From the NCBI GenBank assembly GCA_045578345.1, contig JAZNKB010000007.1:85150-149149 (forward strand): a DNA stretch of 64,000 nt, in the 5' to 3' direction. This DNA comes from Candidatus Onthoplasma sp. (GTDB lineage Bacteria; Bacillota; Clostridia; Christensenellales; UBA1242). Below the pieces are notes generated by a model. That model saw only the letters and a list, made by a program, of their open reading frames with translations. It had not been told where the DNA came from and made no database searches. Each line of letters starts with the position of its first letter. Positions within the stretch are counted from its first letter, which is position 1. The position numbers were made by a program, and so were the translations under genes. Positions 1 through 64,000 of this stretch are shown piece by piece.

Positions 1-459
1 ATTTTTTCAGAAAATAGTGATATTATGATTTTGGTTGACAAATATTCGCAAATTTCAAAAGAAGAGGTTTTCAACAAACTTAAAGAAAGAGACATTGATT
101 ATCATTTGGTTTCATTTTTAAGTCATAAAACTCAATCTTACAATCAAAATACGCCTGAACTATGGTTTGCAAGAAACATTAAAGTGTTCAAGAGTGCCTG
201 CGAAGACACAAAATCAAAAACAGACGATTTAACATATGTGTTTAAAAGAAATGTTGAGTCGGAATTAAATTTTGAATTCTTAACAAATAGTCTTAACGTT
301 ACAACATTTGCAGGAAAGATTGTTTTTTCAGGTTTTGTTAAGTTTGCAGATAAAACTGTTTTAATAACAATTTCAAACAACACTAAAGGAAAATACGAAA
401 AAATTGAAGAGATTTTAAATTCTTATGGTTTCACTGAAACTAACGGTCGCACAATTTAG
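1..459 (+). CDS. hypothetical protein, possibly 5'-truncated by the window edge
   Basis: ORF track 25..459. The same frame is open back to nt 1. A hairpin terminator overlaps the stop codon. No family recognised. Confidence 0.5.
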   Translation: MFSENSDIMILVDKYSQISKEEVFNKLKERDIDYHLVSFLSHKTQSYNQNTPELWFARNIKVFKSACEDTKSKTDDLTYVFKRNVESELNFEFLTNSLNVTTFAGKIVFSGFVKFADKTVLITISNNTKGKYEKIEEILNSYGFTETNGRTI

Positions 460-475
460 CGACCTTTTTCTTTTT
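445..475 (+). terminator. intrinsic terminator
   Basis: GGTCGC (445-450) / GCGACC (459-464) stem followed by a T-run. Confidence 0.75.
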
Positions 476-493
476 AAATATTTATATTTAAGA

Positions 494-522
494 TTGACTT
501 TTTGTTATGTTGTTGATATACT
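494..522 (+). promoter_or_regulatory. sigma-A type promoter upstream of lysS
   Basis: TTGACT (494-499), 17-nt spacer, TATACT (517-522). Confidence 0.7.
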
Positions 523-609
523 TGAAGATAATATGGGATTCTTTCACAACTTTTAATGGCAAAGTTTATTGTATTATTTCGTTGTGATTAATCAGTATAA
601 GGAGAAAAA

Positions 610-2142
610 ATGGAAAATGTAAATTTAAGTGAATTTGACATTAAAGTTGAAAAAATCAAAAAGTTGGAAGAAATGGGTGAAAAGGCTTATAAAGCAAAAT
701 TTAACAAAACTCATGAAATTCACGACCTTGAAAAATATGAATTAGGAACAAAAGTCAGTGTTGCTGGACGTATGACTTTTAAGCGTACTTTTGGTAAACT
801 TATTTTTGCGCGTCTTTATGCGATTGGTGATAATTTCAATTGTAATTTAAGTGAAGACATTAGAACAAGTGTTCAAATCAGTTTGTCGCTCAATGTTGTT
901 GGAGATATTGCTCTTCAAAAGTTTAAAGACTTCTGCGACATTGGAGATTTTGTAGGAGTACATGGTGAACTTGTTAGAACTCAAACAGGAGAACTTACAG
1001 TTCAAGTTGAAACTTTTGAACTTTTATCTAAAGCACTTCGTGGTCTTCCTGAAAAATTCCATGGACTTGTGGATATTGACACAAGATATCGTCAAAGATA
1101 TTTGGATATAATTTCAAACGAAAGTTCAAGAAAAGTTTTCATTGCAAGAAGCAGAGCTGTTTCTTTTGTTAGACGTTATTTGGAAGATAATGGCTTTATT
1201 GAAGTTGAAACTCCTGTTTTGCAAACAGCTGTAAGTGGTGCAAGTGCAAAACCTTTCTTCACTCATCACAACGCCTTGGACTTAGATTGTAATTTAAGAA
1301 TTGCTTTTGAAACATGGCTTAAAATGGTTGTTGCAGGTGGATTTGACAAAGTTTTCGAACTTGGAAAAGACTTCAGAAATGAAGGTATGGATCCAACTCA
1401 CTTGCAAGAATTCACTCAAGTTGAATGGTATGCTGGCTACTGGGACTTTGAAGACAATGTTAGGTTCTTTAAAAAGTTTATCAAAGAATTAATGCTCCAC
1501 ACAATTGGAACAACAAAAATCACAGTTGCAGGTAACGAAATTGATTTTGGTAATGAGAACTGGGAAAGAATAAACTATATTGAAAAAATGAGAGAACTTT
1601 TAGGTTTTGATTTCTTAGATATTGAAGATTACAATATTTTGGCAGATAAAATTGCTGAAAGTGGAAAGTTAACACGCGATGAACTTGAAGGCTATAATTC
1701 TTGTCGTGCAATTATTGACTATGCATATAAAAAACTCATCAGAAAAAATATTGTTGGACCAACAATTTTATATAACTATCCTGCATTCTTGAAAACTTTG
1801 GCAAGAAGAAATGATAACGACAATAGAGTTACAGATGTGTTCCAAGTTGTTGTTAATGGTGCTGAAATTTTGAATGCTTATAGCGAATTGGTTGATCCAA
1901 TCGAACAAAGAAAAGCTCTTGTTGCACAGCTTAAAGACAAAGAAATGGGCGACGATGAAACAATGGATGTTGATGAAGATTTCTTGCTTGCGATGGAACA
2001 TGGAATGCCTCCAATGTCTGGTTTGGGTTTCGGAATTGATAGATTTATTATGATGATTTTCGATTTGCCAAATATTAGAGATGGTGTGTTATTCCCAATC
2101 ACAAAACCATTGGATAACGAAAAGGAAGAAAATGAAGATTAG
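610..2142 (+). CDS. lysS: lysine--tRNA ligase, class II
   Basis: N-terminal OB anticodon-binding region. Class II core motifs FRNEGMDPTHLQEFTQVEWY and GFGIDRFIMM. RBS AAGGAG upstream. Confidence 0.93.
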   Translation: MENVNLSEFDIKVEKIKKLEEMGEKAYKAKFNKTHEIHDLEKYELGTKVSVAGRMTFKRTFGKLIFARLYAIGDNFNCNLSEDIRTSVQISLSLNVVGDIALQKFKDFCDIGDFVGVHGELVRTQTGELTVQVETFELLSKALRGLPEKFHGLVDIDTRYRQRYLDIISNESSRKVFIARSRAVSFVRRYLEDNGFIEVETPVLQTAVSGASAKPFFTHHNALDLDCNLRIAFETWLKMVVAGGFDKVFELGKDFRNEGMDPTHLQEFTQVEWYAGYWDFEDNVRFFKKFIKELMLHTIGTTKITVAGNEIDFGNENWERINYIEKMRELLGFDFLDIEDYNILADKIAESGKLTRDELEGYNSCRAIIDYAYKKLIRKNIVGPTILYNYPAFLKTLARRNDNDNRVTDVFQVVVNGAEILNAYSELVDPIEQRKALVAQLKDKEMGDDETMDVDEDFLLAMEHGMPPMSGLGFGIDRFIMMIFDLPNIRDGVLFPITKPLDNEKEENED

Positions 2143-3163
2143 TATTTTAGGAACAGGTAGATGGGCATCAAACCTTGCTGGACTTTGCTTAAAAAATGGC
2201 CATGAAGTTAAATCATATGAAAAGGTGTTTTCAAACATTCCAGAAAGCGATTTCTTTAAAACGGGAAAAAATAAATACATTGATTTGTCAGAATTTGTGA
2301 AAGATAAAAAATTAAGTTTCACACACGATTTAACCGAAGCAATTGGTTATAGTGACTATATTATTATTTCAATCTTAAGCCAAAAACTAGATGAGTTTAT
2401 GCAAGAAATTAAAATGGTTAACGGTTTTAACCTTAAGAATTATTGTCTTGCAATGAAAGGTGTTGAAGCAACAACAGGAAGAACACTTAGTGAAATTTTG
2501 CGTGATAATGGTGTTTGGAAAAACAACATTGTTGCGCTTGCAGGCCCTGGGCATGTTCAATCAATCAGTGCAGGAAAGAAAACTCACATGGTGGTTGCAG
2601 GTTATGAAAAAACTCTTGCGGAAACATTCAAAAACATTTTAAGCAACGATTCATTTATGCTTTTTGCAAACCCTGACGTTTTGGGGGTTGAAGTGTGTGC
2701 TGCTGCAAAAAATGTTTATGGAGCAATGGCTGGAATATGTGTTGGATCAGAAAACGACACTTTGCGTGGAAGTTTGATGTGTGCAAGTCTTGCCGAAATG
2801 GAAAAATATCTTGACGCAATGCAATGTGTTGCAAAAACTGCAAGAAGACTACCTCTTTTGGGTGATTATGATGCAACAATGTATGATAGAAATAGTCACA
2901 ACTTAAATTATGGAATTGAAGTGATTAAACAAAACACAACAGAACCAGTTTTAAGTTTTGTTTCAGTTGAAGGAAAAGAAGCAGTGAATGGACTTTTGAA
3001 AAGATTAAACAATTACAATAATAGAGTTAGTGATTCAATGCAACTTAAAGCACCATTGCTTAGTGCATATCGTGATATTGTTCAAGGAATTGTTGTGCCT
3101 CAAAATGCGGTTAATCATATTGAAAAAGCAATTTCTGAAGTTTATGGAATGGACGAATTTTAA
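2132..3163 (+). CDS. gpsA: NAD(P)H-dependent glycerol-3-phosphate dehydrogenase-like
   Basis: MKISILGTGRWASNLA Rossmann N-terminus and GVEVCAAAKNVYGAMAGI motif. Start moved to the ATG at 2132, behind AAGGAAG; it overlaps the lysS stop by 11 nt. Confidence 0.8.
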   Translation: MKISILGTGRWASNLAGLCLKNGHEVKSYEKVFSNIPESDFFKTGKNKYIDLSEFVKDKKLSFTHDLTEAIGYSDYIIISILSQKLDEFMQEIKMVNGFNLKNYCLAMKGVEATTGRTLSEILRDNGVWKNNIVALAGPGHVQSISAGKKTHMVVAGYEKTLAETFKNILSNDSFMLFANPDVLGVEVCAAAKNVYGAMAGICVGSENDTLRGSLMCASLAEMEKYLDAMQCVAKTARRLPLLGDYDATMYDRNSHNLNYGIEVIKQNTTEPVLSFVSVEGKEAVNGLLKRLNNYNNRVSDSMQLKAPLLSAYRDIVQGIVVPQNAVNHIEKAISEVYGMDEF

Positions 3164-3188
3164 AAAGACGAAATTTTCGTCTTTTTTC
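3162..3188 (+). terminator. intrinsic terminator
   Basis: AAAAGACGAA / TTCGTCTTTT stem with a 4-nt loop and a T-run. Confidence 0.85.
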
Positions 3189-3271
3189 TTGTTGGCTTTA
3201 TAACACAATTTCAATCCGACAAGTTTTAAGATATTTCTTTTTGTTGTTCGAAAATTTTCAATTTAAAATAT

Positions 3272-3301
3272 TTGACAACAAAAATATTCAAATGCTATCA
3301 T
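3272..3301 (+). promoter_or_regulatory. sigma-A type promoter with extended -10
   Basis: TTGACA (3272-3277), 18-nt spacer, TGcTATCAT (-10 at 3296-3301). Confidence 0.6.
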
Positions 3302-3343
3302 ATTAATAATGAAAATGTTTCATAATATATATGAGGAGGTGTT

Positions 3344-4210
3344 ATGATGAAAAGATTTTTAACATTTATGCTTGGAATTTGTTTAATTATTCCTTGCGCA
3401 TTTATGTTCTCGGCATGTGGAGATAAAAAAGACAGCGATGATGAGATTTGGGACGGATCACATGTTGCCGTTTCAGAAGCAGAGAATGGGGTTATAGTTA
3501 TTGACACAGCAGAAGAATTAGCCGGACTTGCAAAATCAGTTAATTCTGGTAACGATTATGAAGGAATAACAATCAAACTCGCAAGAGATATCGACTTGGC
3601 AAACAAAGAATGGACACCAATTGGTTATGGAATGTCAAACTATATGGGTGAAATTGAATCAGGCTATCAATTCAGAGGGATTTTTGATGGTCAAAACCAT
3701 ACAATTGACAATTTAAAAATCACAACATTCAATCGCGGTGGACTTGTTCAAGGAACATCTGCTGGTGTTGGATTGTTTGGTCAAATTTATCAAGCAGAAG
3801 TTAAAAATTTAAATGTTGAAGATGCAAACGTTAAAGGAAATCATTACGTTGGAGCAATTGTAGGTTTTAGTGTTGATTCAAACATCACAAACTGCCACGT
3901 TGATGATGCAATAATTGATTGTGTATATTCAAACGCTGACGAAAGTGGAGATAAGGCAGGTGCTGTTGTTGGTCACTTCGCAAAAGGTATTTATAATGCA
4001 AGCGTTGCAACAATTTTAAATTGTTCTGCGGAAGATTGTATTGTAAAAGCAGATCGTGATGCTGGACAAGTGATTGGATGTTTAAGTAATGGTGCAACAA
4101 ACACTGATAACACAGCTGAGGAAGTTACTGTTTCTTGGAATCAATCAGGTTCAACACCAGGAAAATCTAACACAAACATCAATAACACAGTTGTTGGAAG
4201 AATTTCTTAA
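3344..4210 (+). CDS. secreted lipoprotein with GLUG-type repeats
   Basis: Signal peptide with lipobox FMFSAC. Repeated GVGLFG / VGAIVG motifs separated by I-N-C strands, typical of GLUG beta-helix repeats. RBS GAGGAGG. Confidence 0.7.
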   Translation: MMKRFLTFMLGICLIIPCAFMFSACGDKKDSDDEIWDGSHVAVSEAENGVIVIDTAEELAGLAKSVNSGNDYEGITIKLARDIDLANKEWTPIGYGMSNYMGEIESGYQFRGIFDGQNHTIDNLKITTFNRGGLVQGTSAGVGLFGQIYQAEVKNLNVEDANVKGNHYVGAIVGFSVDSNITNCHVDDAIIDCVYSNADESGDKAGAVVGHFAKGIYNASVATILNCSAEDCIVKADRDAGQVIGCLSNGATNTDNTAEEVTVSWNQSGSTPGKSNTNINNTVVGRIS

Positions 4211-4220
4211 TCGGAAAAAC

Positions 4221-4247
4221 AAAAAAAGGACACTATGTCCTTTTTTT
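4221..4247. terminator. bidirectional intrinsic terminator
   Basis: A7-GGACA-cta-TGTCC-T7 between convergent genes. Confidence 0.85.
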
Positions 4248-5748
4248 AACGTTTGATGATAACTTTTTCACCGCCGTTCATAACAAGAGGTAAGTCTTTA
4301 TTGTATTTTGATAAATCGTTCGGTGAAATTTTAATGCGTTTGCAAAGATCCCATGTTGTTTCGTTTGGTTTTGCAATGAAAATCTGGAAATCGTATTTTG
4401 AAAAATCCAATTGTTTTCCGATTGTAAAATTATCAATCATTTCATGGATTTCTTTTTCGTAAATAGTCAATGTTAGAAAAATGGAATATTCTGTTTCGAT
4501 TATTGTTCCGCGTTTAACTTTAATTTTGCTGTCAACAACTGAAATTTCGTTGTGGACACAATCCAATGTTTCGGCTTCGATTTTTGTGTTTACTATGAAA
4601 GGAACTTCTAGTCGTTTGTTTTTAAGTTCTTTATTTTCATCAATATAAATTAAATTGGACGAAATAATTCCTTCAAGGTAAATTGTTTTATCTTTTATGT
4701 ATGTGTTAGTTATTTCCTCTGATATATTTAAGTTTGAAACAATCTCATCAATTGCGGGTTCTTCACTTGTTAAGCTTGTTTCATTTGAAATGATTTCGCT
4801 AACATTGTGTTGATGTGTGTTTTTTGTGCATTCACGTTTTGATGAATTTGTTTCAATTTCATTGTCAATGCTGTATAAGTCGTCAACAATTTCCATTGAA
4901 ACAGGTTTCAAAACCACACCATTCACCAAAATGCTATTTTTGATGGTTATAACACTTAAGTTGTCTTCCAATTCAGTTTGAATTTCCTCACAAGATTTAT
5001 TCACAACAAAAGATAAGTCAAGATTGTGGTCTTTGTTTACTCCGTTCATTTCAACATCGCATTTAACATTAAAAACATCTTTAAGTTCCTTAATTGTTTT
5101 CTCATCATCTTTTATTGTTTCGTAAAGTAGGCAGGTTGTTATTTTACCTTCAACAACTGAAAATCCATCATTTGGCAAAACTTTTTCTGCATTAAAATAT
5201 GAATTACAACAAAGAATTTTGCTAATTTCATCTTTTGTTTCCAAACTTGTTGTGTGATCAAACATTGTGTTAACAAAGCAACATATTGAGTTTGCCAAGA
5301 ATTCACTTTTCTTTGAAATAATTGAATCCTGAAGATTAAGTGTTGGAGTGATTGCCAAATTTAAATAGGCAACTGGAGTAATGCTTGCTTCACAACTTAT
5401 TTTAAGAACACCTTCGGTTGATAAAATGTTATTAACAATCGTTGGATTTATTAAGTTTAAAAAAGTATCGCTTGTGATTGAACTATCTAAATAGGTTTCG
5501 CTGAAATTTGTACTGTCCGACAATGTGCTTGTCATGTTGTCCGTGTCAATATATAAAACTTTAACGCCAATTTTTCCGCTTACAATTGCTTTCCCATTTC
5601 CACACTCAACTTTTAAATCGAACATATAAGTGTTAACATCAATAATCGTTTTGATGGATGCGTTTGCGTCAATTGGAACACTTAAACCAGATGTAAAGTT
5701 TAGTTTATTTAAGTTCTTGATGTGGGCAATTTTAATGTTTTCTTCCAT
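4246..5748 (-). CDS. DUF3794-repeat protein with C-terminal LysM domain (spore-envelope-type architecture)
   Basis: C-terminus TWDLCKRIKISPNDLSKYNKDLPLVMNGGEKVIIKR fits LysM. The body resembles repeated DUF3794/SPOCS modules, called from memory. RBS GGAGGA. Confidence 0.65.
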   Translation of the reverse strand: MEENIKIAHIKNLNKLNFTSGLSVPIDANASIKTIIDVNTYMFDLKVECGNGKAIVSGKIGVKVLYIDTDNMTSTLSDSTNFSETYLDSSITSDTFLNLINPTIVNNILSTEGVLKISCEASITPVAYLNLAITPTLNLQDSIISKKSEFLANSICCFVNTMFDHTTSLETKDEISKILCCNSYFNAEKVLPNDGFSVVEGKITTCLLYETIKDDEKTIKELKDVFNVKCDVEMNGVNKDHNLDLSFVVNKSCEEIQTELEDNLSVITIKNSILVNGVVLKPVSMEIVDDLYSIDNEIETNSSKRECTKNTHQHNVSEIISNETSLTSEEPAIDEIVSNLNISEEITNTYIKDKTIYLEGIISSNLIYIDENKELKNKRLEVPFIVNTKIEAETLDCVHNEISVVDSKIKVKRGTIIETEYSIFLTLTIYEKEIHEMIDNFTIGKQLDFSKYDFQIFIAKPNETTWDLCKRIKISPNDLSKYNKDLPLVMNGGEKVIIKR

Positions 5749-5962
5749 AAATTCCTCCTGTCTTAAATAATGTATTTTAATTTGTTTGCGAATATGCTAT
5801 TTAAGTTAAAATTTGTGAAACTTGATGATGTTTTAAATTTTAAAATAACAAATTTGAGCAGTTTTTTATTTGATTAAATTCGCCGTATTTAATATTTTTA
5901 ATACTAGAAAAATGATAATATTTCAAAATATTTTTCAATTTTACTTTTAACTGCATTTTCTT

Positions 5963-5969
5963 TTCGACA
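5963..5969 (-). promoter_or_regulatory. perfect Spo0A box (TGTCGAA on the minus strand) upstream of spo0A
   Basis: The plus strand reads TTCGACA, about 185 nt upstream of the spo0A ATG. A 7-mer match alone is weak evidence. Confidence 0.35.
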
Positions 5970-6150
5970 AAATTGTTATGTCTATTCACAAAAATGCTAA
6001 AAATAAGCAATAAATTTGATATTTTTTTTATCTAACATTCAATCTTTTTTGTTATTATAGACTTGTTTTCGAAAATACAAAAAAACAAAAAAAAAGAAAA
6101 ATTATTAAAAACAAAAACATAATTTTTTAAATTAAAAGGGGAAGTTAAAA

Positions 6151-6897
6151 ATGGTGAAAACAAAATTAATTCTTGCAGATGAAAACAAAAATATGATTGA
6201 TGAAATGGTAAAGAGTTTTACGGATGATAAATTTGAAGTGGTTGCAACAACAAGCAATGGTGAAGAACTTGTTCAATTAATCAACACACAAAATCCAGAT
6301 GTTGTTGTAATGGATATAGTTTTACAACAATGTGATGGTTTCAAGGTTTTGGAACAAATTAATAACAAAACAGCTGTGGTTGTTCAGTCTTCTCTTTCTA
6401 TGGATGGATTTATAAACAAAGCAATCAGTTTAGGTGCGAAATATTATTGCATAAAACCATTCAACATTGATACTTTAAAAGAAAGAATTGAAGATTTATT
6501 AAATCCACCTTCCACACAATCTGGAACATTTTTTAATGCAAAGGCAAATAATCAAATTGAAGAAAAAATTACAAATATTTTTATAACGGTTGGAATTCCT
6601 GCTCATATTAAGGGGTATCAATTTTTGCGCGAAGCAATAAAACTTGCAATAGCAAATCCTGAAATAATCAATTCAATCACCAAGAAACTCTATCCAACAA
6701 TTGCGGAAAAATATGACACAAGCGCATCAAAGGTTGAACGTGCAATTCGCCATGCAATTGAAGTTGCTTGGAACAGGGGTAAAATTGAAAATATAAACAA
6801 TTTATTTGGAATAAAAGTTTATTCTTCAAATGAAAAACCTACCAATGGAGAGTTCATTGCTCTTGTTGCGGATAAAATGCTTATTGAAGGAGCATAA
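6151..6897 (+). CDS. spo0A: sporulation master regulator Spo0A
   Basis: Receiver domain (VVVMDIVLQQCDGF) plus Spo0A-specific C-terminal domain with signature SKVERAIRHAIEVAW. Confidence 0.95.
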   Translation: MVKTKLILADENKNMIDEMVKSFTDDKFEVVATTSNGEELVQLINTQNPDVVVMDIVLQQCDGFKVLEQINNKTAVVVQSSLSMDGFINKAISLGAKYYCIKPFNIDTLKERIEDLLNPPSTQSGTFFNAKANNQIEEKITNIFITVGIPAHIKGYQFLREAIKLAIANPEIINSITKKLYPTIAEKYDTSASKVERAIRHAIEVAWNRGKIENINNLFGIKVYSSNEKPTNGEFIALVADKMLIEGA

Positions 6898-6924
6898 AAA
6901 GTTTTTAAAAGTTTTGAAAAATAG

Positions 6925-6953
6925 TAGACTTTTTAACATCATATTACTATAAT
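6925..6953 (+). promoter_or_regulatory. sigma-A type promoter
   Basis: TAGACT (6925-6930), 17-nt spacer, TATAAT (6948-6953). Confidence 0.65.
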
Positions 6954-6982
6954 GTAATAAGTTAAATGGAGGGAAGCATTTT

Positions 6983-7495
6983 ATGGCAAAGTCTACTAAA
7001 CCAGTATGGATTTTATGTCCACGTTGCGAATTGAACTACATTAAGAAGGCAGATCAATATTGTAATGTCTGCAAAAAAGAAATGAAACTTATTGAAGCAA
7101 GCGATGATGATATTGGAGATTTGGAATTATGTCCAATTTGTAAAATCAACTTTGTTCAAAGTGATGAAGAAATCTGTGAAAGTTGCCGTCAAGAATTGGG
7201 AATTAATCCAAGCGAAGAGGCGGAAGATAAGGAAATCTCCGATTGGCACAAATATATTGCCGATGATGACGACGATGAAGATGACGATGAAGACGACGAT
7301 GTTCAAACATACGACGAAGATGATGAAGACACAACTGGCATTGTTGATGAATTTGATTTCGGCGAAGACTTGGAAAAAGATTTAGAAGACGACGAAGATG
7401 AAGACGACGAAGATGACGACGATGATTTTGACCTTGACGGAATTGATGACGACGAAGATGATGAAGACGATGAAGATGAGGATGATGATATCTAA
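6983..7495 (+). CDS. double CxxC zinc-ribbon protein with ~100-aa poly-Asp/Glu tail
   Basis: CPRC..CNVC and CPIC..CESC pairs, then an almost pure D/E C-terminus. RBS GGAGGGA. Confidence 0.75.
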   Translation: MAKSTKPVWILCPRCELNYIKKADQYCNVCKKEMKLIEASDDDIGDLELCPICKINFVQSDEEICESCRQELGINPSEEAEDKEISDWHKYIADDDDDEDDDEDDDVQTYDEDDEDTTGIVDEFDFGEDLEKDLEDDEDEDDEDDDDDFDLDGIDDDEDDEDDEDEDDDI

Positions 7496-7508
7496 CATAA
7501 ATTTAAAG

Positions 7509-7530
7509 ACGGGAGTTTCCCGTTTTTTTA
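7509..7530 (+). terminator. intrinsic terminator
   Basis: ACGGGA-gtt-TCCCGT followed by T7. Confidence 0.8.
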
Positions 7531-7650
7531 TAATGATATTTGTATAATTTTGTTTTCTTTTGTAGGTGGGGATTAAAACTGAAAGTTTAACTAAAAATAG
7601 TTGTAGGTGGATTGTGTTTAAATCGCAAACAACTATTGGAGGAAATAACA

Positions 7651-7890
7651 TTGAAAAAAATGCCTAACACTGTTGAAAATATAAAACAAAAGATTATGGA
7701 ACTTAAAGGGAAGGAAGTTAATCTTCACATTAATCGTGGAAGAAGAAAAGTTAGTAGTTACAGAGCAAGAATAGAAGATGTTTATGCGAGTGTTTTTACA
7801 GTTAAATCTTGCCCTTTGGACTTAGGTTCGATTTTCACCTACTCGTATAATGACATTCTTTGCGGCGAGGTTAAAATTTCAAACGATTAA
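7651..7890 (+). CDS. veg: Veg family protein (DUF1021)
   Basis: LHINRGRRKVSSYRARIEDVYASVFTV matches the Veg pattern. A TTG start at 7651 lies 8 nt after GGAGG; the alternative ATG is at 7660. Confidence 0.8.
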   Translation: MKKMPNTVENIKQKIMELKGKEVNLHINRGRRKVSSYRARIEDVYASVFTVKSCPLDLGSIFTYSYNDILCGEVKISND

Positions 7891-7892
7891 AT

Positions 7893-7916
7893 CATGGTTT
7901 CAGCCATGTTTTTTTT
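7893..7916 (+). terminator. weak intrinsic terminator
   Basis: CATGG-6nt-CCATG followed by T8. Confidence 0.5.
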
Positions 7917-7942
7917 GTTGGATGGCTTGTTTGCAATTTGTC

Positions 7943-7971
7943 TTGACTTTTGCGGTTTTTTGCAATATAAT
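7943..7971 (+). promoter_or_regulatory. sigma-A type promoter upstream of hisS
   Basis: TTGACT (7943-7948), 17-nt spacer, TATAAT (7966-7971). Confidence 0.75.
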
Positions 7972-8000
7972 TAAATACAAAAAAAGAAAGGAGTGTTAAA

Positions 8001-9248
8001 ATGAAAAACTTCAGTCCAATTCGTGGGACTAACGATTATATGCCAAAAGAAGCAAAAATTAGAGAGATTGTGCGCCAAAAGATTTTAAGTTGTTATCAAA
8101 ACAATGGTTTCAATCTTATCACAACTCCAATTTTGGAAAATTTAGAACTGCTCAACTTGAGTGATGGTGGCGACAACTTAAAACTTATGTTCAAAACAGT
8201 TAAACGTGGAGATAAGTTAGATTTAACAAAGGAAAACTTATGCGAAGCTGACATAACTGAAGAAGGTCTTCGTTATGATTTAACAGTTCCGCTTGCAAGA
8301 TTTTATGCTAACAATCGCGAAAAACTTCCAATGCCGTTTAAGGCAATTCAGATTGACTATTCTTTTAGGGCAGAACGTCCACAACGCGGAAGATTGCGCC
8401 AATTCACACAATGTGATATTGACGTTTTTGGTGACGATTCAATCAATGCGGAACTTGAGTTGTTAAAAACAGCATTGGAAGCATATAAATCGTTATCTTT
8501 CAATAAATTAACATTAAAAATTAATGATAGAAGAATCTTAAATCAATTAGTATTATTTGCTGGTTTCAAAAATGAAGAACTTGGAACGGTTTGCGTAACA
8601 TTGGACAAGATTGACAAAATAGCAGTTCCTGGTGTTGTTATGGAATTGCTGGATAAAGGGATGGAGGCTGAAAAAATCAACAAACTTACCGAAGCAATTA
8701 ATGATGTTTTGGTTCAAGGAATTGATGCTGTTGTTAAATATGGTGTTGAGCAAAAATATGTTGATGACATGAAATATTTAATTAATAGTCTCAATGTTCT
8801 TACAAACAATCAATTTGACATTAAATTTGACATATCAATTGTGCGTGGTCAAGGATATTACACTGGTCCTGTGTTTGAATTTTACACTGAAGGCTTCTCT
8901 GGAGCAATTGGCGGTGGTGGAAGATATGACAATATGGTTGAAAAAATGGTTGGCATTTCTGTTCCTGCTGTAGGGGCAAGCATTGGCTTCGAACCTATAA
9001 CAATGCTGATAAGAGAACGAGAGGTTACTTTTGATAGCAAAGAAAATTTGGCATTGATTTACGATTTGGAAGATGATATTATTGAAGTTTTCAAAGTTAA
9101 AGAAGAGTTGATGAAAAATTATAACGTTTCATTGTTTAAACGTCCAAAGAATATGAAAACTTTCTATGACAGAATTGGCGAAGTTGCATGTTGTGTGACA
9201 AGTGTCAGAGATGTTAAAGAAGGAAAAGAAATCAAAGTTTTACAATAA
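8001..9248 (+). CDS. hisS: histidine--tRNA ligase
   Basis: RGTNDYMP N-terminus, motif 2 FRAERPQRGRLRQFTQCDIDVFG, motif 3 GGGGRYDNM, and a C-terminal anticodon-binding-like domain. Confidence 0.9.
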   Translation: MKNFSPIRGTNDYMPKEAKIREIVRQKILSCYQNNGFNLITTPILENLELLNLSDGGDNLKLMFKTVKRGDKLDLTKENLCEADITEEGLRYDLTVPLARFYANNREKLPMPFKAIQIDYSFRAERPQRGRLRQFTQCDIDVFGDDSINAELELLKTALEAYKSLSFNKLTLKINDRRILNQLVLFAGFKNEELGTVCVTLDKIDKIAVPGVVMELLDKGMEAEKINKLTEAINDVLVQGIDAVVKYGVEQKYVDDMKYLINSLNVLTNNQFDIKFDISIVRGQGYYTGPVFEFYTEGFSGAIGGGGRYDNMVEKMVGISVPAVGASIGFEPITMLIREREVTFDSKENLALIYDLEDDIIEVFKVKEELMKNYNVSLFKRPKNMKTFYDRIGEVACCVTSVRDVKEGKEIKVLQ

Positions 9249-9257
9249 GGATAATTT

Positions 9258-9851
9258 ATGGAAAAAAGTGTTGAAGAAGTAAAAAATGAATTTATTGATG
9301 TGTTCAAGAAAAATATAACAAGAGAAGGTGCAGATGCTCTTTTAGATTATTTGCAAAACCACAGCGACTTTTTCTTAGCTCCTGCAAGCGGAAGACGTCA
9401 TTCTTCTTTTGAGGGTGGGCTTTGTTATCATTCGTTAAACACATATAAGAGATTTAAAAACAAAATAATTCAAGAATATGGTGAGAACTACACAGACACA
9501 ATCACAGATGAAAGTATTGCAATAATTGCACTTCTTCATGATGTTTGTAAGGTGAACACATACACTGTTGATTACCGTAATCAAAAAGTTGATGGGCAAT
9601 GGATTCAAGTACCATATTATGCATATAACAACACTCTTCCATATGGTCATGGTGAAAAGTCGGTTTATATTGTGAGCGGATTTATGCGTTTAACTCGCGA
9701 AGAAGCAATGGCAATTAACTGGCATATGGGTGGATTCGATCCACGAACACAAGCAACAACAGATATGAGTGAAGCATTTTCGCGTTTTCCAATGGCTGTT
9801 TTGTTCCATGTGTCTGACTTAGAGGCAACTTATTTGGATGAAAAAAATTAA
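9258..9851 (+). CDS. HD-domain phosphohydrolase
   Basis: RRHSSFEGGLCYH ... LLHDVCK pattern. Tightly linked to hisS. Confidence 0.7.
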   Translation: MEKSVEEVKNEFIDVFKKNITREGADALLDYLQNHSDFFLAPASGRRHSSFEGGLCYHSLNTYKRFKNKIIQEYGENYTDTITDESIAIIALLHDVCKVNTYTVDYRNQKVDGQWIQVPYYAYNNTLPYGHGEKSVYIVSGFMRLTREEAMAINWHMGGFDPRTQATTDMSEAFSRFPMAVLFHVSDLEATYLDEKN

Positions 9852-9902
9852 AACAAATTAACACAATCGTTTGTATTGTCATAAAAATTAAAGAGGTGAT
9901 TT

Positions 9903-10964
9903 ATGGCAGTTGCAAGCGATTTTTTAATTGGAGCAAATGATGAGCATGGGCTTAATCCTCCAACAGTGGGTAAACGTACTCCAGTGATAAATTACATTGG
10001 GCGAAGTTTTTATGAAAACGAGTTTAATTCTCAAGCGAAACTTATGTTTATGCTTGCATGTTTAAGGTGTGGATTTAATGTTTATGACGTTCATCCAGAG
10101 GTTCAAGATGTAAGTGTTAGTACCCGTGTGGTAAGGTCTAATCGCGCTGGTTTAAGTTTGCTGGTAACATTTGCTTATAATGCGTCTGGAGATGGAACAA
10201 CATTTAATTCATCGCGCGGAATTGAAGTTTATTATAGTCCCTTTAATTCCTTTGCAAGTGAGAGCAGAAAACTCAGTGACTTAGTGTTTGAGAAACTCGT
10301 GGAGAACACAAACGTTCCTGGAAGGTTTGTTGGGCAGTTGTCTGTTGGTGTGCTTAGCAATGTTCGAGCCCCTTCAACTCTTGTTGAGGCAGGGTTTATG
10401 ACAAACTGGACAGATGCAAAATTGATGTTAAATCCAATTTATGTTGTTAATGTCGCAGAATCCACTTGTCAAGCGGTGTGTGAATTTTTGGGAGTTCCTT
10501 ATGTTAATCGAGAGCTTAATAACTATCCAATTATTAGAATTGGAAGTCGTGGAAACTTTGTAAGGATTTTGCAATATCTATTAAATTATTATGGTGCAAA
10601 CATTTCAGTTGATGGGGTTTTTGGTGGTGGAACTCAGCGCGCTGTTCAAGAGTTTCAGGGAGCAAATAATTTAACAGTTGATGGAATTGTTGGACGTAAC
10701 ACTTGGAACAAACTTTTGAATTTAAATCCATCAAGCGAAGTGTTAAGACGAGGTAGCGAAAATTCAGCTGTTATGTTCTTGCAAAGATTACTGCTTTCAT
10801 ATTTGTATCCAATCACAAGTTTGGACGGTGATTTTGGACCTGAAACAGAAAGAGCGGTTCGTGCTTTCCAAAGTGAAAACAATTTATCTGTGGACGGAAT
10901 TGTTGGAAGAAATACATGGCAAGCTTTATTTAATTCTTCTGGAAGACCACAAAATCAAAATTAA
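9903..10964 (+). CDS. Amidase_3-like cell-wall protein with two PG_binding_1 domains
   Basis: N-terminal MurNAc-L-Ala amidase-like fold (EHG, ENE, VEAGFMTN). Two C-terminal repeats of the LxVDGxFGxxTxxAVxxFQ type. Confidence 0.7.
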   Translation: MAVASDFLIGANDEHGLNPPTVGKRTPVINYIGRSFYENEFNSQAKLMFMLACLRCGFNVYDVHPEVQDVSVSTRVVRSNRAGLSLLVTFAYNASGDGTTFNSSRGIEVYYSPFNSFASESRKLSDLVFEKLVENTNVPGRFVGQLSVGVLSNVRAPSTLVEAGFMTNWTDAKLMLNPIYVVNVAESTCQAVCEFLGVPYVNRELNNYPIIRIGSRGNFVRILQYLLNYYGANISVDGVFGGGTQRAVQEFQGANNLTVDGIVGRNTWNKLLNLNPSSEVLRRGSENSAVMFLQRLLLSYLYPITSLDGDFGPETERAVRAFQSENNLSVDGIVGRNTWQALFNSSGRPQNQN

Positions 10965-11020
10965 TTATTTAATTAAATAAATATTTTAATAAAAATAATT
11001 AAAAAAATACAAAAAAAATT

Positions 11021-11048
11021 AAAAAATGCAATATTATTGCGTTTTTTT
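11021..11048 (+). terminator. AT-rich intrinsic terminator candidate
   Basis: GCAAT-att-ATTGC flanked by an A-run and T7. Confidence 0.5.
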
Positions 11049-11074
11049 ATTTAATTTATGACAATTATTTAAAT

Positions 11075-11596
11075 ATGAAAAAATTATTAATTGTTTTTGG
11101 TTTGATTTTAATTGTTATTGTGGGTGCATTGTGTGTTCCTAAAAAAGAAATTAATTATGATTATTTACGTTTACATATTCGTGCCAACAGCAACAGCGAG
11201 GTTGACCAAAATATTAAATATGAAATAAAAGATGCAATAGTTGAATTTTTAACGCCACATTTGTGTAATGTTTCAAGCAAAGAAAAAGCAATTAAAGTGG
11301 TTAACAATTATAAATCATTAATGAAAAGTAGATGCTTAGAAATACTTAGGCAAAAGGGGTTTAACTATATGGTCAACATCAAGGTTGATAATGAATTTTT
11401 TCCAACAAGGTCATACGCAAACACGACATTAGAAAGTGGTTATTATGATGCAGTGATCATTGAACTTGGAGAGGCAGTTGGCGATAATTGGTGGTGTGTT
11501 ATGTATCCACCTTTATGTTTTGTGAATAAAAATGAAAATCAAAACCAAATTAAATATAAATCAATAATTTGTGAATGGTTTGAAAAATTATTTTAA
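11075..11596 (+). CDS. spoIIR: stage II sporulation protein R
   Basis: YLRLHIRANSNS and DNWWCVMYPPLCF motifs, with an N-terminal signal/anchor. Confidence 0.85.
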   Translation: MKKLLIVFGLILIVIVGALCVPKKEINYDYLRLHIRANSNSEVDQNIKYEIKDAIVEFLTPHLCNVSSKEKAIKVVNNYKSLMKSRCLEILRQKGFNYMVNIKVDNEFFPTRSYANTTLESGYYDAVIIELGEAVGDNWWCVMYPPLCFVNKNENQNQIKYKSIICEWFEKLF

Positions 11597-11719
11597 TTGT
11601 TGAAATTTTATAAAATAAATAAAAAATATTAAAAATTAATTAAAAATTATTAAAAAATTAATATATTAATTTATTTTTCAAGAAAAACATTTTATAAATT
11701 ATTATTAAAGGTGAAAAAA

Positions 11720-12424
11720 ATGAAAAAAATATTAATTTGTTTACTTATTTTAATTAGTGGTGTTTTTGCTGTTGTAACTTCGGTTGAAACTGTTAAAACT
11801 GAACCGAACCATAATAATGATGTTATAAGCACGATTTCAAGTATGGATGTTGTTGATGCTGCAGTTGCCAACACAACCGAAGTTCAAAAGAGGTTGAAAA
11901 AGTGGGGGTATTATACTGGTGCGGTTGATGGTATTAATGGACCAAAAACAATTGCAGCTGTTAAAAAATTCCAAAAGAAATATGGGTTAACGCAAGATGG
12001 AATTGTTGGACCTTTAACTGCTGCGAAAATGGGAATTAGTGTTTCGGGTTCATCAAGTAGTTCAAGCTATAACAGCAATGATAGATATCTTCTTGCAAAA
12101 GTTATTTATGCTGAAGCGCGTGGTGAAAGTTATACTGGTCAGGTTGCCATTGGTGCTGTGGTTTTAAATCGTGTTGATGATAGCCGTTTTCCGAACACTA
12201 TTGCTGGTGTGATTTATCAGCCATGGGCTTTCACTGCGGTTAATGATGGGCAAATCAATCTTGAGCCAAATCAAAAAGCGTATCAAGCGGCAGATGATGC
12301 TCTTAATGGTTGGGATCCGACTTATGGCTGTGTTTATTATTATAATCCAGAAACAGCAACAAGCAAATGGATTTGGACAACTAAGAAAGTGACTCAAATT
12401 GGAAAGCATGTGTTTGCAGTATAA
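11720..12424 (+). CDS. sleB: spore cortex-lytic enzyme SleB (PG_binding_1 + Hydrolase_2)
   Basis: Signal peptide, PG-binding repeat (GPKTIAAVKKFQKKYGLTQDGIVG), SleB/CwlJ core (VIYAEARGE..GAVVLNRV..YQPWAFTAV). The ATG at 11720 is preferred over the GTG at 11711. Confidence 0.88.
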   Translation: MKKILICLLILISGVFAVVTSVETVKTEPNHNNDVISTISSMDVVDAAVANTTEVQKRLKKWGYYTGAVDGINGPKTIAAVKKFQKKYGLTQDGIVGPLTAAKMGISVSGSSSSSSYNSNDRYLLAKVIYAEARGESYTGQVAIGAVVLNRVDDSRFPNTIAGVIYQPWAFTAVNDGQINLEPNQKAYQAADDALNGWDPTYGCVYYYNPETATSKWIWTTKKVTQIGKHVFAV

Positions 12425-12573
12425 GATGGCTCGAGTTGTTACGTTTTGCTTAGGTGCTACGCAAAGTCGCAAAACCCAATCAGCTCTCGCCTAAAGGGAA
12501 AGCGGATATTAAATTAAGATGGCTCGAGTTGTTACGTTTTGCTTAGGTGCTACGCAAAGTCGCAAAGCCCAAT
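12422..12573 (+). repeat. tandem duplication: two 59-nt copies at 93-nt period, the first starting at the sleB stop codon
   Basis: 12422-12480 and 12515-12573 are identical except for one A/G difference. Each copy contains a GTTTTGC...GCAAAAC stem. Confidence 0.9.
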
Positions 12574-12743
12574 TAACTTTCGTCTTGGGAATAAGTGGGT
12601 TATTTACGGTTATTAGTTTGTTGGTGTTTGCTAGATATAAATTAAGAAAAAGTGTGATTACAAAAATAATCAAGATCTTGCTTGAGTGTTTAAGGTGCGG
12701 GATAAACATATTGTTTAGCAGGTTTGGGTATGGGATTGTTTAA
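12519..12743 (+). CDS. possible small membrane protein (74 aa) starting inside repeat copy 2
   Basis: ORF track. One hydrophobic segment (GISGLFTVISLLVF). Local G+C is clearly higher than other spacers. No convincing RBS. Confidence 0.25.
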   Translation: MARVVTFCLGATQSRKAQLTFVLGISGLFTVISLLVFARYKLRKSVITKIIKILLECLRCGINILFSRFGYGIV

Positions 12744-12793
12744 ATGAAGAACTGTATTTAAATTAAATGAAGTAAAATTAAAGGGGGTAAAAA

Positions 12794-14230
12794 ATGAATG
12801 AAAAAAACAACATAACTAGTGTGGATTACGAAAAAGAACAACAATATAGTGTGTCAAAAGTCAATCAAGATAAAAGCACAAAAAACAAAAGCAAAGCGCA
12901 AAAAGCGCTTCCTTGGCTTATTGTTGCGATAGTGAGTTTGTTGATAATTTTAACTTGCACTTTAATTGCATATTATCAAGTGTATTCGTCAGGCAAGCAA
13001 AATGCGAATGTGTTGGAAGGTGTTTATACGTCGAGTTACTATTCAATGGTGGATAATGTTAATAATCTTTCGGTTGATTTGGCGAAGTATTCAACTCTTT
13101 CAACAAAGCAAGCAAAAATAAACACAATGCAAGATATGATGGTTGATTGTAATTATATTTTGGCGGGTTTAAGTGTTTTACCAATTGATGAAGAGAATGT
13201 TGTTTCTGCAACAAAGTTTTTTAATCAAATTAATGGCTTGAGTGAATCGTACATTAATAAATTAAATCAAGGAGAAACTCTTTCTGTTGAAGAGGAATTG
13301 GTTTTTGATAAAATTGCGATTGTTGTGGGGAAAATTAAGGCAAATTTCAACAAACAGAATGAAGGAATGTATGACACAGGGTTTAATTTTGTTGATGCGA
13401 GCATCTTTGATAATACTGGAATGAATGAATTGTCTGCTGGAATGGGAGATTTAACCGGTGCAAGCATTGAATATCCTGCAATGATTTTTGATGGTCCATT
13501 TTCAACCGCGCTTGAAACAAAGGTTGTTAAAGGGCTTTCTGAAAAAGAAGTGAGTGAAGAGCAAGCTAGTGAATATTTAAAGAATGTTGTTTATAAGAAC
13601 AGGGATGTTGAAATTGTTTTCGAAAGAGAAACTGATGGAGATATTGTAACTTATGATTATTCTGTTGAGATTGATGGTAAAGATTTTAATGCGCAAGTAA
13701 GCAAACGAGATTCTTTGCTTATGACCATTTCTGGTTATGCAGAAGGTGGTGACCCAATTATGAGTGGAGAGCAAGCGGTTGAAATGGCAAAAAGTTTTGC
13801 AAATAATATTGGTTTTGAAAATATGAATAGTGTGTGGTTGGAAATTAATCAAAATGTTGCATATGTAAATCTTGCGCCAGTTGAAAATGATGTTATTATG
13901 TATCCTGATCTTGTGAAAATTAAAGTTGATTTAACATCTCAAGATATTATTGGTTTTGAAGCTGTAAACTACGCATTAAATCATGTGGATAGAGATGTTG
14001 AGTTTAATGCTTCTATTGATGATGTTGAAAGTTTGCTTGGGTTTGACTATAATATTTTGAAAACAAGCAAGGCGGTGATTAGGCTTGATAGCGGAAAAGA
14101 AATTGCTGTTTATGAATTTATAGCTGAAAGAATTGATGGAACTTATTTCTATTATATTGACGCAAATTCTCCTGAAATTGTTAAAACTATGAAATTGGTT
14201 AAAATAAAAAATGTTGAAAAATTAATTTAA
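12794..14230 (+). CDS. ypeB: germination protein YpeB
   Basis: N-terminal TM anchor, YpeB-like N-domain, C-terminal PepSY-like repeats. Sits downstream of sleB as in Bacillus. RBS AAGGGGG. Confidence 0.8.
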   Translation: MNEKNNITSVDYEKEQQYSVSKVNQDKSTKNKSKAQKALPWLIVAIVSLLIILTCTLIAYYQVYSSGKQNANVLEGVYTSSYYSMVDNVNNLSVDLAKYSTLSTKQAKINTMQDMMVDCNYILAGLSVLPIDEENVVSATKFFNQINGLSESYINKLNQGETLSVEEELVFDKIAIVVGKIKANFNKQNEGMYDTGFNFVDASIFDNTGMNELSAGMGDLTGASIEYPAMIFDGPFSTALETKVVKGLSEKEVSEEQASEYLKNVVYKNRDVEIVFERETDGDIVTYDYSVEIDGKDFNAQVSKRDSLLMTISGYAEGGDPIMSGEQAVEMAKSFANNIGFENMNSVWLEINQNVAYVNLAPVENDVIMYPDLVKIKVDLTSQDIIGFEAVNYALNHVDRDVEFNASIDDVESLLGFDYNILKTSKAVIRLDSGKEIAVYEFIAERIDGTYFYYIDANSPEIVKTMKLVKIKNVEKLI

Positions 14231-14241
14231 AAATTAAAAAA

Positions 14242-14276
14242 TACACCAAAAAATTAATAATAATGGTGTGTTTTTT
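14242..14276 (+). terminator. intrinsic terminator
   Basis: ACACCA-15nt-TGGTGT followed by T6. Confidence 0.6.
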
Positions 14277-14417
14277 ATTAATTTTTTAAAATTTTCATAA
14301 TTTTTTTTAAAAAATATTTTGAAAGTATAAATAAAAAAATTGAAAATTTAAAAAACATTCTATAATATAGGTTGTTTTTGATATTTAAGAAAAATGTAAA
14401 AAAATAAATATAATTGT

Positions 14418-14446
14418 TTGGAAATCCTCTTTTAATATGATATAAT
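14418..14446 (+). promoter_or_regulatory. sigma-A type promoter with extended -10 for the giant gene
   Basis: TTGGAA (14418-14423), 17-nt spacer ending in TGa, TATAAT (14441-14446). Confidence 0.55.
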
Positions 14447-14512
14447 TAAATAAATATTTATTATATTTAATAATTCCGCACGGTTGTGGAAAAAATAAAA
14501 AGGGGAAATATT

Positions 14513-17500
14513 TTGAAGGGGAAAATATTAAGTTTAAAAATTGTTTTGACGTTGTTGCTTTTGTTGACGGCGAGTTTTTGCTTTGTTGCAAATCCAATAA
14601 ACGAAACAAAGAATTCTACGAAGACAATTGTTGCGTTGGAAAAAGTTAAGCTTGGGACAGATGAAGAAGAATTTAGTGCGCTTGCAGATGGAGGCGTGAT
14701 TCTTTCTGTTGAAAAAGTTAAAGTTAACAGCAACGAAACCGAGTATCAAGATGAAGACGAAAATACATATAGTTATCCAAACCTACTAATGGATGGAGCT
14801 CATAAAACGTTCTATGGGTCTTATGATGCAGTTTTGGAAAAACATCAAAAAGATTATGAAAAAGATAATCCTAATCCATATTCACCGTCGAGTGATGCTC
14901 CTGTTTATAATTCGGGTAATGAAAGTTACGATAGCAGACTATATACTTTCATGGATATTCCTAATAAGGATTCTTCAAAAACAGTTGTTGAAGACGGCAA
15001 GTTTGTTAAACTTGATAACACAACAAGTTCTGGAAAGATTGTAATGCCGGATGACGATAAATTTCAAGAAGCTGTTATGATTTCATTCGGTGCTTATGTG
15101 TTGGATCAAGGTGTTATTGAAACTGCAATCAATGACGATCCAGCAACAACAGATATAAACGAAACCTTTTGCGCAAAAATAACTCAACTAGAAGTTGAAG
15201 TGCATAAAGATGGAAAAAAACAAACAAATATTCCTAACGTTAGAAATATTGGAACTGCCGGAACTGGATTGTATTTCGATTTTTGTTATTTAATCACTCA
15301 AGAAGAAGACAATTCAAATGAAGGATACTATCAACTTAGTTTTAAATATTTGGTTAATTATGTTGAATATAATGCAAACTTCGAATTCTATATATTAAAC
15401 AACTCAACATATAATCAACAAGTCAAACCTAACGGGCAAGACTTAGGGTATGAATCACGACCAACTTTAGGGTGGATTGAAAGCGGTGCAAATAGTGAAT
15501 TTGTTAAAAATCCAAATAATGGCGACAATTATGTTAGATATATGATTGGTTATCACGGAATCTCTTCAGATTACTTTGCTTACCCAACAATCACATATGA
15601 TTACACAAAATATAAATTGACTTATGATCATATAGCAAACCAAAAGAAAACCTCTTATGACTTATCTGTTTCATATAAAAAAACTGGTGAAGCATCATTA
15701 ATTATGACTGCAACATCAAGTTCTGGAACAACCACAACCCCTTTCGAACTTGTTGATTATCACGAATTAAATTTAAACAATTTTGTTACAATAATGTTCA
15801 CAGAACCAGGGACATATGAATTTAATAGTGTATACTTATATCGTGGATATAACTCCAATGTTGCTCCGGATTTGGATTTTGCTCCAATAACAACAAGACT
15901 TTCAATTCATGGAATGAGTGTGCAATACTCAAAAACAAATCAAGAAAGTGCAAATCTTCAATATTTTGAATTGGCATATGAAGAAGGAAATAATGTTGAT
16001 TTAATTATTCCAAATGGATATGAATTGAGTTCAGAGCTTGAAGATAATCAAACACTTGGTTTTGTTTATAAGTTGATTAAAAGAGAAACTCTTGAAGGTG
16101 ATGATGCTAGCGAAACAAAAATGGAAAGAGAAGGAAATATTCTTTCTTCAAATAGCTTAAATTCGTTAATGAACGGAACTTTGTTGAATTCTTCTCACAA
16201 TTCAACTGAAGACTCAGATTTGAAATATTTAACAGAAGAAAGAACTGATGTTGATGCAACAAATAAAGAAGTTACATTGTTGAGAATTAACGATGAAGAT
16301 CAATACACATCAGAAATTGGCGGAAACATTCAAACTATTCTAGATAAAATTGAATATGTTGAAACAAATCAGGGGTCTTTGTGGATTCAAGGTAATGACA
16401 AATTCACTTCAAACAGTTTCTATTATTATAGTCCAACAAACATTGAATTGTTCAAAATAGATGATGGTGGCACACCTGCAAATGCAGCTGACGATACATG
16501 GGTTTCAACCGATTTAACATCTTCATCATTCACAAATATTACAACTTTCAATAAAAAAGGTTATTATCTTGCGTTTATTGAAGTTGAGCCAAGTGGAATG
16601 GCAAGTTCAAACAGTTTCTGGCAAATCTTTGCATTCCAATACACTGCAAGCTCAGTTAACATCAATATCAAAGCTGTTGACGATAAAGGTACTGAAGAAA
16701 CAGCTGACGATACAAGAGTTGATGTTGCGGGTGGAAAATTTACAAACAAACCAGTAGAAATCTCTTGGGTTAAACCTGGAGTGTTTGATAGAGAAATTTT
16801 AGGTTATTATTATTTATCAAAAAATGAAGTGAAGGACAAAGATCAACTTCTTAAAACAGATAAAGAAGAGTTGGTTGTTGTTGAAGAAAAAGTATATAAT
16901 GGTGAGATTTGTTGTGTTGCTCAGTTGGGTGATAGAACACAAATTCCAGAAAATTCATTTGGTAAATATTTAATTCGATTGGAAAGTGAAGGAGATAGTG
17001 CAACACTCAAAACGTTCACAATCGACCGCCAACCAATAGCTGGAGTGCAACCATACTTAATTCAAGCACATGAAACAGCAAATTCAATTTATTATTCTTT
17101 CAAAACGGATGTAAATAATCAGATAATTCCAATTGACAATTCAGTTACTGATAGTTATGCAACATTAAAATGGGACGATAAAGATAGTAATGCTGACATC
17201 ACGGCAACTTATTCATTCACACCATTTGAAATTGCTACAAAAACAGACGCCCCTGTGAATATGATGAATGGAAACAATGGTGCTGACTGGGTGTTAAGCA
17301 ACTACGTTTTAGGTAATACTAGTTTCGGCTTAGAATTGGTTAGACCTGTTTCTGAATCTCTTGTTTCAGGCGAAAGTGTTTTATTCAGTCAGGGTATATA
17401 TTTAATCACACTCAAAGATGAGGCTGGAAACGAAACGGTTTATGCGTTTGTGATTGATAGAACTAACGGGTACTTCAAAATTGGAGAAGGAGAAGATAGT

Positions 17501-20500
17501 CAATTCGTTACAAACACAACAGTTGTTTCAGGAGAAAATATAGAATTTGATATCGGTGAATACAAAGCGTTTAAACTTGATTTGACACCAGACACTGATT
17601 TGCAAAAGTTTGTTAATGCGGCTGCAACAAATGATTACACAAACTTCCCAAAATATTATTCAGACGCATGGAACAAAACATCTTTATCTAAGTTGTTCCA
17701 AAAAAATGGAAGTGATTATTATTTTACAATCGAAAATATTGGTGTTGTTACATACGATGGCGAGTTGCTAGATAAAGATCCAAATGCTCCAACTGAAGTG
17801 GAGGACGAAATTATATATGATGAGAGTGAAAATTCAACATATTATCACCGAACAATTTACATTAAAAGCATAAATAGTGTTTATACAACACATAATTCGA
17901 TTTATAACACAAGTAATTCTTATATCAATGCAATTATTAACAAAGACAATGCAAGAGGAGCGGTTTATCATTCAAATGTTAAAATTGATATTGATAATGT
18001 TCCTGAGTTTGGACAAGAAACCCAAAATATAAAATTGTTAGATACAGGAAAAGGTGACACTCATGAGCAAGGAATTTCAAAAGCAGAAGCAACAAGTGCA
18101 AAGCATGTTGGTTTCACTTGGATTAAAGGTTCTGGTCAGTTTGAAGTTTCAAAGGTTTATTATAAGATATATTCATTAAGTCAAAATTCATGGGATAACA
18201 ATCCTGAAACAGATAATGTTTATTTTTACTATAGCAACGACTCAGATCCAATTATGGCATATGCAAATGGAGAAGCTAAACCTGGAACAACCGATGAGGG
18301 TGAAAGATGTGTAATTTCGTTTAATAATAACAATGAAAGTAAAGCTGGTCTTTATGTTGTAACAAGAGAATATAAGGAAATTGAAAACGCAGACTTGGGT
18401 GAAGATGTTAGGATTAGAAATTATTACTTCATTGTTGATAGAAACGGAATCATTCAAGGTGAAGTTGGTGGAAATATTAAGTTAGAACTTATGGAAGGCC
18501 AAACAGAACTTTCAAAGAGTGATTTCTCTCTTCAAAACGCAGATTATGGTGTTCTAGATGATGAAGAATCGGGAATTTCTAATGAAAAGTATTATATATA
18601 TTTGTCAACAACAAAACTTCCAGCAACCCTTAATATTCCAACAGGAAAATATGTTGATGAAAACAATCACAGCAGTAGTTTGTATGAAGCTGGTAAATTG
18701 GATGTTAGAGTGTATTATATTAACACTAAAAATCAAATCAAAGGACAACCAGATCAAATTAAAATTTACGATTCAATTTATATGGCTAATAAGGACAAAC
18801 TAATAGTTGGTGCAGATGGAACATATACAATTGATATATATGAATATCTGTCTTATGAGAACATAGTTATTCGCGATCTTCTCACAGAATCATCGTCTGG
18901 AACGAACAAAGATAGAAGAGAATGGTTGTTCTTGCCGGGTAGATATGTTGTTAGAATCTCTGATAACGTTAAGGATTCATCGGAAAAGAAACAAGTAAAA
19001 CTTATTGGTTTTGAAATTGTGTCAAAAGATGAAACAGGTCCAGAAATTGATAAATACACTGGCTCAACAAAGCAGGACATGATTAAGTTGAACGAATTGT
19101 CGTCAGGAACAACAGAAAACAACTTTACTGTAAGTCAAGAATACTTAAAAGTTGTTCTTCCTCCATATGATGAAAATATTGAAACAAGAGCTCAAGTTGA
19201 CCCATCTTATATTGTTGTTAAACAATATGTTGGAAACAGCACTGTTGGTGAAGATTATTTGATTCACGACTATGTTCCTGGTGGGGCAATAAGTTTAACA
19301 GAAAATTCAAAGTTTGTTACAATTGATGATAACGGAACAGAAAATGACAAAAGTGATGATTTAATCAATATTTGGTTAGACACAAAACTAAGAGTTGACC
19401 CAGATGATCCAAATTCAGAAATTGACTATGATAATTTAAATAAAGCTTTAAGGTATGAAATTACAATAAGATATAAATTAAATAATCTCAAAGATTCTAA
19501 TGATAGAAATTGGACAAAGGAAAATTGTGAAAGATATAAAAATTGTTACATATATTACACCGATAATAATGAATTGGTAGAGTATTATCAAACAACTTAT
19601 ACAATAAGAATCGACCGTGAAGCGCCAAGCAAAAATATAACTGAATTGAACACAAACGATCCGATGGCTAATGATTATGTTACAGATCAAGAAGTTGACA
19701 GTATGTTTGAAAATGGTGTTCATCGTACGGGTTCTAACTTATATTTTACAAAACAATATTCAAAATATTATCAAACAAACAGAGAAAACAAAGGTCATAT
19801 TTATGCTTACATGGTTTATGGTAAAACAATTTTTGATTGGACTGATGTAAACAAAGTTTTAGTTAAAAAAATTGGCACATACGCTGATCTTGCGCAATAC
19901 AACTTAACATTACCAGTTGTGGATGAGGGTTCTTATAATAAAGTTGAAGCTAAAGAAAGAACTTATGGTCAGCTTGGTGAGTTTAATGAAAGCAACACTT
20001 ATTATGAAGTTGTTGAATTCGATTTTGCGGGTAATGCAACTCAATATGTGATTCATTATGAACCAGTAGCACCAATGATTGAAATTCCAATAATTGGTAC
20101 GTTAACAACGAGTGGAGAAAAATCTGTTAAAATAACATTGGATGAAAACGAACAAATTAACATTTTCGAACTTAAATTAGGAAATTGGGAAGAATTTAGA
20201 AGAAATGATAATTTCTATAAAATTGAATTGTTTAAATCTGGCAAATCAATTTATTCCGTTTTCACAAATGCAACAACTGACTATGAAAAAGAACTTCAAA
20301 CAATTGTTGAAAAAATCGAAAAAGAGAAATTCGGATTCTTCACAATAACAATAACATCACGTAAAGGTGAAATTGTTGATTCACGTGTGGTTTTAAGCAA
20401 GGTTTCAAGTTCAATTAATATAAACCTTTTCAACAGTGAAGATGTGATTCCTTTAGATATTGAAGACTTGATTATTAAAGGTGATTCATATAAAATTGAT

Positions 20501-23134
20501 TTAAATGGTGCGAACATTTATGATGAAGAAAAAGAGATTTGGTATTTTGCAACTCAAATCGTTTTAATTTCAGGAAATTCACCAACTCCAACAATCTACA
20601 CAGGAACTTACGACAGCAGTTTAAATTCAATTATTTACACAAATGAGGCTGGAGACGAAAAAAGATTCGTTGATTGTGACGCTTCAACAACTTATTATAT
20701 TGAAATGAAAGAAGTTGTGGGGACTGTAACAAAATATAGATTTAATACAGCTGGCAGAGAATTTGTTGTTCTTGACTTTGAAGACGTTAATGGTGAAGAA
20801 GCAAATTATTATAGAGGTTCACTAGATACAGATTTTGTATATTATGGTTTCTCAAGTGCAACATTAAAATATGATGAAACAATTTATTCAAGCACTATAT
20901 ACAAGAAGAATAATGGAGAATATAAACCATTAGATCGCAGACCTGATGGAAGCTATTCTGACCCACGCATTACATCATTTTCTAAAAATGATGGATACTA
21001 TGAGTACAACATTGCTGAACCAGTAAATGAATTAATTGAAGTTAAAATTGAATTAATTTACGATGGTGATGTTGAGATAACATACTTTATTACAATTGAC
21101 ACAAGAATTTCCAATGTTGTTTTGAGAGATTATAACACGGCTGAAACGAGAAACATCATTCAAAAATTTTCAAACAAAAACTATTATGATGATTCAATTC
21201 GTGCAAACAGTGTTGGCTCAGGGATTATGAATCTTCAATGGGACAACATTGAAGGAAATGATTATTTTGATTATAAATATAGACTCTATGAAGAATTAAA
21301 AGACGACAAAGGTTATAGAAAATACAAATTAATTAATGGCGTGTATGTTGAAGATGAAGAAGGTGAAATTGGCCTCAAATTAAACGGAAAGAATAGTACT
21401 GTTATTGCAACAGGAAATGATAGTGAGGGTGTGTATGTGTTCGAAATTCGAGTATACGGCAAGGATGGAACATATCTTGGAAACAGACTTTTTGCTTTTG
21501 AAGTGAAAGAAGTTAACACTCAAGTTTATTATGTGAGAAATCAAGAAGGTGCTGCAATTCAACCAAATTCATGGTTTAAATTCACTGAAGTACCATCTAT
21601 TTTGGCTAACGCAACCGAATTCAATAATGTTAACAAAAATTTGGAACTTCCGCTTTATATAACAAATCAAAATTTGGAAGTTGTTATCACAGCAATGAAT
21701 ATTGAGCCTATATCTAAAACTTATTCTCCAAAAGATGAAAAAGGAAATACAATTTATGAGCTAACAATTCATAAATTATCAAAACCAAATGTTTATGATA
21801 TTGTATTTGGTGTGATTAAATACGATGTGTCATCACAACTTGTAACAAATGTTCAAATTATTGGTGAACAAAATTATGAAGTTGGAAAAACAACAAATTT
21901 CACTATTGCAGGACTAAAAAATACCAGTGTTTCAATTTCGGGAGATGTTAATGAAGCTTTAACAGCGTTAGGCGGAGACATTGCAAAGAAAAATATTGTT
22001 TACATAAATGCTTACTATAATGATGAGTTAATTTCTTCAACTCCATTCAATAATGAATATACTATTCCAGGAAATGGTCAATACTCTTTCACTTTCACAG
22101 ATTTGGCAGGAAATGTGCATGAGTTTATTGAAGACGAAGATGGAAATTCAATCGATTCACTTGATTTACTTAAAGTTTATGTGATGAGAGAAGTTGTTGT
22201 GTTAATTAATGGTGAAGCACCTGTTAGCAATGCGTTCTATAATAACAATGTAACATTAACTCTTTATGCAAGTAATAAGTATGTGACTGGAAGCGTTGAG
22301 GTTAAGGCAGAGAAAAATGGTCAGACTTATATTCCTGAAGGATATAATCCATATATCTTCTCTGATTATGGAACATATAGAGTTGTTATAACTGCAAAAT
22401 ACAACAACGGAACAAACAACTATGATTTACAAAAAATTATCACATTCACAATAATAAATGTTAATGAAGCAAGAAAGTCTATCGACTTAACAAGTTTAAA
22501 TGGAAGTACAATCACAAAAGTTGTTAATTCTTCTGGGCAAAACGTAACAACAGCATTTAAAACAATGATGAAACAAAACTCAACTAAGGGTGGTTTAAAT
22601 ATTTCTTATGAAGATGTCTTAGAGTATGAAACAAATCCTGAAAACAAAGATAAGTTATTTGTTACAAGTGGAAAAATAACTTTCACATTAACTTATTTAG
22701 TGAGTGATGAAGAATATCCAGATCGTTCAATAGATTTGAGTTTTACATTAACAAACAAAACAGCAAGTATTCCTTGCACACTTGAAAAAGGTGAATCAAC
22801 AACAAAGAGTTTCACAATTTACTTCAACCCATCAATTATTTATGAGCAAGTTGGGGAATCTTATGTGTACATAAATGATAAAATGGTTGCACACATTGGT
22901 GAAAATTCTGATAACAACGAAACAAAAATTAAAATTTCTTTCAAAGGAAATGGTGATGGTGATTATTACATAAAACTTGTAAGTTCTTCAGGTGTGATTT
23001 TGGATAGTTACAAACTCACAATCAAAGAACCGCTTAACGCAAGTGCAATTATTATTATCATAGTTGTAGTTGTTGTGGTTGCGACTGTTGTTGTAACAAT
23101 TATCTTGTTAAGACGCAAGATGAGGATTAGATAA
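14513..23134 (+). CDS. giant (~2870 aa) secreted surface protein with C-terminal TM anchor
   Basis: Uninterrupted 8.6-kb ORF. A TTG at 14513 lies 7 nt after AAAGGGG and yields a classic signal peptide (KGKILSLKIVLTLLLLLTASFCFVA). The C-terminus is a 27-residue I/V-rich stretch (AIIIIIVVVVVATVVVTIILL) followed by RRKMRIR, with no LPXTG. N/T/Y/E-rich beta-type composition. Confidence 0.85.
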   Translation: MKGKILSLKIVLTLLLLLTASFCFVANPINETKNSTKTIVALEKVKLGTDEEEFSALADGGVILSVEKVKVNSNETEYQDEDENTYSYPNLLMDGAHKTFYGSYDAVLEKHQKDYEKDNPNPYSPSSDAPVYNSGNESYDSRLYTFMDIPNKDSSKTVVEDGKFVKLDNTTSSGKIVMPDDDKFQEAVMISFGAYVLDQGVIETAINDDPATTDINETFCAKITQLEVEVHKDGKKQTNIPNVRNIGTAGTGLYFDFCYLITQEEDNSNEGYYQLSFKYLVNYVEYNANFEFYILNNSTYNQQVKPNGQDLGYESRPTLGWIESGANSEFVKNPNNGDNYVRYMIGYHGISSDYFAYPTITYDYTKYKLTYDHIANQKKTSYDLSVSYKKTGEASLIMTATSSSGTTTTPFELVDYHELNLNNFVTIMFTEPGTYEFNSVYLYRGYNSNVAPDLDFAPITTRLSIHGMSVQYSKTNQESANLQYFELAYEEGNNVDLIIPNGYELSSELEDNQTLGFVYKLIKRETLEGDDASETKMEREGNILSSNSLNSLMNGTLLNSSHNSTEDSDLKYLTEERTDVDATNKEVTLLRINDEDQYTSEIGGNIQTILDKIEYVETNQGSLWIQGNDKFTSNSFYYYSPTNIELFKIDDGGTPANAADDTWVSTDLTSSSFTNITTFNKKGYYLAFIEVEPSGMASSNSFWQIFAFQYTASSVNINIKAVDDKGTEETADDTRVDVAGGKFTNKPVEISWVKPGVFDREILGYYYLSKNEVKDKDQLLKTDKEELVVVEEKVYNGEICCVAQLGDRTQIPENSFGKYLIRLESEGDSATLKTFTIDRQPIAGVQPYLIQAHETANSIYYSFKTDVNNQIIPIDNSVTDSYATLKWDDKDSNADITATYSFTPFEIATKTDAPVNMMNGNNGADWVLSNYVLGNTSFGLELVRPVSESLVSGESVLFSQGIYLITLKDEAGNETVYAFVIDRTNGYFKIGEGEDSQFVTNTTVVSGENIEFDIGEYKAFKLDLTPDTDLQKFVNAAATNDYTNFPKYYSDAWNKTSLSKLFQKNGSDYYFTIENIGVVTYDGELLDKDPNAPTEVEDEIIYDESENSTYYHRTIYIKSINSVYTTHNSIYNTSNSYINAIINKDNARGAVYHSNVKIDIDNVPEFGQETQNIKLLDTGKGDTHEQGISKAEATSAKHVGFTWIKGSGQFEVSKVYYKIYSLSQNSWDNNPETDNVYFYYSNDSDPIMAYANGEAKPGTTDEGERCVISFNNNNESKAGLYVVTREYKEIENADLGEDVRIRNYYFIVDRNGIIQGEVGGNIKLELMEGQTELSKSDFSLQNADYGVLDDEESGISNEKYYIYLSTTKLPATLNIPTGKYVDENNHSSSLYEAGKLDVRVYYINTKNQIKGQPDQIKIYDSIYMANKDKLIVGADGTYTIDIYEYLSYENIVIRDLLTESSSGTNKDRREWLFLPGRYVVRISDNVKDSSEKKQVKLIGFEIVSKDETGPEIDKYTGSTKQDMIKLNELSSGTTENNFTVSQEYLKVVLPPYDENIETRAQVDPSYIVVKQYVGNSTVGEDYLIHDYVPGGAISLTENSKFVTIDDNGTENDKSDDLINIWLDTKLRVDPDDPNSEIDYDNLNKALRYEITIRYKLNNLKDSNDRNWTKENCERYKNCYIYYTDNNELVEYYQTTYTIRIDREAPSKNITELNTNDPMANDYVTDQEVDSMFENGVHRTGSNLYFTKQYSKYYQTNRENKGHIYAYMVYGKTIFDWTDVNKVLVKKIGTYADLAQYNLTLPVVDEGSYNKVEAKERTYGQLGEFNESNTYYEVVEFDFAGNATQYVIHYEPVAPMIEIPIIGTLTTSGEKSVKITLDENEQINIFELKLGNWEEFRRNDNFYKIELFKSGKSIYSVFTNATTDYEKELQTIVEKIEKEKFGFFTITITSRKGEIVDSRVVLSKVSSSININLFNSEDVIPLDIEDLIIKGDSYKIDLNGANIYDEEKEIWYFATQIVLISGNSPTPTIYTGTYDSSLNSIIYTNEAGDEKRFVDCDASTTYYIEMKEVVGTVTKYRFNTAGREFVVLDFEDVNGEEANYYRGSLDTDFVYYGFSSATLKYDETIYSSTIYKKNNGEYKPLDRRPDGSYSDPRITSFSKNDGYYEYNIAEPVNELIEVKIELIYDGDVEITYFITIDTRISNVVLRDYNTAETRNIIQKFSNKNYYDDSIRANSVGSGIMNLQWDNIEGNDYFDYKYRLYEELKDDKGYRKYKLINGVYVEDEEGEIGLKLNGKNSTVIATGNDSEGVYVFEIRVYGKDGTYLGNRLFAFEVKEVNTQVYYVRNQEGAAIQPNSWFKFTEVPSILANATEFNNVNKNLELPLYITNQNLEVVITAMNIEPISKTYSPKDEKGNTIYELTIHKLSKPNVYDIVFGVIKYDVSSQLVTNVQIIGEQNYEVGKTTNFTIAGLKNTSVSISGDVNEALTALGGDIAKKNIVYINAYYNDELISSTPFNNEYTIPGNGQYSFTFTDLAGNVHEFIEDEDGNSIDSLDLLKVYVMREVVVLINGEAPVSNAFYNNNVTLTLYASNKYVTGSVEVKAEKNGQTYIPEGYNPYIFSDYGTYRVVITAKYNNGTNNYDLQKIITFTIINVNEARKSIDLTSLNGSTITKVVNSSGQNVTTAFKTMMKQNSTKGGLNISYEDVLEYETNPENKDKLFVTSGKITFTLTYLVSDEEYPDRSIDLSFTLTNKTASIPCTLEKGESTTKSFTIYFNPSIIYEQVGESYVYINDKMVAHIGENSDNNETKIKISFKGNGDGDYYIKLVSSSGVILDSYKLTIKEPLNASAIIIIIVVVVVVATVVVTIILLRRKMRIR

Positions 23135-23868
23135 TGAATAATTGGCATACTGAGAGATTGATTATTGACGATACTTATGTCAATCACGAAATGAAAGTTC
23201 CGGTTACTGAACTTATGAAACTGTTCGAAGTTGCAACGTTTAACCATTCAAACGAAATGGGATTGGATCACGTGTCAATGGAAAAGATGAGTCATGCTTT
23301 TTGGGTTGTGACAAAAATGAAAGTGATTCTTCTTAGCCCAATCGTAACGAATGAAAAAGTGAGTGTTACAACATGGACACGCGAACTTGGAACAGCGCGC
23401 GCTTTAAGAGATTGTGTTATTAAATCTAAGAATAAAGTGAAAGCAAAATTTCTTGCCGAATGGTGTTGTTTAGATTGGGACACAAGAAAATTAAGACGAA
23501 TGAACACAATTTGCTATCCAGAACTCGTTATGGAAAAAAAAGATTATGTTAAAACAGAATTTACAAACATAAAAGAAGAGATGGGTGAAAAAGATTTTGT
23601 TTACACGCGCATAATACGAGCAACAGACATTGATGTTAACCTTCATACAAACAATTTAAAATATAACTACATGGCTCTTGATGCTTTCAGTATTGAAGAA
23701 CTTAATTCTTTTGACATAAAAGAATATGAAATTTATTTTGTGAACGAAAGTCATGAAGGTGACAAAATCAACATTTACAAAAAGAAAACAAAAAACTATT
23801 TCTTAATTGAAGGCAAAACAGAAGAGAAAATAATTTTCAGAGTAGTTATGAAAGTTAAAAGAAAATAA
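23134..23868 (+). CDS. acyl-ACP thioesterase
   Basis: Double hot-dog pattern (FWVVTKMKV, TWTRELGTARALRDCVI, WCCLDWDTRKLRR, DIDVNLHTNN). Its start overlaps the giant gene's stop (TAATG). Confidence 0.85.
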   Translation: MNNWHTERLIIDDTYVNHEMKVPVTELMKLFEVATFNHSNEMGLDHVSMEKMSHAFWVVTKMKVILLSPIVTNEKVSVTTWTRELGTARALRDCVIKSKNKVKAKFLAEWCCLDWDTRKLRRMNTICYPELVMEKKDYVKTEFTNIKEEMGEKDFVYTRIIRATDIDVNLHTNNLKYNYMALDAFSIEELNSFDIKEYEIYFVNESHEGDKINIYKKKTKNYFLIEGKTEEKIIFRVVMKVKRK

Positions 23869-23896
23869 AAAAGAGAGATCAAATCTCTCTTTTTTA
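23866..23896. terminator. bidirectional intrinsic terminator
   Basis: AGAGAGAT-caa-ATCTCTCT flanked by A- and T-runs. Confidence 0.85.
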
Positions 23897-25039
23897 TTCG
23901 TTTGGTTTTTCTTCGGCTTGTGAAATCTTTTCAATCGGTTTTGAAATTTCTTCAATTGCAACTTTCTTTTCAAGACGCTTCTTTGTTTGCTTAACTTCGC
24001 GTTTTGGAACAAGCTGGAAGAAAACTTCACCTTCGTGCGATTGGAAATAAACGCCAACAATATCTTTTTTCTTGGTGCTGAGAATATAGTAAGCAGCACG
24101 TTTTCTAGCACCACCCACAATGTAGCCCACTTTTTTTGAGTTTGGTTCAACAAAAACATTATATGCACGAAGTCTACCTTGATTGTCAACGATTGTGATT
24201 CCATCAAAGTTAAGCATGTTCATAAATAAATCTGCATAAGCTTGAAGTTTTTCTTCGTTGTAACTTTTTGATTGGGTGAATAATTTACTAAAACTGATTG
24301 GTTCTTTAAGCCAAATTCCATCTTCAAACAATCCATTGTCTTCGTAATCTTTGTCAACAATAACGCAAATTGAGCCGTTCACTTGGCTTAGCACGTTTGA
24401 GAAAATATTTAAATACATGTTTTTCATGTCTTGCAACTTCCTTTGAGTTGTTCTTAATTTTGAGAAAGTTGCATCAACAAACTCGCTGATTTCATGATTA
24501 AATATGTTGCTTTTTGATTTATCCAACGAAAAGTTAATGATGAGGTCATTTCCGGAAATGGAGTGGAGAATCATTGAATAAAAGTTAAGAGGACGAGCAA
24601 CAACACAACATATTTTTCCTGGTTTGTCCTTAATTGTGGTGTTTTCTTGCAAACTTCTTATAAGGTTTCTATCTTTAATGCTTGTAAAAGACATTAAAAT
24701 TCCATAACTAATTTTGTTTTCTTTAATGTCAATGAACAAACACCAATCGTTTTTGATAATTGGCAAAATTGATTTCAAATGTGAGTTGAAGTTTGTTGCA
24801 TCTGTATCTTCAAAGATTGTCATTGCATAACTTTTTGGAATTGAACGCACAATTGACTCAATATTGTTCGTGAAAACAATTTTAGGTTGAATGGACGTTC
24901 CTTCCTCAGAGTAGTTTAAGATATCATTAAATTTGTGTAAGAAGTGTGACATTAATAGTGGCGGAAAGTTTTCAAATTCCTTTTCGAAGAAATTTGTCAC
25001 ATTTTCTTTTGCGTTGTCAAAAAAAATCATTTCTTCCAT
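23894..25039 (-). CDS. protein with C-terminal DisA_N (diadenylate cyclase)-like domain carrying non-canonical motifs
   Basis: GSICVIVD .. FDGITIVDNQGRLRAYNVF .. GGARKRAAYYI .. SHEGEVFF runs parallel to CdaA GALITI .. HDGAVI .. GTRHRAA .. SEETGGVS. The ATG at 25039 lies behind GGGGA. Confidence 0.55.
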   Translation of the reverse strand: MEEMIFFDNAKENVTNFFEKEFENFPPLLMSHFLHKFNDILNYSEEGTSIQPKIVFTNNIESIVRSIPKSYAMTIFEDTDATNFNSHLKSILPIIKNDWCLFIDIKENKISYGILMSFTSIKDRNLIRSLQENTTIKDKPGKICCVVARPLNFYSMILHSISGNDLIINFSLDKSKSNIFNHEISEFVDATFSKLRTTQRKLQDMKNMYLNIFSNVLSQVNGSICVIVDKDYEDNGLFEDGIWLKEPISFSKLFTQSKSYNEEKLQAYADLFMNMLNFDGITIVDNQGRLRAYNVFVEPNSKKVGYIVGGARKRAAYYILSTKKKDIVGVYFQSHEGEVFFQLVPKREVKQTKKRLEKKVAIEEISKPIEKISQAEEKPNE

Positions 25040-25103
25040 AATATTTTCCCCATTCTTTTTAATCAATATATCAATTTTAAAAATATTATGCAAATCATTT
25101 TTC

Positions 25104-25155
25104 AAAAAAATAAAAAAAATGACAAAAAATCATTAAATTTAGTTGACTTTTTGTC
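25104..25155 (-). terminator. intrinsic terminator (minus strand)
   Basis: Read on the minus strand: GACAAAAA-19nt-TTTTTGTC followed by a long T-run. Confidence 0.6.
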
Positions 25156-25178
25156 GGATTTTGTGATTGATGTTGGCG

Positions 25179-25448
25179 TTAACGGGATTCAAGTTGAGAT
25201 TTTAGAAATATAATTTCGTTTTTTAAGCGGTTAATTTCTGCTTGTTTTTCGTGAACTTCTTTTATAAGTCTTTCAACATTTAAATTGAGATTTATTGTTT
25301 CAGCATTCTTTTCAAGTTCAAATTTTTTCTTAACAACATTAACAATTCCGTTAAAAAGAGCTGTGATGTCTTCGTCTGTTATACATGGTGGCATCACATG
25401 AATTTTAAAATTTGAATTCTCTGGAGGTTGATTTGGTGTTTTGGTCAT
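25179..25448 (-). CDS. small coiled-coil protein (89 aa)
   Basis: ORF track. Heptad-rich C-terminus (EINRLKNEIIFLKSQLE). No family recognised. Confidence 0.5.
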   Translation of the reverse strand: MTKTPNQPPENSNFKIHVMPPCITDEDITALFNGIVNVVKKKFELEKNAETINLNLNVERLIKEVHEKQAEINRLKNEIIFLKSQLESR

Positions 25449-25482
25449 GATATTATTTTACCCTACATTGAAATTGTTATTG

Positions 25483-25498
25483 TGCGAAATGTTTCGCA
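25483..25498. promoter_or_regulatory. palindromic operator candidate in a divergent spacer
   Basis: TGCGAAA-tg-TTTCGCA, a perfect 7-bp inverted repeat. Confidence 0.4.
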
Positions 25499-25530
25499 TA
25501 TTGTAAAAAGTTAAAACAAAGCAAGTTTTT

Positions 25531-26424
25531 TTGTTTTCTTTCATAAATAGTTATATGAATTATATTGTGTCAACGTTCGATTGTTTTTTGATGAATCAGG
25601 AGTGTTGGAGCTTAAAAAAGAATGTAAAATACAAGGTGAGTGATATTAAAAACTGCTTGGTTTTTGCGGACAATACAATCCCGTTTGTCCTCAACACACA
25701 AATTTCCAACGCCAACATTTTGAAAGTTGAGTTCATGAAAGATAGGTTTTACTTTTTGTTTCCAACAAGATATTCAACGTTTTTCCAAACAAGATTTAAA
25801 TTTAAGAATTATGAAATTGAAGTGCAAATTTCAAATAAGTTTTTTGTTTCAATAAATTCAGAGTTGAAATGTGAAAAAAATGTGGAAAACTTAACATATT
25901 CACATTATGAAATTTTGGGTGAATTATGTTTAATTTATTTTAACGGGCAAAGAAATTTTTTGGTTGTTATTAAAGATTTAGATGTGGTTTTTGCTTCATA
26001 TTACGACGAATGCAACGAACATGAAAGCGAAAAATATTTCATGGTAAGGCAAAATGATTCTTTAAATCATGGAAGAGTGTGTCACATTAAAGATAAAGAG
26101 TTTTCAACGTATCTTGTTTATCTTGACGAAGAAGAACTTAACTTAAAATCAGATTTTGTGCCATTTGTTTTTTTGGATTGCATTTTGGCGGAAAATTTTA
26201 AATATTGCAATCAACTTTTAAAAGAAGAGGTACGTGTTGAGATTGCTGAAATGATTAAATCGTTTTTCCCAGAGTTTGATTATTTTTATCCAATCAAAGA
26301 AAAAACATTTGTTTTGATAAACAAAAATACCCTTGCGGGCATTTTTGAATTTTCAGTTATTGATAATCAAATTTCTAATATCACGAATCTTCCGAGTGTT
26401 TGTGAGCATATTCAGTTATCTTAG
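25531..26424 (+). CDS. hypothetical protein (start uncertain)
   Basis: ORF track. TTG start without an RBS; internal ATGs at 25555 and 25591 are possible. The 3' end overlaps the convergent ATPase gene by 44 nt. Confidence 0.45.
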   Translation: MFSFINSYMNYIVSTFDCFLMNQECWSLKKNVKYKVSDIKNCLVFADNTIPFVLNTQISNANILKVEFMKDRFYFLFPTRYSTFFQTRFKFKNYEIEVQISNKFFVSINSELKCEKNVENLTYSHYEILGELCLIYFNGQRNFLVVIKDLDVVFASYYDECNEHESEKYFMVRQNDSLNHGRVCHIKDKEFSTYLVYLDEEELNLKSDFVPFVFLDCILAENFKYCNQLLKEEVRVEIAEMIKSFFPEFDYFYPIKEKTFVLINKNTLAGIFEFSVIDNQISNITNLPSVCEHIQLS

Positions 26425-28768
26425 TTAAAATTCCATAAGTTAAATAACTTGAGAACATAATAATAACTAAAATCAATTTATCTGTGTATGACATTGGAAC
26501 GTATTTAAATAATGTTGGAAGGAACGTTATTAAAGACACTGCAATTGCTAAGCACGCAACATACATAATAACTTTAAGTAAGTTCCAAGGTTTGCACATA
26601 TGGAACAATGAAATGAATCCAGTTGCAATAACAGCAAGTGATGACATTGTTACCAAAACGTCGGTTGCGATTGGAGTGAACATTTGATAAACATAGATTG
26701 CAATAACAGAACCCACCATGCAAAGTCCAGCAGGTAAGGTGTTTCGAATGACGTTTGCCAAGAATCTACCTTTAATTCTATTTATGTTTGGTTGAAGTGC
26801 CAGGAAGAACGATGGTAAACCAATAACCAACATTTCAAGAATTGTTAGTTGGATTGGCGAGAATGGATATGGTTTTCCAATACACAAAACAAAGATTGAA
26901 ATACAAATTGCAAAGATTGTTTTCATCAAGAAGAGAGAAGAAGATTTTTGAATGTTGTTAACAACACGTCTTCCTTCTGCAACAACACTTGGCATTGAAC
27001 TAAAGTTGCTATCTAACAAAACAAGTTGGCTAACGCTTCTTGCAGCATCGCTTCCTGCAGCGATTGCAATTGAACAATCTGCTTCTTTAAGAGCAAGAAT
27101 GTCGTTCACACCGTCACCAGTCATTGCAACAGTTTTTCCTTGGGATTTTAAAGTTTTGACAAGAATTGCTTTTTGTTCAGGACTAACACGACCGAAAATT
27201 GTGTATTTGTCAGCAGCTTCCATGACTTCTGTGTTTGAAAGTCCTTGCAGACTTATATATTTTTCATGGTTGTCAACACCGCAACGTCTGGCAACTTCAC
27301 TAACTGTGATTGGGTTGTCACCAGAAATAATTTTAATGTCAACATCATTTTGCTTGAACCATTCAATTGTTTTAGGTGCATCTTTTCTTATGTTGTCTTG
27401 CAACAAAATTAGTGCAATTGGTTTGCAGTTTTCACCGCTGAAACTTGCATCACATTCAGCAAGTAACAAAACTCTATAACCATTCAAGGCAAAGTTTTCA
27501 GCTTGAGATTTTATGTCGACAGTTGGTTTGTTCATAACATATTCATAAGCACCAAGTTTGTATGCGCCAACCTGCTTAAATTTACATCCCATAAACTTAC
27601 GCTCAGAAGAGAACGGGATTGATTTTTCTGGTGCATAACATGGTTTTCCAAAATATGATTTTAATGCAAGAGCGGTGTGGTTTGCATCGTGGAAGGCTGC
27701 CACCATTGAGGCAATAATTTTGTCAACATCTTTATCTGTTTTCTTTCCCAAAAGAACAACATCCTTAACGCTCATTGATCCGTTTGTTAACGTTCCGGTT
27801 TTATCTAGGCACAAAACATTTGTTCTTGCCAACATTTCAATACAATATAATTCTTGAACTAATGTTCGTTGTTTTGCAAGTCTAATCACACTTACTGCAA
27901 GGGCAACGGATGTAAGCAGGAACATTCCCGCAGGAATCATTGCAATAACGCAACCCGCAGTTTTGGTTACAACAAAGTATAACATTGAGCCAGTTGCAGT
28001 TGCGTCACTTAAGAAACTACGATAGTTGTTATATATCATAATGATTGCAACAGGAATCATAAACACGGTGATAATTTTAATTAAGTTTCTTAAAGATGTT
28101 AACAATTCACTTTTTGATTGTTTGAAAGATTTTGCTTTTACGCTTAATTGAGATATGTAGTTTTCGTCACCGATTTTATTAACCTTCGCTTTGCATGTTC
28201 CGCTGGAAATAAAACTTCCACCCAAAAGGTCATCGCCAACATTCTTTTTAACTGGTTGACTTTCACCCGTTAATAAACTTTCATTAACTTCAACCTGACC
28301 TGAAATTACAACGCTATCACAAGCAATTTGCATGCCAGGTTTTAAACATAGCACATCATCTAAAACAACTTCAGTTTTATAAATTTCTTGTTCTTCACCT
28401 TCACGAATAACTTTTGTGAAATTTGAGTTGGTAAGTGATAATTTATCCATTGTTTTCTTTGCTTTAATTTCTTGAATAATTCCAATTGTTGTGTTCAAAA
28501 CAACAATAACTAAGAACGCCAAATCGGTGTATGCACCAACAAAAATCAACGCAGAAGCAACAACAAAACAAATCAAGTTGAAGAATGTGAAAATATTTTT
28601 CATCAAAATGCTTCCAATGCTTTTTCCTGTTTTCACATTTGAAACATTAACAAGGTTGTTTTCAATTCGTTCGTTAATTTGATTTTGTTCCAAACCAACT
28701 TCTGGTTTTGGATTAAAACGAGTAATCTTTTTTGTTTCTTTAATTTTTGCTGTTTGGTTATTTTTCAT
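26381..28768 (-). CDS. cation-transporting P-type ATPase (HAD-IC)
   Basis: CLDKTGTLTNG phosphorylation motif, TGES-like LTGESQP, hinge MTGDGVNDILALKEADCSIA, multiple TM segments. Confidence 0.92.
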   Translation of the reverse strand: MKNNQTAKIKETKKITRFNPKPEVGLEQNQINERIENNLVNVSNVKTGKSIGSILMKNIFTFFNLICFVVASALIFVGAYTDLAFLVIVVLNTTIGIIQEIKAKKTMDKLSLTNSNFTKVIREGEEQEIYKTEVVLDDVLCLKPGMQIACDSVVISGQVEVNESLLTGESQPVKKNVGDDLLGGSFISSGTCKAKVNKIGDENYISQLSVKAKSFKQSKSELLTSLRNLIKIITVFMIPVAIIMIYNNYRSFLSDATATGSMLYFVVTKTAGCVIAMIPAGMFLLTSVALAVSVIRLAKQRTLVQELYCIEMLARTNVLCLDKTGTLTNGSMSVKDVVLLGKKTDKDVDKIIASMVAAFHDANHTALALKSYFGKPCYAPEKSIPFSSERKFMGCKFKQVGAYKLGAYEYVMNKPTVDIKSQAENFALNGYRVLLLAECDASFSGENCKPIALILLQDNIRKDAPKTIEWFKQNDVDIKIISGDNPITVSEVARRCGVDNHEKYISLQGLSNTEVMEAADKYTIFGRVSPEQKAILVKTLKSQGKTVAMTGDGVNDILALKEADCSIAIAAGSDAARSVSQLVLLDSNFSSMPSVVAEGRRVVNNIQKSSSLFLMKTIFAICISIFVLCIGKPYPFSPIQLTILEMLVIGLPSFFLALQPNINRIKGRFLANVIRNTLPAGLCMVGSVIAIYVYQMFTPIATDVLVTMSSLAVIATGFISLFHMCKPWNLLKVIMYVACLAIAVSLITFLPTLFKYVPMSYTDKLILVIIMFSSYLTYGILTKITEYAHKHSEDS

Positions 28769-28932
28769 TTTTTCCTCTTTAAATTATTTTATCATAATAA
28801 TGTTATTTTAACAAATATAATTTTAGTATAATTAAAAAAATTTTATAAAAATCTTTATATTGTCAAATAAACAAAATTACTTTCACGTTTATAAAATTTT
28901 TAGCATATCAATACTAAGAGGAGTGATTAAAA

Positions 28933-29448
28933 ATGAATTTTGAAAATGTGGAAGTGAGAATAAATAAACCCTATCCAGAACTTGTGGATGTTAAAGAAGA
29001 TGTGACAACCGTGTCGGTTCTAAAGAATCTTATTTCTAGCAGAGCGGGTGAAGTTGCTGGTGTTTTGCAATATATTTATCAATCGGTTATTGCTGGCAAA
29101 ACTCATGAAAACATATCTGAGATTTTTGAAGAAATTGGCATTGTGGAAATGATGCATTTGGATATGCTCATGCACGCAGTATCTCTTTTTGGTGGTGTTC
29201 CCAAATATGAAGATGCGCAAGGAAATTTTTTTAACACAGCAAACATTAATTATTCAATAAAATTAAAAGAAATATTAGACAACAATATTCGTGCTGAAAG
29301 CAATGGAATTGAAAATTATCAAATGGCAATGAGCAAAGTTAAAAATCAAAGTTTAAAGGATTTGTTTGCGCGAATAATTGAGGATGAACAGCATCACCTT
29401 GAAATCTTTAAAAGAATTCGAGATAATGTTGAATTTATGTCTGTTTAA
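28933..29448 (+). CDS. ferritin-like di-iron protein (rubrerythrin/Mn-catalase-like superfamily)
   Basis: Two ExxH motifs (VEMMH, EDEQHH) in a four-helix pattern. RBS AGAGGAG. Confidence 0.7.
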   Translation: MNFENVEVRINKPYPELVDVKEDVTTVSVLKNLISSRAGEVAGVLQYIYQSVIAGKTHENISEIFEEIGIVEMMHLDMLMHAVSLFGGVPKYEDAQGNFFNTANINYSIKLKEILDNNIRAESNGIENYQMAMSKVKNQSLKDLFARIIEDEQHHLEIFKRIRDNVEFMSV

Positions 29449-29461
29449 AAGATGAAATTTG

Positions 29462-29470
29462 TGATATAAT
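29462..29470 (+). promoter_or_regulatory. extended -10 promoter 6 nt before an ATG (leaderless candidate)
   Basis: TGaTATAAT (29462-29470); ATG at 29477; no SD. Confidence 0.5.
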
Positions 29471-29476
29471 TAAATT

Positions 29477-29884
29477 ATGATTAATTATATTGATAATGAA
29501 AATAGTTTGGTTGATATAATAAACTTCGTGGACAGTTTTGACATTTTTATTAATGGCAAAAAAGAACAAGTTTCAAAACAAAATCCGAAATTTGAAATTC
29601 TGATTTCACGATTGGAAAATTTGTTTCAATCATCTCATTTAATGCCAGCATTTGGGGTTAGTATGCATGATGAAACACAAAATGAGCTAAAAGAAAATAA
29701 GTGGCTTAAGATTAATTTTAACCAAAATTTAACAAAAAATGGTTTGGATTTTTCCGCTTTGTTATTTAAACTTGAAGAAACTTCCGGTTTTAATTTAATT
29801 AGGGAATTTAACAATAGTTACGATGGCAGATGTTTATATTTAGACTTGGATGAAAAAACAGATTTAAAAGAATTTTTCAAATAA
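29477..29884 (+). CDS. hypothetical protein (135 aa)
   Basis: ORF track. No family recognised. Confidence 0.5.
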   Translation: MINYIDNENSLVDIINFVDSFDIFINGKKEQVSKQNPKFEILISRLENLFQSSHLMPAFGVSMHDETQNELKENKWLKINFNQNLTKNGLDFSALLFKLEETSGFNLIREFNNSYDGRCLYLDLDEKTDLKEFFK

Positions 29885-29894
29885 AAACAAGAAC

Positions 29895-29927
29895 AAAAAA
29901 ATTCATGGAAAACCATGATTTTTTTTA
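29895..29927. terminator. bidirectional intrinsic terminator
   Basis: A-run, TCATGG-aaaa-CCATGA, T8. Confidence 0.75.
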
Positions 29928-29928
29928 G

Positions 29929-30765
29929 TTATAAAATATTTAAGTTTTTTAGTAATTCTGTTGAAGAAATTTCTGGCAAAATGAATTTACAGTTGGGTAG
30001 GTTGAAAAGATTTGTTTTGGAGTGTAATTCAATGATTTTGAAATTAAGAAAAGCTTTTTCCTTATGTTCTTTTAAGAGTGAGTTGAGTTTCCCTGCAATT
30101 TGGTCAATGTTGTTATAGATATTAATCAAATCTCCAAATTGCTGAATTAATTTACTTGCGGTCACACACCCAATGCCATTAATTCCTTTTATGTTATCAG
30201 AGTTATCCCCAACAAGTGCTTTAAATGTGGAAAAATGTTTTGCATCAAAACCGAATTTATTATTAATTTCAGCTTCAGTCCAAAGTTTGCTGACTTTTCC
30301 GCGATAAACAAAAACATTAACGTTTTCGCATATTAGTTGGAAAAAATCTTTATCTTGAGAAGAAACTATGATTTCAAATTTATCTTTGTTGTCATGAATT
30401 ACGCTTGCAATCAAATCATCTGCTTCACAATCAAAGGTTTCAAACCATTGAATGTTTATATAACTTAAAACTTTTTTTATAATTTCAAGTTGTATAAACG
30501 GATTATCAATATCTTCAACATTGCTAAAATCCTGTCTGTTTGCTTTGTAATCAGTGTCAAAATCTTTTCTTTCGAGTTTGGTTTCTCCGTCAAACACAAC
30601 AAAAACATGCGTTGGATTTATCATTCTTATGATTTTAAAAAGAATTCCCATAAAACAAATAACCGCTTCAACGTATTCGCCTTGTTGGTTTTGAATTTTT
30701 TTAGGCATGCCATAAAAAGATTGGAACAAAAGTGAGCAACCGTCAACAATTAACAACTTTTTCAT
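29929..30765 (-). CDS. 5'-3' exonuclease (FEN/Pol I N-terminal domain family)
   Basis: LLIVDGCSLLFQSFYG, FDG..R..YKANR, ADDLIAS, SSQDKDFFQL, GDNSDNIKGINGIG. Start moved to MKKLLIVDG. Confidence 0.88.
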   Translation of the reverse strand: MKKLLIVDGCSLLFQSFYGMPKKIQNQQGEYVEAVICFMGILFKIIRMINPTHVFVVFDGETKLERKDFDTDYKANRQDFSNVEDIDNPFIQLEIIKKVLSYINIQWFETFDCEADDLIASVIHDNKDKFEIIVSSQDKDFFQLICENVNVFVYRGKVSKLWTEAEINNKFGFDAKHFSTFKALVGDNSDNIKGINGIGCVTASKLIQQFGDLINIYNNIDQIAGKLNSLLKEHKEKAFLNFKIIELHSKTNLFNLPNCKFILPEISSTELLKNLNIL

Positions 30766-30772
30766 AAAATCA

Positions 30773-30781
30773 ATTATATCA
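30773..30781 (-). promoter_or_regulatory. extended -10 promoter 7 nt before the exonuclease ATG (leaderless candidate)
   Basis: The minus strand reads TGaTATAAT then tgatttt then ATG. No SD. Confidence 0.5.
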
Positions 30782-30820
30782 CATTTTAAATGAATGTACA
30801 TTGATTTTTAAACATAAGAT

Positions 30821-30849
30821 TTGATTTTTAATTTAAGTTGTGTTATAAT
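30821..30849 (+). promoter_or_regulatory. sigma-A type promoter for the tRNA
   Basis: TTGATT (30821-30826), 17-nt spacer ending in TGt, TATAAT (30844-30849). Confidence 0.65.
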
Positions 30850-30866
30850 AAAAGTGCGCTTATTAT

Positions 30867-30941
30867 GTTCCCATAGTTAAACGGATATAACAAGCCCCTC
30901 CTAAGGGCTAGTTAGAGGTTCGATTCCTCTTGGGAACGCCA
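30867..30941 (+). tRNA. tRNA-Arg (anticodon CCT), CCA encoded
   Basis: Hand-folded cloverleaf: acceptor GTTCCCA/TGGGAAC, D stem GTTA/TAAC, anticodon stem AGCCC/GGGCT with loop CTCCTAA, T arm AGAGG-TTCGATT-CCTCT, discriminator G, CCA. Confidence 0.93.
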
Positions 30942-30950
30942 AATATAAAT

Positions 30951-30969
30951 AAGCGTTAAGGAAACGCTT
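30951..30969 (+). promoter_or_regulatory. hairpin presenting the SD in its loop, abutting the start codon
   Basis: AAGCGTT-AAGGA-AACGCTT immediately followed by the ATG at 30970. Confidence 0.4.
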
Positions 30970-32343
30970 ATGGTTAAAGAAAAAGTTAAAAACACAATTT
31001 CTAATTGGAGAAATCAAATTATTGGACTAAAAGATAATAAAACATTTTTGGTATGCGCTTTTTTAACAGTTGTATATCTCATAAGTGGATATTGGAAATG
31101 GCTTGAAATTGCGGTAAGTTTATTTGCATTAGTTTTTATGATAATCTTACCATTGCAAAGTTCATTTTGTGTTTTCTTGTACGTACATAATTTCACTCTG
31201 AGCAATATTAGTTTTGATTCCTGTTTTATGGTAACACTGATTGGCTATTGCTTAATTTTATTTGTTAAGTATTGTTTGGGTGTTAAAAAAGGAAAGTATA
31301 TTTTCTACAAAAAACTTGTGTGTGCATTGTCTGCATTTTTACTGGTCAGTTTTGTAATTAGTTGTTTCTATGGTTTCTACCGTGGAGCATGGTTATATTT
31401 AACTTACATTCCTTGCATTTATTTAGTATACGCAATGAAAGATGAATTCGACATTGTTCAGGGAATGAACTATCTGTTTGGTGGAATGGTTGCAAGTAAT
31501 TTACTTGCAATTATAACCTTGATTTTTCCGGGTTTTCAATATGTGGTTTTTCTTGACGATAGATTCCATGGATTTACAAATCATCCAAATTACGCATATA
31601 TGCGAGCTATGTTTGTTTTGGCTTATTATATGTATCGCTATTTATACAAAGACTTAACTCATTTGCAGTTTGGAGGCGTTTATTTAGTTTGTGGAGTCAT
31701 AACACTCGCAACCTTGTCAAAAACAGGAATAGGGATGTTGGGTTTAATGACTTTGATTTTCATTGTGTTGTATTTAAAGCAAGACTTTAAAAAGAACATC
31801 AAAGTTGTTGGTGTTTTCGCAGTTGGATTAGTTTTGATTCTTTTGGTATGTTATAAATTTGTTGATACAATTATTGACAGATTTATGGCATCCTTTGAAA
31901 GCAAAAATTTTTGGAATTCGCTTTTAACAGGAAGAGATGATATTTGGAAAGATTACTTGTATGAATGTTTTGAAAACCCAATTAAGTTCTTATTTGGGCA
32001 TGGAATATTAAGTAATGAAGTGTTTATTCACGCTCAAGGCAAAACAAGAGCAAGCCATAATTTATATATTTTTATGCTATATCGTTTCGGTCTTGTTGGG
32101 TGCATTGCAATTGCTTGGATATTGGTTAAATCGTTTAGGCAGGTTAAAACTAGACCAAGTTTAATTTCATATTTGCCACTCATATTCATTTTGGTTGAAA
32201 GTTTGTTTGATAACACTTTCGAATGGAATCATTTTACATATTTCATTTTCGCAGTTATGATTTTATTTATAAGTAACAACAAAGAGAATAAGGAAATTGA
32301 AAACAAGGTTGAAAATTCAACAGTTGAAGAAAAAAAAGAGTAA
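30970..32343 (+). CDS. O-antigen ligase/polymerase (Wzy_C) family membrane protein
   Basis: About 11 TM segments, a central loop region and a hydrophilic tail. Family call is from topology and pattern only. Confidence 0.65.
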   Translation: MVKEKVKNTISNWRNQIIGLKDNKTFLVCAFLTVVYLISGYWKWLEIAVSLFALVFMIILPLQSSFCVFLYVHNFTLSNISFDSCFMVTLIGYCLILFVKYCLGVKKGKYIFYKKLVCALSAFLLVSFVISCFYGFYRGAWLYLTYIPCIYLVYAMKDEFDIVQGMNYLFGGMVASNLLAIITLIFPGFQYVVFLDDRFHGFTNHPNYAYMRAMFVLAYYMYRYLYKDLTHLQFGGVYLVCGVITLATLSKTGIGMLGLMTLIFIVLYLKQDFKKNIKVVGVFAVGLVLILLVCYKFVDTIIDRFMASFESKNFWNSLLTGRDDIWKDYLYECFENPIKFLFGHGILSNEVFIHAQGKTRASHNLYIFMLYRFGLVGCIAIAWILVKSFRQVKTRPSLISYLPLIFILVESLFDNTFEWNHFTYFIFAVMILFISNNKENKEIENKVENSTVEEKKE

Positions 32344-32357
32344 TAAACTCTTTTTTT
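32331..32357. terminator. bidirectional intrinsic terminator
   Basis: A7-AGAGT-aataa-ACTCT-T7. Confidence 0.75.
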
Positions 32358-32391
32358 GTTGTGCTGAAATAGATTTTCATTAGAAAATATT

Positions 32392-33396
32392 TTATAAATT
32401 CATGCGTGCTATACGTAAGTTGTACTCGAAATCAGATTTTAGTTGTTGGATTTTATATTCGTCCCAATCGTGAGTCCACTTTAATGCTTCTTCACAAAGA
32501 GATATTCCCTCTAAACATTGACTAATTATAAACTGTTCATTTGAATGAGAGAAGAAAGAACAAGAATTGTTTATATAAGTTACATATTGATCAACAACTG
32601 CTATTCTTGCTTCTTCTTTTTCATCTACAAGTTCAGGTTCTCCATCTGCCCAATCATAGGCGTATTGATACCACTCAAGTGAATCTTTTGGATACGTATA
32701 AGTATAATATTGCCCTCTTTCCATGCCGGTTTCATAGTTTCTTTTGCATTTTTCAAGGTGTTCAGCTTGTTCTTGTTTGCGCATTATTTCCTGTTGTCGA
32801 TAATATTCTTGACGTTCAGCTTCACGTTCAGCTTCTTCTTGAGCTCTTTGTTCTTCAAGAATGCGTCTAATGTTCCTCTCTCTTTTAAGGCAGATTGAAT
32901 CTATGTCGGTTTTCATTGCTTTTTTATGACCGATAATCAAAGTTTGCATGCCATCGCAATAAGTTTCTTTTCCGTTAACATTAACAAATAATTCTGATTC
33001 GTTTAAAGGGGATTCCATAAATTTAAAGCTATCATTTTTGTGAAATCTTGCGGTGCAACAAGCTGTGTCAGCATCAGTATAATAACCTTCATTAAACAAA
33101 TCATCATATGCCATAAAGTTGGAATAAGCAGAATATCCATAGAAATAACAACAAATTGTTGATAAGTTTTCCAACATTCTTTCAACGTCTTTCCAATTCT
33201 CGTTAACACGACCGTTTTTTTGAACAATTTTGTGCATTTTTTCAAACAACTTTTTTGCCAAGTTGTAAGCATTGTCCAAACATTCTTTTAAATCATCAAG
33301 TTCTTCATCTTGAATTGATTCAATGATTTTATCGTATGATTTTTTTAATTTTCTGTAATTTAATTCATCAATCATATTAAATAATTTATCAAACAT
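32392..33396 (-). CDS. hypothetical Cys-rich protein with a central charged coiled coil
   Basis: ORF track. Start moved to MFDKLF behind GAAGGAGAG. No family recognised. Confidence 0.55.
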   Translation of the reverse strand: MFDKLFNMIDELNYRKLKKSYDKIIESIQDEELDDLKECLDNAYNLAKKLFEKMHKIVQKNGRVNENWKDVERMLENLSTICCYFYGYSAYSNFMAYDDLFNEGYYTDADTACCTARFHKNDSFKFMESPLNESELFVNVNGKETYCDGMQTLIIGHKKAMKTDIDSICLKRERNIRRILEEQRAQEEAEREAERQEYYRQQEIMRKQEQAEHLEKCKRNYETGMERGQYYTYTYPKDSLEWYQYAYDWADGEPELVDEKEEARIAVVDQYVTYINNSCSFFSHSNEQFIISQCLEGISLCEEALKWTHDWDEYKIQQLKSDFEYNLRIARMNL

Positions 33397-33491
33397 TCTA
33401 ATTCTCTCCTTCGAGTTAAGTATAAAACACAAAAAGCAAAATGTCAATATGTGATTTAAATTGTGTTTAAGTTAAAATAAAAGAAAATCTA

Positions 33492-33520
33492 TTGACAAAA
33501 CAATTTTTTTGATTTAGAAT
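33492..33520 (+). promoter_or_regulatory. sigma-A type promoter of the T-box leader
   Basis: TTGACA (33492-33497), 17-nt spacer, TAGAAT (33515-33520). Confidence 0.7.
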
Positions 33521-33559
33521 AATATCAATAGGTAAAACTATTAATAAAAAACTTAATAA

Positions 33560-33940
33560 AAACTGTGAAGATGTGTTCAGTAGTAATTTTGCTTTCATAA
33601 AGGGAGAGTGGTCGGCGATTGAGAGCCACTTATGTTCAGGTGAATTTACGAATTTCAGCATTGGAGTTGCACTCGGTAAACTTTAATTGTTAGATTAAAG
33701 GTTAAGAGTTGCCAGATAAAACTGTGAAAATAAAATGAGGCAAATGTTACTTTAAAAAAGTTGTGCAAAATTCTCAGGGTTCCCACAAGTTGAATAACGC
33801 AGTGGGAAAGTGAGCAAACGAGCACAAGTCGAAATTTGTAAATTAATTTACAAATGAGTTGAAGCGAGAATTTGCGAACTATTAGGTGGTACCACGAAAT
33901 TGATATAATCTCGTCCTATTAATTTAGGGCGAGTTTTTTG
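33560..33940 (+). promoter_or_regulatory. T-box riboswitch leader, probable Phe specifier
   Basis: Conserved T-box ATTAGGTGGTACCACG (33881-33896). Terminator CTCGTCCTA-6nt-TAGGGCGAG plus T6 (33910-33939). Stem-I-like AGAGTGG / GGTGAA elements. GAAT-TTC-A at 33654-33656 is the candidate UUC specifier. Confidence 0.85.
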
Positions 33941-33956
33941 TTTAAAAGGAGAAGAA

Positions 33957-34646
33957 ATGCAAGAACTGAAATTTTTAGGTTGTGGCGGGGCAACAAACGT
34001 TGAAATGGGTGGCAATTGTGCATTTTTAAAACATCAAAACAATTTGTTGTTGATTGATTGTTGTGAAGATGCAACAAAAAAATTGATTGATAAAAATTTG
34101 TTTAATCAGGTTGATAACATCTTTATTGTTCTTACGCATATGCATTTTGATCATATTGCTGGTATTGGAACATTGATTTGGTTTTGTAACTTTAGATTAA
34201 ACCTAAAACCAAAAATAATAATCAATTCTAAAACTTTCAAAAGAAAGTTAATTAAATTATTTAAGCTCGGCGGAGTTAATCCTGAACGTGTTGAATTTAT
34301 TCCACAGACTGATTTCGCTTTTGATGACTTGACATTAGAAATGAGAAAAACAAATCACGCTGAAGAACTTGAGTGTTATGGAATAATGTTTAAGGATAAC
34401 ATTGGGAAATATTATTATAGTGGGGACACAAGAGACTTTGACAATATAAAACAATTAAGTTTAGATGAAGAATTAAGAACAATTTATTGTGAAGTTAGCG
34501 AAACTAGTCATGGTGTGCATTTATGTTATGACGATATAAAAACTTTAAACAAAGAAAAATTTGTTTTAATGCACTTTAACACAAAGGAACTTTTTGAACA
34601 AGTTGTTAAAGACGGCTACAAAGTTGCAACAATAGATAAACATTAA
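33957..34646 (+). CDS. MBL-fold metallo-hydrolase
   Basis: THMHFDHIAG (HxHxDH) motif. RBS AAAGGAG. First gene after the T-box. Confidence 0.8.
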   Translation: MQELKFLGCGGATNVEMGGNCAFLKHQNNLLLIDCCEDATKKLIDKNLFNQVDNIFIVLTHMHFDHIAGIGTLIWFCNFRLNLKPKIIINSKTFKRKLIKLFKLGGVNPERVEFIPQTDFAFDDLTLEMRKTNHAEELECYGIMFKDNIGKYYYSGDTRDFDNIKQLSLDEELRTIYCEVSETSHGVHLCYDDIKTLNKEKFVLMHFNTKELFEQVVKDGYKVATIDKH

Positions 34647-34746
34647 TTAAAAGGAGAAATTATATTGAAACAAGTTCAATATATATTCTCTTAAAATCTG
34701 CTTGTTATTTGCAAGCAAAACAACCAAATTTAAAAGGAGAAATTAT
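34647..34746 (+). repeat. copy E1 of an ~83-nt two-hairpin SD-duplicating repeat
   Basis: 17-nt TTAAAAGGAGAAATTAT occurs at 34647-34663 and 34730-34746. Between them: hairpin TATATTGAA-acaag-TTCAATATA (34661-34683) and hairpin TGCTTG-7nt-CAAGCA (34699-34717). Confidence 0.8.
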
Positions 34747-35776
34747 GCAAGATAGAATTAATGAAATTTTAAGTTACACAAAGGAAAAATTAGAAACAAT
34801 CACAAGTAGTAACGAATGCCAAAATTTACGTGTTGAAATTTTGGGCAAAAGCGGAAAAATCACAGCGCTTTTCCGTTTCATGAAAGAAGTGCCAGCGGAA
34901 GAAAAAGGCAAAGTTGGCGCAATGTTAAACAATGCAAAAAATGATGCTGAAAAATTAATCAGCGCAAAGGAAGTGTTTTTGGAGCAAGCAGAGCTAGAAA
35001 AGGAAATCAATTCTGCTGAAAAGATAGATATAACTTTACCATGTGAACACAAAGTCGGAAGTCTTCATCCAAGAACAATAATTCAAAAGCAAATTGAAGA
35101 TGTTTTCATCTCAATGGGCTTTGTTGTTGAAGATGGAAACGAAGTTGAAACTGAATATAACAACTTCACTTCCGTAAACGTTCCTGAAAATCATCCTGCA
35201 AGGGACATGCAAGACACATTCTGGCTTGATAACGGTCAAGTTTTGAAAACGCAAACATCTGCTGCTCAAAACAAGATTTTGAAAAAATATCCTGTGCCAA
35301 TCAGAGCAATTTTCCCAGGCCGTTGTTTTAGAAATGAAGACATTGACGCAAGTCACGAAAACACATTCTTCCAACTTGAAGGTGTTATTGTTGATAAGGA
35401 TGTTTCAGTTGGAAACCTTATTTACTTCATGAAAGAAATGTTATCTAAGATATTCAAAAAAGATGTTGAAGTGCGTCTTCGCCCAGGATTTTTCCCATTC
35501 ACAGAGCCAAGTTTCGAAATGGATGTAAAGTGTCCATTCTGTGACGGAAAAGGTTGCCCAACCTGTAAAAATGGTGGTTGGATTGAACTTTGCCCATGTG
35601 GTATGATTCACCCTAACGTTTTAAGAAATGGTGGCGTTGACCCTGAAAAATATTCAGGTTGCGCTTTCGGTCTTGGACTTGACCGTATGGTAATGCTAAG
35701 TTTAGGACTCAAAGACATTCGTGATTTAAACAGCGGAAACTTGAAACTGCTTAATCAGTTTAAGTTGGACGTTTAA
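34745..35776 (+). CDS. pheS: phenylalanine--tRNA ligase alpha subunit
   Basis: Typical PheS N-terminal coiled coil and class II core (FRNEDIDASHENTFFQLEG, GLGLDRMVML). The ATG at 34745 lies behind AAAGGAG. Confidence 0.95.
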   Translation: MQDRINEILSYTKEKLETITSSNECQNLRVEILGKSGKITALFRFMKEVPAEEKGKVGAMLNNAKNDAEKLISAKEVFLEQAELEKEINSAEKIDITLPCEHKVGSLHPRTIIQKQIEDVFISMGFVVEDGNEVETEYNNFTSVNVPENHPARDMQDTFWLDNGQVLKTQTSAAQNKILKKYPVPIRAIFPGRCFRNEDIDASHENTFFQLEGVIVDKDVSVGNLIYFMKEMLSKIFKKDVEVRLRPGFFPFTEPSFEMDVKCPFCDGKGCPTCKNGGWIELCPCGMIHPNVLRNGGVDPEKYSGCAFGLGLDRMVMLSLGLKDIRDLNSGNLKLLNQFKLDV

Positions 35777-35792
35777 AAGGAGTAGATGAAAA

Positions 35793-38180
35793 ATGATTAT
35801 ATCATTAAATTGGATTAAAGATTATGTTAACCTAGACGGAATTGAAGTTGATGAATTAGTTAAACGTTTCGGTTTGTCAACTGCTGAAGTTGAAGGTGTG
35901 GAATATAAAGGAAAAAATATTGAAAACGTGGTGGTGGCTGAAATTTTGAGTGTTGAAAATCACCCTGAAAGCAAAAAACTCCACATTTTGAAAGTAAACG
36001 ACGGAACGGGAGTTCCTGTTCAAGTTGTTTGTGGCGCACCAAATGTTAGGGTGGGACTCAAAACCTACTTTGCGCGTGTTGGCGGAAACGTTAACGGAAT
36101 GAAAATTGGCCCTGCAAAGTTGGCAGGAGTTGAAAGTTTTGGTATGTGTTGTGGTGGAAATGAATTGGGAATTGAAGCAGACACAAGCGGAATTGTTGAA
36201 CTTGATGATTCTTTAGTTGTTGGAACAGACATTAAAGACATTCTTCCAATTGAAGATGTTTTAATTGAAGTTGACAACAAATCACTCACCAACCGTCCAG
36301 ACCTTTGGGGACATTATGGAATTGCAAGAGAATTTGCAACAATTTTTAAGCGCGAATTAAAACCGCTTGAATTAGAAGACTTAAATAAATATAACAACTT
36401 GCAACCACTCAACATTAAAGTTGAAACAAAAAATTGTTTCAGATATTGTGGACTTTCTGTTGAAAACGTTATAAACAAAGTTAGTCCAAGTTTAATCAAA
36501 CTTCGTTTAAATTACTGTGGAATGAGAGATATCAACTTGCTTGCCGACATGACGAACTATCTCATGCTTGAAATTGGTCAACCAATGCATGCATTTGATA
36601 ATGACATTGTTAAGGGTATCACAGTTGTTGAAACTGAAAAACCAATGCAAATGGAAACTCTTGAAGGCGAAACTCACACAATTGAACCTGAAAGTATGGT
36701 TATTTGTGATGACAATCGAATTCCTGTTGCAATTGCTGGTGTTAAAGGTGGACTTAAATCTGGAATAACAGACAACACAACAAAGTTGTTGTTGGAAAGT
36801 GCTTGCTTTGATTGTGTGTCAATCAGAAAAACAAGCAGAAAAATCGGTCTTATCACAGATGCAAGTCAAAGATATGAAAAATCTCTTGACCCTGAAATGT
36901 GTGTTACAGCGATTGAAAGACTTGTTTATTTGTTGCGCAAAGCAGAGCCAAGAATTAATGTTACTTCAAGGTTAACAGATGTTTATAACTTCCATTATCC
37001 AAAATATGAAATTGAAATTGACACAGATTTCCTTGCTCGTCGTGGTGGAGTTAAACTTGAACTCAATGCTGTGATTGACACATTAACTCGCCTTGGTTTT
37101 GAAGTTGAAATTTTGGATTTGGTTCAAGAAAAAATCAGAGTTTTAGTGCCTTCATGGCGTGGAACAAAAGATGTTTCAATCAAAGAAGATTTGGTTGAAG
37201 AAATTTTCAGAATGTATGGCTATGACAATATCAGTTCTCAAGCAATGGAAATGCCTCTTCAACCGGTTGACCAAATTGAAACACGCACAAAAGAGTATGA
37301 AATTAAGCATGCGCTTGCAAGTTTGTTTGGTTTAAATGAAGTTCACTCATACGTTTGGAACTATGAAGAATATAATAAGGATGTTGGAATTGAAGAGAGT
37401 TCAGTTTTGCGCCTTAGGGACAGTTCTCATTCCGGACAAAGTGGATTAAGAAGTTCGCTTGCGCCAACAATAATTAAATTTGCTGATGAGAATAAAAACA
37501 AACTTAGTAACTACGGGATTTTTGAGATTGGCAGAGTTTGGAATGCAAAAGATGAAAACAATTTGGCGGTTGAAAAGAAAAAATTGGCTGTGGTTCTTGC
37601 AAGCGAAAGTGAAAGCGAAAAGGATTTATATTTCCGCTTGAAAGAAATGGTTGAATATATCTCCGCCCACATCATGAAAATTAAGGTTGATTATTCTCAA
37701 ACAACTGAAAATAAACTTTATCATCCTGTGAACTCTTGTTCAATTTCTTGTGGAGAAGTTGTTTTGGGTGAAATGGGAATCATGCATCCAGTGATTGCAA
37801 AAAACATTGACAAGCGAAAAAACTTTGCTGTGCTTGAACTTGATATTGAAAAAATGATAAATGCGGAAAAAACAAATTTCAAAGTTCAATTAACAAGCAA
37901 ATTCCAAAGTGTTTCAGTTGACTACAACTTCGTTGCAAGCAACAATATGAAATATGCTGAAATTGAAAAAGCTCTAAACGAATTTAGAGCAAGTTTCATT
38001 CTTGAACATTCTTTGAAAGATATCTACATCAACGAAGAAGTGTTACCGGGTAAAATAAGTTACACAATCAATTTCGTCATAACTCCAAAAGATAGAACTC
38101 TTGAATCGAGCGACATTGAAAAGTTCTCAGCGCGCTTAATTGAGCATATGAAGAGAATTAATGTGGAACTAAGAAGTTAA
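35793..38180 (+). CDS. pheT: phenylalanine--tRNA ligase beta subunit
   Basis: MIISLNWIKDYV N-terminus, tRNA-binding OB, B3/4, B5 and FDX-ACB domain order. Confidence 0.95.
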   Translation: MIISLNWIKDYVNLDGIEVDELVKRFGLSTAEVEGVEYKGKNIENVVVAEILSVENHPESKKLHILKVNDGTGVPVQVVCGAPNVRVGLKTYFARVGGNVNGMKIGPAKLAGVESFGMCCGGNELGIEADTSGIVELDDSLVVGTDIKDILPIEDVLIEVDNKSLTNRPDLWGHYGIAREFATIFKRELKPLELEDLNKYNNLQPLNIKVETKNCFRYCGLSVENVINKVSPSLIKLRLNYCGMRDINLLADMTNYLMLEIGQPMHAFDNDIVKGITVVETEKPMQMETLEGETHTIEPESMVICDDNRIPVAIAGVKGGLKSGITDNTTKLLLESACFDCVSIRKTSRKIGLITDASQRYEKSLDPEMCVTAIERLVYLLRKAEPRINVTSRLTDVYNFHYPKYEIEIDTDFLARRGGVKLELNAVIDTLTRLGFEVEILDLVQEKIRVLVPSWRGTKDVSIKEDLVEEIFRMYGYDNISSQAMEMPLQPVDQIETRTKEYEIKHALASLFGLNEVHSYVWNYEEYNKDVGIEESSVLRLRDSSHSGQSGLRSSLAPTIIKFADENKNKLSNYGIFEIGRVWNAKDENNLAVEKKKLAVVLASESESEKDLYFRLKEMVEYISAHIMKIKVDYSQTTENKLYHPVNSCSISCGEVVLGEMGIMHPVIAKNIDKRKNFAVLELDIEKMINAEKTNFKVQLTSKFQSVSVDYNFVASNNMKYAEIEKALNEFRASFILEHSLKDIYINEEVLPGKISYTINFVITPKDRTLESSDIEKFSARLIEHMKRINVELRS

Positions 38181-39409
38181 TAAGAGCTAGATACCTTGAC
38201 GGTTATATTATATTCAACACCGTCCAGGTATTTTTCTTGTGCGTTTTTATAGTATTTTTCAAAATCTTTATATTCTTTTCTATAAAAGTTTTCATAAACT
38301 CCGATTAAGTCAACTTGATTTGTTTTGCAAAAATCAATTATGTCCATCACATCAGATTTTACAGTTTCTTTTGTTTTTTCAATCAATGCATTGGTTAAGA
38401 AATCTTTATTTCTTTTCAAAAAACTTTTATCTGGATTTTCATCGTCCACTTCTTCAACCAAAATAGAAAGTTCAATTTTGATATCAAAAACAGGTTTGTT
38501 GTTTTCAAATTTTGGAGAAAAACTCAGTTTCTTATCGTGAATGTTTAACACAACATTTGTGTTTTTATATAAATTGTCGTTAACATTTTCAACTTTTAGG
38601 GTTCCCTCTTGTTCAACGTTTGAAAGAATATTAAGTTTTTTCATTTGATCTGGAGTTAACTCTAAAAACTTTTTGCCGTCTTTAAATACGCACACCGTTC
38701 CATCGTTTAAAATGTATTCTTTTGCTTGTCCAGCAGAACCTGAGCCTGGTTCAGTTGAAGTTCCTCCGCCCGTTGAATCACTTTCGAGTTCGATTGCGTT
38801 TTCTTTTTCTTGTTTTAACAACTGCACTTTTGGCATTATTCCAAGTGAAATTGGACTAAAATAACCCTTATAAAAAGAATGAATGTTGCTGTCGGCGGAA
38901 GGAATATATCGTTTATCAAAATTAATCACATCTTCAAGTGGAATTGATTTTTCAATGTTGAGATTAACAACTGCTTGTTGAAATTCTTCAACATCACCGC
39001 TAAAATTTATTAAAATTGCATTTCGGCCAACCTTTCTTGTTCGCGTCATGAAATCCAAAGAAGACATAATTCCTTCCTTAGATAAATTTTCACCAAATGC
39101 CATGATTTCGCATTGAGCAAATCCCATACTTTTTCCCAAAGAGAGCGACACATTCTCAACAGCTTCACCAACAGTTTCTCCAACGCCGGAAAAAACTTGA
39201 TAGTTTGTTGTTTTTTCTGTTGATGGAGTGATTACTGCGGTGGAGATTTTAATTCCTTCTTCGACTTTGTCAATGCTCATCATGGTTATGATTGCTTCTG
39301 TTCTGCTCATTGCGGGTTTTGTGACTTCAGGGACGGTTATTAAGAGGATAATCAGAAAAATCCAAACAACAAATTTACGTGGACTAAATATGGTTTTCAA
39401 TTTTTTCAT
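38177..39409 (-). CDS. spore germination receptor C subunit (GerAC family)
   Basis: Operon position and Ger(x)C-like length and pattern. Start at MKKLK behind AAGGTGG. No lipobox Cys in the N-terminal hydrophobic segment. Confidence 0.75.
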   Translation of the reverse strand: MKKLKTIFSPRKFVVWIFLIILLITVPEVTKPAMSRTEAIITMMSIDKVEEGIKISTAVITPSTEKTTNYQVFSGVGETVGEAVENVSLSLGKSMGFAQCEIMAFGENLSKEGIMSSLDFMTRTRKVGRNAILINFSGDVEEFQQAVVNLNIEKSIPLEDVINFDKRYIPSADSNIHSFYKGYFSPISLGIMPKVQLLKQEKENAIELESDSTGGGTSTEPGSGSAGQAKEYILNDGTVCVFKDGKKFLELTPDQMKKLNILSNVEQEGTLKVENVNDNLYKNTNVVLNIHDKKLSFSPKFENNKPVFDIKIELSILVEEVDDENPDKSFLKRNKDFLTNALIEKTKETVKSDVMDIIDFCKTNQVDLIGVYENFYRKEYKDFEKYYKNAQEKYLDGVEYNITVKVSSSY

Positions 39410-40541
39410 TTGCCACCACCTTTTGTTTTTGATTTTCATAATTCATATTTTTTTGTTTAAACTTTTTATCTTTGTGCCGTTTGTTTATAAAGTTTGCAAT
39501 TAACAGCACCAGCGGAATTATATATTGACAGACAATTGTAACAATAGATGCAAAATGCGTGAAAAAGATTTTTTCAAGATTAACAGTTATGCTTCCGACA
39601 TATGCAAGACAAAACATGATTGAATTAACAATCACTATCATGGTAATTTTTGATTTAATATTAAACAAATACATCAAAACTTTAACTAAACAATAACCAT
39701 TTAAAGCAATTTGAATAGATTGAGTTACAACCCAAAGTGAAACCACAAGCCAAGAAAGTTCATCAATTATTGATTTACTGCTTGAAAATTGACTTATGTC
39801 GCTTATTGCAAAAGTGTGAGTTGGACTTGTTGAATCAAACAAACCATAAAAAACAAAATATATCAATTGAACAAGTAAAATTGCAAATATAATATAAATT
39901 AAAGAAGTTCTTTTCTTTTCACCGCTGAAATCAACTTTGCCAAAAATTGCAATCAAAAAGGTTGAAGAGCCAAACCAACTTAAATGTTGGTAACCGCTTT
40001 TTACAAGTGGAAGAACTCCGTCTTTAAACATAGGAAGATAAACAAGAGGATCCACATCTGCAAAAGATTTAAAAGCAATGTAAACACAGCCAACAACAAT
40101 TGCAAGATAAAAAATTTCTTGAACTCGAGCAATGTTTCTAAGTCCCTTATACATCATAAATCCAGTTAAAGCAATCAGTGGAAGAATATATAAAACCCAA
40201 TGAAAATTGTTATAAAAATTTTCTGTTACGAAAAATTCAAGACCTTTCACAATGTTGGCAACTTGAAGCAAAAATTGAAGTGCCAAAACGAAAAGAAAAA
40301 CCTTAGTTAAAACAGGACCAATTGTGCTATTCATAAATTCATGAATGTTTTTGTTATGATTTTTTCTCATAAGGTCAATAAGTATTAACGCGTAAATTCC
40401 ATCAATAATCATTAAAACAAGAACAACTAACCAACTCATATTTGAACTTTTAAGATAAAGCACACTTGGTAAAACCAAAAATTTCAGAGAAATGAAACTT
40501 AAAAACAACATAACAGACATTTGACGATAATTAATTTTCAT
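39384..40541 (-). CDS. spore germination receptor B subunit (GerAB permease family)
   Basis: About 10-TM APC-like permease starting MKINYRQMSVMLF. ATGA overlap with the upstream gene. Confidence 0.8.
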   Translation of the reverse strand: MKINYRQMSVMLFLSFISLKFLVLPSVLYLKSSNMSWLVVLVLMIIDGIYALILIDLMRKNHNKNIHEFMNSTIGPVLTKVFLFVLALQFLLQVANIVKGLEFFVTENFYNNFHWVLYILPLIALTGFMMYKGLRNIARVQEIFYLAIVVGCVYIAFKSFADVDPLVYLPMFKDGVLPLVKSGYQHLSWFGSSTFLIAIFGKVDFSGEKKRTSLIYIIFAILLVQLIYFVFYGLFDSTSPTHTFAISDISQFSSSKSIIDELSWLVVSLWVVTQSIQIALNGYCLVKVLMYLFNIKSKITMIVIVNSIMFCLAYVGSITVNLEKIFFTHFASIVTIVCQYIIPLVLLIANFINKRHKDKKFKQKNMNYENQKQKVVANEKIENHI

Positions 40542-41986
40542 TTTTCACCTCGTCTTGTTAAGTTGTTTTGATTGTTTGAAATTGATTTTGGTCTACGATA
40601 CATTTCTTTTATGATTTCTCGCTTAAACAAATCTTTTTGGTCATTACGAATGAAAGGAGCGGTTGGTGCGAGATATGCGCTGTTGTAACTATCAAAACTT
40701 GAAAGATAGGAAATTAAAAATACGCAGAAAATCAAAATGCCATAAAGTCCAATTGAGGCACCAATCACTAATGCAAGAAGTCGCAAAATGCTGAATTGCG
40801 CTGCTTGACTTGGAATGATATAAAACGTGATTCCAGAAAGCGCAACAATCATAACTGCAGGTGGACTAACAAGTCCAGCATTAATTGCCGTTTCACCTAA
40901 GATTAATGCGCCAACAATGCTCATTGCCATTCCGAAATATTGTGGCATTCGAAGATTCGCTTCATATAAAATTTCAAAAAGTAAAACAACAAACAACAAT
41001 TCAATGAAAGGAGAAAATGGAATTCCTTGAGTTGTGTTCATGATTGTAACCAAAAATTCTGTTGGTAGAATTTTATAATGAAATTTTTCAAGTGCAACAT
41101 ATATCCCAGGAAGCAATACAGCAAGAATAACTCCAATAAACCTAAGAACACGAACGAATGTTACACGAATTGGTTGACTGTAATAATCGTCTGAATTTTG
41201 AAGATCTTCAATGAGAATAAACGGAAGTGTTAATGCAATTGGACTTCCGTCCACCAAAATTCCAATTCTTCCTTCAAGCATTTTCCCAACAAGAACATCA
41301 GGTTTTTCCGTGTCTCCCACTTGTTTAAACAAAGATTTTGGGTTTTTCTGAAGATAAGAAACCAAGTAATGACTATCAACAATTCCATCGATGTTAATTG
41401 CTTTTAATCGTCTTAAAATATGTTTAACATTTTTTTTGTCTGCAAGAGAATTAAAGTAAACTACAGCAACCTGAGTTTTTGTAACATTGCCAATGTCCAA
41501 TGTTGAAACAACCAAATCGTCAGTTTTGCTTCGTCTTCGAATCATTGCAAGGTTGAATTTTAAACTCTCGTTAAATCCTTCACGCGGGCCTTTAATAACA
41601 ACGCTTGTTGGAGGTTCTGTAACAGCGCGAACAGTGATTTTTTCAATGTCGCAACCAAGCAAAATTTCTGCATTGTCAACAAGAATTAAACAATGGCCTT
41701 CAAGCAGTTTTTCGAGTGCTTCATCAAGATTGTTGAATTCTGTCACTTCGTTGTTTGACAACACATTTTCTTTAAGTGTTAACCAAATGTTATCTTCTGG
41801 CGTATATGGATATTCCAAAATCGGATTCATAATTGATTGGTTCAAAAGCAGGTTATCACTGATTGGTGCAATGTAACAAATTGAGACATTCGTGCCAAAA
41901 AACTGCACGGTTCGCGACTTTAAATCACCACTTTCGTGCAGTTTTTCTTTTATTTCATTTAAGGTTGCAACTGCATCTATTTTCAT
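40538..41986 (-). CDS. spore germination receptor A subunit (GerAA family)
   Basis: Soluble N-domain (GDLKSRTVQF..VSICYIAPISD) plus C-terminal TM bundle. Start moved to MKIDAVATL. Confidence 0.85.
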   Translation of the reverse strand: MKIDAVATLNEIKEKLHESGDLKSRTVQFFGTNVSICYIAPISDNLLLNQSIMNPILEYPYTPEDNIWLTLKENVLSNNEVTEFNNLDEALEKLLEGHCLILVDNAEILLGCDIEKITVRAVTEPPTSVVIKGPREGFNESLKFNLAMIRRRSKTDDLVVSTLDIGNVTKTQVAVVYFNSLADKKNVKHILRRLKAINIDGIVDSHYLVSYLQKNPKSLFKQVGDTEKPDVLVGKMLEGRIGILVDGSPIALTLPFILIEDLQNSDDYYSQPIRVTFVRVLRFIGVILAVLLPGIYVALEKFHYKILPTEFLVTIMNTTQGIPFSPFIELLFVVLLFEILYEANLRMPQYFGMAMSIVGALILGETAINAGLVSPPAVMIVALSGITFYIIPSQAAQFSILRLLALVIGASIGLYGILIFCVFLISYLSSFDSYNSAYLAPTAPFIRNDQKDLFKREIIKEMYRRPKSISNNQNNLTRRGEK

Positions 41987-42014
41987 AGATGTAGTTTTTG
42001 TTAGATTGTTGTTT

Positions 42015-45000
42015 TTATACAGATTTTTCAACAATAAACACAACTGTGGTTGTTTGCATTGAATTGTTTTTGATGCTGTAAATAGCGTAATTGCTTTGAG
42101 GATCAAATTTCAAAGTTAAACCTAATTGATATTTATTTGCATAAGTTTCAAGAAGACCAGAAATTAAAGCATAGTTAAAGTTTTCAGTGTGGTTTGACCA
42201 ATTGTATCTGAATTCAAACACGCTTCTTCCAGATTCATTAGTGTCAGTTTTATATTCTGCGTAAATTAAAGCGTTTAACAAGTATGATTGCATTGAATTT
42301 GGCTCCAAACCAGATTGAGAATATAATTGATATGTATTGTCAGCTCTAAATTCTTTCAAATAGTTTTCAATTGCGTAATTTTCAATTGGTTCGTTTTCGT
42401 TTTTGTAATTAGTTATTGTTTGAGCAATTTGTTCACTTGTCATGCTGAATGTTGAATTTGCATAGTAGTTATAAGCATATTGACTATCTTCAGGAGTTTT
42501 TCTGCTTGTGAGATATTCCGAAGAAATGATGTGGTTTTCATCAGTGAAAGTCAACTCGTTTGGAGCTCCAGTTGGAACAACTGAATCAAGAGTTAAGAAA
42601 TATGTGTGAGAAGAGATTCCATAACCATTATTTAAGCTGTTGAAATAAATTCTGTTGTCTGAGAATGTTAAATCAACCACATACCAATGTTTTGCTGTTT
42701 GATCACTTGTTGTGCTTAAATAAACTTTATTCCATGCATGGTCAACCGTTGTTTGAACTCCAGTTGGAGACATTGTTGTGTCGAGATAAGAATAATTTCC
42801 ATTAACAACAACCGCTTCAATTCCTTCAATGGCGCAAAGCAGAGCAAATGCTTTTGAATAAGATTGACTTGTTGCAAAACTTGATCCAATAATTAGGTCT
42901 CCATTTGGTTGCATTGAAATGTTTTCAAAAATTCCTTCGAGATAATAATGTTTATACATTCCATAAGTTGCAATGTTTGAAGATTCAACAGAACCCGAAA
43001 CGAAGTATTTATTATTTGCATTAGAATAGTAAGTTAAATCAAAACTATATTCCAACCAGTCGAATATTGCAGTAACCTTGTCAAGATCGGTCATATTGTT
43101 TGTTACAATTGCAGATAAAACGAGTTTTGCATTGTTGTAAACAGTTTCTGCAACCGAACTATCACCAACAAACTTTGGTTTTCTTCCATGTTGAACTGCT
43201 TGCAATAATTGTTCAGTTGTTGTAACAAGCATTTCTTGGTTGCTGTCAATTTTGAAAACTCCTGATTCACTTTTTCTTAAATATAAATCTACATATTCAA
43301 AATCGTTGCCATAGTTTAAATTTGTTTGAACTCTCATAAGAGAATTGTCATTATCAATTTTTTCAACATTAAGAGCATTTTTATAATATAATTGGAATAT
43401 ATCATTTCCAGTTGAGTGATTTAAACTGAAATTAGATAAAATGTTAAATTCAGGATAAGCAGAAATAAGTTTCATACAAACGTGTTTAAACAGGTCGTTA
43501 TCAGAAGTTGTTGCTTCTTTAACTAAGTTGAGCCAAGTTTCATCTTTATTGAAATTGTATGTTTTTGAATTGTTTGCCTCAGTGGCAATTCTGATGATTG
43601 CTTCTCTTAAAGTTTCTTGCTTAATTGCATTTTCATCTTCAACAAAATGTCTTTCAATAAGTAAACTTAATCCTGTGTTGATGTCAATATCATAAAGATA
43701 GTGGTACCATAAAATATTTTTCAATTCTTCGGCTGAGCCAATTGAGAAATCGTGATTGTTTCCATACATATAAACTGAATATCTTAAGAAATCTCGTTCT
43801 TGAGTGAAAATATATCTTTCAGTTACGCTGGTTGCTGAACTTGAAGCAAATTCTTTTGAGTTTCCACCAACTGTTTCCACCATTGAATAAATTGAAATTT
43901 CGTAGTTTCCTTGAATGGTAATATAGTCATTAATGTTGGTGCCTGTTTCACCATAAACTTTAAATTCGTAAGTTATGTTGTTTGGATCTTTTAATCTAAT
44001 TAAATAATAATCCGCATTTTCATCACCTATCCAGCGCATTGAATATTCATCTTTTGAAATATTTTCAAATATAATGTTGGTTGGTGATTTTAAGCTGTTT
44101 AATTTTTCAAGTCGAGCATATGTCGCAGATTCGTTTGCATCAGCATAATAACTATCTTCTTTTGGTGCAAGAGCTGTGATGTAGAAATAATAAACACCTT
44201 GTTGAGATAAATATTCTGAAACGTCGACTGATTCTGTTATTTCAAAATAATTTTTCAATCCCATGTTGTCCAAGTAATCAATGTAGTCACTGTCGTTTTC
44301 TTTAACAATTCTAACACGATATCTTTCAGCATTGTCAACAGGTTTGAATGACAAAGTGAAAATTCCTTCATTTTCAATAACTTGAATATTTTCCACGCCT
44401 GGGAGTTGTTTCATTAAGGCGTAATTTGCAACATTATATTCACTTGCAGCAACATTGAAAGACGTTTCTTTTGGAAGAGAACGAATTTGAATTTCATAGT
44501 TATTTGCTGAAGTTAAATATTTAGAAATATCAATTTCATATAAACCCATTGCATCATCTGAATTTGCTGTGACGGTGTGCTTGTTGTAATTGATTAAAAT
44601 TTCGTAACCGCCAGCATCTTGAATTCCGTAGAATTTAAGGACGTATTTAGTTTCACCATTGCTGATTTGTTTTGAAACAGGAGTGATGGTTCCGTTGATA
44701 TTATAGAATTCTGGTTTAGGTAAAATCTTAATATGAGAAACGCTTAAAGCTTCAGAGAGTTGACTGTCTGAATACACACTGTGGATGTCTGCAACTGCTT
44801 GAACTTTAACAGAATAATCAGTATATTCACCTTCGCTTATAATGTATTGACTCAAATCAATAGTTGTTGTTGTGTATATTGTGTTAATTTTAACATAATC
44901 ACTTGCATCTTTACTTTTCACATAAACATAATAACCAATTGCGTTGTCTGTTCCAGTGAAAGTAAGTTCATAAAGTTTTTTGCTGCTAAAACCTTGAGTT

Positions 45001-46559
45001 GAACTAAATGTTGGAGTGTTGAGTTGTTTAGTGTAATTCAAGTCAACACTTTTAATTCGTGGTTGAAGACCTTCAACAAAAGCTGAAACTATAACTGTTT
45101 GATTGTTTGAAGAAAGGGTTTCAATTGGAATTTCAAAATTATTTGTGTCTAAAACATAATAACTTGTTCCGCACTCAACAAAATAATACGCATTTTCAAT
45201 TTCGGTCCAAGTTAAACCAGAATCAGAACCCTCAACAGTTATATCGGCAACTTTATTAGATATAGTTGGATTTGAAACAATTTCACTTATTTTTGATGAT
45301 AAATAATTTCCAACACCAACCGATTTGATTGCAACGGCAAGGAAATCTTCTGTTAACAACATGCTTGTAATGTTTGAATCCAATTTGTATTCCTTAAGTC
45401 CGTTTTGTGTGAACACAAGAACTTTAAATTCACCAATCAAGTTAGGGTTTACAGGAGTCCAGTTTGCAACATAACAACTATTTGTTTCGCTATAATCAAT
45501 TGTCAATGCTGGAGCAGAAAGAACTTCGGTGTTTTCAAATAAAATTGCCGAACTTAAATCTGAGTCAATATAGAATGCACCTTCAGTGCTTGTTGTAACA
45601 AATCTTGATTGAGTTTTAAAAGAGTATTGAGATATGTTGTCAAAATTAAGTTGACCATTCAAAATGAAAGGTTCAAAGAATTTTGTTAAATTAACATTAG
45701 CTAAGTTATCACTGAACATTTCAATGCTTTCAGATGAGTTTATTTCAACAGTTCTTTCAAGATTTGCACAACTGATGGAAATTGCATTTGCATTTTTGTC
45801 GATGGCAGTGACGAGATGTAATTCGTTGTTCACATTGTAAACTTGTCCGTTTCTTGGGGATGAAAGTTTAATTGTGTGAGTATATGTAGTTTTCTCAGTA
45901 AAACTGCTTTCAATGAGGGTTGTTTCGTCAGACAAAACTGCGCTAACATAGAATTTATAATTACCTGGATCTGTTAATAAAGAACCAAAATCAAATTGAT
46001 TTGAATTAAAAGAATATTCTGGCAAGTCGGCAATTTTAATTGTTTCAGAAGTGTCTCCAGTTAAAACATTCCCTGTTTTATCAAAAATGATTTTGTCGTT
46101 TGGTGTGATAATTTTCACAAGATAATAGCTGGCATTTTCAACAACATTCCATGTTAAAGTTGTTGCATTAATTTTAACGTTTGTTGGGGTTTTAACATTC
46201 CCGCTATGTTTATATGTGTAAACATCGGAGAACGAACTTGCATGGGCTTTGCTTGAATTTGCTTTAATTTTAACAGAGTATGTGTTGCCAACAATGAAAA
46301 TTTTTGATGCATCATATCGTATTTCATTGCCAACAATTTCTGCATAGTTATTTTGTTTTGCATTAACAGTGAGTTCGTTGTCGTTAATCGAGATGGTATA
46401 ATATTCAGCATTTTTAATGGAATTAAAAACAATTATTCCACTGTTGATACTTGTTACCGTTGGTGTTGATAGAGTTGGTTTGCTTTTGCTTTTGCACGCA
46501 GAAAAAGAGATAGGAACAATTAAGCACATTAACAAAATTAATATTTTTAATTTTTTCAT
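42015..46559 (-). CDS. 1514-aa surface lipoprotein: Fn3/Ig-like repeats plus C-terminal transglutaminase-like domain
   Basis: Lipobox ISFSAC. Repeated ~90-aa modules (A..Y.V...). C-terminus SYSKAFALLCAIEGIEAVVVNG...DHAWNKVYL...WYVVDLT fits the transglutaminase core, with Ser at the Cys position. Confidence 0.75.
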   Translation of the reverse strand: MKKLKILILLMCLIVPISFSACKSKSKPTLSTPTVTSINSGIIVFNSIKNAEYYTISINDNELTVNAKQNNYAEIVGNEIRYDASKIFIVGNTYSVKIKANSSKAHASSFSDVYTYKHSGNVKTPTNVKINATTLTWNVVENASYYLVKIITPNDKIIFDKTGNVLTGDTSETIKIADLPEYSFNSNQFDFGSLLTDPGNYKFYVSAVLSDETTLIESSFTEKTTYTHTIKLSSPRNGQVYNVNNELHLVTAIDKNANAISISCANLERTVEINSSESIEMFSDNLANVNLTKFFEPFILNGQLNFDNISQYSFKTQSRFVTTSTEGAFYIDSDLSSAILFENTEVLSAPALTIDYSETNSCYVANWTPVNPNLIGEFKVLVFTQNGLKEYKLDSNITSMLLTEDFLAVAIKSVGVGNYLSSKISEIVSNPTISNKVADITVEGSDSGLTWTEIENAYYFVECGTSYYVLDTNNFEIPIETLSSNNQTVIVSAFVEGLQPRIKSVDLNYTKQLNTPTFSSTQGFSSKKLYELTFTGTDNAIGYYVYVKSKDASDYVKINTIYTTTTIDLSQYIISEGEYTDYSVKVQAVADIHSVYSDSQLSEALSVSHIKILPKPEFYNINGTITPVSKQISNGETKYVLKFYGIQDAGGYEILINYNKHTVTANSDDAMGLYEIDISKYLTSANNYEIQIRSLPKETSFNVAASEYNVANYALMKQLPGVENIQVIENEGIFTLSFKPVDNAERYRVRIVKENDSDYIDYLDNMGLKNYFEITESVDVSEYLSQQGVYYFYITALAPKEDSYYADANESATYARLEKLNSLKSPTNIIFENISKDEYSMRWIGDENADYYLIRLKDPNNITYEFKVYGETGTNINDYITIQGNYEISIYSMVETVGGNSKEFASSSATSVTERYIFTQERDFLRYSVYMYGNNHDFSIGSAEELKNILWYHYLYDIDINTGLSLLIERHFVEDENAIKQETLREAIIRIATEANNSKTYNFNKDETWLNLVKEATTSDNDLFKHVCMKLISAYPEFNILSNFSLNHSTGNDIFQLYYKNALNVEKIDNDNSLMRVQTNLNYGNDFEYVDLYLRKSESGVFKIDSNQEMLVTTTEQLLQAVQHGRKPKFVGDSSVAETVYNNAKLVLSAIVTNNMTDLDKVTAIFDWLEYSFDLTYYSNANNKYFVSGSVESSNIATYGMYKHYYLEGIFENISMQPNGDLIIGSSFATSQSYSKAFALLCAIEGIEAVVVNGNYSYLDTTMSPTGVQTTVDHAWNKVYLSTTSDQTAKHWYVVDLTFSDNRIYFNSLNNGYGISSHTYFLTLDSVVPTGAPNELTFTDENHIISSEYLTSRKTPEDSQYAYNYYANSTFSMTSEQIAQTITNYKNENEPIENYAIENYLKEFRADNTYQLYSQSGLEPNSMQSYLLNALIYAEYKTDTNESGRSVFEFRYNWSNHTENFNYALISGLLETYANKYQLGLTLKFDPQSNYAIYSIKNNSMQTTTVVFIVEKSV

Positions 46560-46749
46560 ATTTTACCCCTAAGCACTGAAGAATTAAAACTTTGACAAAT
46601 TCTTCAATAATATTTTTAAAATATTATACCCAAATATTTTATATAAATCAAATAAATTAAACGAAAAATAAATTAATATTAAATTGAAAATATAAGAAAC
46701 AATATCATAAAAATAAAAAATAAATAATAAATTATTGTAGGAGTAATTT

Positions 46750-47466
46750 ATGTATTATTGTAAGGATTTTAATTCGTTGTCAGTTTTATCTTTGTATGAA
46801 GGGGATTTGTTGGGCAAAGTGGACAAGTTGCTATTTGACAAGAAATTAAAAAAATTATGCGAAATAGAACTTATTGGGGTGGATGGTGCTCGTTTGATTT
46901 TGCCAATTAAAAACATTTATCACGTAGGAAAAAATGCAATCACGGTAAAAAACAATCAAGCAATATTAATGGAAAGTGAACAAAGTGATTTGTGTATTGC
47001 GCCACTTTCATCAAAAGTGTTTTCAATCAGTGGTGAATTCTTGGGTGTTGTTGATGAAATTAGTTTCAATGAAAAGTTTTTGTCTGAGAAAATATCATTG
47101 GAAACTGGTGAACTTCTAGATGTTAAAGATATTGCTTCTTGCGGTAGAAATACTGTTATTTTCTACAACTCAGATAAAAAGATTAATCTAAACAACTTCA
47201 CACCCTCAAAACAACCGAAGCAGTTTAAGGGAGAAGAGGTTGTTGCTCAAACTTTGCCGATTGAGCAAAAAGAAATAAAGACATATGAAAAGAAAAATGT
47301 AACAGTGCAAAACACAAATTTTTTAATTGGGCGAGTTTGCACTAAAGATATATTTAATTTTAATAATGAAATTTTAATTAAAGCATACGCTGTTGTTAAT
47401 AAAAAGAATTTAAAAGAAATCAGTCGCTTTGGAAAGTTAAGAGAACTCATGCTTTACTCTAAATGA
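46750..47466 (+). CDS. PRC-barrel domain protein (YlmC/YmxH-like, two modules)
   Basis: DLLGKVDKLLFD...ILPIKNIYHVGKNAITV pattern occurs twice. RBS AGGAG. Confidence 0.55.
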   Translation: MYYCKDFNSLSVLSLYEGDLLGKVDKLLFDKKLKKLCEIELIGVDGARLILPIKNIYHVGKNAITVKNNQAILMESEQSDLCIAPLSSKVFSISGEFLGVVDEISFNEKFLSEKISLETGELLDVKDIASCGRNTVIFYNSDKKINLNNFTPSKQPKQFKGEEVVAQTLPIEQKEIKTYEKKNVTVQNTNFLIGRVCTKDIFNFNNEILIKAYAVVNKKNLKEISRFGKLRELMLYSK

Positions 47467-47471
47467 AAATT

Positions 47472-47495
47472 GTCAGCAAAATGCTGACTTTTTTA
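47472..47495 (+). terminator. intrinsic terminator
   Basis: GTCAGCA-aaa-TGCTGAC followed by T6. Confidence 0.85.
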
Positions 47496-47639
47496 GTTAT
47501 ATTTCTAATAGGTAAAAAATAAATAAAATTATTAAAAATTAATTAAAAATATTAAAAAAATTGCAAAAAAGTCAATATTTTTATAATTTTTACAATATTT
47601 TCATAATATTTTTTAAATTTTTAATGTTAATCTTTGTTT

Positions 47640-49919
47640 ATGAAAATTAAAAAGATAAATAATAATTCCATTTTAAAATATTTAAGTCTGTTTTTTGTTT
47701 GTTTAATTTTGTCGCTTGCAGAGGTGGGGGAGCTTTCGCCATTTTTGTTTGCATTTTATTTTGCGTGTTTGTATGAGGGTGTTGATGAAAAAATGATTTC
47801 AGCATTTACCCTTTTAAGTGGATTAACAAATGGTTTTGTTTTGGAGGATTTTTTAATAAGTTTAACGGCTGTTGCAATTGGGTTAATTTTGTTTTACATC
47901 CATAAGTTTGCCAAAAGAAAAATCCACTTGGTTTCAGTTTTCATTTCTTTTGTTTTTTCATGTGTCACTTATGTGTATTATAATTTTAGTCAGTTTAAGC
48001 ATTGGATTTTTTATATTTTGTTCGGGTTGATATGTTTGTTTGTGTATATAACCGTTTTGCAAGTGATGTTTCTAAGAAAAAATTGTTTGAAGCTAACATT
48101 GGATGAAAGTATATGCTTTTTATTTTCAATTGCTTCAATTGGTCTAGGTTTATCTAGTGTTTGTTTGTTTGATTTTTCTGTGGCAAGATTTTTTATAACA
48201 ATTGCCATGTTGGTTTGTGTTGCGATTGGTTCTCCGTCACTTACGTATTCAATTGTTGTGTCGTTTGCTCTTGGTGTTGCTGTGTTTGATTTCACGTTGG
48301 TATTCATTGCTGAATTTGTTTTGTTGTCGCTTCTTGCAAGTATGTTCACATTGCCAAACAAGTTCAAAATTTTATTTATGGTAATTGTTGGCGAGGTTTT
48401 AATTCAGTATTGCTTTGTGTCAAAGAATTTTGAAATTATTACAAATTTAGCACCAATTTTACTTGCTTGTATGATTTTTTTGGCTTTTCCAAACAAATTT
48501 TTGCGAAATCTTGCAGATTTAGTTTATGTTAAAAAGAGTGAAATTACGTCAAGAAATGTTATTAACACAACCAGAAAAAATCTCAAAAAAAGGATGTTTG
48601 AACTGAGCAATATTTTTTTGGACATGAAGCAGATTCATTTGAACATGACCAAAAAAGAGTTAACAAAAGATGAGTTGATTGCAATGCTTAGTCGTGAAGT
48701 TGTGGCAACTTGTTGTAAAGATTGTTTGGATAAAAATCGTTGCACTCGTTCACTGGGAACAGACAATAAATCCAATTTGGAACTTTTGATTGAAATCGCA
48801 GTTACAAAAGGAAAAGTTACTCTTCTTGACATTCCACCTGCGCTTTCAAATCGATGTGCAAAAATTAACAATTTAATTGGATTAATAAACAGGGTTTGTG
48901 ACGAATATAAGCAATATAAAAACATAATGGCGGATGTTAACAATGTTAAAATCCTTATGGCGGATCAAATGGGTGCGGTGTCACGACTCCTTCTTGATGT
49001 TGGGGAAGAAATCGACACAAATGTTCGCTTTGACGTTGCAAGAGAAAATAAAATAATTTCAAAACTTTTAAGTTTAAATATTCAATGCAAAGAGGTTTTG
49101 TTGTATGCTGAAAAAAATGAAGACATTTCAGCTGTTATTGTTGTAAAAAGTGATAATTCTTATCATCCAATGCTTGAAAAAGCTGTTTCCGAAACCTTAA
49201 AAGTTCCAATGCAAATAACCAAAATAACACCATTGGAAGAAACGGGGTTGAATTCTGTTCAATTAAGGAAAAGGAACAAGTATGATTGTGTGTTTGGTTT
49301 ATCTAGTTGCAATAAGGCTGGCAACGATGAATGTGGAGATTGTCATAGTATAATTCGTTTGGGTGGAAACAAGTTTTTGCTTGCGTTATGTGATGGTATG
49401 GGCGCAGGAAGTTCTGCGCATAAAATGAGCGCAATGACGCTAGGATTGATTGAAAATTTTTATAAGGTTGGATTTGATAATGATGTGATTTTAGAAAGTG
49501 TGAATAAACTACTTGCAATTAACAATCAAGAAAGTTATTCAACTCTTGATGTTTGCTTGCTTGATCTTGAAAAAGAAATTGCGGATTTTATCAAGGTGGG
49601 TGCTCCTGTTGGGCTTATTAAACGAGAATCAAACATTGAAATGGTTGAAGGAAGTGCACTTCCAATTGGTGCGCTTGAAAACATAACGCCAGCAACTTAT
49701 AAAACAACAATTTCAACAAAAGATATTGTTATCATGACAACCGACGGAATTGTGGACGCATTTGAAACATATGAAAATATGATTGATTTTGTAAGTGGGC
49801 TTGCAACCAACAATCCGCAAACAATAGCTGAAGCGATTTTAAATGAAGCACTCACTTTAAATAATATGTCGGCTAAAGACGATATGACGGTTTTGGTTGC
49901 AAGAACATATTTAAAATAG
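47640..49919 (+). CDS. spoIIE: stage II sporulation protein E (PP2C phosphatase)
   Basis: About 10 N-terminal TM segments, a central domain, and a C-terminal PP2C (GDCHSI..LCDGMGAGSSA..TTDGIVDA..DDMTVLVAR). Confidence 0.88.
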   Translation: MKIKKINNNSILKYLSLFFVCLILSLAEVGELSPFLFAFYFACLYEGVDEKMISAFTLLSGLTNGFVLEDFLISLTAVAIGLILFYIHKFAKRKIHLVSVFISFVFSCVTYVYYNFSQFKHWIFYILFGLICLFVYITVLQVMFLRKNCLKLTLDESICFLFSIASIGLGLSSVCLFDFSVARFFITIAMLVCVAIGSPSLTYSIVVSFALGVAVFDFTLVFIAEFVLLSLLASMFTLPNKFKILFMVIVGEVLIQYCFVSKNFEIITNLAPILLACMIFLAFPNKFLRNLADLVYVKKSEITSRNVINTTRKNLKKRMFELSNIFLDMKQIHLNMTKKELTKDELIAMLSREVVATCCKDCLDKNRCTRSLGTDNKSNLELLIEIAVTKGKVTLLDIPPALSNRCAKINNLIGLINRVCDEYKQYKNIMADVNNVKILMADQMGAVSRLLLDVGEEIDTNVRFDVARENKIISKLLSLNIQCKEVLLYAEKNEDISAVIVVKSDNSYHPMLEKAVSETLKVPMQITKITPLEETGLNSVQLRKRNKYDCVFGLSSCNKAGNDECGDCHSIIRLGGNKFLLALCDGMGAGSSAHKMSAMTLGLIENFYKVGFDNDVILESVNKLLAINNQESYSTLDVCLLDLEKEIADFIKVGAPVGLIKRESNIEMVEGSALPIGALENITPATYKTTISTKDIVIMTTDGIVDAFETYENMIDFVSGLATNNPQTIAEAILNEALTLNNMSAKDDMTVLVARTYLK

Positions 49920-49942
49920 TTTCGAATTGCGTTTTACTTAAG

Positions 49943-49979
49943 TGCTTCGTGAAGTCGAAGAATCCAACATAACGAAGCA
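49943..49979 (+). terminator. possible terminator / alternative hairpins 3' of spoIIE
   Basis: TGCTTCGT (49943-49950) can pair with ACGAAGCA (49972-49979). The inner CTTCG can instead pair with CGAAG (49956-49960). T-rich tract follows. Confidence 0.4.
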
Positions 49980-50087
49980 ATATTTGTTTTTAAAATTAAA
50001 AAAAAATTGCAAAAAACGTGAAAAAACATGATTTTTTTGCGTTTTTTTGTGTTAAAAATTAATTTTAAACTATTTTAATATAACTTA

Positions 50088-50116
50088 TTGCAAAAAATCG
50101 TAATTTGTTGTATAAT
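50088..50116 (+). promoter_or_regulatory. sigma-A type promoter
   Basis: TTGCAA (50088-50093), 17-nt spacer, TATAAT (50111-50116). Confidence 0.7.
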
Positions 50117-50148
50117 AATTTTGACTTAAAAAATTAAGGAGCTTGATT

Positions 50149-50544
50149 ATGGAAAAACAAACAAATGAAAAACTTGTTCAAAAACTTATTGAAAGATTGC
50201 GAGTTGCAAAAACAAATGCGCAAGAGCAAAATAAAAAGGACAAGTTTCCTAAACTTTTAATTGGTGGAGAGGAAAGGATAAATCAAAAATACATTTCAAA
50301 TGAACAATATTTCCAAATTGTGCAACTTTATAATTTTTTGAAAGAATATGAGGATTTAACCCATGAAGAGTTTGAAGAGATTTTAAAAACAAAATTCGGC
50401 AAGTTTATGTTTTTAAGAAGATTAAATAAGATTGTTAAGAATTTGGATGAAGAACTCAGAGATCATGGGGTGAGATATGTAGCAATAAAATTTGCGGAAA
50501 TCAAATACTCAAAAGATTTTTTTAAACATTGGTTATATAGTTAA
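50149..50544 (+). CDS. hypothetical protein (131 aa)
   Basis: ORF track. The ATG at 50149 lies 7 nt after AAGGAG. No family recognised. Confidence 0.55.
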   Translation: MEKQTNEKLVQKLIERLRVAKTNAQEQNKKDKFPKLLIGGEERINQKYISNEQYFQIVQLYNFLKEYEDLTHEEFEEILKTKFGKFMFLRRLNKIVKNLDEELRDHGVRYVAIKFAEIKYSKDFFKHWLYS

Positions 50545-50566
50545 GACTAGATAAAAGGATATGATT

Positions 50567-51910
50567 ATGGAAAACGTTATTGATTACATTAAAGAAAATA
50601 ATATGATTAAATCAGGTGAAATTATTGGTGTTGCTTGTTCTGGTGGAAGAGATAGCATCAGTTTGTTGCATTATTTAAATTCAATCAAGCAAGAATTGGA
50701 CTGTGAGATTGTTGCAATAAATGTTGATCATGGAATCAGACAATTGAGCTCACTTGACACTGAATTTGTTATGCAGTTTTGTAAGGAACACAAAATTAGA
50801 GCATATAAATTTAAGGGTGAAGCTCTTAAAGTTGCAAAAGAAGAAAAGTTAACGGTTGAGCAAGCTGCAAGAAAAGTTAGATATGGAATTTTTGAAACAG
50901 TAATTCAAAAAGGTGTGTGTGATAAAATTGCTTTGGCTCACCATATGTATGACCAAGCGGAAACAGTGCTTTTAAATATTCTCCGTGGGGCTGGGCTTAA
51001 AGGTGCACGTGGAATGGAACCTGTTCGTGATGGAATTTATATTCGTCCCTTGCTCAACACTCCACGAGAAAACATTATGGCTTACATTGATGAATTTGGT
51101 TTGGAATTTGTTGAAGATGAAACAAATAAGGACACAACTTATTCAAGAAATTATTTAAGAAACATTGTTATGCCAGCACTTCGTCGCCACTTTAAAGGTG
51201 CGGATAGAAGTCTTGTTCACTTTGCTGAATTATGCGCGAAAGATGATGATTTCATCAGTTCAAAAATTGACACAAACACAATGATTGAAACAAAAGAATA
51301 TGTTAAAGTTCCGCTTACATATTTTTATCAAGATGAAGCAATTATTAACCGAATTTTAATGCAAGTGTTTGAAAAGTTTTCTCGCCAAGATTTTGAAAGA
51401 AGACACGTTGATATTGTTAGAAATTTTGCCATTGAAGCGCAAAATGGAAATATGATTAATCTTCCTTTTAAAGTTAAAGCTCTTAAGGAATACGATTATA
51501 TCGTAATTGGATACATAAAGAGAAAGGAAAATGTTGGCGAATACGCTTTCCAAAGCGGGAAATTAAAAATTGAAGGATATGGTATTATTCGTTCAACGTC
51601 AAGCAAGGTTTTAACTGAACCAAAAATTCATCAACACATTGTTGATGCGGATAAGTTGCCACAAAATGCAGTTTGGAGATTCCGTCAAGAAGGAGATGTT
51701 TTCTCACCATTAGGTCTTGGTGGAAGCAAAAAACTTAAAGAATATTTCATTGATAAAAAAGTTCCACAAAGAATGAGAAACGAAATTCCGGTTTTGGCGG
51801 ATGGAAACAAAATTTTGGCAGTTGCAGACATTGAAATTGCTGATGAAGTTAAAGTAACAAACGACACTAAAAGATTTTATAAAATTAATTACGAAAAAGA
51901 TCTTATGTAG
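50567..51910 (+). CDS. tilS: tRNA(Ile)-lysidine synthetase
   Basis: PP-loop GVACSGGRDS, TilS substrate and C-terminal domains (FRQEGDVFSPLGLGGSKKLKEYFIDKKVP). Confidence 0.9.
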   Translation: MENVIDYIKENNMIKSGEIIGVACSGGRDSISLLHYLNSIKQELDCEIVAINVDHGIRQLSSLDTEFVMQFCKEHKIRAYKFKGEALKVAKEEKLTVEQAARKVRYGIFETVIQKGVCDKIALAHHMYDQAETVLLNILRGAGLKGARGMEPVRDGIYIRPLLNTPRENIMAYIDEFGLEFVEDETNKDTTYSRNYLRNIVMPALRRHFKGADRSLVHFAELCAKDDDFISSKIDTNTMIETKEYVKVPLTYFYQDEAIINRILMQVFEKFSRQDFERRHVDIVRNFAIEAQNGNMINLPFKVKALKEYDYIVIGYIKRKENVGEYAFQSGKLKIEGYGIIRSTSSKVLTEPKIHQHIVDADKLPQNAVWRFRQEGDVFSPLGLGGSKKLKEYFIDKKVPQRMRNEIPVLADGNKILAVADIEIADEVKVTNDTKRFYKINYEKDLM

Positions 51911-51921
51911 ATTGGTTTGAA

Positions 51922-51955
51922 TAAAAAAAGGATTGCATTTGCAATCTTTTTTTTT
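51922..51955. terminator. bidirectional intrinsic terminator
   Basis: A-run, GATTGC-attt-GCAATC, T10. Confidence 0.85.
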
Positions 51956-51977
51956 AACATAAGATAATTGAATTGTT

Positions 51978-52565
51978 TTATTCTTCTGTTTCAATGATTA
52001 TCTCATTTTCAGTAGTTAAATTCTCAGTGTTTTCATCATTTGAGTTAAGATTGTTTTCAATAATTTCTGGTTTAATTTCGTTTGAGAGTTTGTTGTTTGG
52101 TTTATCCAATAAACTTCCGTTACTTAATTCTTTTGCCTTTTTTTCTTTTTTCTTTGGTTGATGTTTTACATTTCCCAAAATCATTTCAATAAATGTATAT
52201 CTTTTGTTTAAATATTCTGCAGTGAATCTAAAACACACATATGTTAAGAAAATAATACCAAAGAATGATAAGATATTTTGATAAACAACAAAACCTTTCA
52301 AATATTCGCCATAACCGAATTCGCAAGCAAAGTAAATGATTAATTCCAAGAAACAAAATATGCAGGCGATAATGAATAAATCTCGAATACGTTTCATCAA
52401 ATCTTTATCTGAAAATTGCATAAACAAGATTGCGAACACTATACCTAAAATGGCAACAAAATTAATTGCAACGCCACCGAAAAAATTTGATAAGGTGTGC
52501 CATGCAATTAAAATGGCTGAAAAAATAAACATAAAAATATAACTTAATTTCAAATTTTTTGTCAT
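51978..52565 (-). CDS. small multi-pass membrane protein with acidic/Asn-rich tail
   Basis: ORF track. Start moved to MTKNLK behind GGAGAG. 4-5 TM segments. Confidence 0.55.
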   Translation of the reverse strand: MTKNLKLSYIFMFIFSAILIAWHTLSNFFGGVAINFVAILGIVFAILFMQFSDKDLMKRIRDLFIIACIFCFLELIIYFACEFGYGEYLKGFVVYQNILSFFGIIFLTYVCFRFTAEYLNKRYTFIEMILGNVKHQPKKKEKKAKELSNGSLLDKPNNKLSNEIKPEIIENNLNSNDENTENLTTENEIIIETEE

Positions 52566-52676
52566 AACGCTCTCCATAAATATTATAATCAATTTAAATT
52601 TTTTTGTAAACTTTTTTATTGCAAAAATGACACAATAGGGGTCTGTTTTCGCGTTTTTCACATAAAATATGTGGAA

Positions 52677-52692
52677 AATTATGTCGAAATTA
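52677..52692 (+). repeat. 16-mer AATTATGTCGAAATTA (contains perfect 0A box), left copy
   Basis: Identical to 55303-55318. TGTCGAA at 52682-52688, overlapping the approach to the RBS of the 52705 ORF. Confidence 0.8.
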
Positions 52693-52704
52693 AAGGAGAT
52701 TATT

Positions 52705-52869
52705 ATGCAAGACTTGTTGGAATTGGCAATGAGAAGAATTGAAACACTTGAAAAAAAACTGGAGAGATATTACATGTTACTAAAAATTGAAAACGAATTG
52801 GATTTTATTTTAAAAGGAACATATGTGACCACAGAAGATATGAATGCGATAATAGAAGGGACTTATTAA
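52705..52869 (+). CDS. small coiled-coil protein (54 aa)
   Basis: The ATG lies 6 nt after AAAGGAG, in frame with ORF track 52669..52869. Confidence 0.45.
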   Translation: MQDLLELAMRRIETLEKKLERYYMLLKIENELDFILKGTYVTTEDMNAIIEGTY

Positions 52870-52880
52870 GGAGGGGGAAA

Positions 52881-53954
52881 ATGAAAAGTTTAAATGCATT
52901 GAAACAAGAGTTAATTAATCAAAAAGAAACAATTGAAAGCAAGAGTGGGTTTGTTAATTGTGCTCATGAACATCCATCTCCCGCAGAGATTACAGAAGGG
53001 ATTAAAACAATTCCTTCAACAGATTTAAGTGCTGCAAATGCAACAGAGTCAGATGTTGCGCTTGGAAAAACCTTCTATGCTGGGAATTCTGAACTTAAAA
53101 CGGGAACAAGTTTATTTGATGTGGAAGTTTTGAAAAAGGTGTTTATGTATAGCAGAAATACGGTGGATACAGAAGCTTATTATTACACAATGCCAACAGG
53201 AATTAAAGAAATTAGAAGATATTTATTTAGTGAAAATGATTACACGGTTTACTTGAGAATTAACCCTGATGTTGAGCTTATTGAAGACTATGCTTTTTAC
53301 GAATCTAGAGGTATTGTTGTTGAGAATTTTGATGAACTTGTAAATCTAAAGAAAGTTGCAACTTTTGCTTTTGCAAATGCACGTGCAGTTGGGATAAATA
53401 TTGGAAATTTACCAAATAATATTGAGATATTGCAAACCAGTTGCTTCCAAAGCTGTTGTAATAATACCTACGATTATAGGTTTCCGGATAATTTAAACAA
53501 TTTGGGTATTGCGGTTTTTAAACAAGAATGGAGAGTTTATTCTGGCAACCTGGATTTGTCTAATTATAATTTATTAACTAGTTTGCCAGGCTCAACATTT
53601 TATTTCCATTCGTTTAATTGCGATTTGGTTGTGCCGAGTCAAGTTACATCTATTGGTTCATATTTTAATTATAATGGTAGTTTTAAAAATATAGAAATTC
53701 ATAGTGGGGTTAATGAAATTTTAGCTTATGCCTTTGGTGCAGGGGTTAATGACTTTTTAAGTAATTATCATTTACAAACTGTAACAATTGGGGCAGAGAC
53801 TCCGCCAAAATTTGGAACTGAGCCTTTTGCACCACAACATGTACTTAACGGTTTTAAAATTTATGTTCCTGACAATTCTGTTGAAGAATATAAGGCTGTA
53901 ACAGAACTATATAGGTGTGTTAATTGTATTTATCCAATGAGTCAAAAAGATTAA
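52881..53954 (+). CDS. BspA-type leucine-rich-repeat (LRR_5) protein with phage-fibre-like N-terminus, no signal peptide
   Basis: Repeats of the I..IEDYAF / V.TFAFANA / I.ILQTSCF type. N-terminal ATESDVALGKTFYAGNSELKTGT motif. RBS AAGGAGGGGG. Confidence 0.65.
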   Translation: MKSLNALKQELINQKETIESKSGFVNCAHEHPSPAEITEGIKTIPSTDLSAANATESDVALGKTFYAGNSELKTGTSLFDVEVLKKVFMYSRNTVDTEAYYYTMPTGIKEIRRYLFSENDYTVYLRINPDVELIEDYAFYESRGIVVENFDELVNLKKVATFAFANARAVGINIGNLPNNIEILQTSCFQSCCNNTYDYRFPDNLNNLGIAVFKQEWRVYSGNLDLSNYNLLTSLPGSTFYFHSFNCDLVVPSQVTSIGSYFNYNGSFKNIEIHSGVNEILAYAFGAGVNDFLSNYHLQTVTIGAETPPKFGTEPFAPQHVLNGFKIYVPDNSVEEYKAVTELYRCVNCIYPMSQKD

Positions 53955-53957
53955 TCG

Positions 53958-53986
53958 AAAGCACAGTTGAACTGTGCTTTTTTTTA
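53958..53986 (+). terminator. intrinsic terminator
   Basis: AGCACAGT-tga-ACTGTGCT followed by T8. Confidence 0.85.
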
Positions 53987-54012
53987 ATCCTAACAAAGTA
54001 AAGGACGCATTG

Positions 54013-55287
54013 CTAAAATATGTAAATTTCGGCTTCTCTTTTATGAGTTCCATAGATTTTTACTGTGTTTTGAACTTTAAATTTGTCATGACGCAGGAGC
54101 TCGGTTGATACAAGCGTGTTGTTAATATATTTTTCTCGATAGGATTTTATTTCCATTCCGCGTGAACCATTTTTAAGAAAGAAAAATTCGTCTTCAAATT
54201 TGACTTTGTTTAAATATTCTTGTTTTTCATCAACATAAACTTCTTCTATTGGTTCAACAAGATTAAAGATTTCGTTTGTGAGTTTGTATTTAACATTGTT
54301 CATGCTTTCACCAAAGATTCTGATTCTAGCTGAATGTTCTGAGAAGTTTGTGATAATGGTCAGTTTTTCGCTGGTGTTGTTTCTAAATTTCAGGTCACTG
54401 CTACCAAAATTCACCATGGCGTCAAAACCATGTTTGACGTAACTTACTTGTTTACTGTGTTTATTCGCTTCAATTATTTCAAGTCCAGCCATAAGAGCTG
54501 AGTTGTAAAGAGTTGATGAAACTTGACAAACTCCACCGCCAAGCCCGTCAACAAACTCATTGTTTACAATAATTTTAGCTTCGCGATAACCATTTTCTGC
54601 TGTTCGCTTGCCAACAACTTTATTGAAAGAGAAAATTTGATTTGGTGCAATTTCCACTTTGTTTAAACTTAAAAGTGCGTTTTTTATGTTGTGTTTTCTG
54701 TCTGATGAAGAGGTGGAAATATTGGTTGAGAAATCTGCGCGTAGGTTTGTGAATTTTTCAAAATCTTTTTTAGTGGTGGTTGGAATGAGTTTTTTCAATG
54801 GAAGATTGAATTCCATAGGTTTATTTAAAATATAATTGTTACAAATATTGTCGATTAAAATATTTTTGTCCAGTTCTTGCCCTATGACTTCATTTTTTAT
54901 GAAGAAAACTTTTTCACTATTGGGATTTGTTGTTAACCTTGCACTTTGTGGTTTTATGTAAACGTTTTTTGAAATGGAATTAATTTTCTTTATTATGTTT
55001 GGGAAAAGATAATCTAAAGCTACTTCTTTATCAAATCCAAGCGAAAGCATTTTTTTCATTAGTTCAATTCGTTCTTCCTTGCCACCAAAACGATTGTATT
55101 TATTGATTTCATAATTTAAGTCAAAAATGTTACTGGTTTTGATGTTGGACTGTAATGAATATTCAAAAATTTTTTCGTTATGAACAAATTCAATATGTTC
55201 AGGCATGAATGCGTAAACAACACCAACACTTGTGCTGATTGCTAAAAAAATTACACATAACAAGCATGAAACAATAAATTTTTTCAT
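54013..55287 (-). CDS. VanW family protein
   Basis: N-terminal TM anchor. VanW core GGGVCQVSSTLYNSALMAGLEII..H. Confidence 0.85.
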   Translation of the reverse strand: MKKFIVSCLLCVIFLAISTSVGVVYAFMPEHIEFVHNEKIFEYSLQSNIKTSNIFDLNYEINKYNRFGGKEERIELMKKMLSLGFDKEVALDYLFPNIIKKINSISKNVYIKPQSARLTTNPNSEKVFFIKNEVIGQELDKNILIDNICNNYILNKPMEFNLPLKKLIPTTTKKDFEKFTNLRADFSTNISTSSSDRKHNIKNALLSLNKVEIAPNQIFSFNKVVGKRTAENGYREAKIIVNNEFVDGLGGGVCQVSSTLYNSALMAGLEIIEANKHSKQVSYVKHGFDAMVNFGSSDLKFRNNTSEKLTIITNFSEHSARIRIFGESMNNVKYKLTNEIFNLVEPIEEVYVDEKQEYLNKVKFEDEFFFLKNGSRGMEIKSYREKYINNTLVSTELLRHDKFKVQNTVKIYGTHKREAEIYIF

Positions 55288-55302
55288 GTGCGTATTATGT
55301 GT

Positions 55303-55318
55303 AATTATGTCGAAATTA
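55303..55318 (+). repeat. 16-mer AATTATGTCGAAATTA, right copy
   Basis: Identical to 52677-52692. Lies about 20 nt upstream of the VanW start on the opposite strand. Confidence 0.8.
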
Positions 55319-55372
55319 TAATTAAGTTTTGTTTAAAATTTGTGTCAATTTCTTTGCACTTTGTTTAGTAAT

Positions 55373-56650
55373 TTATTCAATTGGTGGAAGTTCTTCAGGC
55401 TCTTCGTTGTCATTGTCGTCATATTCAATGCCAACAACTTGAGAAACGTCGCCAAGCTTCTTTGCAATCTTTTTTGAAGACTTTGTTGCAAGTTCAATGG
55501 TTGAATTTGCTTCACCAAGTTTGTTTTGAGTTTTCAAAAGAAGTTGAACAAATTTTTCAAATTCTTGCTTGAATGTTGAAAGCACTTGCCACAATTCACT
55601 GCTTCGCTTTTCAATGTACAAAGTTTTAAATCCAAGTTGTAAACTATTTAAAAGAGCGGTTAATGTTGTTGGACCACAAACAACAATTTTAAATTGATTT
55701 TGAAGCGTGTCCATAAGTTCAATGTCACGAACAACTTCAGCATATAAACCCTCAATTGGAAGGAACATAACAGCAAAGTCGGTTGTTTCGGGAACATTTA
55801 TGTATTTTTCTTTAATTGATTTTGCTTCTTCCTTAATGCGCTTCATAAGTTGTTTTTGAGATTTATCAATTAAATCTTTATCTAAAGTTTCGCTTGCTTC
55901 AATAAGTTTATTATAGTCTTCAAGTGGGAACTTGCTGTCGATTGGAAGAAGAACTTCATGTCCATCTTTTCCTGGCATGATAACGGCAAAGTCAACACGT
56001 TCTTTGCTGTTTTTCTTAACTTGAACTTGAGCCATGTATTGATTTGGTGCAAGCATTTGTTCAAGAAGAGAAGAAAGCATAATTTCGCCCCATCCGCCAC
56101 GAACTTTAACATTAGATAAAACTTTTTTTATGTCGCCAACACCATTTGCAAGATTTCTCATTTCACCAATTCCAAGGTTTACACTCTCCAAACTTTGTTG
56201 AATTTTTGAGAAGCTGTCGTTTAGTCTTTGAGATAGAGAAGAGTTTAATTTTTCATCCACAGTTTCACGCATTTTTTCAAGTGCTTTTTCATTTTCTTGA
56301 CGAATGCTGTTTAATGACAACTTAACGTCAAAAGTAAGTTTCTCAATACGTTGTTCGTTTCGAATTGTTAACTCGTCAACACGTTTTGACATGCTTTCAA
56401 ATTCTTGCTTTTGAAGAATGCTGAGATTGTTGATTGTGTTTTGAGTGCTAACTTCTGTGTTTTTCATGGCTTGCATAAGCATATTGTTAAGCATTATATT
56501 TTGCTCTTTCTGATTTGCAACAATTTGTTTAATTTGTCCATCGTCAGATGAAATTCCGCCCAAACTTTTTTTCTTGTATAAAACAACAAATGTGATTGTT
56601 GTGATTAACCACACAGCGCCAAAAACGCTGCCTAAAATTATAAATTCCAT
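55373..56650 (-). CDS. rmuC: DNA recombination protein RmuC
   Basis: N-terminal TM, long coiled coil, RmuC nuclease-like core (VDFAVIMPG..LPIDSKFPLEDY). Start at MEFIILG behind AAAGGA. Confidence 0.88.
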   Translation of the reverse strand: MEFIILGSVFGAVWLITTITFVVLYKKKSLGGISSDDGQIKQIVANQKEQNIMLNNMLMQAMKNTEVSTQNTINNLSILQKQEFESMSKRVDELTIRNEQRIEKLTFDVKLSLNSIRQENEKALEKMRETVDEKLNSSLSQRLNDSFSKIQQSLESVNLGIGEMRNLANGVGDIKKVLSNVKVRGGWGEIMLSSLLEQMLAPNQYMAQVQVKKNSKERVDFAVIMPGKDGHEVLLPIDSKFPLEDYNKLIEASETLDKDLIDKSQKQLMKRIKEEAKSIKEKYINVPETTDFAVMFLPIEGLYAEVVRDIELMDTLQNQFKIVVCGPTTLTALLNSLQLGFKTLYIEKRSSELWQVLSTFKQEFEKFVQLLLKTQNKLGEANSTIELATKSSKKIAKKLGDVSQVVGIEYDDNDNEEPEELPPIE

Positions 56651-56672
56651 ATTTATTCCTTTTAATATAAAT

Positions 56673-56701
56673 ATTGTAAAAAAATGTAACAAAATTGTCA
56701 A
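56673..56701 (-). promoter_or_regulatory. sigma-A type promoter for rmuC
   Basis: Minus strand: TTGACA, 17-nt spacer, TACAAT. Confidence 0.7.
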
Positions 56702-56724
56702 GAAGATTTGTGGAGTGTCAATCT

Positions 56725-56752
56725 GCAAAAAAAACAACGATTGCTCGTTGTT
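56725..56752 (-). terminator. intrinsic terminator (minus strand)
   Basis: Minus strand: AACAACGA-gcaa-TCGTTGTT followed by T8, directly after the stop codon. Confidence 0.85.
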
Positions 56753-58645
56753 TTAGTTAAAAGTTGTTGGGGTGATTGTTGAGTTGACTGTTATTGTTGC
56801 TCCATCTGGAATTGCAATACGCTCAATTTTTTCAACTCTTGGAGTTGCCAATTCATATAACACAATCATATTGTGTGTAGACAAAATTGATTTCCATTCT
56901 TGCAAAGTATAGCTTTGTGCAACAAAACAATCTATTGAATGGTTGGTTGTTGTTCCAGTTATTCTAATTTGACCAGTAGACCCATATGGCAACAAAGAAG
57001 AGATAACTTTTAATGTATGAGCCTTATCAGATATGGCTGTATAATAACTACCTGAACCATACCATTTTTCAGTTCCATTCAAGACTTTTTGCCCAACATG
57101 TCGAACAACTTTGCCAGTTTCAAGATCAAGATAATCCATCACGTCACCAACTTTTCTTAATGGTTCATCAAGATAAACATATTGTATTCCAATATATGGT
57201 TCATATATTCCTGATGTTTTACCTAATTCAATTTGAAAGTTTGTGCTTGTTTCTCCCCATAAACCCCACATCACATAATGAATATCTTGTGTTATTGTAA
57301 CAGTTTCAACATATCTATCGCCCACTAAGTTGTCAATTTTCCAATAATTAATGCGTTCTTGATTTTCATTATAAACAGCAACTCTTCCTTGGCTAGAAGT
57401 GTCTGATGAAAATGTCAATATTGTTCCTTGTGGAATAAACAAAGGATATAAAACTGTTTCTGTGCCACCATACAAGTTTTTCCCCTGAATATTTACTGGA
57501 ATTTTATAACCATAAGGCTCAAATTCAGTTGCTATATCGCTTTCTTCTAGTTGAATGTTAGAGATTTTGAAGTTGGCGTTTCCCACATTTGACATACATA
57601 AAAATCTAAATGAAAGATATAGCCCATTTGCTTCGTTTGGCACAACAAACGTTGTAACCATTTTTCCTTTCATAATAGAACTATCATAAGTTTTATTCAC
57701 AATATCGGCTGTGTAAGTATTTAATTCTCCATACCCAACCGCTAAGAAATAATTAGAACCATAATCGCTTATGTTAGCAATATCGTAATCAAAAGATAGT
57801 GTATAAGTTTTTCCATCGACAAGTTTAAATTCGGTATATGTGTTTCTACTTCTCATTGCAATTAATTCGAAATCTAAAGTGCCCACATTAATTAAATTCT
57901 TTGTTCTCTCGCCAACACTTTGAATTTCAACTGGGTTGGTTGGGCTTGGTGTACCTTTTGATGTGTCTTGAATTGAATTTCCATAAATTTTTGTTGAACT
58001 ATATTCAAAATTTTCCATCAAGACATTTGTTGCAACTTTGGCAGACTCTTCTTCAGTTGCTGCCAAATTTCCTGTTTGGAGTGCGTGTGCACGAACTTTG
58101 TAGGTTGCAGTTGCTTGGTTATATTCATTTCCATATTCATTGCCAGTAAATGTATATGTAAGGTTGAAATTTCTTGTTCCGTCTTTTAAGATTATTCCGG
58201 CTTGAGTTGAATAGTTGTTTGGATTGCCATGAATTTCTTTTTTGGTGTAAGTTGTTCCATCTTCACTATTTTCAAAAGTGTAATATTCTTTCACATGAGT
58301 TTCTGAAAAGGCATCATTTATCTTTTTAATTTCTAGAGAAAATTCAATAATTACATAACAAGAAGTTGAGCCTGAATTTACAAGAGTTCCATTGATATTT
58401 AAAGTGTCGCCTGGAACTAATTTTTGAATTTTGCCTTCTTCCGTTTCAGAAGTTACACGAGAAATGGAATCGCTAACATTATTCAATGAGATTTTAATTA
58501 TGGCAGTGTTTGTTGTTGATTCTTTTTTCGTGGCTGTTGCGGTGAAATATGCATACGTTGCGTTCATGGAAATAAAAAACAAGAGGAAAGGTATGATTAT
58601 CCCCAAAAGAATCGTATGCCTATCTAATCTATTATATTTTTTCAA
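56753..58645 (-). CDS. TasA/camelysin-type (SipW-dependent signal) protein fused to a ~400-aa phage-fibre-like C-terminal region
   Basis: N-terminus ..NATYAYFTATATKK and LVPGDTLNINGTLVNSGS match the TasA/CalY family. Downstream motifs TPSPTNPVEIQSVG..KNL, EPYGYKIPV, YEPYIG..LRKVGDVMDYLD recur in phage receptor-binding proteins (from memory). TTG start. Confidence 0.65.
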   Translation of the reverse strand: MKKYNRLDRHTILLGIIIPFLLFFISMNATYAYFTATATKKESTTNTAIIKISLNNVSDSISRVTSETEEGKIQKLVPGDTLNINGTLVNSGSTSCYVIIEFSLEIKKINDAFSETHVKEYYTFENSEDGTTYTKKEIHGNPNNYSTQAGIILKDGTRNFNLTYTFTGNEYGNEYNQATATYKVRAHALQTGNLAATEEESAKVATNVLMENFEYSSTKIYGNSIQDTSKGTPSPTNPVEIQSVGERTKNLINVGTLDFELIAMRSRNTYTEFKLVDGKTYTLSFDYDIANISDYGSNYFLAVGYGELNTYTADIVNKTYDSSIMKGKMVTTFVVPNEANGLYLSFRFLCMSNVGNANFKISNIQLEESDIATEFEPYGYKIPVNIQGKNLYGGTETVLYPLFIPQGTILTFSSDTSSQGRVAVYNENQERINYWKIDNLVGDRYVETVTITQDIHYVMWGLWGETSTNFQIELGKTSGIYEPYIGIQYVYLDEPLRKVGDVMDYLDLETGKVVRHVGQKVLNGTEKWYGSGSYYTAISDKAHTLKVISSLLPYGSTGQIRITGTTTNHSIDCFVAQSYTLQEWKSILSTHNMIVLYELATPRVEKIERIAIPDGATITVNSTITPTTFN

Positions 58646-58887
58646 ACTGCCACCTAAAAATTTTTTTACCCTAAATTAAGAATAATAAAATAGTCGAAAT
58701 AAGTCAAATAAATTTCTAAAAAATGTTTTAAAAAATTAAAAAACAATAAAATATCGAAAAAAAGAAAATGAATTTTTAATTTTAAAATCCATTGTTTTAC
58801 AAGCCTAAAACATCAAATTTAAAGATTGATTTTTGTATTAATTAAATTTGTAAATAAAAATTTTTAATTAAATTTGTTTCAAAAATA

Positions 58888-58916
58888 TTGCAAAATTTTT
58901 CTAATATGGGTATACT
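58888..58916 (+). promoter_or_regulatory. sigma-A type promoter placed for a leaderless transcript
   Basis: TTGCAA (58888-58893), 17-nt spacer, TATACT (58911-58916). The ATG follows 6 nt later, with no SD. Confidence 0.6.
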
Positions 58917-58922
58917 AATATC

Positions 58923-59792
58923 ATGCTAAACATAATTGTGGCGCCAAATGATTATAATTCAGTTGCAGAACGTCACACAAAACGTATTGTTAAATATTTA
59001 AAAAGTGAACAGGTGGAATATTCTGTTTATTTTTCCTTAAATTTTGACCAAATTAAAGAAAATATGAAACAACTTTTGAATTATGGTGAAAATGAATTTG
59101 TTGTTGTTGGCGATGATGTTGTTCTTAGCACAGTAATGTCGTGCGTGAAAGACCTTAACAAAGTTAAAATTGGAATTGTTCCAACCAGCAAACATGACGA
59201 TTTTTCGAGTTACCTTGGAATTAGTCCAAACCCAATTCAAGCAATTAAAGATATCTTATTGAAAAATGTGGAAAGTGTGGATATCTTAGTTGTTAACGAT
59301 ATGACAGTTTTAAACAACATTATAATTGGTGCAAGTGTTGAAGTTTTCCATCAGTTCAGTCAATATAAAATGAAAAATTTCATAAGTGAAAAAGTTGCAG
59401 TTTCCAAATATGGAAGTAATTTCTCGGGTGTTGAATTAACACTAGAATCAAAAAATAAAGCAAAAAAAGAAACGATTTTTGAACTCGTTATTGCAAACGG
59501 CGGTTTTTCTAAAGGCAAACCTGTCGGTCCGCTCAGTAATTTGCAAGATGGTTTATTTAATGTAACTTATTCAACAACAACAAACTCAGTTGGAAAGAAA
59601 AAATATATTAAAATGTTCAACAAAGGTGAACATATCTATAATGAAGATACAAAGCAACATTGGATGAATCAACTTAAAATCACAAATCCAGACAAAAAAA
59701 TCAAAGCTCTCATTGACGGAAAAATTCACAATCTTGAACAACTTAACATCTCAATCATTGAAAATGGTTTGAAGATTTACAAAAAGTCATAA
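58923..59792 (+). CDS. DAGK_cat / YegS-family lipid-kinase-like protein with a degenerate glycine motif
   Basis: Overall diacylglycerol-kinase catalytic-domain pattern, but GGDGT reads VGDDV and GTxNDFA reads TSKHDDFS. Confidence 0.65.
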   Translation: MLNIIVAPNDYNSVAERHTKRIVKYLKSEQVEYSVYFSLNFDQIKENMKQLLNYGENEFVVVGDDVVLSTVMSCVKDLNKVKIGIVPTSKHDDFSSYLGISPNPIQAIKDILLKNVESVDILVVNDMTVLNNIIIGASVEVFHQFSQYKMKNFISEKVAVSKYGSNFSGVELTLESKNKAKKETIFELVIANGGFSKGKPVGPLSNLQDGLFNVTYSTTTNSVGKKKYIKMFNKGEHIYNEDTKQHWMNQLKITNPDKKIKALIDGKIHNLEQLNISIIENGLKIYKKS

Positions 59793-59819
59793 AAAGAACG
59801 AAAACTTTCGTTCTTTTTT
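59791..59819 (+). terminator. intrinsic terminator
   Basis: GAACGAAA-ac-TTTCGTTC followed by T6. Confidence 0.85.
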
Positions 59820-59917
59820 CATTATGCTTTTTAAAGTGATTAAGCAAAGCAAAAAACAGCAAGCAATCAAATTCCAAAGTTGACTTTAAATAATCATGAT
59901 TACAAAAGTAATCAAGT

Positions 59918-60235
59918 CTATTTGTTTGCTTCGTTGAGCATTTTGATAAATGTTGAAACAGAAGGAACGTTCTGAGGTTCTAAATTTAAAATGTCATCAA
60001 TCAGTTTTTGCTTTTCTTCTGGCAACATTTTCTTGTCAATAATGTTTTTGTCATCAAGTCCTGCCAAAGTTTCCAGGCTGCAGTTTAAAAATTCCGCCAT
60101 TTTAACAAAAGTGTCTAAAGGTGGTTGATGAGTTCCTTTTTCATACGTTCTTATTGTATTGGTTGTTATGTTACAATAGTCTGCGAGTTGCTGTTTAGTT
60201 TTCTTTAATGTTTGTAATAAATGTTTAATTTTCAT
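59918..60235 (-). CDS. XRE-family HTH transcriptional regulator
   Basis: LKKTKQQLADYCNITTNTIRTYEKGTHQPPLDTFVKMAEFLNCSLETL. Start moved to MKIKHLL. Confidence 0.8.
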   Translation of the reverse strand: MKIKHLLQTLKKTKQQLADYCNITTNTIRTYEKGTHQPPLDTFVKMAEFLNCSLETLAGLDDKNIIDKKMLPEEKQKLIDDILNLEPQNVPSVSTFIKMLNEANK

Positions 60236-60338
60236 AATAAATCCTATTACAATTATAAAAACGCTAAACATTTTCGACATTTTTATATAAAAAGTTGTTT
60301 TAACACTAAACTTTTATAGCGTTTTTACTTGACATGTA

Positions 60339-60368
60339 TTGACATATGCTATAAATCTTTAGTAAAAT
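60339..60368 (+). promoter_or_regulatory. candidate promoter (two overlapping TTGACA hexamers)
   Basis: TTGACA at 60329 and at 60339. The second, with an 18-nt spacer, reaches TAAAAT (60363-60368). Confidence 0.45.
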
Positions 60369-60415
60369 TTCTATGTAAATGCAGGATAACATAAAAATAT
60401 TTAGCATTTTCAATA

Positions 60416-60529
60416 CAAAACAATCAAATAAAAAGGAGAAAATTATATACGAAGCAAGTTCGATATAGTTAAACCTTTTTATCGCTTGTCTTTGCAAGCA
60501 AAACAATCAAATAAAAAGGAGAAAATTAT
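60416..60529 (+). repeat. copy E2 of the SD-duplicating two-hairpin repeat
   Basis: 31-nt CAAAACAATCAAATAAAAAGGAGAAAATTAT occurs at 60416-60446 and 60499-60529 (period 83 nt). Hairpins at 60444-60467 and 60484-60499. Confidence 0.85.
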
Positions 60530-60803
60530 GAAAGAAGTAAAATTGTTTACAGAAGAAGAAAAAGAAAAATTAAAAGAGAGAATTAAAGATTTTGAAAATG
60601 TTGAGTCATATCAGATGATGAAAATTCGATTTATGTCAGAACTAAACAGAATAGATAAAGCAATTGTTTTTGCAAAAGGTGAGCAAGTTGAAGAATTAAA
60701 AGAGTGTGCAGAAAAGCATATTAAACAACTTGAAAATTACAGAAAAGACCTTATCGATTGTTTGGGGTTCATTTTTGGGTATAAGGATGAACAATATTGT
60801 TAA
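60528..60803 (+). CDS. small coiled-coil protein (91 aa)
   Basis: The ATG lies behind AAAGGAG of the second repeat arm. Divergent from the XRE gene. Confidence 0.55.
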   Translation: MKEVKLFTEEEKEKLKERIKDFENVESYQMMKIRFMSELNRIDKAIVFAKGEQVEELKECAEKHIKQLENYRKDLIDCLGFIFGYKDEQYC

Positions 60804-60844
60804 AGATATAAATTTAAATAAATTTAAAAATTTTTTAATTTGTG

Positions 60845-60873
60845 TTGACAAACTCGTTTTGATGTGTTATTAT
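60845..60873 (+). promoter_or_regulatory. sigma-A type promoter with extended -10
   Basis: TTGACA (60845-60850), 17-nt spacer ending in TGt, TATTAT (60868-60873). Confidence 0.6.
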
Positions 60874-60879
60874 ACTTGC

Positions 60880-60901
60880 ACACCGAAGCGGGTGTTTTTT
60901 T
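60880..60901 (+). terminator. terminator-like hairpin directly after the promoter
   Basis: ACACC-gaagcg-GGTGT followed by T7. Confidence 0.55.
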
Positions 60902-61019
60902 AACGAGCGTTTGAAAAAATGTAAGTTAACAAGACATATAGTTTCACGTTGTCTTATTAACTAGCAGATCATTTTGTTCTAAAACATCCAAAATGTAATG
61001 GTAAAAAGGAGAATAAATT

Positions 61020-61193
61020 ATGGCAGGAAAGAAAGCTAAATCTAAAAGAGAAAAAATCGTTTTAGAATGTACTGAATGTAAATCAAGAAATTACAGCACA
61101 ACTAAAAACAAGGCAAACGACCCAGAAAGAAAGGAACTCAACAAATATTGCCCTAAGTGCAAGAAAACAACAGCACACAAAGAAACAAAATAG
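61020..61193 (+). CDS. rpmG: 50S ribosomal protein L33
   Basis: Hand translation: [57 protein letters not shown] (57 aa, below the ORF-track cutoff). RBS AAAGGAG. Confidence 0.9.
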
Positions 61194-61201
61194 AGGTGAA
61201 T

Positions 61202-61501
61202 ATGTCTAATAACAATCAAACTTCCACAAATGAAGTAGAAGTGAAGGCAAACAACAAAGTTGTTGAAGTTAAAGCCAAAGATGCGACAAAAGACAAAAAG
61301 AAAAAAGAAAAAGTTAAAAAACCAAACAAAGTTGCAAAAGCTTTGAAAAATACTGGTAATGAACTTAAAAAAGTTACTTGGCCAGGTTTCAAACAGGTTG
61401 TTAAGCAAACAGGAATTGTTCTTGCGTTCGTGTTAGTTTTTGCAGTTGTTATTTTTGGTTTTGAAAGACTTTGCGCTTGGCTTACTGGTCTTTTGATCTA
61501 G
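61202..61501 (+). CDS. secE: preprotein translocase subunit SecE
   Basis: K-rich N-terminus, ELKKVTWPGFKQVVKQT, single C-terminal TM. The ATG lies behind GAGGTG. Confidence 0.85.
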   Translation: MSNNNQTSTNEVEVKANNKVVEVKAKDATKDKKKKEKVKKPNKVAKALKNTGNELKKVTWPGFKQVVKQTGIVLAFVLVFAVVIFGFERLCAWLTGLLI

Positions 61502-61516
61502 AATAAAGGAGAAAAT

Positions 61517-62077
61517 ATGGCTATTGTAGATAAAAATATCGATAAAGAACCTAAATGGTATGTGTTGCACGTTTTCTCTGGATATGAAAACATTGCAAAA
61601 CAAAATCTTGAAATTACAATCGACAAATACAATCTTCAAGACAGAATTTTCCAAATTGTAATTCCAATGGAAGATGAACTTGTTGAGAAACGTGGCAAAA
61701 AAGTTCTTGTTCCAAAGAAAACAATGCCAGGTTATATGTTGGTTAAGATGATGTATGGTGATGACATTTGGCACGCTGTAACACGTACTCAATATATCAC
61801 TGGTTTCGTTGGACCTAAGGGTAGACCAATTTGTATCACTGATGACGAAGCAAGAAAAATGGGCGTTGATGGTGGAAATGTTGTTGAAGCAAAACTCGAC
61901 ATTGAAGTTAACGTTGGTGATATGGTTGAAATTATTGAAGGCTCTTTGGCAAGTTTTGTTGGAACTGTTAAAGCGGTTGACAATGAAAACAAAAAAGTTA
62001 CTTGCGCTGTTGAAATGTTTGGTAGAGAGAGTGAAGTTGAACTTTCATTCAGTCAAATCAGATTAAGCAATAACTAA
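61517..62077 (+). CDS. nusG: transcription termination/antitermination factor NusG
   Basis: KWYVLHVFSGYE NGN domain and KOW motif GDMVEIIEGSLASFVGTV. Confidence 0.95.
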   Translation: MAIVDKNIDKEPKWYVLHVFSGYENIAKQNLEITIDKYNLQDRIFQIVIPMEDELVEKRGKKVLVPKKTMPGYMLVKMMYGDDIWHAVTRTQYITGFVGPKGRPICITDDEARKMGVDGGNVVEAKLDIEVNVGDMVEIIEGSLASFVGTVKAVDNENKKVTCAVEMFGRESEVELSFSQIRLSNN

Positions 62078-62082
62078 GCATA

Positions 62083-62110
62083 TTGACAAATCCTAATTTT
62101 GTGATATAAT
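62083..62110 (+). promoter_or_regulatory. sigma-A type promoter with extended -10, immediately after nusG
   Basis: TTGACA (62083-62088), 16-nt spacer ending in TGa, TATAAT (62105-62110). Confidence 0.7.
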
Positions 62111-62129
62111 TAAGCAACTTGGAGGAAAT

Positions 62130-62495
62130 ATGCAATATTTTATAATGCCATTAAACTGCAGAGATAAACATTATGATTTTGACATGGTTGTTGTAAAAGA
62201 CAAAGATTGGATAAAATTTGCAAAATCAGTTTTGTTGGCAAGAACAGATGGTGTGAGTAGTGTTTCATTAATAGGCTTTAAAGTTATAATAAGAGATAAT
62301 ATTGCAAGGTTTAAGTTGTTTTGGCAAGACGTTGCTTATCACGAATTGGAATTTCGTTTAGATCCGTTTGGAAGAGATAGTAAGAATTATAGTGATTTAA
62401 TTTCTGAAATTTGGCAAAACATAATGTCTGATTATTATGGTCACAAAGGTTATGATATTGCTCTTGAAAGAAAAATGAATAATTATAACATTTAA
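62130..62495 (+). CDS. hypothetical protein (121 aa)
   Basis: ORF track. RBS GGAGGA. No family recognised. Confidence 0.55.
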   Translation: MQYFIMPLNCRDKHYDFDMVVVKDKDWIKFAKSVLLARTDGVSSVSLIGFKVIIRDNIARFKLFWQDVAYHELEFRLDPFGRDSKNYSDLISEIWQNIMSDYYGHKGYDIALERKMNNYNI

Positions 62496-62512
62496 CTTAT
62501 TAAGGAGGTTTT

Positions 62513-62899
62513 ATGAACAAGAAAGAAGTGTTCACAGAATTAAAAAATTCACAAGTGATGGAATTTTTGAAAAATTTTGACAACGAATGCGGATTAAATA
62601 TTGAAACTAGAGATGTGAGAATCTCAAGAGAATTGGAGCATGTTGTACATGTTAGTATTGTTGGTTCTCCAGAATATGATTCAGAAGGAAAATTGGAAAG
62701 ATATAGATTTGATATGAGTTGTAAATTTTATGATGATGGTAGACTTTCTATTAGTTATCTTGCTAGCGACATTGGAACTTTTAAATATTTCAAACCCGGA
62801 ATGGAAGAAGCTTACAAAGAATTGCTTTTAACAGTTTTAACAGGTGAAAAACTTGAAGAATTTAAATCAAAACAAGAAGCAGATGTAAATTCAATATAG
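62513..62899 (+). CDS. hypothetical protein (128 aa)
   Basis: ORF track. RBS AAGGAGG. No family recognised. Confidence 0.55.
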   Translation: MNKKEVFTELKNSQVMEFLKNFDNECGLNIETRDVRISRELEHVVHVSIVGSPEYDSEGKLERYRFDMSCKFYDDGRLSISYLASDIGTFKYFKPGMEEAYKELLLTVLTGEKLEEFKSKQEADVNSI

Positions 62900-62904
62900 A
62901 AAAT

Positions 62905-62995
62905 AGGAAACTATATTGAAAACAAGTTTCAATATTATATACTTTTTAAATTGCTTATCATTTGTAAGCAAAATTATCAATTAAAAAGGAAACTA
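62905..62995 (+). repeat. copy E3 of the two-hairpin repeat (not followed by a start codon)
   Basis: AGGAAACTA occurs at 62905-62913 and 62987-62995 (period 82 nt). Hairpins ATATTGAAA-acaag-TTTCAATAT (62913-62935) and TTGCTTA-7nt-TAAGCAA (62951-62971). Confidence 0.75.
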
Positions 62996-63265
62996 ATCAG
63001 CCTTTAAAGAGAGAGAAAACTTTTGTGGGAGAATTACTAATTCAGTAACACCACACCATAGCGGAAAAATATGTTATTCGCAAGCTCATAAACATATAAT
63101 TCATCTCATTGATTTATTTGTTGGAATATGTCAACGCACTAGTGCGTTTTAAAACAATTCCTTCAAATGTGTCTTCAAATAAATTTGAATTCAAATTGAG
63201 AGAATTGTTTGTGGCGAGTTCTCGCCTTGACATAATTTCCAAAAATAAGTAAAAGGAGAAAAATT

Positions 63266-63706
63266 ATGGCAAAGAAAGTTAAATCAATCGTTAACATTCA
63301 ACTTCCTGCTGCAAAAGCCACTGCTGGTCCGCCAGTTGGTTCATCTCTTGGACCTCACGGAATCAACATTGGAGCATTTGTTAAAGAATTTAACGACAAA
63401 ACTGCTAACCAAGTTGGATTCACAATCCCTTGTGTTATCACAATTTACGAAGACAGAAGTTTTGAATTCGTATTAAAACAACCACCAGTTGCTGATTTAC
63501 TCAGAAAAGAAGCTGGTATCGAAAAAGGTAGCGATAAGCCACCAAAAAACAAAGTTGGAAAAATTAATGTCGATCAATTAAAGAAAATTGCTGAAATGAA
63601 AATGCCTGACTTAACTGCTGCTAGCATGGAAGCTGCAATGAGCATGGTTGCTGGAACTGCAAGAAGTATGGGTATCGTTGTGGAGGGTTGGAATGAAAAG
63701 AAGTAA
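63266..63706 (+). CDS. rplK: 50S ribosomal protein L11
   Basis: [35 protein letters not shown]... RBS AAAGGAG. Confidence 0.95.
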
Positions 63707-64000
63707 GAACTATCAAGAAAGTTTAAAGCTTATTGACAACTCAAAACTCTATGACGCTAAAGAAGCAATGGAATTAGTTGTTAATTCAAGCAAAGCAAAA
63801 TTTGATGAAACAGTTGAATTGCACGTTCGTCTTGGTGTTGATGGCCGTAATGCTGATCAACAAGTTCGTGGCGTTGTTGTTCTTCCTGAAGGAACTGGTA
63901 AAACTGTTAAAGTTTTAGTTGTTGCTAAAGGTGACAAAGCTGAAGAAGCAAGAAAAGCTGGTGCAGACGTTGTTGGTGATGATGACGTTGTTGCAAAGAT
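63693..64000 (+). CDS. rplA: 50S ribosomal protein L1 (3'-truncated by the window)
   Basis: Hand translation: [60 protein letters not shown]. Overlaps the rplK end by 14 nt. Confidence 0.9.

Follow-up and report, generated by a model that had tools for sequence, protein, structure and literature searches.

A putative short mobile element targeting Shine-Dalgarno/start-codon junctions in an uncultured clade of spore-forming Clostridia

A family of short, two-hairpin repeats found in one clade of uncultured, spore-forming Clostridia is probably a small, non-autonomous and near-neutral mobile element that targets the junction between the Shine-Dalgarno (SD) sequence and the start codon. Its unit has a core of ~66 nt and measures 82-85 nt together with the duplicated target. 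Comparison of filled and empty sites in related contigs shows, as far as genomic sequence can, insertion with duplication of the SD region, a fixed orientation and position, tandem insertion and decay of the orphan arm. In these alignments the element is seen to integrate in one orientation, co-directional with transcription, and to leave an orphan copy of the SD upstream of itself. Since the target (~11-19 nt, typically 17) is duplicated, the downstream gene keeps its native SD, spacing and ATG.

The window, i.e., the whole 64-kb stretch of DNA that was analyzed and to which all coordinates refer, is ordinary chromosome of an uncultured spore-former, with a G+C content of ~31%. Genes for Spo0A, SpoIIE, SpoIIR, GerA-type receptors and SleB/YpeB occur in the window as well as in its relatives. 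The relatives are represented by metagenome contigs with 73-90% DNA identity in pheST. No transposase, recombinase, reverse transcriptase, HUH/Y1 transposase or integrase was found among the window ORFs.

Copies in the window and their genetic context

Three homologous elements lie on the + strand of the window, at positions 34647-34746 (E1), 60416-60529 (E2) and 62905-62995 (E3). They had been pointed out in a preliminary description of this DNA, and their homology was borne out by alignment (mean column identity of 74% across E1, E2 and E3), by shuffling (0.00 chance occurrences of the core motifs expected), and by searches with nhmmer and a covariance model, each of which recovered exactly these three copies in the window with E values of 1e-12 to 1e-20. 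An extra partial arm at E2 was also found with nhmmer and the covariance model. Re-measurement reproduced the periods given earlier (83 nt for E1 and E2, 82 nt for E3) as well as the exact arms of 17, 31 and 9 nt, respectively. The G+C content of the elements is 19-27%. Two further candidates in the window were rejected: the next-best covariance-model match (23855-23951, 25 bits) is an ordinary terminator, and the alignment of a possible remnant copy at the opposite end of the XRE-ORF91 insert (59828-59880) was equalled by 24-58 of 300 shuffles.

The two hairpins proposed previously fold in all three copies with both RNA and DNA parameters. In E1, the left arm (34647-34663) is an orphan SD, TTAAAAGGAGAAATTAT, which repeats the native SD region of pheS upstream of the core. 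The 66-nt core (34664-34729), which folds, is accompanied by hairpin 1 (34661-34683; loop ACAAG), the stem of which starts inside the left arm; it further contains the anti-SD TTCTCTT between the hairpins (34686-34692), hairpin 2 (34699-34717) and a CA/A-rich tail (34718-34729). The right arm (34730-34746) is the working SD of pheS; it ends in the AT of the pheS ATG (34745-34747) and is identical to the native SD of the relatives. In E2, the 31-nt left arm (60416-60446) comprises 14 nt of element tail (60416-60429) and a 17-nt SD arm (60430-60446). The 66-nt core (60447-60512) folds and lies within the 5' UTR; hairpin 1 (60441-60470; CGAA/TTCG top, loop GCAAG) again starts inside the left arm, followed by the anti-SD CCTTTTTAT (60474-60482), hairpin 2 (60484-60499), the tail (60500-60512) and the right arm (60513-60529), which is the working SD of a 91-aa orphan ORF (ORF91; ATG 60528-60530). 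The left arm of E3 is AAAATAGGAAACTAT (62900-62914), the upstream copy of an SD-like start of the rplK leader. Hairpin 1 (62913-62935) has the start of its stem inside this arm, and the core (62915-62982) carries the anti-SD-like CTTTTTAA (62942-62949), hairpin 2 with a GCTTA/TAAGC stem (62951-62971) and the tail (62972-62982). The right arm, AAAAAGGAAACTAAT (62983-62997), continues into the conserved rplK leader AGGAAACTAATCAGCC... The earlier claim that the distal arm serves a real gene in two copies thus holds for pheS (ATG at 34745) and the 91-aa ORF (ATG at 60528); E3 lies 5' of the conserved rplK leader, where there is no start codon.

E1 has inserted between two cistrons of a transcript under T-box control. 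The gene order is T-box leader, ORF229, E1 and pheS: the leader of the pheST operon (33556-33921, + strand; Rfam RF00230, E=5.9e-9, 47.6 bits, below the gathering score, with clear homologues in the relatives) is accompanied by a terminator (33910-33933), ORF229 (229 aa, 33957-34646) lies between the leader and E1, and E1 spans the gap from the ORF229 stop (34646) to the pheS ATG (34745). A T-box leader precedes pheS in all relatives. E3 comes after the stop of a 128-aa ORF (62899) and adjoins the rplK leader.

Since promoter-like sites lie upstream of each window copy, at 33492 (T-box operon), 60339 (ORF91; 60339-60368, with E2 downstream) and 62083 (ORF121-ORF128-E3-rplK), and there is no terminator or conserved promoter inside the element, the copies are probably transcribed in the sense direction as parts of mRNAs. 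Only E3 contains a sigma-70-like match (10/12, at 62916-62943), while E1 and E2 contain none; a role of the element as a promoter or terminator carrier was rejected, as there is no conserved match. The 9-codon, TTG-initiated mini-ORF described earlier in E1 (34665-34694) does exist, and E2 and E3 have counterparts of other lengths and sequences. Given this lack of conservation, a leader-peptide role was rejected. ORF91 and ORF121 are near-orphans, and exact-protein look-ups of the window PheS, ORF229 and NusG returned no record.

The repeat does not belong to any named family recognized in our searches, as had been suspected, with negative outcomes for Rfam, phage and plasmid sequences. A scan of the window at Rfam gathering thresholds matched only a tRNA, and permissive Rfam scans over E1, E2 and E3 gave no credible match. 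A blastn search of the element against phage and plasmid collections yielded sub-significant fragments only, and three pattern scans of viral contigs gave nothing or chance matches. Among the 119 loci listed in a scan of genome contigs with the pattern GCTTRTN{1,2}TTTGYAAGCAAAA there was no family member; the listed matches represent an unrelated, G+C-rich repeat of Lentisphaerae/Victivallaceae. Likewise, the matches listed in a scan of metagenome contigs with TTTGYAAGCAAAAYNAYCAAWT represent an unrelated interspersed repeat of Ga01162xx and Ga0209xxx contigs.

Filled and empty sites in relatives

Three of the four sites (pheS, the rplK leader and rpmG) are empty in some of the relatives. These filled and empty states support the first of two options considered previously, namely a mobile element that targets ribosome-binding sites. 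At pheS, E1 is an exact 83-nt insertion consisting of the 66-nt core and a 17-nt duplication of the native pheS SD. In the relatives with an empty pheS site, which are 82-90% identical in DNA (L251, with a PheS 96% identical at the amino acid level, L248 and L252), the core is missing at the same junction and there is one SD, with identical flanks. The L251 sequence reads ...TAAACATTAATTAAAAGGAGAAATTATGCAAGATAGAAT, and that of the window ...AAACATTAA TTAAAAGGAGAAATTAT [66 nt] TTAAAAGGAGAAATTAT GCAAGATAGAAT. The two arms of E1 are identical, and the single SD region at the unoccupied sites of L251 and L248 has the same sequence.

The rplK-leader site is filled in the window (E3) and, by orthologous copies, in L002, L257, L261, L258 and L262. 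It is empty in L001, L259, L260, L263 and L265, in which the leader AGGAAACTAATCAGCC directly follows the upstream gene; the empty sites of L001, L265 and L263 read ..(A/T)ATAGGAAACT(A/C)AT.. The fourth site is rpmG, for which an exact look-up of the window's L33 protein provided ten loci of relatives. In the window, this site is an empty target, with the native rpmG SD/start AAAAAGGAGAATAAATTATG at 61003-61022 (+ strand); it is also empty in seven other relatives' loci, which have a single native SD, GGTAAAAAGGAGAATAAATTATG. L262 holds one copy here, with a GGAGA-to-GGAGA distance of 83, and L261 holds two tandem copies with periods of ~84-85 and an SD arm after each. Tandem copies result from insertion into the regenerated SD. 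E2 has no empty-site relative because ORF91 is an orphan.

In total, 11 copies at four sites were identified in 320 kb of sequence from the clade, all of them co-oriented with the downstream gene. The arms at each locus match the native target and not the arms of other copies. The AAAGGAGA..TTATG context occurs at about six window genes, of which three (pheS, ORF91 and rpmG) are occupied somewhere in the clade; the choice of target looks sequence-specific. Whether the copies always abut start codons had been put forward as a check: they do so at three of the four sites, the exception being the rplK-leader site. The empty state at any single site could, in principle, represent loss through recombination between the direct repeats.

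The left junction always reads ..(T/A)AT on one side and AT(T/C/A)..GAA on the other, and the insertion point at pheS, ORF91 and rpmG lies between the AT and the G of the start codon (..TTAT^G). The landing context is the 3' edge of a strong SD/start, AAAGGAGAA-N-TTAT^G, and in one case the SD-like AGGAAACTAAT^C. The right arm consists of native sequence (e.g., 19/19 at rpmG). The left arm starts out native (17/17 in the young pheS copy) and erodes with age, the orphan left arms at rpmG showing 4/9 mismatches in L262 and a change of GGAG to GAG in L261. No terminal inverted repeats were found; the core ends, ATTGAAAC... and ...CAACCAAAT, share only ATT in reverse complement. Although termed "MITE-like" in the preliminary description, and although it is a small unit with filled and empty sites, the element is not a classical MITE: it lacks terminal inverted repeats, and its target duplication of ~11-19 nt, typically 17, is unusually long.

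Core lengths range from 64 to 68 nt and arms from 15 to 19 nt, with sums of 82-85 nt. The duplication measures 17 nt at pheS, ~19 nt at rpmG, at least 17 nt at ORF91 and 11-15 nt at the rplK leader, where only 11 nt of the arm are unambiguously native. Hairpin 2 lies ~30 nt from the insertion point in all copies. These lengths fit two descriptions: a fixed core of ~66 nt with a duplication of ~17 bp, the left edge of which is blurred by A-runs, or a unit of constant length (83 nt) that is brought into register with the SD of the target at its 3' end. The puzzle of a variable arm combined with a constant period is mostly resolved by a core of ~64-68 nt plus a duplication of ~15-19 nt. The 31-nt arm of E2 is best explained by insertion beside the tail of an older copy, because weak nhmmer homology runs to 60405 and L261 provides a precedent for tandem copies. 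The short arm of E3 reflects a non-SD target and/or decay.

Such insertions create orphan SDs and spurious N-terminal extensions, such as the 355-aa, TTG-initiated pheS ORF starting at 34709, which bears on pheS annotation in this lineage. N-terminally extended PheS homologues (354-397 aa) were considered in this respect and rejected, their extensions not being derived from the element.

Predicted folding, decay and alternative explanations

The folding z-scores of the whole elements (+ strand) are -3.5 for E1, -4.2 for E2 and -2.0 for E3. Selection on structure had been argued previously from compensatory changes in both hairpins. These changes are genuine but differ in weight, and for hairpin 2 the argument is weaker than was stated. 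The stem of hairpin 1 occurs in the versions TTGAA/TTCAA, TCGAA/TTCGA and TCAGC/GCTAA, all of which pair; 94% of the cells are paired, compared to 61.5 +/- 5.8% in shuffles, and none of 5000 shuffles reached this value, in a test based on related copies and a loop-anchored alignment made by hand. Hairpin 2 (10 copies) has 96.7% paired cells, with three G.U variants and one double change (GCTTA/TAAGC in the window vs GCTTG/CAAGC in the orthologues), a level of covariation that was reached by 78-94 of 500 shuffles (94 for the double change by itself) and is not significant. Hairpin 2 is conserved rather than covarying, and the long-term conservation of this hairpin and the tail could point to a host function.

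A feature absent from the preliminary description is a pyrimidine-rich "anti-SD" spacer between the hairpins, complementary to the SD arm, which occurs in the versions TTCTCTT, CCTTTTTAT, TCTCTTTT, TCTCTTT and TTCCCTTTT. When the five copies with a true SD are folded at minimum energy, the anti-SD pairs in each of them with the orphan SD around hairpin 1, forming a hairpin of 45-57 nt, and the downstream SD is left unpaired. Pairing of the anti-SD with the orphan SD is predicted to be 3-6 kcal/mol better than with the real SD; when the left arm is removed in silico, the anti-SD pairs with the real SD. The arm-spacer duplexes are better than those of shuffled spacers in the five true-SD copies (p 0.007 to 0.06). 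In the rplK-leader copies, the target of which has no working SD, the duplex is not better than with shuffled spacers, and in E3 the anti-SD is predicted to pair with an A-rich stretch ahead of the right arm. The tail, CAAAACAAYCAAAT followed by an A-run, is predicted to be unstructured.

These folds suggest how an insertion could be tolerated. Hairpin 1 and the spacer anti-SD would fold back on the orphan SD and silence it, while hairpin 2 and the unstructured CA/A-rich tail would keep the real SD single-stranded. Since the duplication restores the SD/start and the anti-SD would mask the orphan SD, insertion would be nearly neutral for the host and the element could persist. Old copies would then decay.

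Erosion can be seen at the rplK site. Three of the orthologues have a U.U mismatch in hairpin 1, the copy in L257 has a 5-nt deletion, hairpin 1 is destroyed in L258, and L262 carries a 53-nt insertion in the loop of hairpin 2. The copies at this site are 81-88% identical to each other and, in three contigs, are faster-evolving than the adjoining rplK leader, which is identical over 44 nt in two of the three, the third having an A-run longer by 2 nt. Structures that young copies preserve and old copies are losing argue for a mobile element rather than a host regulator.

We consider it unlikely that the repeat is instead a host-selected, portable 5'-UTR or intercistronic cassette, i.e., a translational or mRNA-stability device spread by recombination for its benefit to genes. 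This was the second option raised previously. Possible modes of action would be a decoy SD relieving an anti-SD block, a 5' stabilizer of the STAB-SD type or an insulated ribosome-binding site. The ability of the anti-SD to pair with either SD, such that without the decoy it would mask the real one, speaks for this explanation, as do the sense orientation of all copies in predicted transcripts, the strong conservation of hairpin 2 and the tail, and the retention of the rplK-site copy across several lineages. However, orphan arms and old copies decay (the SD lost in L261, hairpin 1 lost in L258, the U.U mismatch in three copies, the L257 deletion and the L262 insertion), pheS and rpmG, both essential, are expressed in close relatives that lack the element, the mini-ORFs show no conservation, and no switch is evident, since every copy is predicted to leave the real SD free. 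On balance, a cassette of this kind is disfavored by the decay of the orphan arms and old copies.

A MIRU-like minisatellite would be more doubtful still. According to this explanation, a unit of ~83 nt slips at a few loci, with no insertion machinery, and the arms are the partial last repeat of arrays of 1.1-2.2 copies. The near-constant period (82-85 nt at all loci), the two-copy array in L261 and the arms, which as exact direct repeats would allow slippage, all agree with it. Slippage, however, is unable to create a first copy at four unrelated loci, where the cores are homologous between loci and the arms are locus-specific native sequence; moreover, hairpin 1 is very different between the two L261 tandem copies, which indicates that there was no recent slippage. 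Finally, an attC-like recombination scar at the joints of inserted strain-specific genes (ORF229, ORF128 and XRE-ORF91) is very improbable and largely refuted, since, although all three window copies adjoin such genes, element and novel neighbours also occur apart (a remnant of ORF229 persists in L251 and L248 without the element, L002, L257, L261 and L262 have the element without ORF128, and the rpmG copies adjoin no novel gene) and no integrase was found in the window.

Possible mode of insertion and comparison with known systems

If the repeat is a mobile element, its mobility would be supplied in trans by an enzyme. The absence of inverted repeats, a long duplication that starts from an A-run, an A-rich 3' tail and a constant unit length suggest copy-in by template switching or target-primed synthesis over DDE cut-and-paste; such copy-in would be anchored on SD homology. 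A more specific proposal, which we put forward only very tentatively, is that targets are found by nucleic-acid pairing with the SD, through the internal anti-SD or the SD-like 3' end, followed by target-primed or template-switch copy-in. In this proposal, the A-rich tail abuts a duplication starting in a target A-run, the 5' end is fixed, inverted repeats are absent and the unit length is constant, however long the duplicated arm may be. The A-rich 3' tail, the start of the duplication in an A-run and the lack of inverted repeats are SINE-like marks; no reverse transcriptase is present in the window. If true, SD-pairing copy-in would be a bacterial counterpart of SINE-type insertion, or an RNA- or ssDNA-guided integration at translation starts. 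To our knowledge, neither has been described.

The proposed element would be a natural example of harmless insertion into a compact genome, targeting the SD/start junction, which every gene has. Its arrangement (SD, hairpin, anti-SD, hairpin, spacer, SD) may also be viewed as a naturally occurring, compact blueprint for insulating a ribosome-binding site.

Classical bacterial MITEs (Correia, RUP, bcr1) have terminal inverted repeats that match a parent IS and a target duplication of 2-10 bp. The element resembles them in being small, non-coding, non-autonomous and intergenic, with stable hairpins, insertion polymorphism and target duplication, but it has no terminal inverted repeats, a duplication of ~11-19 nt, a strict orientation and position, and no parent IS in the window. 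REP/REPIN sequences are G+C-rich palindromes in which a 5' tetranucleotide is conserved; they come with a RAYT gene and do not duplicate their target. IS200/IS605 elements choose their target by base pairing with an internal guide and insert 3' of a short target, also without duplication. Like both groups, the element consists of short, hairpin-forming repeats. Repeats of this type are presumed to move in single-stranded form through an enzyme provided in trans, and the pairing between guide and target in IS200/IS605 resembles the complementarity between its anti-SD and SD. In contrast to REP/REPIN, it has a G+C content of 19-27%, duplicates its target and is not accompanied by an HUH/Y1 transposase in the window; it differs from IS200/IS605 in the exact 17-nt duplication at pheS relative to the empty site. 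Integron attC sites are found at the 3' end of the cassette ORF, with an integrase nearby. By the features that define these groups, the element is not a classical MITE, a REP/REPIN, an IS200/IS605 derivative or an attC site.

Long duplications are known from other insertions. IS1549 and IS1634 generate direct repeats of 8-514 bp (PMC2266710), and restriction-modification genes have inserted with duplications of >30 bp and no other mobile element (PMC2853133). The likeness to our element lies in a long target duplication without a known mechanism. However, those inserts are kilobase-sized genes or IS with a transposase, whereas here a 66-nt non-coding unit is found at a defined target motif. 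The element would be a further instance of long target duplication in which no transposase signature is present.

By analogy, the closest relatives in behavior appear to be the MIRUs and the Neisseria REP2 repeats. REP2 and the Borrelia IR have no terminal inverted repeats, contain two stem-loops and place a 3' ribosome-binding site and ATG upstream of ORFs (Delihas 2011, PMC3184786). REP2 and IR carry a promoter and ATG of their own, REP2 also having its own ribosome-binding site and being tied to co-regulated genes; the mode of spread of these repeats is not known (PMC3184786). Our element likewise has two internal stem-loops and a ribosome-binding site directly upstream of an ORF. Unlike REP2, it has no conserved promoter and derives its SD from the duplicated target itself; polymorphic insertions that duplicate the target are seen directly.

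MIRUs are intergenic repeats of tens of bases, seemingly mobile, which insert at start codons in the orientation of the gene and spare the expression of their target (PMC12548453). They are also found as tandem arrays of variable copy number. The target is spared by means of an internal ORF that is translationally coupled to the gene with a -4 overlap (PMC12548453). The element is similarly positioned at start codons and co-oriented (11/11 copies on the gene strand), and forms tandem copies in L261. Its mini-ORFs, in contrast, are variable and end well before the ATG, and its 83-nt period is not divisible by 3; the gene would be spared here through SD duplication and anti-SD masking, and the host phylum, base composition and sequence also differ. 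We know of no two-hairpin layout described for MIRUs. The start-codon-inserting behavior of MIRUs would thereby be extended to the Firmicutes, with a different way of sparing the target gene.

Gene content at the T-box leader-pheS junction

The junction between the T-box leader (33556-33921) and pheS is a gene-insertion hotspot, as seen by comparing window positions 33900-34770 with the regions upstream of pheS on six contigs of relatives (L245, L247, L248, L250, L251 and L252). In the window, the junction holds a 229-aa ORF (ORF229, 33957-34646) with a metallo-beta-lactamase fold, whose match to Apyc1-like proteins is weak and sub-threshold. The same position is occupied by a 377-aa gene of a phosphodiesterase family in L250 and by a 175-aa GNAT gene in L252, while L251 and L248 retain only an ORF229 remnant of ∼60 nt, and L245 and L247 carry no gene between the T-box leader and pheS. 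The start of ORF229 consists of a copy of the pheS SD followed by ATGCAAGA, and 20 of these 20 nt are repeated in L251. [quoted passage not shown]

The XRE-ORF91 insert and element-derived start codons

Between the rpmG promoter and a DAGK-like gene, the window has an insert of two genes (59918-60803) that L247 lacks: a minus-strand gene for an XRE-type HTH protein, and an orphan 91-aa ORF (ORF91). The sole match to ORF91 among 5.8 billion proteins was ORF91 itself, and no homologue was found there. The two-hairpin element creates in-frame extensions with TTG starts for both pheS (12 codons, LQAKQPNLKGEI; 34709-35776) and ORF91 (14 codons; 60486-60803), by which gene callers could be misled.

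Other repeats and window features

Two repeats were met in the large DNA scans. The first, GGCATCCTTCGC..GCTTATTTTTGCAAGCAAAAAAAATCTACGGATAGCAA..GCCATCCGTAGC, is a G+C-rich family of Lentisphaerae/Victivallaceae MAGs unrelated to the two-hairpin element; among the matches listed it accounts for many of loci L012-L122 (e.g., L036 1380-1798 and L117 2674-3064), and includes tandem arrays with periods of ∼130 and ∼200 nt. The second, the abundant interspersed repeat ACTAGTCTGTAAACCCATTTTGCAAGCAAAATGATCAAATAAGCAAAAGACTAAAGTG, was found on >100 contigs among the matches listed (L125-L244; Ga01162xx and Ga0209xxx metagenome contigs, which are probably eukaryotic) and looks like a transposon end.

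Within the window, two 71-nt direct repeats (12422-12492 and 12515-12585; 93% identity, spacing 93 nt), also without relation to the element, are located between a sleB-like hydrolase gene and ypeB. The window further encodes a 2882-aa ORF of unknown function (14486-23134) and a 170-aa zinc-ribbon protein (6983-7495) whose long tail of D/E repeats (7241-7498) is acidic.

Regions upstream of rplK and rpmG

The rplK leader (62987-63265; AGGAAACTAATCAGCC...GTGGGAGA...ACCACACCAT) is kept upstream of rplK in all relatives (L001, L002 and L258-L266). It had no match in Rfam and is presumably the L11-operon autoregulatory leader. In the window and in L002, ∼170 additional nt with two hairpins (63071-63240) separate it from the rplK SD. 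The rplK-site copy of the element in L262 (11546-11592) carries a 53-nt insertion exactly within the loop of hairpin 2.

Upstream of rpmG (60845-60905), a hairpin (ACACCGAAGCGGGTGT) with a T-run behind it comes directly after a near-consensus promoter, and this combination occupies the same place in every relative (L258-L267). Preceding the L33-SecE-NusG genes, the arrangement is attenuator-like.

Follow-up and report, generated by a model that had tools for sequence, protein, structure and literature searches.

Few gene junctions in bacteria are as conserved as that between nusG and rplK. In Firmicutes, rplK is preceded by L1-interacting RNAs (Fu et al., 2013, PMC3616713). Such a leader imitates the L1 site of 23S rRNA by a stem of 6–12 bp whose internal bulge has a G-A pair and one unpaired A; ribosomal protein L1 binds it, whereupon translation is repressed (PMC3616713). 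Here we analyse this junction in a 64,000-nt stretch of DNA from Candidatus Onthoplasma sp. (the window); bacteria of the Onthoplasma clade have genomes of less than 1 Mb and are possibly partner-dependent (PMC12306168). The locus resembles the secE-nusG and rplKAJL arrangement of E. coli and Firmicutes (PMC3616713) in having the same gene order, rpmG-secE-nusG-rplK-rplA, a promoter just past nusG, an overlap of rplK and rplA that permits translational coupling and, in relatives, a GGGAG leader helix directly before rplK. It differs from that L11 operon in two respects: one to three extra protein genes stand between promoter and leader, and the window and one relative (L003) have 180 nt inserted between the leader and the Shine-Dalgarno (SD) sequence of rplK.

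In the window nusG and rplK are 1.19 kb apart, and this spacer is a mosaic of more than one unit (Table 1). The first-pass annotation of the window had described it as extra DNA that parts nusG from rplK and holds a near-consensus extended -10 promoter just after the nusG stop, two tightly linked, SD-preceded ORFs of no recognisable family, a repeat copy and a structured region before rplK. This layout was confirmed throughout. Many relatives hold just ~100 nt at this place, the promoter scores the maximum, domain searches and codon usage bear out the description of the ORFs, the repeat copy is where it had been located, and positions 62986–63270 fold at z = -4.0 relative to shuffled sequences, the final 366 nt before rplK being structured.

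Table 1. Elements of the nusG-rplK junction and its surroundings, in window coordinates
Feature	Position	Strand	Signals and matches
rpmG	61020–61193		first in the gene order rpmG-secE-nusG-rplK-rplA
secE	about 61202–61501		
nusG (left boundary of the slot)	61517–62077	+	Pfam NusG (1.5e-23) plus KOW
Predicted sigma-70 promoter, extended -10	62083–62110	+	TTGACA-16-TGaTATAAT; score 12/12 with TG
ORF1, 121 aa	62130–62495	+	SD GGAGG at 62121–62125
ORF2, 128 aa, strict orphan	62513–62899	+	SD AAGGAGG at 62502–62508
Copy of an 82-nt dispersed repeat (E3 in the first-pass annotation)	62900–62988	+	
Conserved rplK-rplA mRNA leader, probable L1 autoregulatory site	62986–63060	+	
Strain-variable structured insertion, 180 nt	63061–63240	+	between leader and rplK SD
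rplK (L11; right boundary of the slot)	63266–63706	+	SD AAGGAG at 63253–63258; Pfam Ribosomal_L11 (1.3e-28), Ribosomal_L11_N (2.3e-24)
rplA	from 63693		overlaps rplK

The two ORFs, which lie 17 nt apart, have the properties of genes. At this base composition an open frame of 121–128 codons has a chance probability of only ~4–6e-5, and host-like codon usage is limited to the annotated frames (score 0.27 for ORF1 and 0.46 for ORF2, as against 0.04 or less for the other five frames and 0.19–0.55 for known genes). That one or both are instead frames left open by chance within a transcribed spacer would accord with the absence of an ORF2 homologue anywhere; the probabilities and codon usage just given speak against it, as do the strong, correctly spaced SD sequences on both ORFs and the fact that ORF1 is open in at least seven genomes at 44–67% identity with a dN/dS of ~0.3. 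We regard this explanation as extremely improbable.

Homologues of ORF1 occupy the same site in six relatives (L001–L005 and L042), with E values of 1e-29 to 1e-56 against ORF1 and of 1e-23 to 1e-56 over all group A pairs. An iterated group A profile, searched against a background of 706 ORFs, also matched the gap ORFs of L016 (2.7e-6) and L035 (9e-5), then L028 (3.8e-4), and most of the other top-ranked sub-threshold matches were likewise gap ORFs. Links to groups C, D, E and G stay below threshold (E 0.003–0.1 in small databases, with low hhalign probabilities), and some occupants of the slot may therefore be unrelated, independent arrivals. Members of the family, ORF1 included, are proteins of ~113–133 aa whose genes come immediately after nusG in the same orientation, and share a C-terminal motif, W..Phi...PhiG..Y...L. 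No match to the family was found outside the nusG-rplK gap in any surveyed locus or in the window, and independent metagenome contigs likewise place members directly after nusG. The predicted ORF1 product is soluble (pI 6.8) and without a transmembrane segment. Its dN/dS is 0.29 against L001, and unsaturated pairs of the family give 0.18–0.35, with a dN 3–20 times that of nusG; by these estimates the family is under purifying selection yet fast-evolving. We conclude that ORF1 is, as judged from its homologues, the local member of a clade-restricted family of small soluble proteins with no known domain, found only at the site downstream of nusG.

ORF2 presents a different picture. Searches of ~15 billion proteins overall, including a database of 5.8 billion clusters and a set of 1.84 billion representatives, returned ORF2 itself as the only match; none of the 48 related loci contains it, nor do phages. 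In the closest relative, L001, the ORF1 stop runs straight into the repeat, with no ORF2 between them. An independent goat-gut metagenome contains an identical junction of ORF1 with ORF2. Descent of ORF2 from ORF1 as a diverged paralogue was considered and rejected: phmmer, hhalign, HMMs of the full-length protein and of the C-terminal motif, and a six-frame search were all negative, and ORF2, whose size and slot position fit the family, scores 2.5 bits or less with the family HMM in any frame. The C-terminal endings are alike (...VNSI* against ...VKSI* or ...AKTI*), an anecdotal observation only. ORF2, with an acidic predicted product (pI 4.9), thus appears to be a coding orphan gene confined to this lineage, and the comparison with relatives indicates that it was added separately from ORF1.

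Across the clade, the gap between nusG and rplK ranges from 100 to 1349 nt. At least one plus-strand gap ORF of 100 aa or more is present in 16 of the 37 in-clade loci that contain both flanking genes, and about half of the clade has lost or lacks a slot gene; the 41 Onthoplasma-clade loci compared have a NusG 65–92% identical to that of the window. In L032 all that is left is an internal-deletion remnant, a pseudogene, of the slot gene seen in L033. Spacing suggests translational coupling to nusG in three loci: the L035 slot gene and the nusG stop overlap (TAATG), and the slot genes of L009 and L010 lie ~10 nt or less past nusG and have no promoter. Across relatives, by this comparison, genes of the ORF1 family are duplicated, joined by other ORFs without a known family, decayed or lost. 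The spacer had been taken at first for a single two-ORF cassette, a view that did not hold: ORF1-type genes stand without ORF2 in six relatives, L001 among them. Nor are homologues of the two ORFs universal in the clade with a known housekeeping function, a finding named beforehand as counting against a special module; they are neither. On balance we favour the view that the spacer has long been a hypervariable slot for genes, placed within or beside the rplK-rplA transcription unit of this gut Clostridium with a reduced genome (Candidatus Onthoplasma clade), and is not a recent two-gene insertion.

A different account would have promoter, ORF1 and ORF2 arrive recently as one cassette, through a mobile element or recombination. 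An RNA contig of a related organism joins 62077 directly to 62903 and therefore lacks exactly 62078–62902, the promoter and both ORFs, which would fit the gain or loss of promoter and ORFs together as one block. Neighbouring pieces, the 82-nt repeat and the 180-nt insertion, also act like small insertions: the former has a 13-nt direct repeat on either side, and the latter is polymorphic between strains. The cassette account has to contend, however, with the lack of terminal inverted repeats, long direct repeats, an integrase or an attC-like site around 62078–62902, with host-like GC content and codon usage, with the absence of phage matches (tblastn of phage genomes), and with the separate gain of ORF2. 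In the nearest relatives, moreover, ORF1 homologues with the same promoter and site diverge roughly in step with NusG. No recombinase gene is present among the genes annotated from 58.9 kb to the end of the window. We consider recent acquisition as a cassette distinctly improbable.

The promoter downstream of nusG begins 5 nt past the stop codon and is the top-scoring site in a 3.3-kb scan. Promoter-like sites overall are not enriched (16, against 12.4 +/- 3.8 in shuffled sequences), so the call draws its weight from the match being perfect and from its conservation in relatives. A promoter just past the nusG stop is kept in all seven group A loci and in L016. In three loci without slot ORFs (L011, L020 and L022) a TTGACA...TATAAT promoter at this position stands directly before the rplK leader, and in two more (L018 and L036) a promoter 60–80 nt downstream of the nusG stop does the same. 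A predicted consensus sigma-70 promoter just after nusG is conserved across the clade. In group C loci the slot unit has a promoter and terminator of its own, and the leader has a further promoter; sharing of a promoter with rplK is therefore not general. The initial claim that the two ORFs form a module with its own promoter stands in part: the promoter is there and strong, but it may belong to the rplK leader, given that relatives without the ORFs keep it.

We propose that transcription from this promoter would pass through ORF1 and ORF2, both of which are preceded by a strong SD. The stretch from 62110 to 63266 yielded no terminator, and none that convinces follows ORF2, so the transcript probably runs on through the 82-nt repeat, the L1-type leader and the 180-nt insertion into rplK-rplA. 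The proteins of ORF1 and ORF2 would then be made alongside ribosomal proteins. Just two metatranscriptomes share words with the region, from relatives that are ~90–95% identical; these cover rplK/rplA, nusG and the repeat and leader, with nothing on ORF1 or ORF2.

Further copies of the dispersed repeat lie in the window at 34656–34736 (81% identity, E 4e-12) and 60437–60518 (73%), and its 19-mer core occurs three times where 0.31 occurrences are expected. The copy in the spacer (fold z = -2.45) contains two hairpins and a promoter-like TTGAAA-16-TATACT at 62916–62943. The copies differ in the first hairpin by covarying changes (TGAA/TTCA against CGAA/TTCG), and the flanking 13-nt direct repeat, AAA(T/A)AGGAAACTA, is found at 62901–62913 and 62983–62995. 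The module also lies 3' of the ORF1 homologue in L001, L004 and L005.

The leader that follows carries the motif GGAAACUAAUCAGCC...AAAGAGAG...UGUGGGAG-hairpin-CCACA, which is present in 33 of the 38 relatives with nusG and rplK both in the locus, including those with gaps of 100 nt. On either side of an invariant GGGAG and a hairpin that varies lie the strands of a 5-bp helix, CGUGG/CCACG (63024–63028 paired with 63051–63055), which shows C-G to U-A covariation (17 sequences against 9). Rfam searches at the gathering threshold and at E <= 5 gave nothing real in 60700–63400; in contrast to described L1 leaders, this one matched no curated model. It lies in the 5' UTR before rplK, the position demanded of an L1-interacting leader. 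Based on its resemblance to an L1-binding site, this clade-wide leader probably mediates L1 autoregulation of rplK-rplA.

In 28 relatives the leader motif ends 15–25 nt before the rplK SD, where the window has the 180-nt insertion. A version 88% identical, with compensatory hairpin changes (GGCGAG/CTCGCC against GGCAAG/CTTGCC), is present in L003; L002, L004, L005 and L042 are without it, and a near-identical goat-gut strain also lacks it, with 63060 joined to 63241. The one match from a metagenome scan for the insertion was an unrelated chance hit. In the predicted fold, the insertion would pair with the SD/AUG region of rplK.

What the slot proteins do is addressed here from their evolution. 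Neither ORF1 nor ORF2 has a match in Pfam, PHROGs, NCBIfam or PDB sequences (the last queried with the ORF1-family profile and ORF2), and Pfam gives none for 19 members of the ORF1 family and five other slot occupants. A PADLOC match of ORF1 to JetB (E 0.013, 13 bits) was treated as noise. AlphaFold2 gave an all-helical model of ORF1 (alignment of 10 sequences) with a pLDDT of 48.7, which makes it unusable, and a weak alpha-beta4-alpha3 model of ORF2 from the single sequence (pLDDT 59.6). With the latter, the best Foldseek match in the PDB had an E value of 0.075 and TM scores did not exceed 0.38; scattered matches to NTF2- or cystatin-like folds were not trusted. The predicted models are too poor to back any fold or function.

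The first-pass annotation had put the pair forward as candidates for toxin-antitoxin, immunity or ribosome-associated factors. No family signal of a toxin-antitoxin, immunity or defence kind came out of the Pfam, NCBIfam, PADLOC, PHROGs and PDB sequence searches. As in type II toxin-antitoxin modules, two small co-directional genes lie close together behind one strong promoter, and one product is neutral and the other acidic. Such a module, or a toxin-immunity pair, serving addiction or defence, nevertheless seems very unlikely: unlike those modules, the pair has no recognisable toxin, antitoxin or DNA-binding domain, and the pairing is not conserved, because the ORF1 homologues of six relatives have no ORF2-like partner and ORF2 is found nowhere else.

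Alternatively, the slot gene could encode an accessory factor, particular to this lineage, of the machinery for transcription and translation, for example a binder of NusG, the L11 stalk or the ribosome, whose position is kept for co-expression. The slot gene is strictly fixed in place and orientation between nusG and rplK across a clade in which NusG identity drops to ~73%, the close or overlapping spacing in L035, L009 and L010 points to coupling with nusG, the gene is retained in genomes of less than 1 Mb, and selection on the ORF1 family is purifying. An accessory factor is nonetheless unlikely in our judgement, since about half of the clade does without a slot gene and one locus keeps a pseudogene, the family is extremely divergent beside near-invariant proposed partners (RplK is 97–99% identical between the window and the relatives with ORF1 homologues, the family 44–67%), and ORF2 has no relatives at all.

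We tentatively offer, as a possible reading that is drawn from the evolutionary pattern alone, that ORF1 and ORF2 are dispensable small soluble binding proteins directed at a fast-changing partner (for instance a phage, competitor or partner organism), and that they are not part of the core ribosome and do not form a toxin-antitoxin pair. A more speculative and quite doubtful suggestion is that the slot family represents a new modulator, specific to the lineage, of the NusG-ribosome or L11-stalk machinery, or a highly expressed interface protein of a partner-dependent lifestyle, and that ORF2 is a very young, possibly de novo, gene from the highly transcribed region 5' of rplK.

The finding is at present descriptive. 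It identifies a conserved junction as a hot spot of gene turnover across a whole clade of gut bacteria with reduced genomes, with small, unannotated, fast-evolving proteins encoded behind a promoter of ribosomal strength. If functional, these proteins are candidates for lineage-specific biology of unculturable hosts, such as partner or phage interaction or the tuning of translation. ORF2 offers a clean case for studies of orphan-gene origin, and the rplK leader, which occurs in nature both with the 180-nt insertion and without it, should be useful for the study of L1 autoregulation.

Two further kinds of system invite comparison. With the immunity arrays of polymorphic toxins, the slot may share small soluble alpha+beta proteins, divergent tandem paralogues and variable copy number, a likeness that rests on evolutionary pattern; it differs in its location within a ribosomal gene cluster, with no toxin gene, secretion system or immunity match nearby. 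The orphan, fast-evolving small genes of intergenic hot spots are similar in having homologues in one clade, rapid divergence, presence or absence that differs between close genomes, tandem additions and pseudogene remnants. The present hot spot differs in sitting inside one of the most conserved of bacterial gene clusters, in a host genome of less than 1 Mb, at a position that is fixed across the clade.

Two small genes, ORF1 and ORF2, lie between nusG and rplK, each preceded at ideal spacing by a Shine-Dalgarno (SD) sequence (GGAGG and AAGGAGG, respectively). A promoter, TTGACA-16-TGaTATAAT (62083-62110), begins 5 nt past the nusG stop; a promoter scan ranks it first in the region, at 12/12 plus the TG extension. 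No terminator-like site was found between this promoter and rplK. The layout, the extended -10 promoter and both SDs are thus as the first-pass annotation described them.

Features of the nusG-rplK junction and related elements (window positions unless a locus is named)
Feature	Position	Remark
rpmG	61020-61193	window end
secE	about 61202-61501	window end
nusG	61517-62077	window end
ORF1	62130-62495	121 aa
ORF2	62513-62899	128 aa
Non-coding stretch		366 nt, between ORF2 and rplK
82-nt dispersed repeat	62900-62988	before leader
82-nt dispersed repeat	34656-34736	directly before pheS start codon
82-nt dispersed repeat	60437-60518	before small ORF at 60528
Leader motif	62986-63060	present in 33/38 relatives with both genes in the locus
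180-nt structured insertion	63061-63240; L003:4615-4794	between leader and rplK SD
rplK	63266-63706	
rplA	from 63693	overlaps rplK
Group C two-gene unit	L014:4660-5687; L044:3001-4094; L046:714-1738	

That ORF1 and ORF2 are non-coding chance frames is unlikely. At this composition, chance would leave 121-128 codons open with a probability of about 4-6e-5. Log-odds scoring of codon usage, with 30 long window genes as the training set, gives 0.27 (ORF1) and 0.46 (ORF2) in the annotated frame, as against 0.19-0.55 for known genes and at most 0.04 for the other five frames. Both ORFs resemble the flanking genes in GC content (29-30%) and positive GC skew, and their products (pI 6.8 and 4.9) are predicted to be soluble, without a hydrophobic segment. 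Independent goat-gut metagenome contigs span 62241-62669, including the ORF1-ORF2 junction, with 0-1 mismatches.

A NusG scan using one genome per species yielded 41 Candidatus Onthoplasma-clade loci and one outgroup. The genus is placed in Christensenellaceae by NCBI taxonomy; members of the GTDB family that contains it, UBA1242, have genomes of <1 Mb and possibly rely on a partner organism (PMC12306168). Against relatives' genomes of this size, the window carries two giant ORFs, 14486-23134 (+, 2882 aa) and 42015-46559 (-, 1514 aa), which could encode proteins of surface or adhesin type with a bearing on a partner-dependent lifestyle. Across the surveyed loci, nusG and rplK lie 100 to 1349 nt apart; the gap is at most 251 nt in 18 in-clade loci, which hold the leader alone, with or without a promoter, and of the 37 in-clade loci having both genes, 16 have between one and three plus-strand ORFs (100-160 aa) there.

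Clear ORF1 homologues (44-67% identity) occur at the same position in six loci, L001-L005 and L042, where NusG is 82-92% identical (in L001 over a fragment of 73 residues) and RplK 97-99% identical wherever the locus includes it. Profile iteration against a 706-ORF background extends the family to L016 (2.7e-6), L035 (9e-5) and then L028 (3.8e-4); the other top-ranked, sub-threshold matches are mostly gap ORFs too, and a C-terminal motif, W..Phi...PhiG..Y...L, recurs across groups. With dN/dS of 0.18-0.35 in unsaturated pairs and dN 3-20 times that of nusG, these are genuine, rapidly evolving genes subject to purifying selection. Loss of slot genes is ongoing: L032 (4553-4875) carries an internal-deletion pseudogene, with just the N- and C-terminal portions left of the gene found intact in L033 (4591-4971). 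Neither the surveyed loci nor the rest of the window yielded a family member outside the gap, and members from other metagenomes likewise lie directly 3' of nusG. That the promoter-ORF unit is a recent mobile cassette is unlikely. At L019, nusG is followed by four unrelated ORFs of 391, 191, 95 and 232 aa (4560-8555); with rplK absent from the next 4 kb, the conserved cluster is interrupted in this relative.

ORF2 has a different history. It is absent from all six ORF1-bearing relatives; in the closest, L001, ATAGGAAACTATATTGAAAAC..., identical to the sequence after ORF2 in the window, comes 3 nt past the ORF1 stop. Because ORF2 also has no similarity to the ORF1 family in any frame, the two are not a conserved pair, and the two-ORF cassette proposed earlier does not hold; ORF2 was added separately and later. 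The suggestion that they form a toxin-antitoxin module is likewise unlikely, as the pairing is not conserved and family searches revealed no toxin or antitoxin domain. Paired slot occupants do exist, though unrelated to ORF2: the six group C loci (L014, L044-L048) share a different conserved unit that pairs a 121-130 aa gene with one of 158-187 aa, neither having a known domain, and that has a promoter and a terminator of its own.

Searches of Pfam, PHROGs, NCBIfam, PADLOC and PDB sequences returned nothing significant for ORF1 or ORF2, in keeping with the initial reading that neither has a recognisable family, nor did 19 ORF1 relatives and five other slot occupants have a significant family match; a phage search gave no matches for the ORFs. 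A 5.8-billion-cluster protein database holds a single ORF1 homologue (P0002, 68% identity), also encoded right after nusG, and none of ORF2, for which HMMER, run in full against 1.84 billion sequences representing about 15 billion proteins, recovered only the self-match. AlphaFold2 models were poor (ORF1, pLDDT 48.7; ORF2, pLDDT 59.6, pTM 0.42, alpha-beta4-alpha3 topology), and Foldseek found nothing below E 0.07. The ORF1 protein family and the orphan ORF2 are undescribed.

The 366-nt stretch before rplK comprises a repeat copy, the leader and a 180-nt insertion. The repeat copy noted at first pass indeed matches two others in the window; its core 19-mer occurs 3 times (0.31 expected), and the first of its two hairpins covaries between copies (TGAA/TTCA versus CGAA/TTCG). 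The copy in the gap contains a promoter-like TTGAAA-16-TATACT and has a 13-nt duplication of the leader 5' end at its flanks, and the other two terminate in an SD and ATG. This intergenic repeat may be a portable promoter/5'-UTR module or a MITE-like element. Elsewhere in the window, 71-nt tandem copies (12422-12492 and 12515-12585; 93% identical, 93 nt apart) lie just downstream of an ORF ending at 12424, and ORF 6983-7495 has a highly acidic, Asp/Glu-rich repetitive tail at its 3' end (7241-7498).

The leader forms a helix, CGUGG/CCACG, around an invariant GGGAG, with C-G to U-A covariation (17 versus 9 sequences). An L1-interacting RNA is known to precede rplK in Firmicutes (PMC3616713), and the leader, which had no match among curated RNA models, fits a putative RNA of this kind. 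The 285-nt stretch before rplK folds at z = -4.0, bearing out the structured region reported there. The 180-nt insertion is common to the window and L003 only (88% identity, with compensatory hairpin changes); four close relatives lack it, as does a near-identical strain from goat gut. In the fold predicted for this stretch, the insertion base-pairs with the rplK SD/AUG region, and it may alter L1 autoregulation or rplK translation.

TTGACA...TG.TATAAT is kept just 3' of nusG in all group A loci, those with close ORF1 homologues, and in L016. Among ORF-less loci, a promoter lies just past the nusG stop, as in the window, in L011, L020 and L022, and 60-80 nt downstream of nusG in L018 and L036; each of the five has it immediately 5' of the conserved leader start, GGAAAC. 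In L002, L003 and L042 the ORF abuts the leader with no intergenic space. We infer that the post-nusG promoter is that of rplK-rplA, or derived from it, and that slot genes sit between this promoter and the leader. Two observations count against so simple a shared-promoter picture: in an RNA contig of a ~92% identical relative, 62077 is joined to 62903, the promoter and both ORFs missing as one block, and in group C a second promoter immediately precedes the leader.

A second variable junction (59793-61019) flanks this cluster at its 5' side, separating a DAGK-like gene from rpmG. In the window it includes an XRE-type HTH gene (59918-60280, minus strand), which among the relatives has a homologue at that junction in L003 only, an orphan small ORF (60486/60528-60803) and, upstream of rpmG, a near-consensus promoter with a hairpin (60845-60895); the junction is only about 110-170 nt in L014, L019, L036 and L042.

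The best-supported picture is that the junction between nusG and rplK-rplA is a long-lived, hypervariable gene slot of the clade. We propose that its occupants are members, ORF1 among them, of a dispensable, quickly changing family of small proteins, joined now and then by new genes such as the strict orphan ORF2. Slot genes would be expressed from a ribosomal-strength promoter, with transcription probably running on into rplK-rplA. Rapid change, duplication, loss and clade restriction suggest small binding proteins facing a changing partner. A role in the transcription-translation machinery is kept alive as a rival reading by the family's strict positional linkage and occasional coupling to nusG; the family could act on NusG or the ribosome, and ORF2 could be a de novo gene. 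As a kind, they belong with small genes of restricted taxonomic range that occupy variable hot spots.
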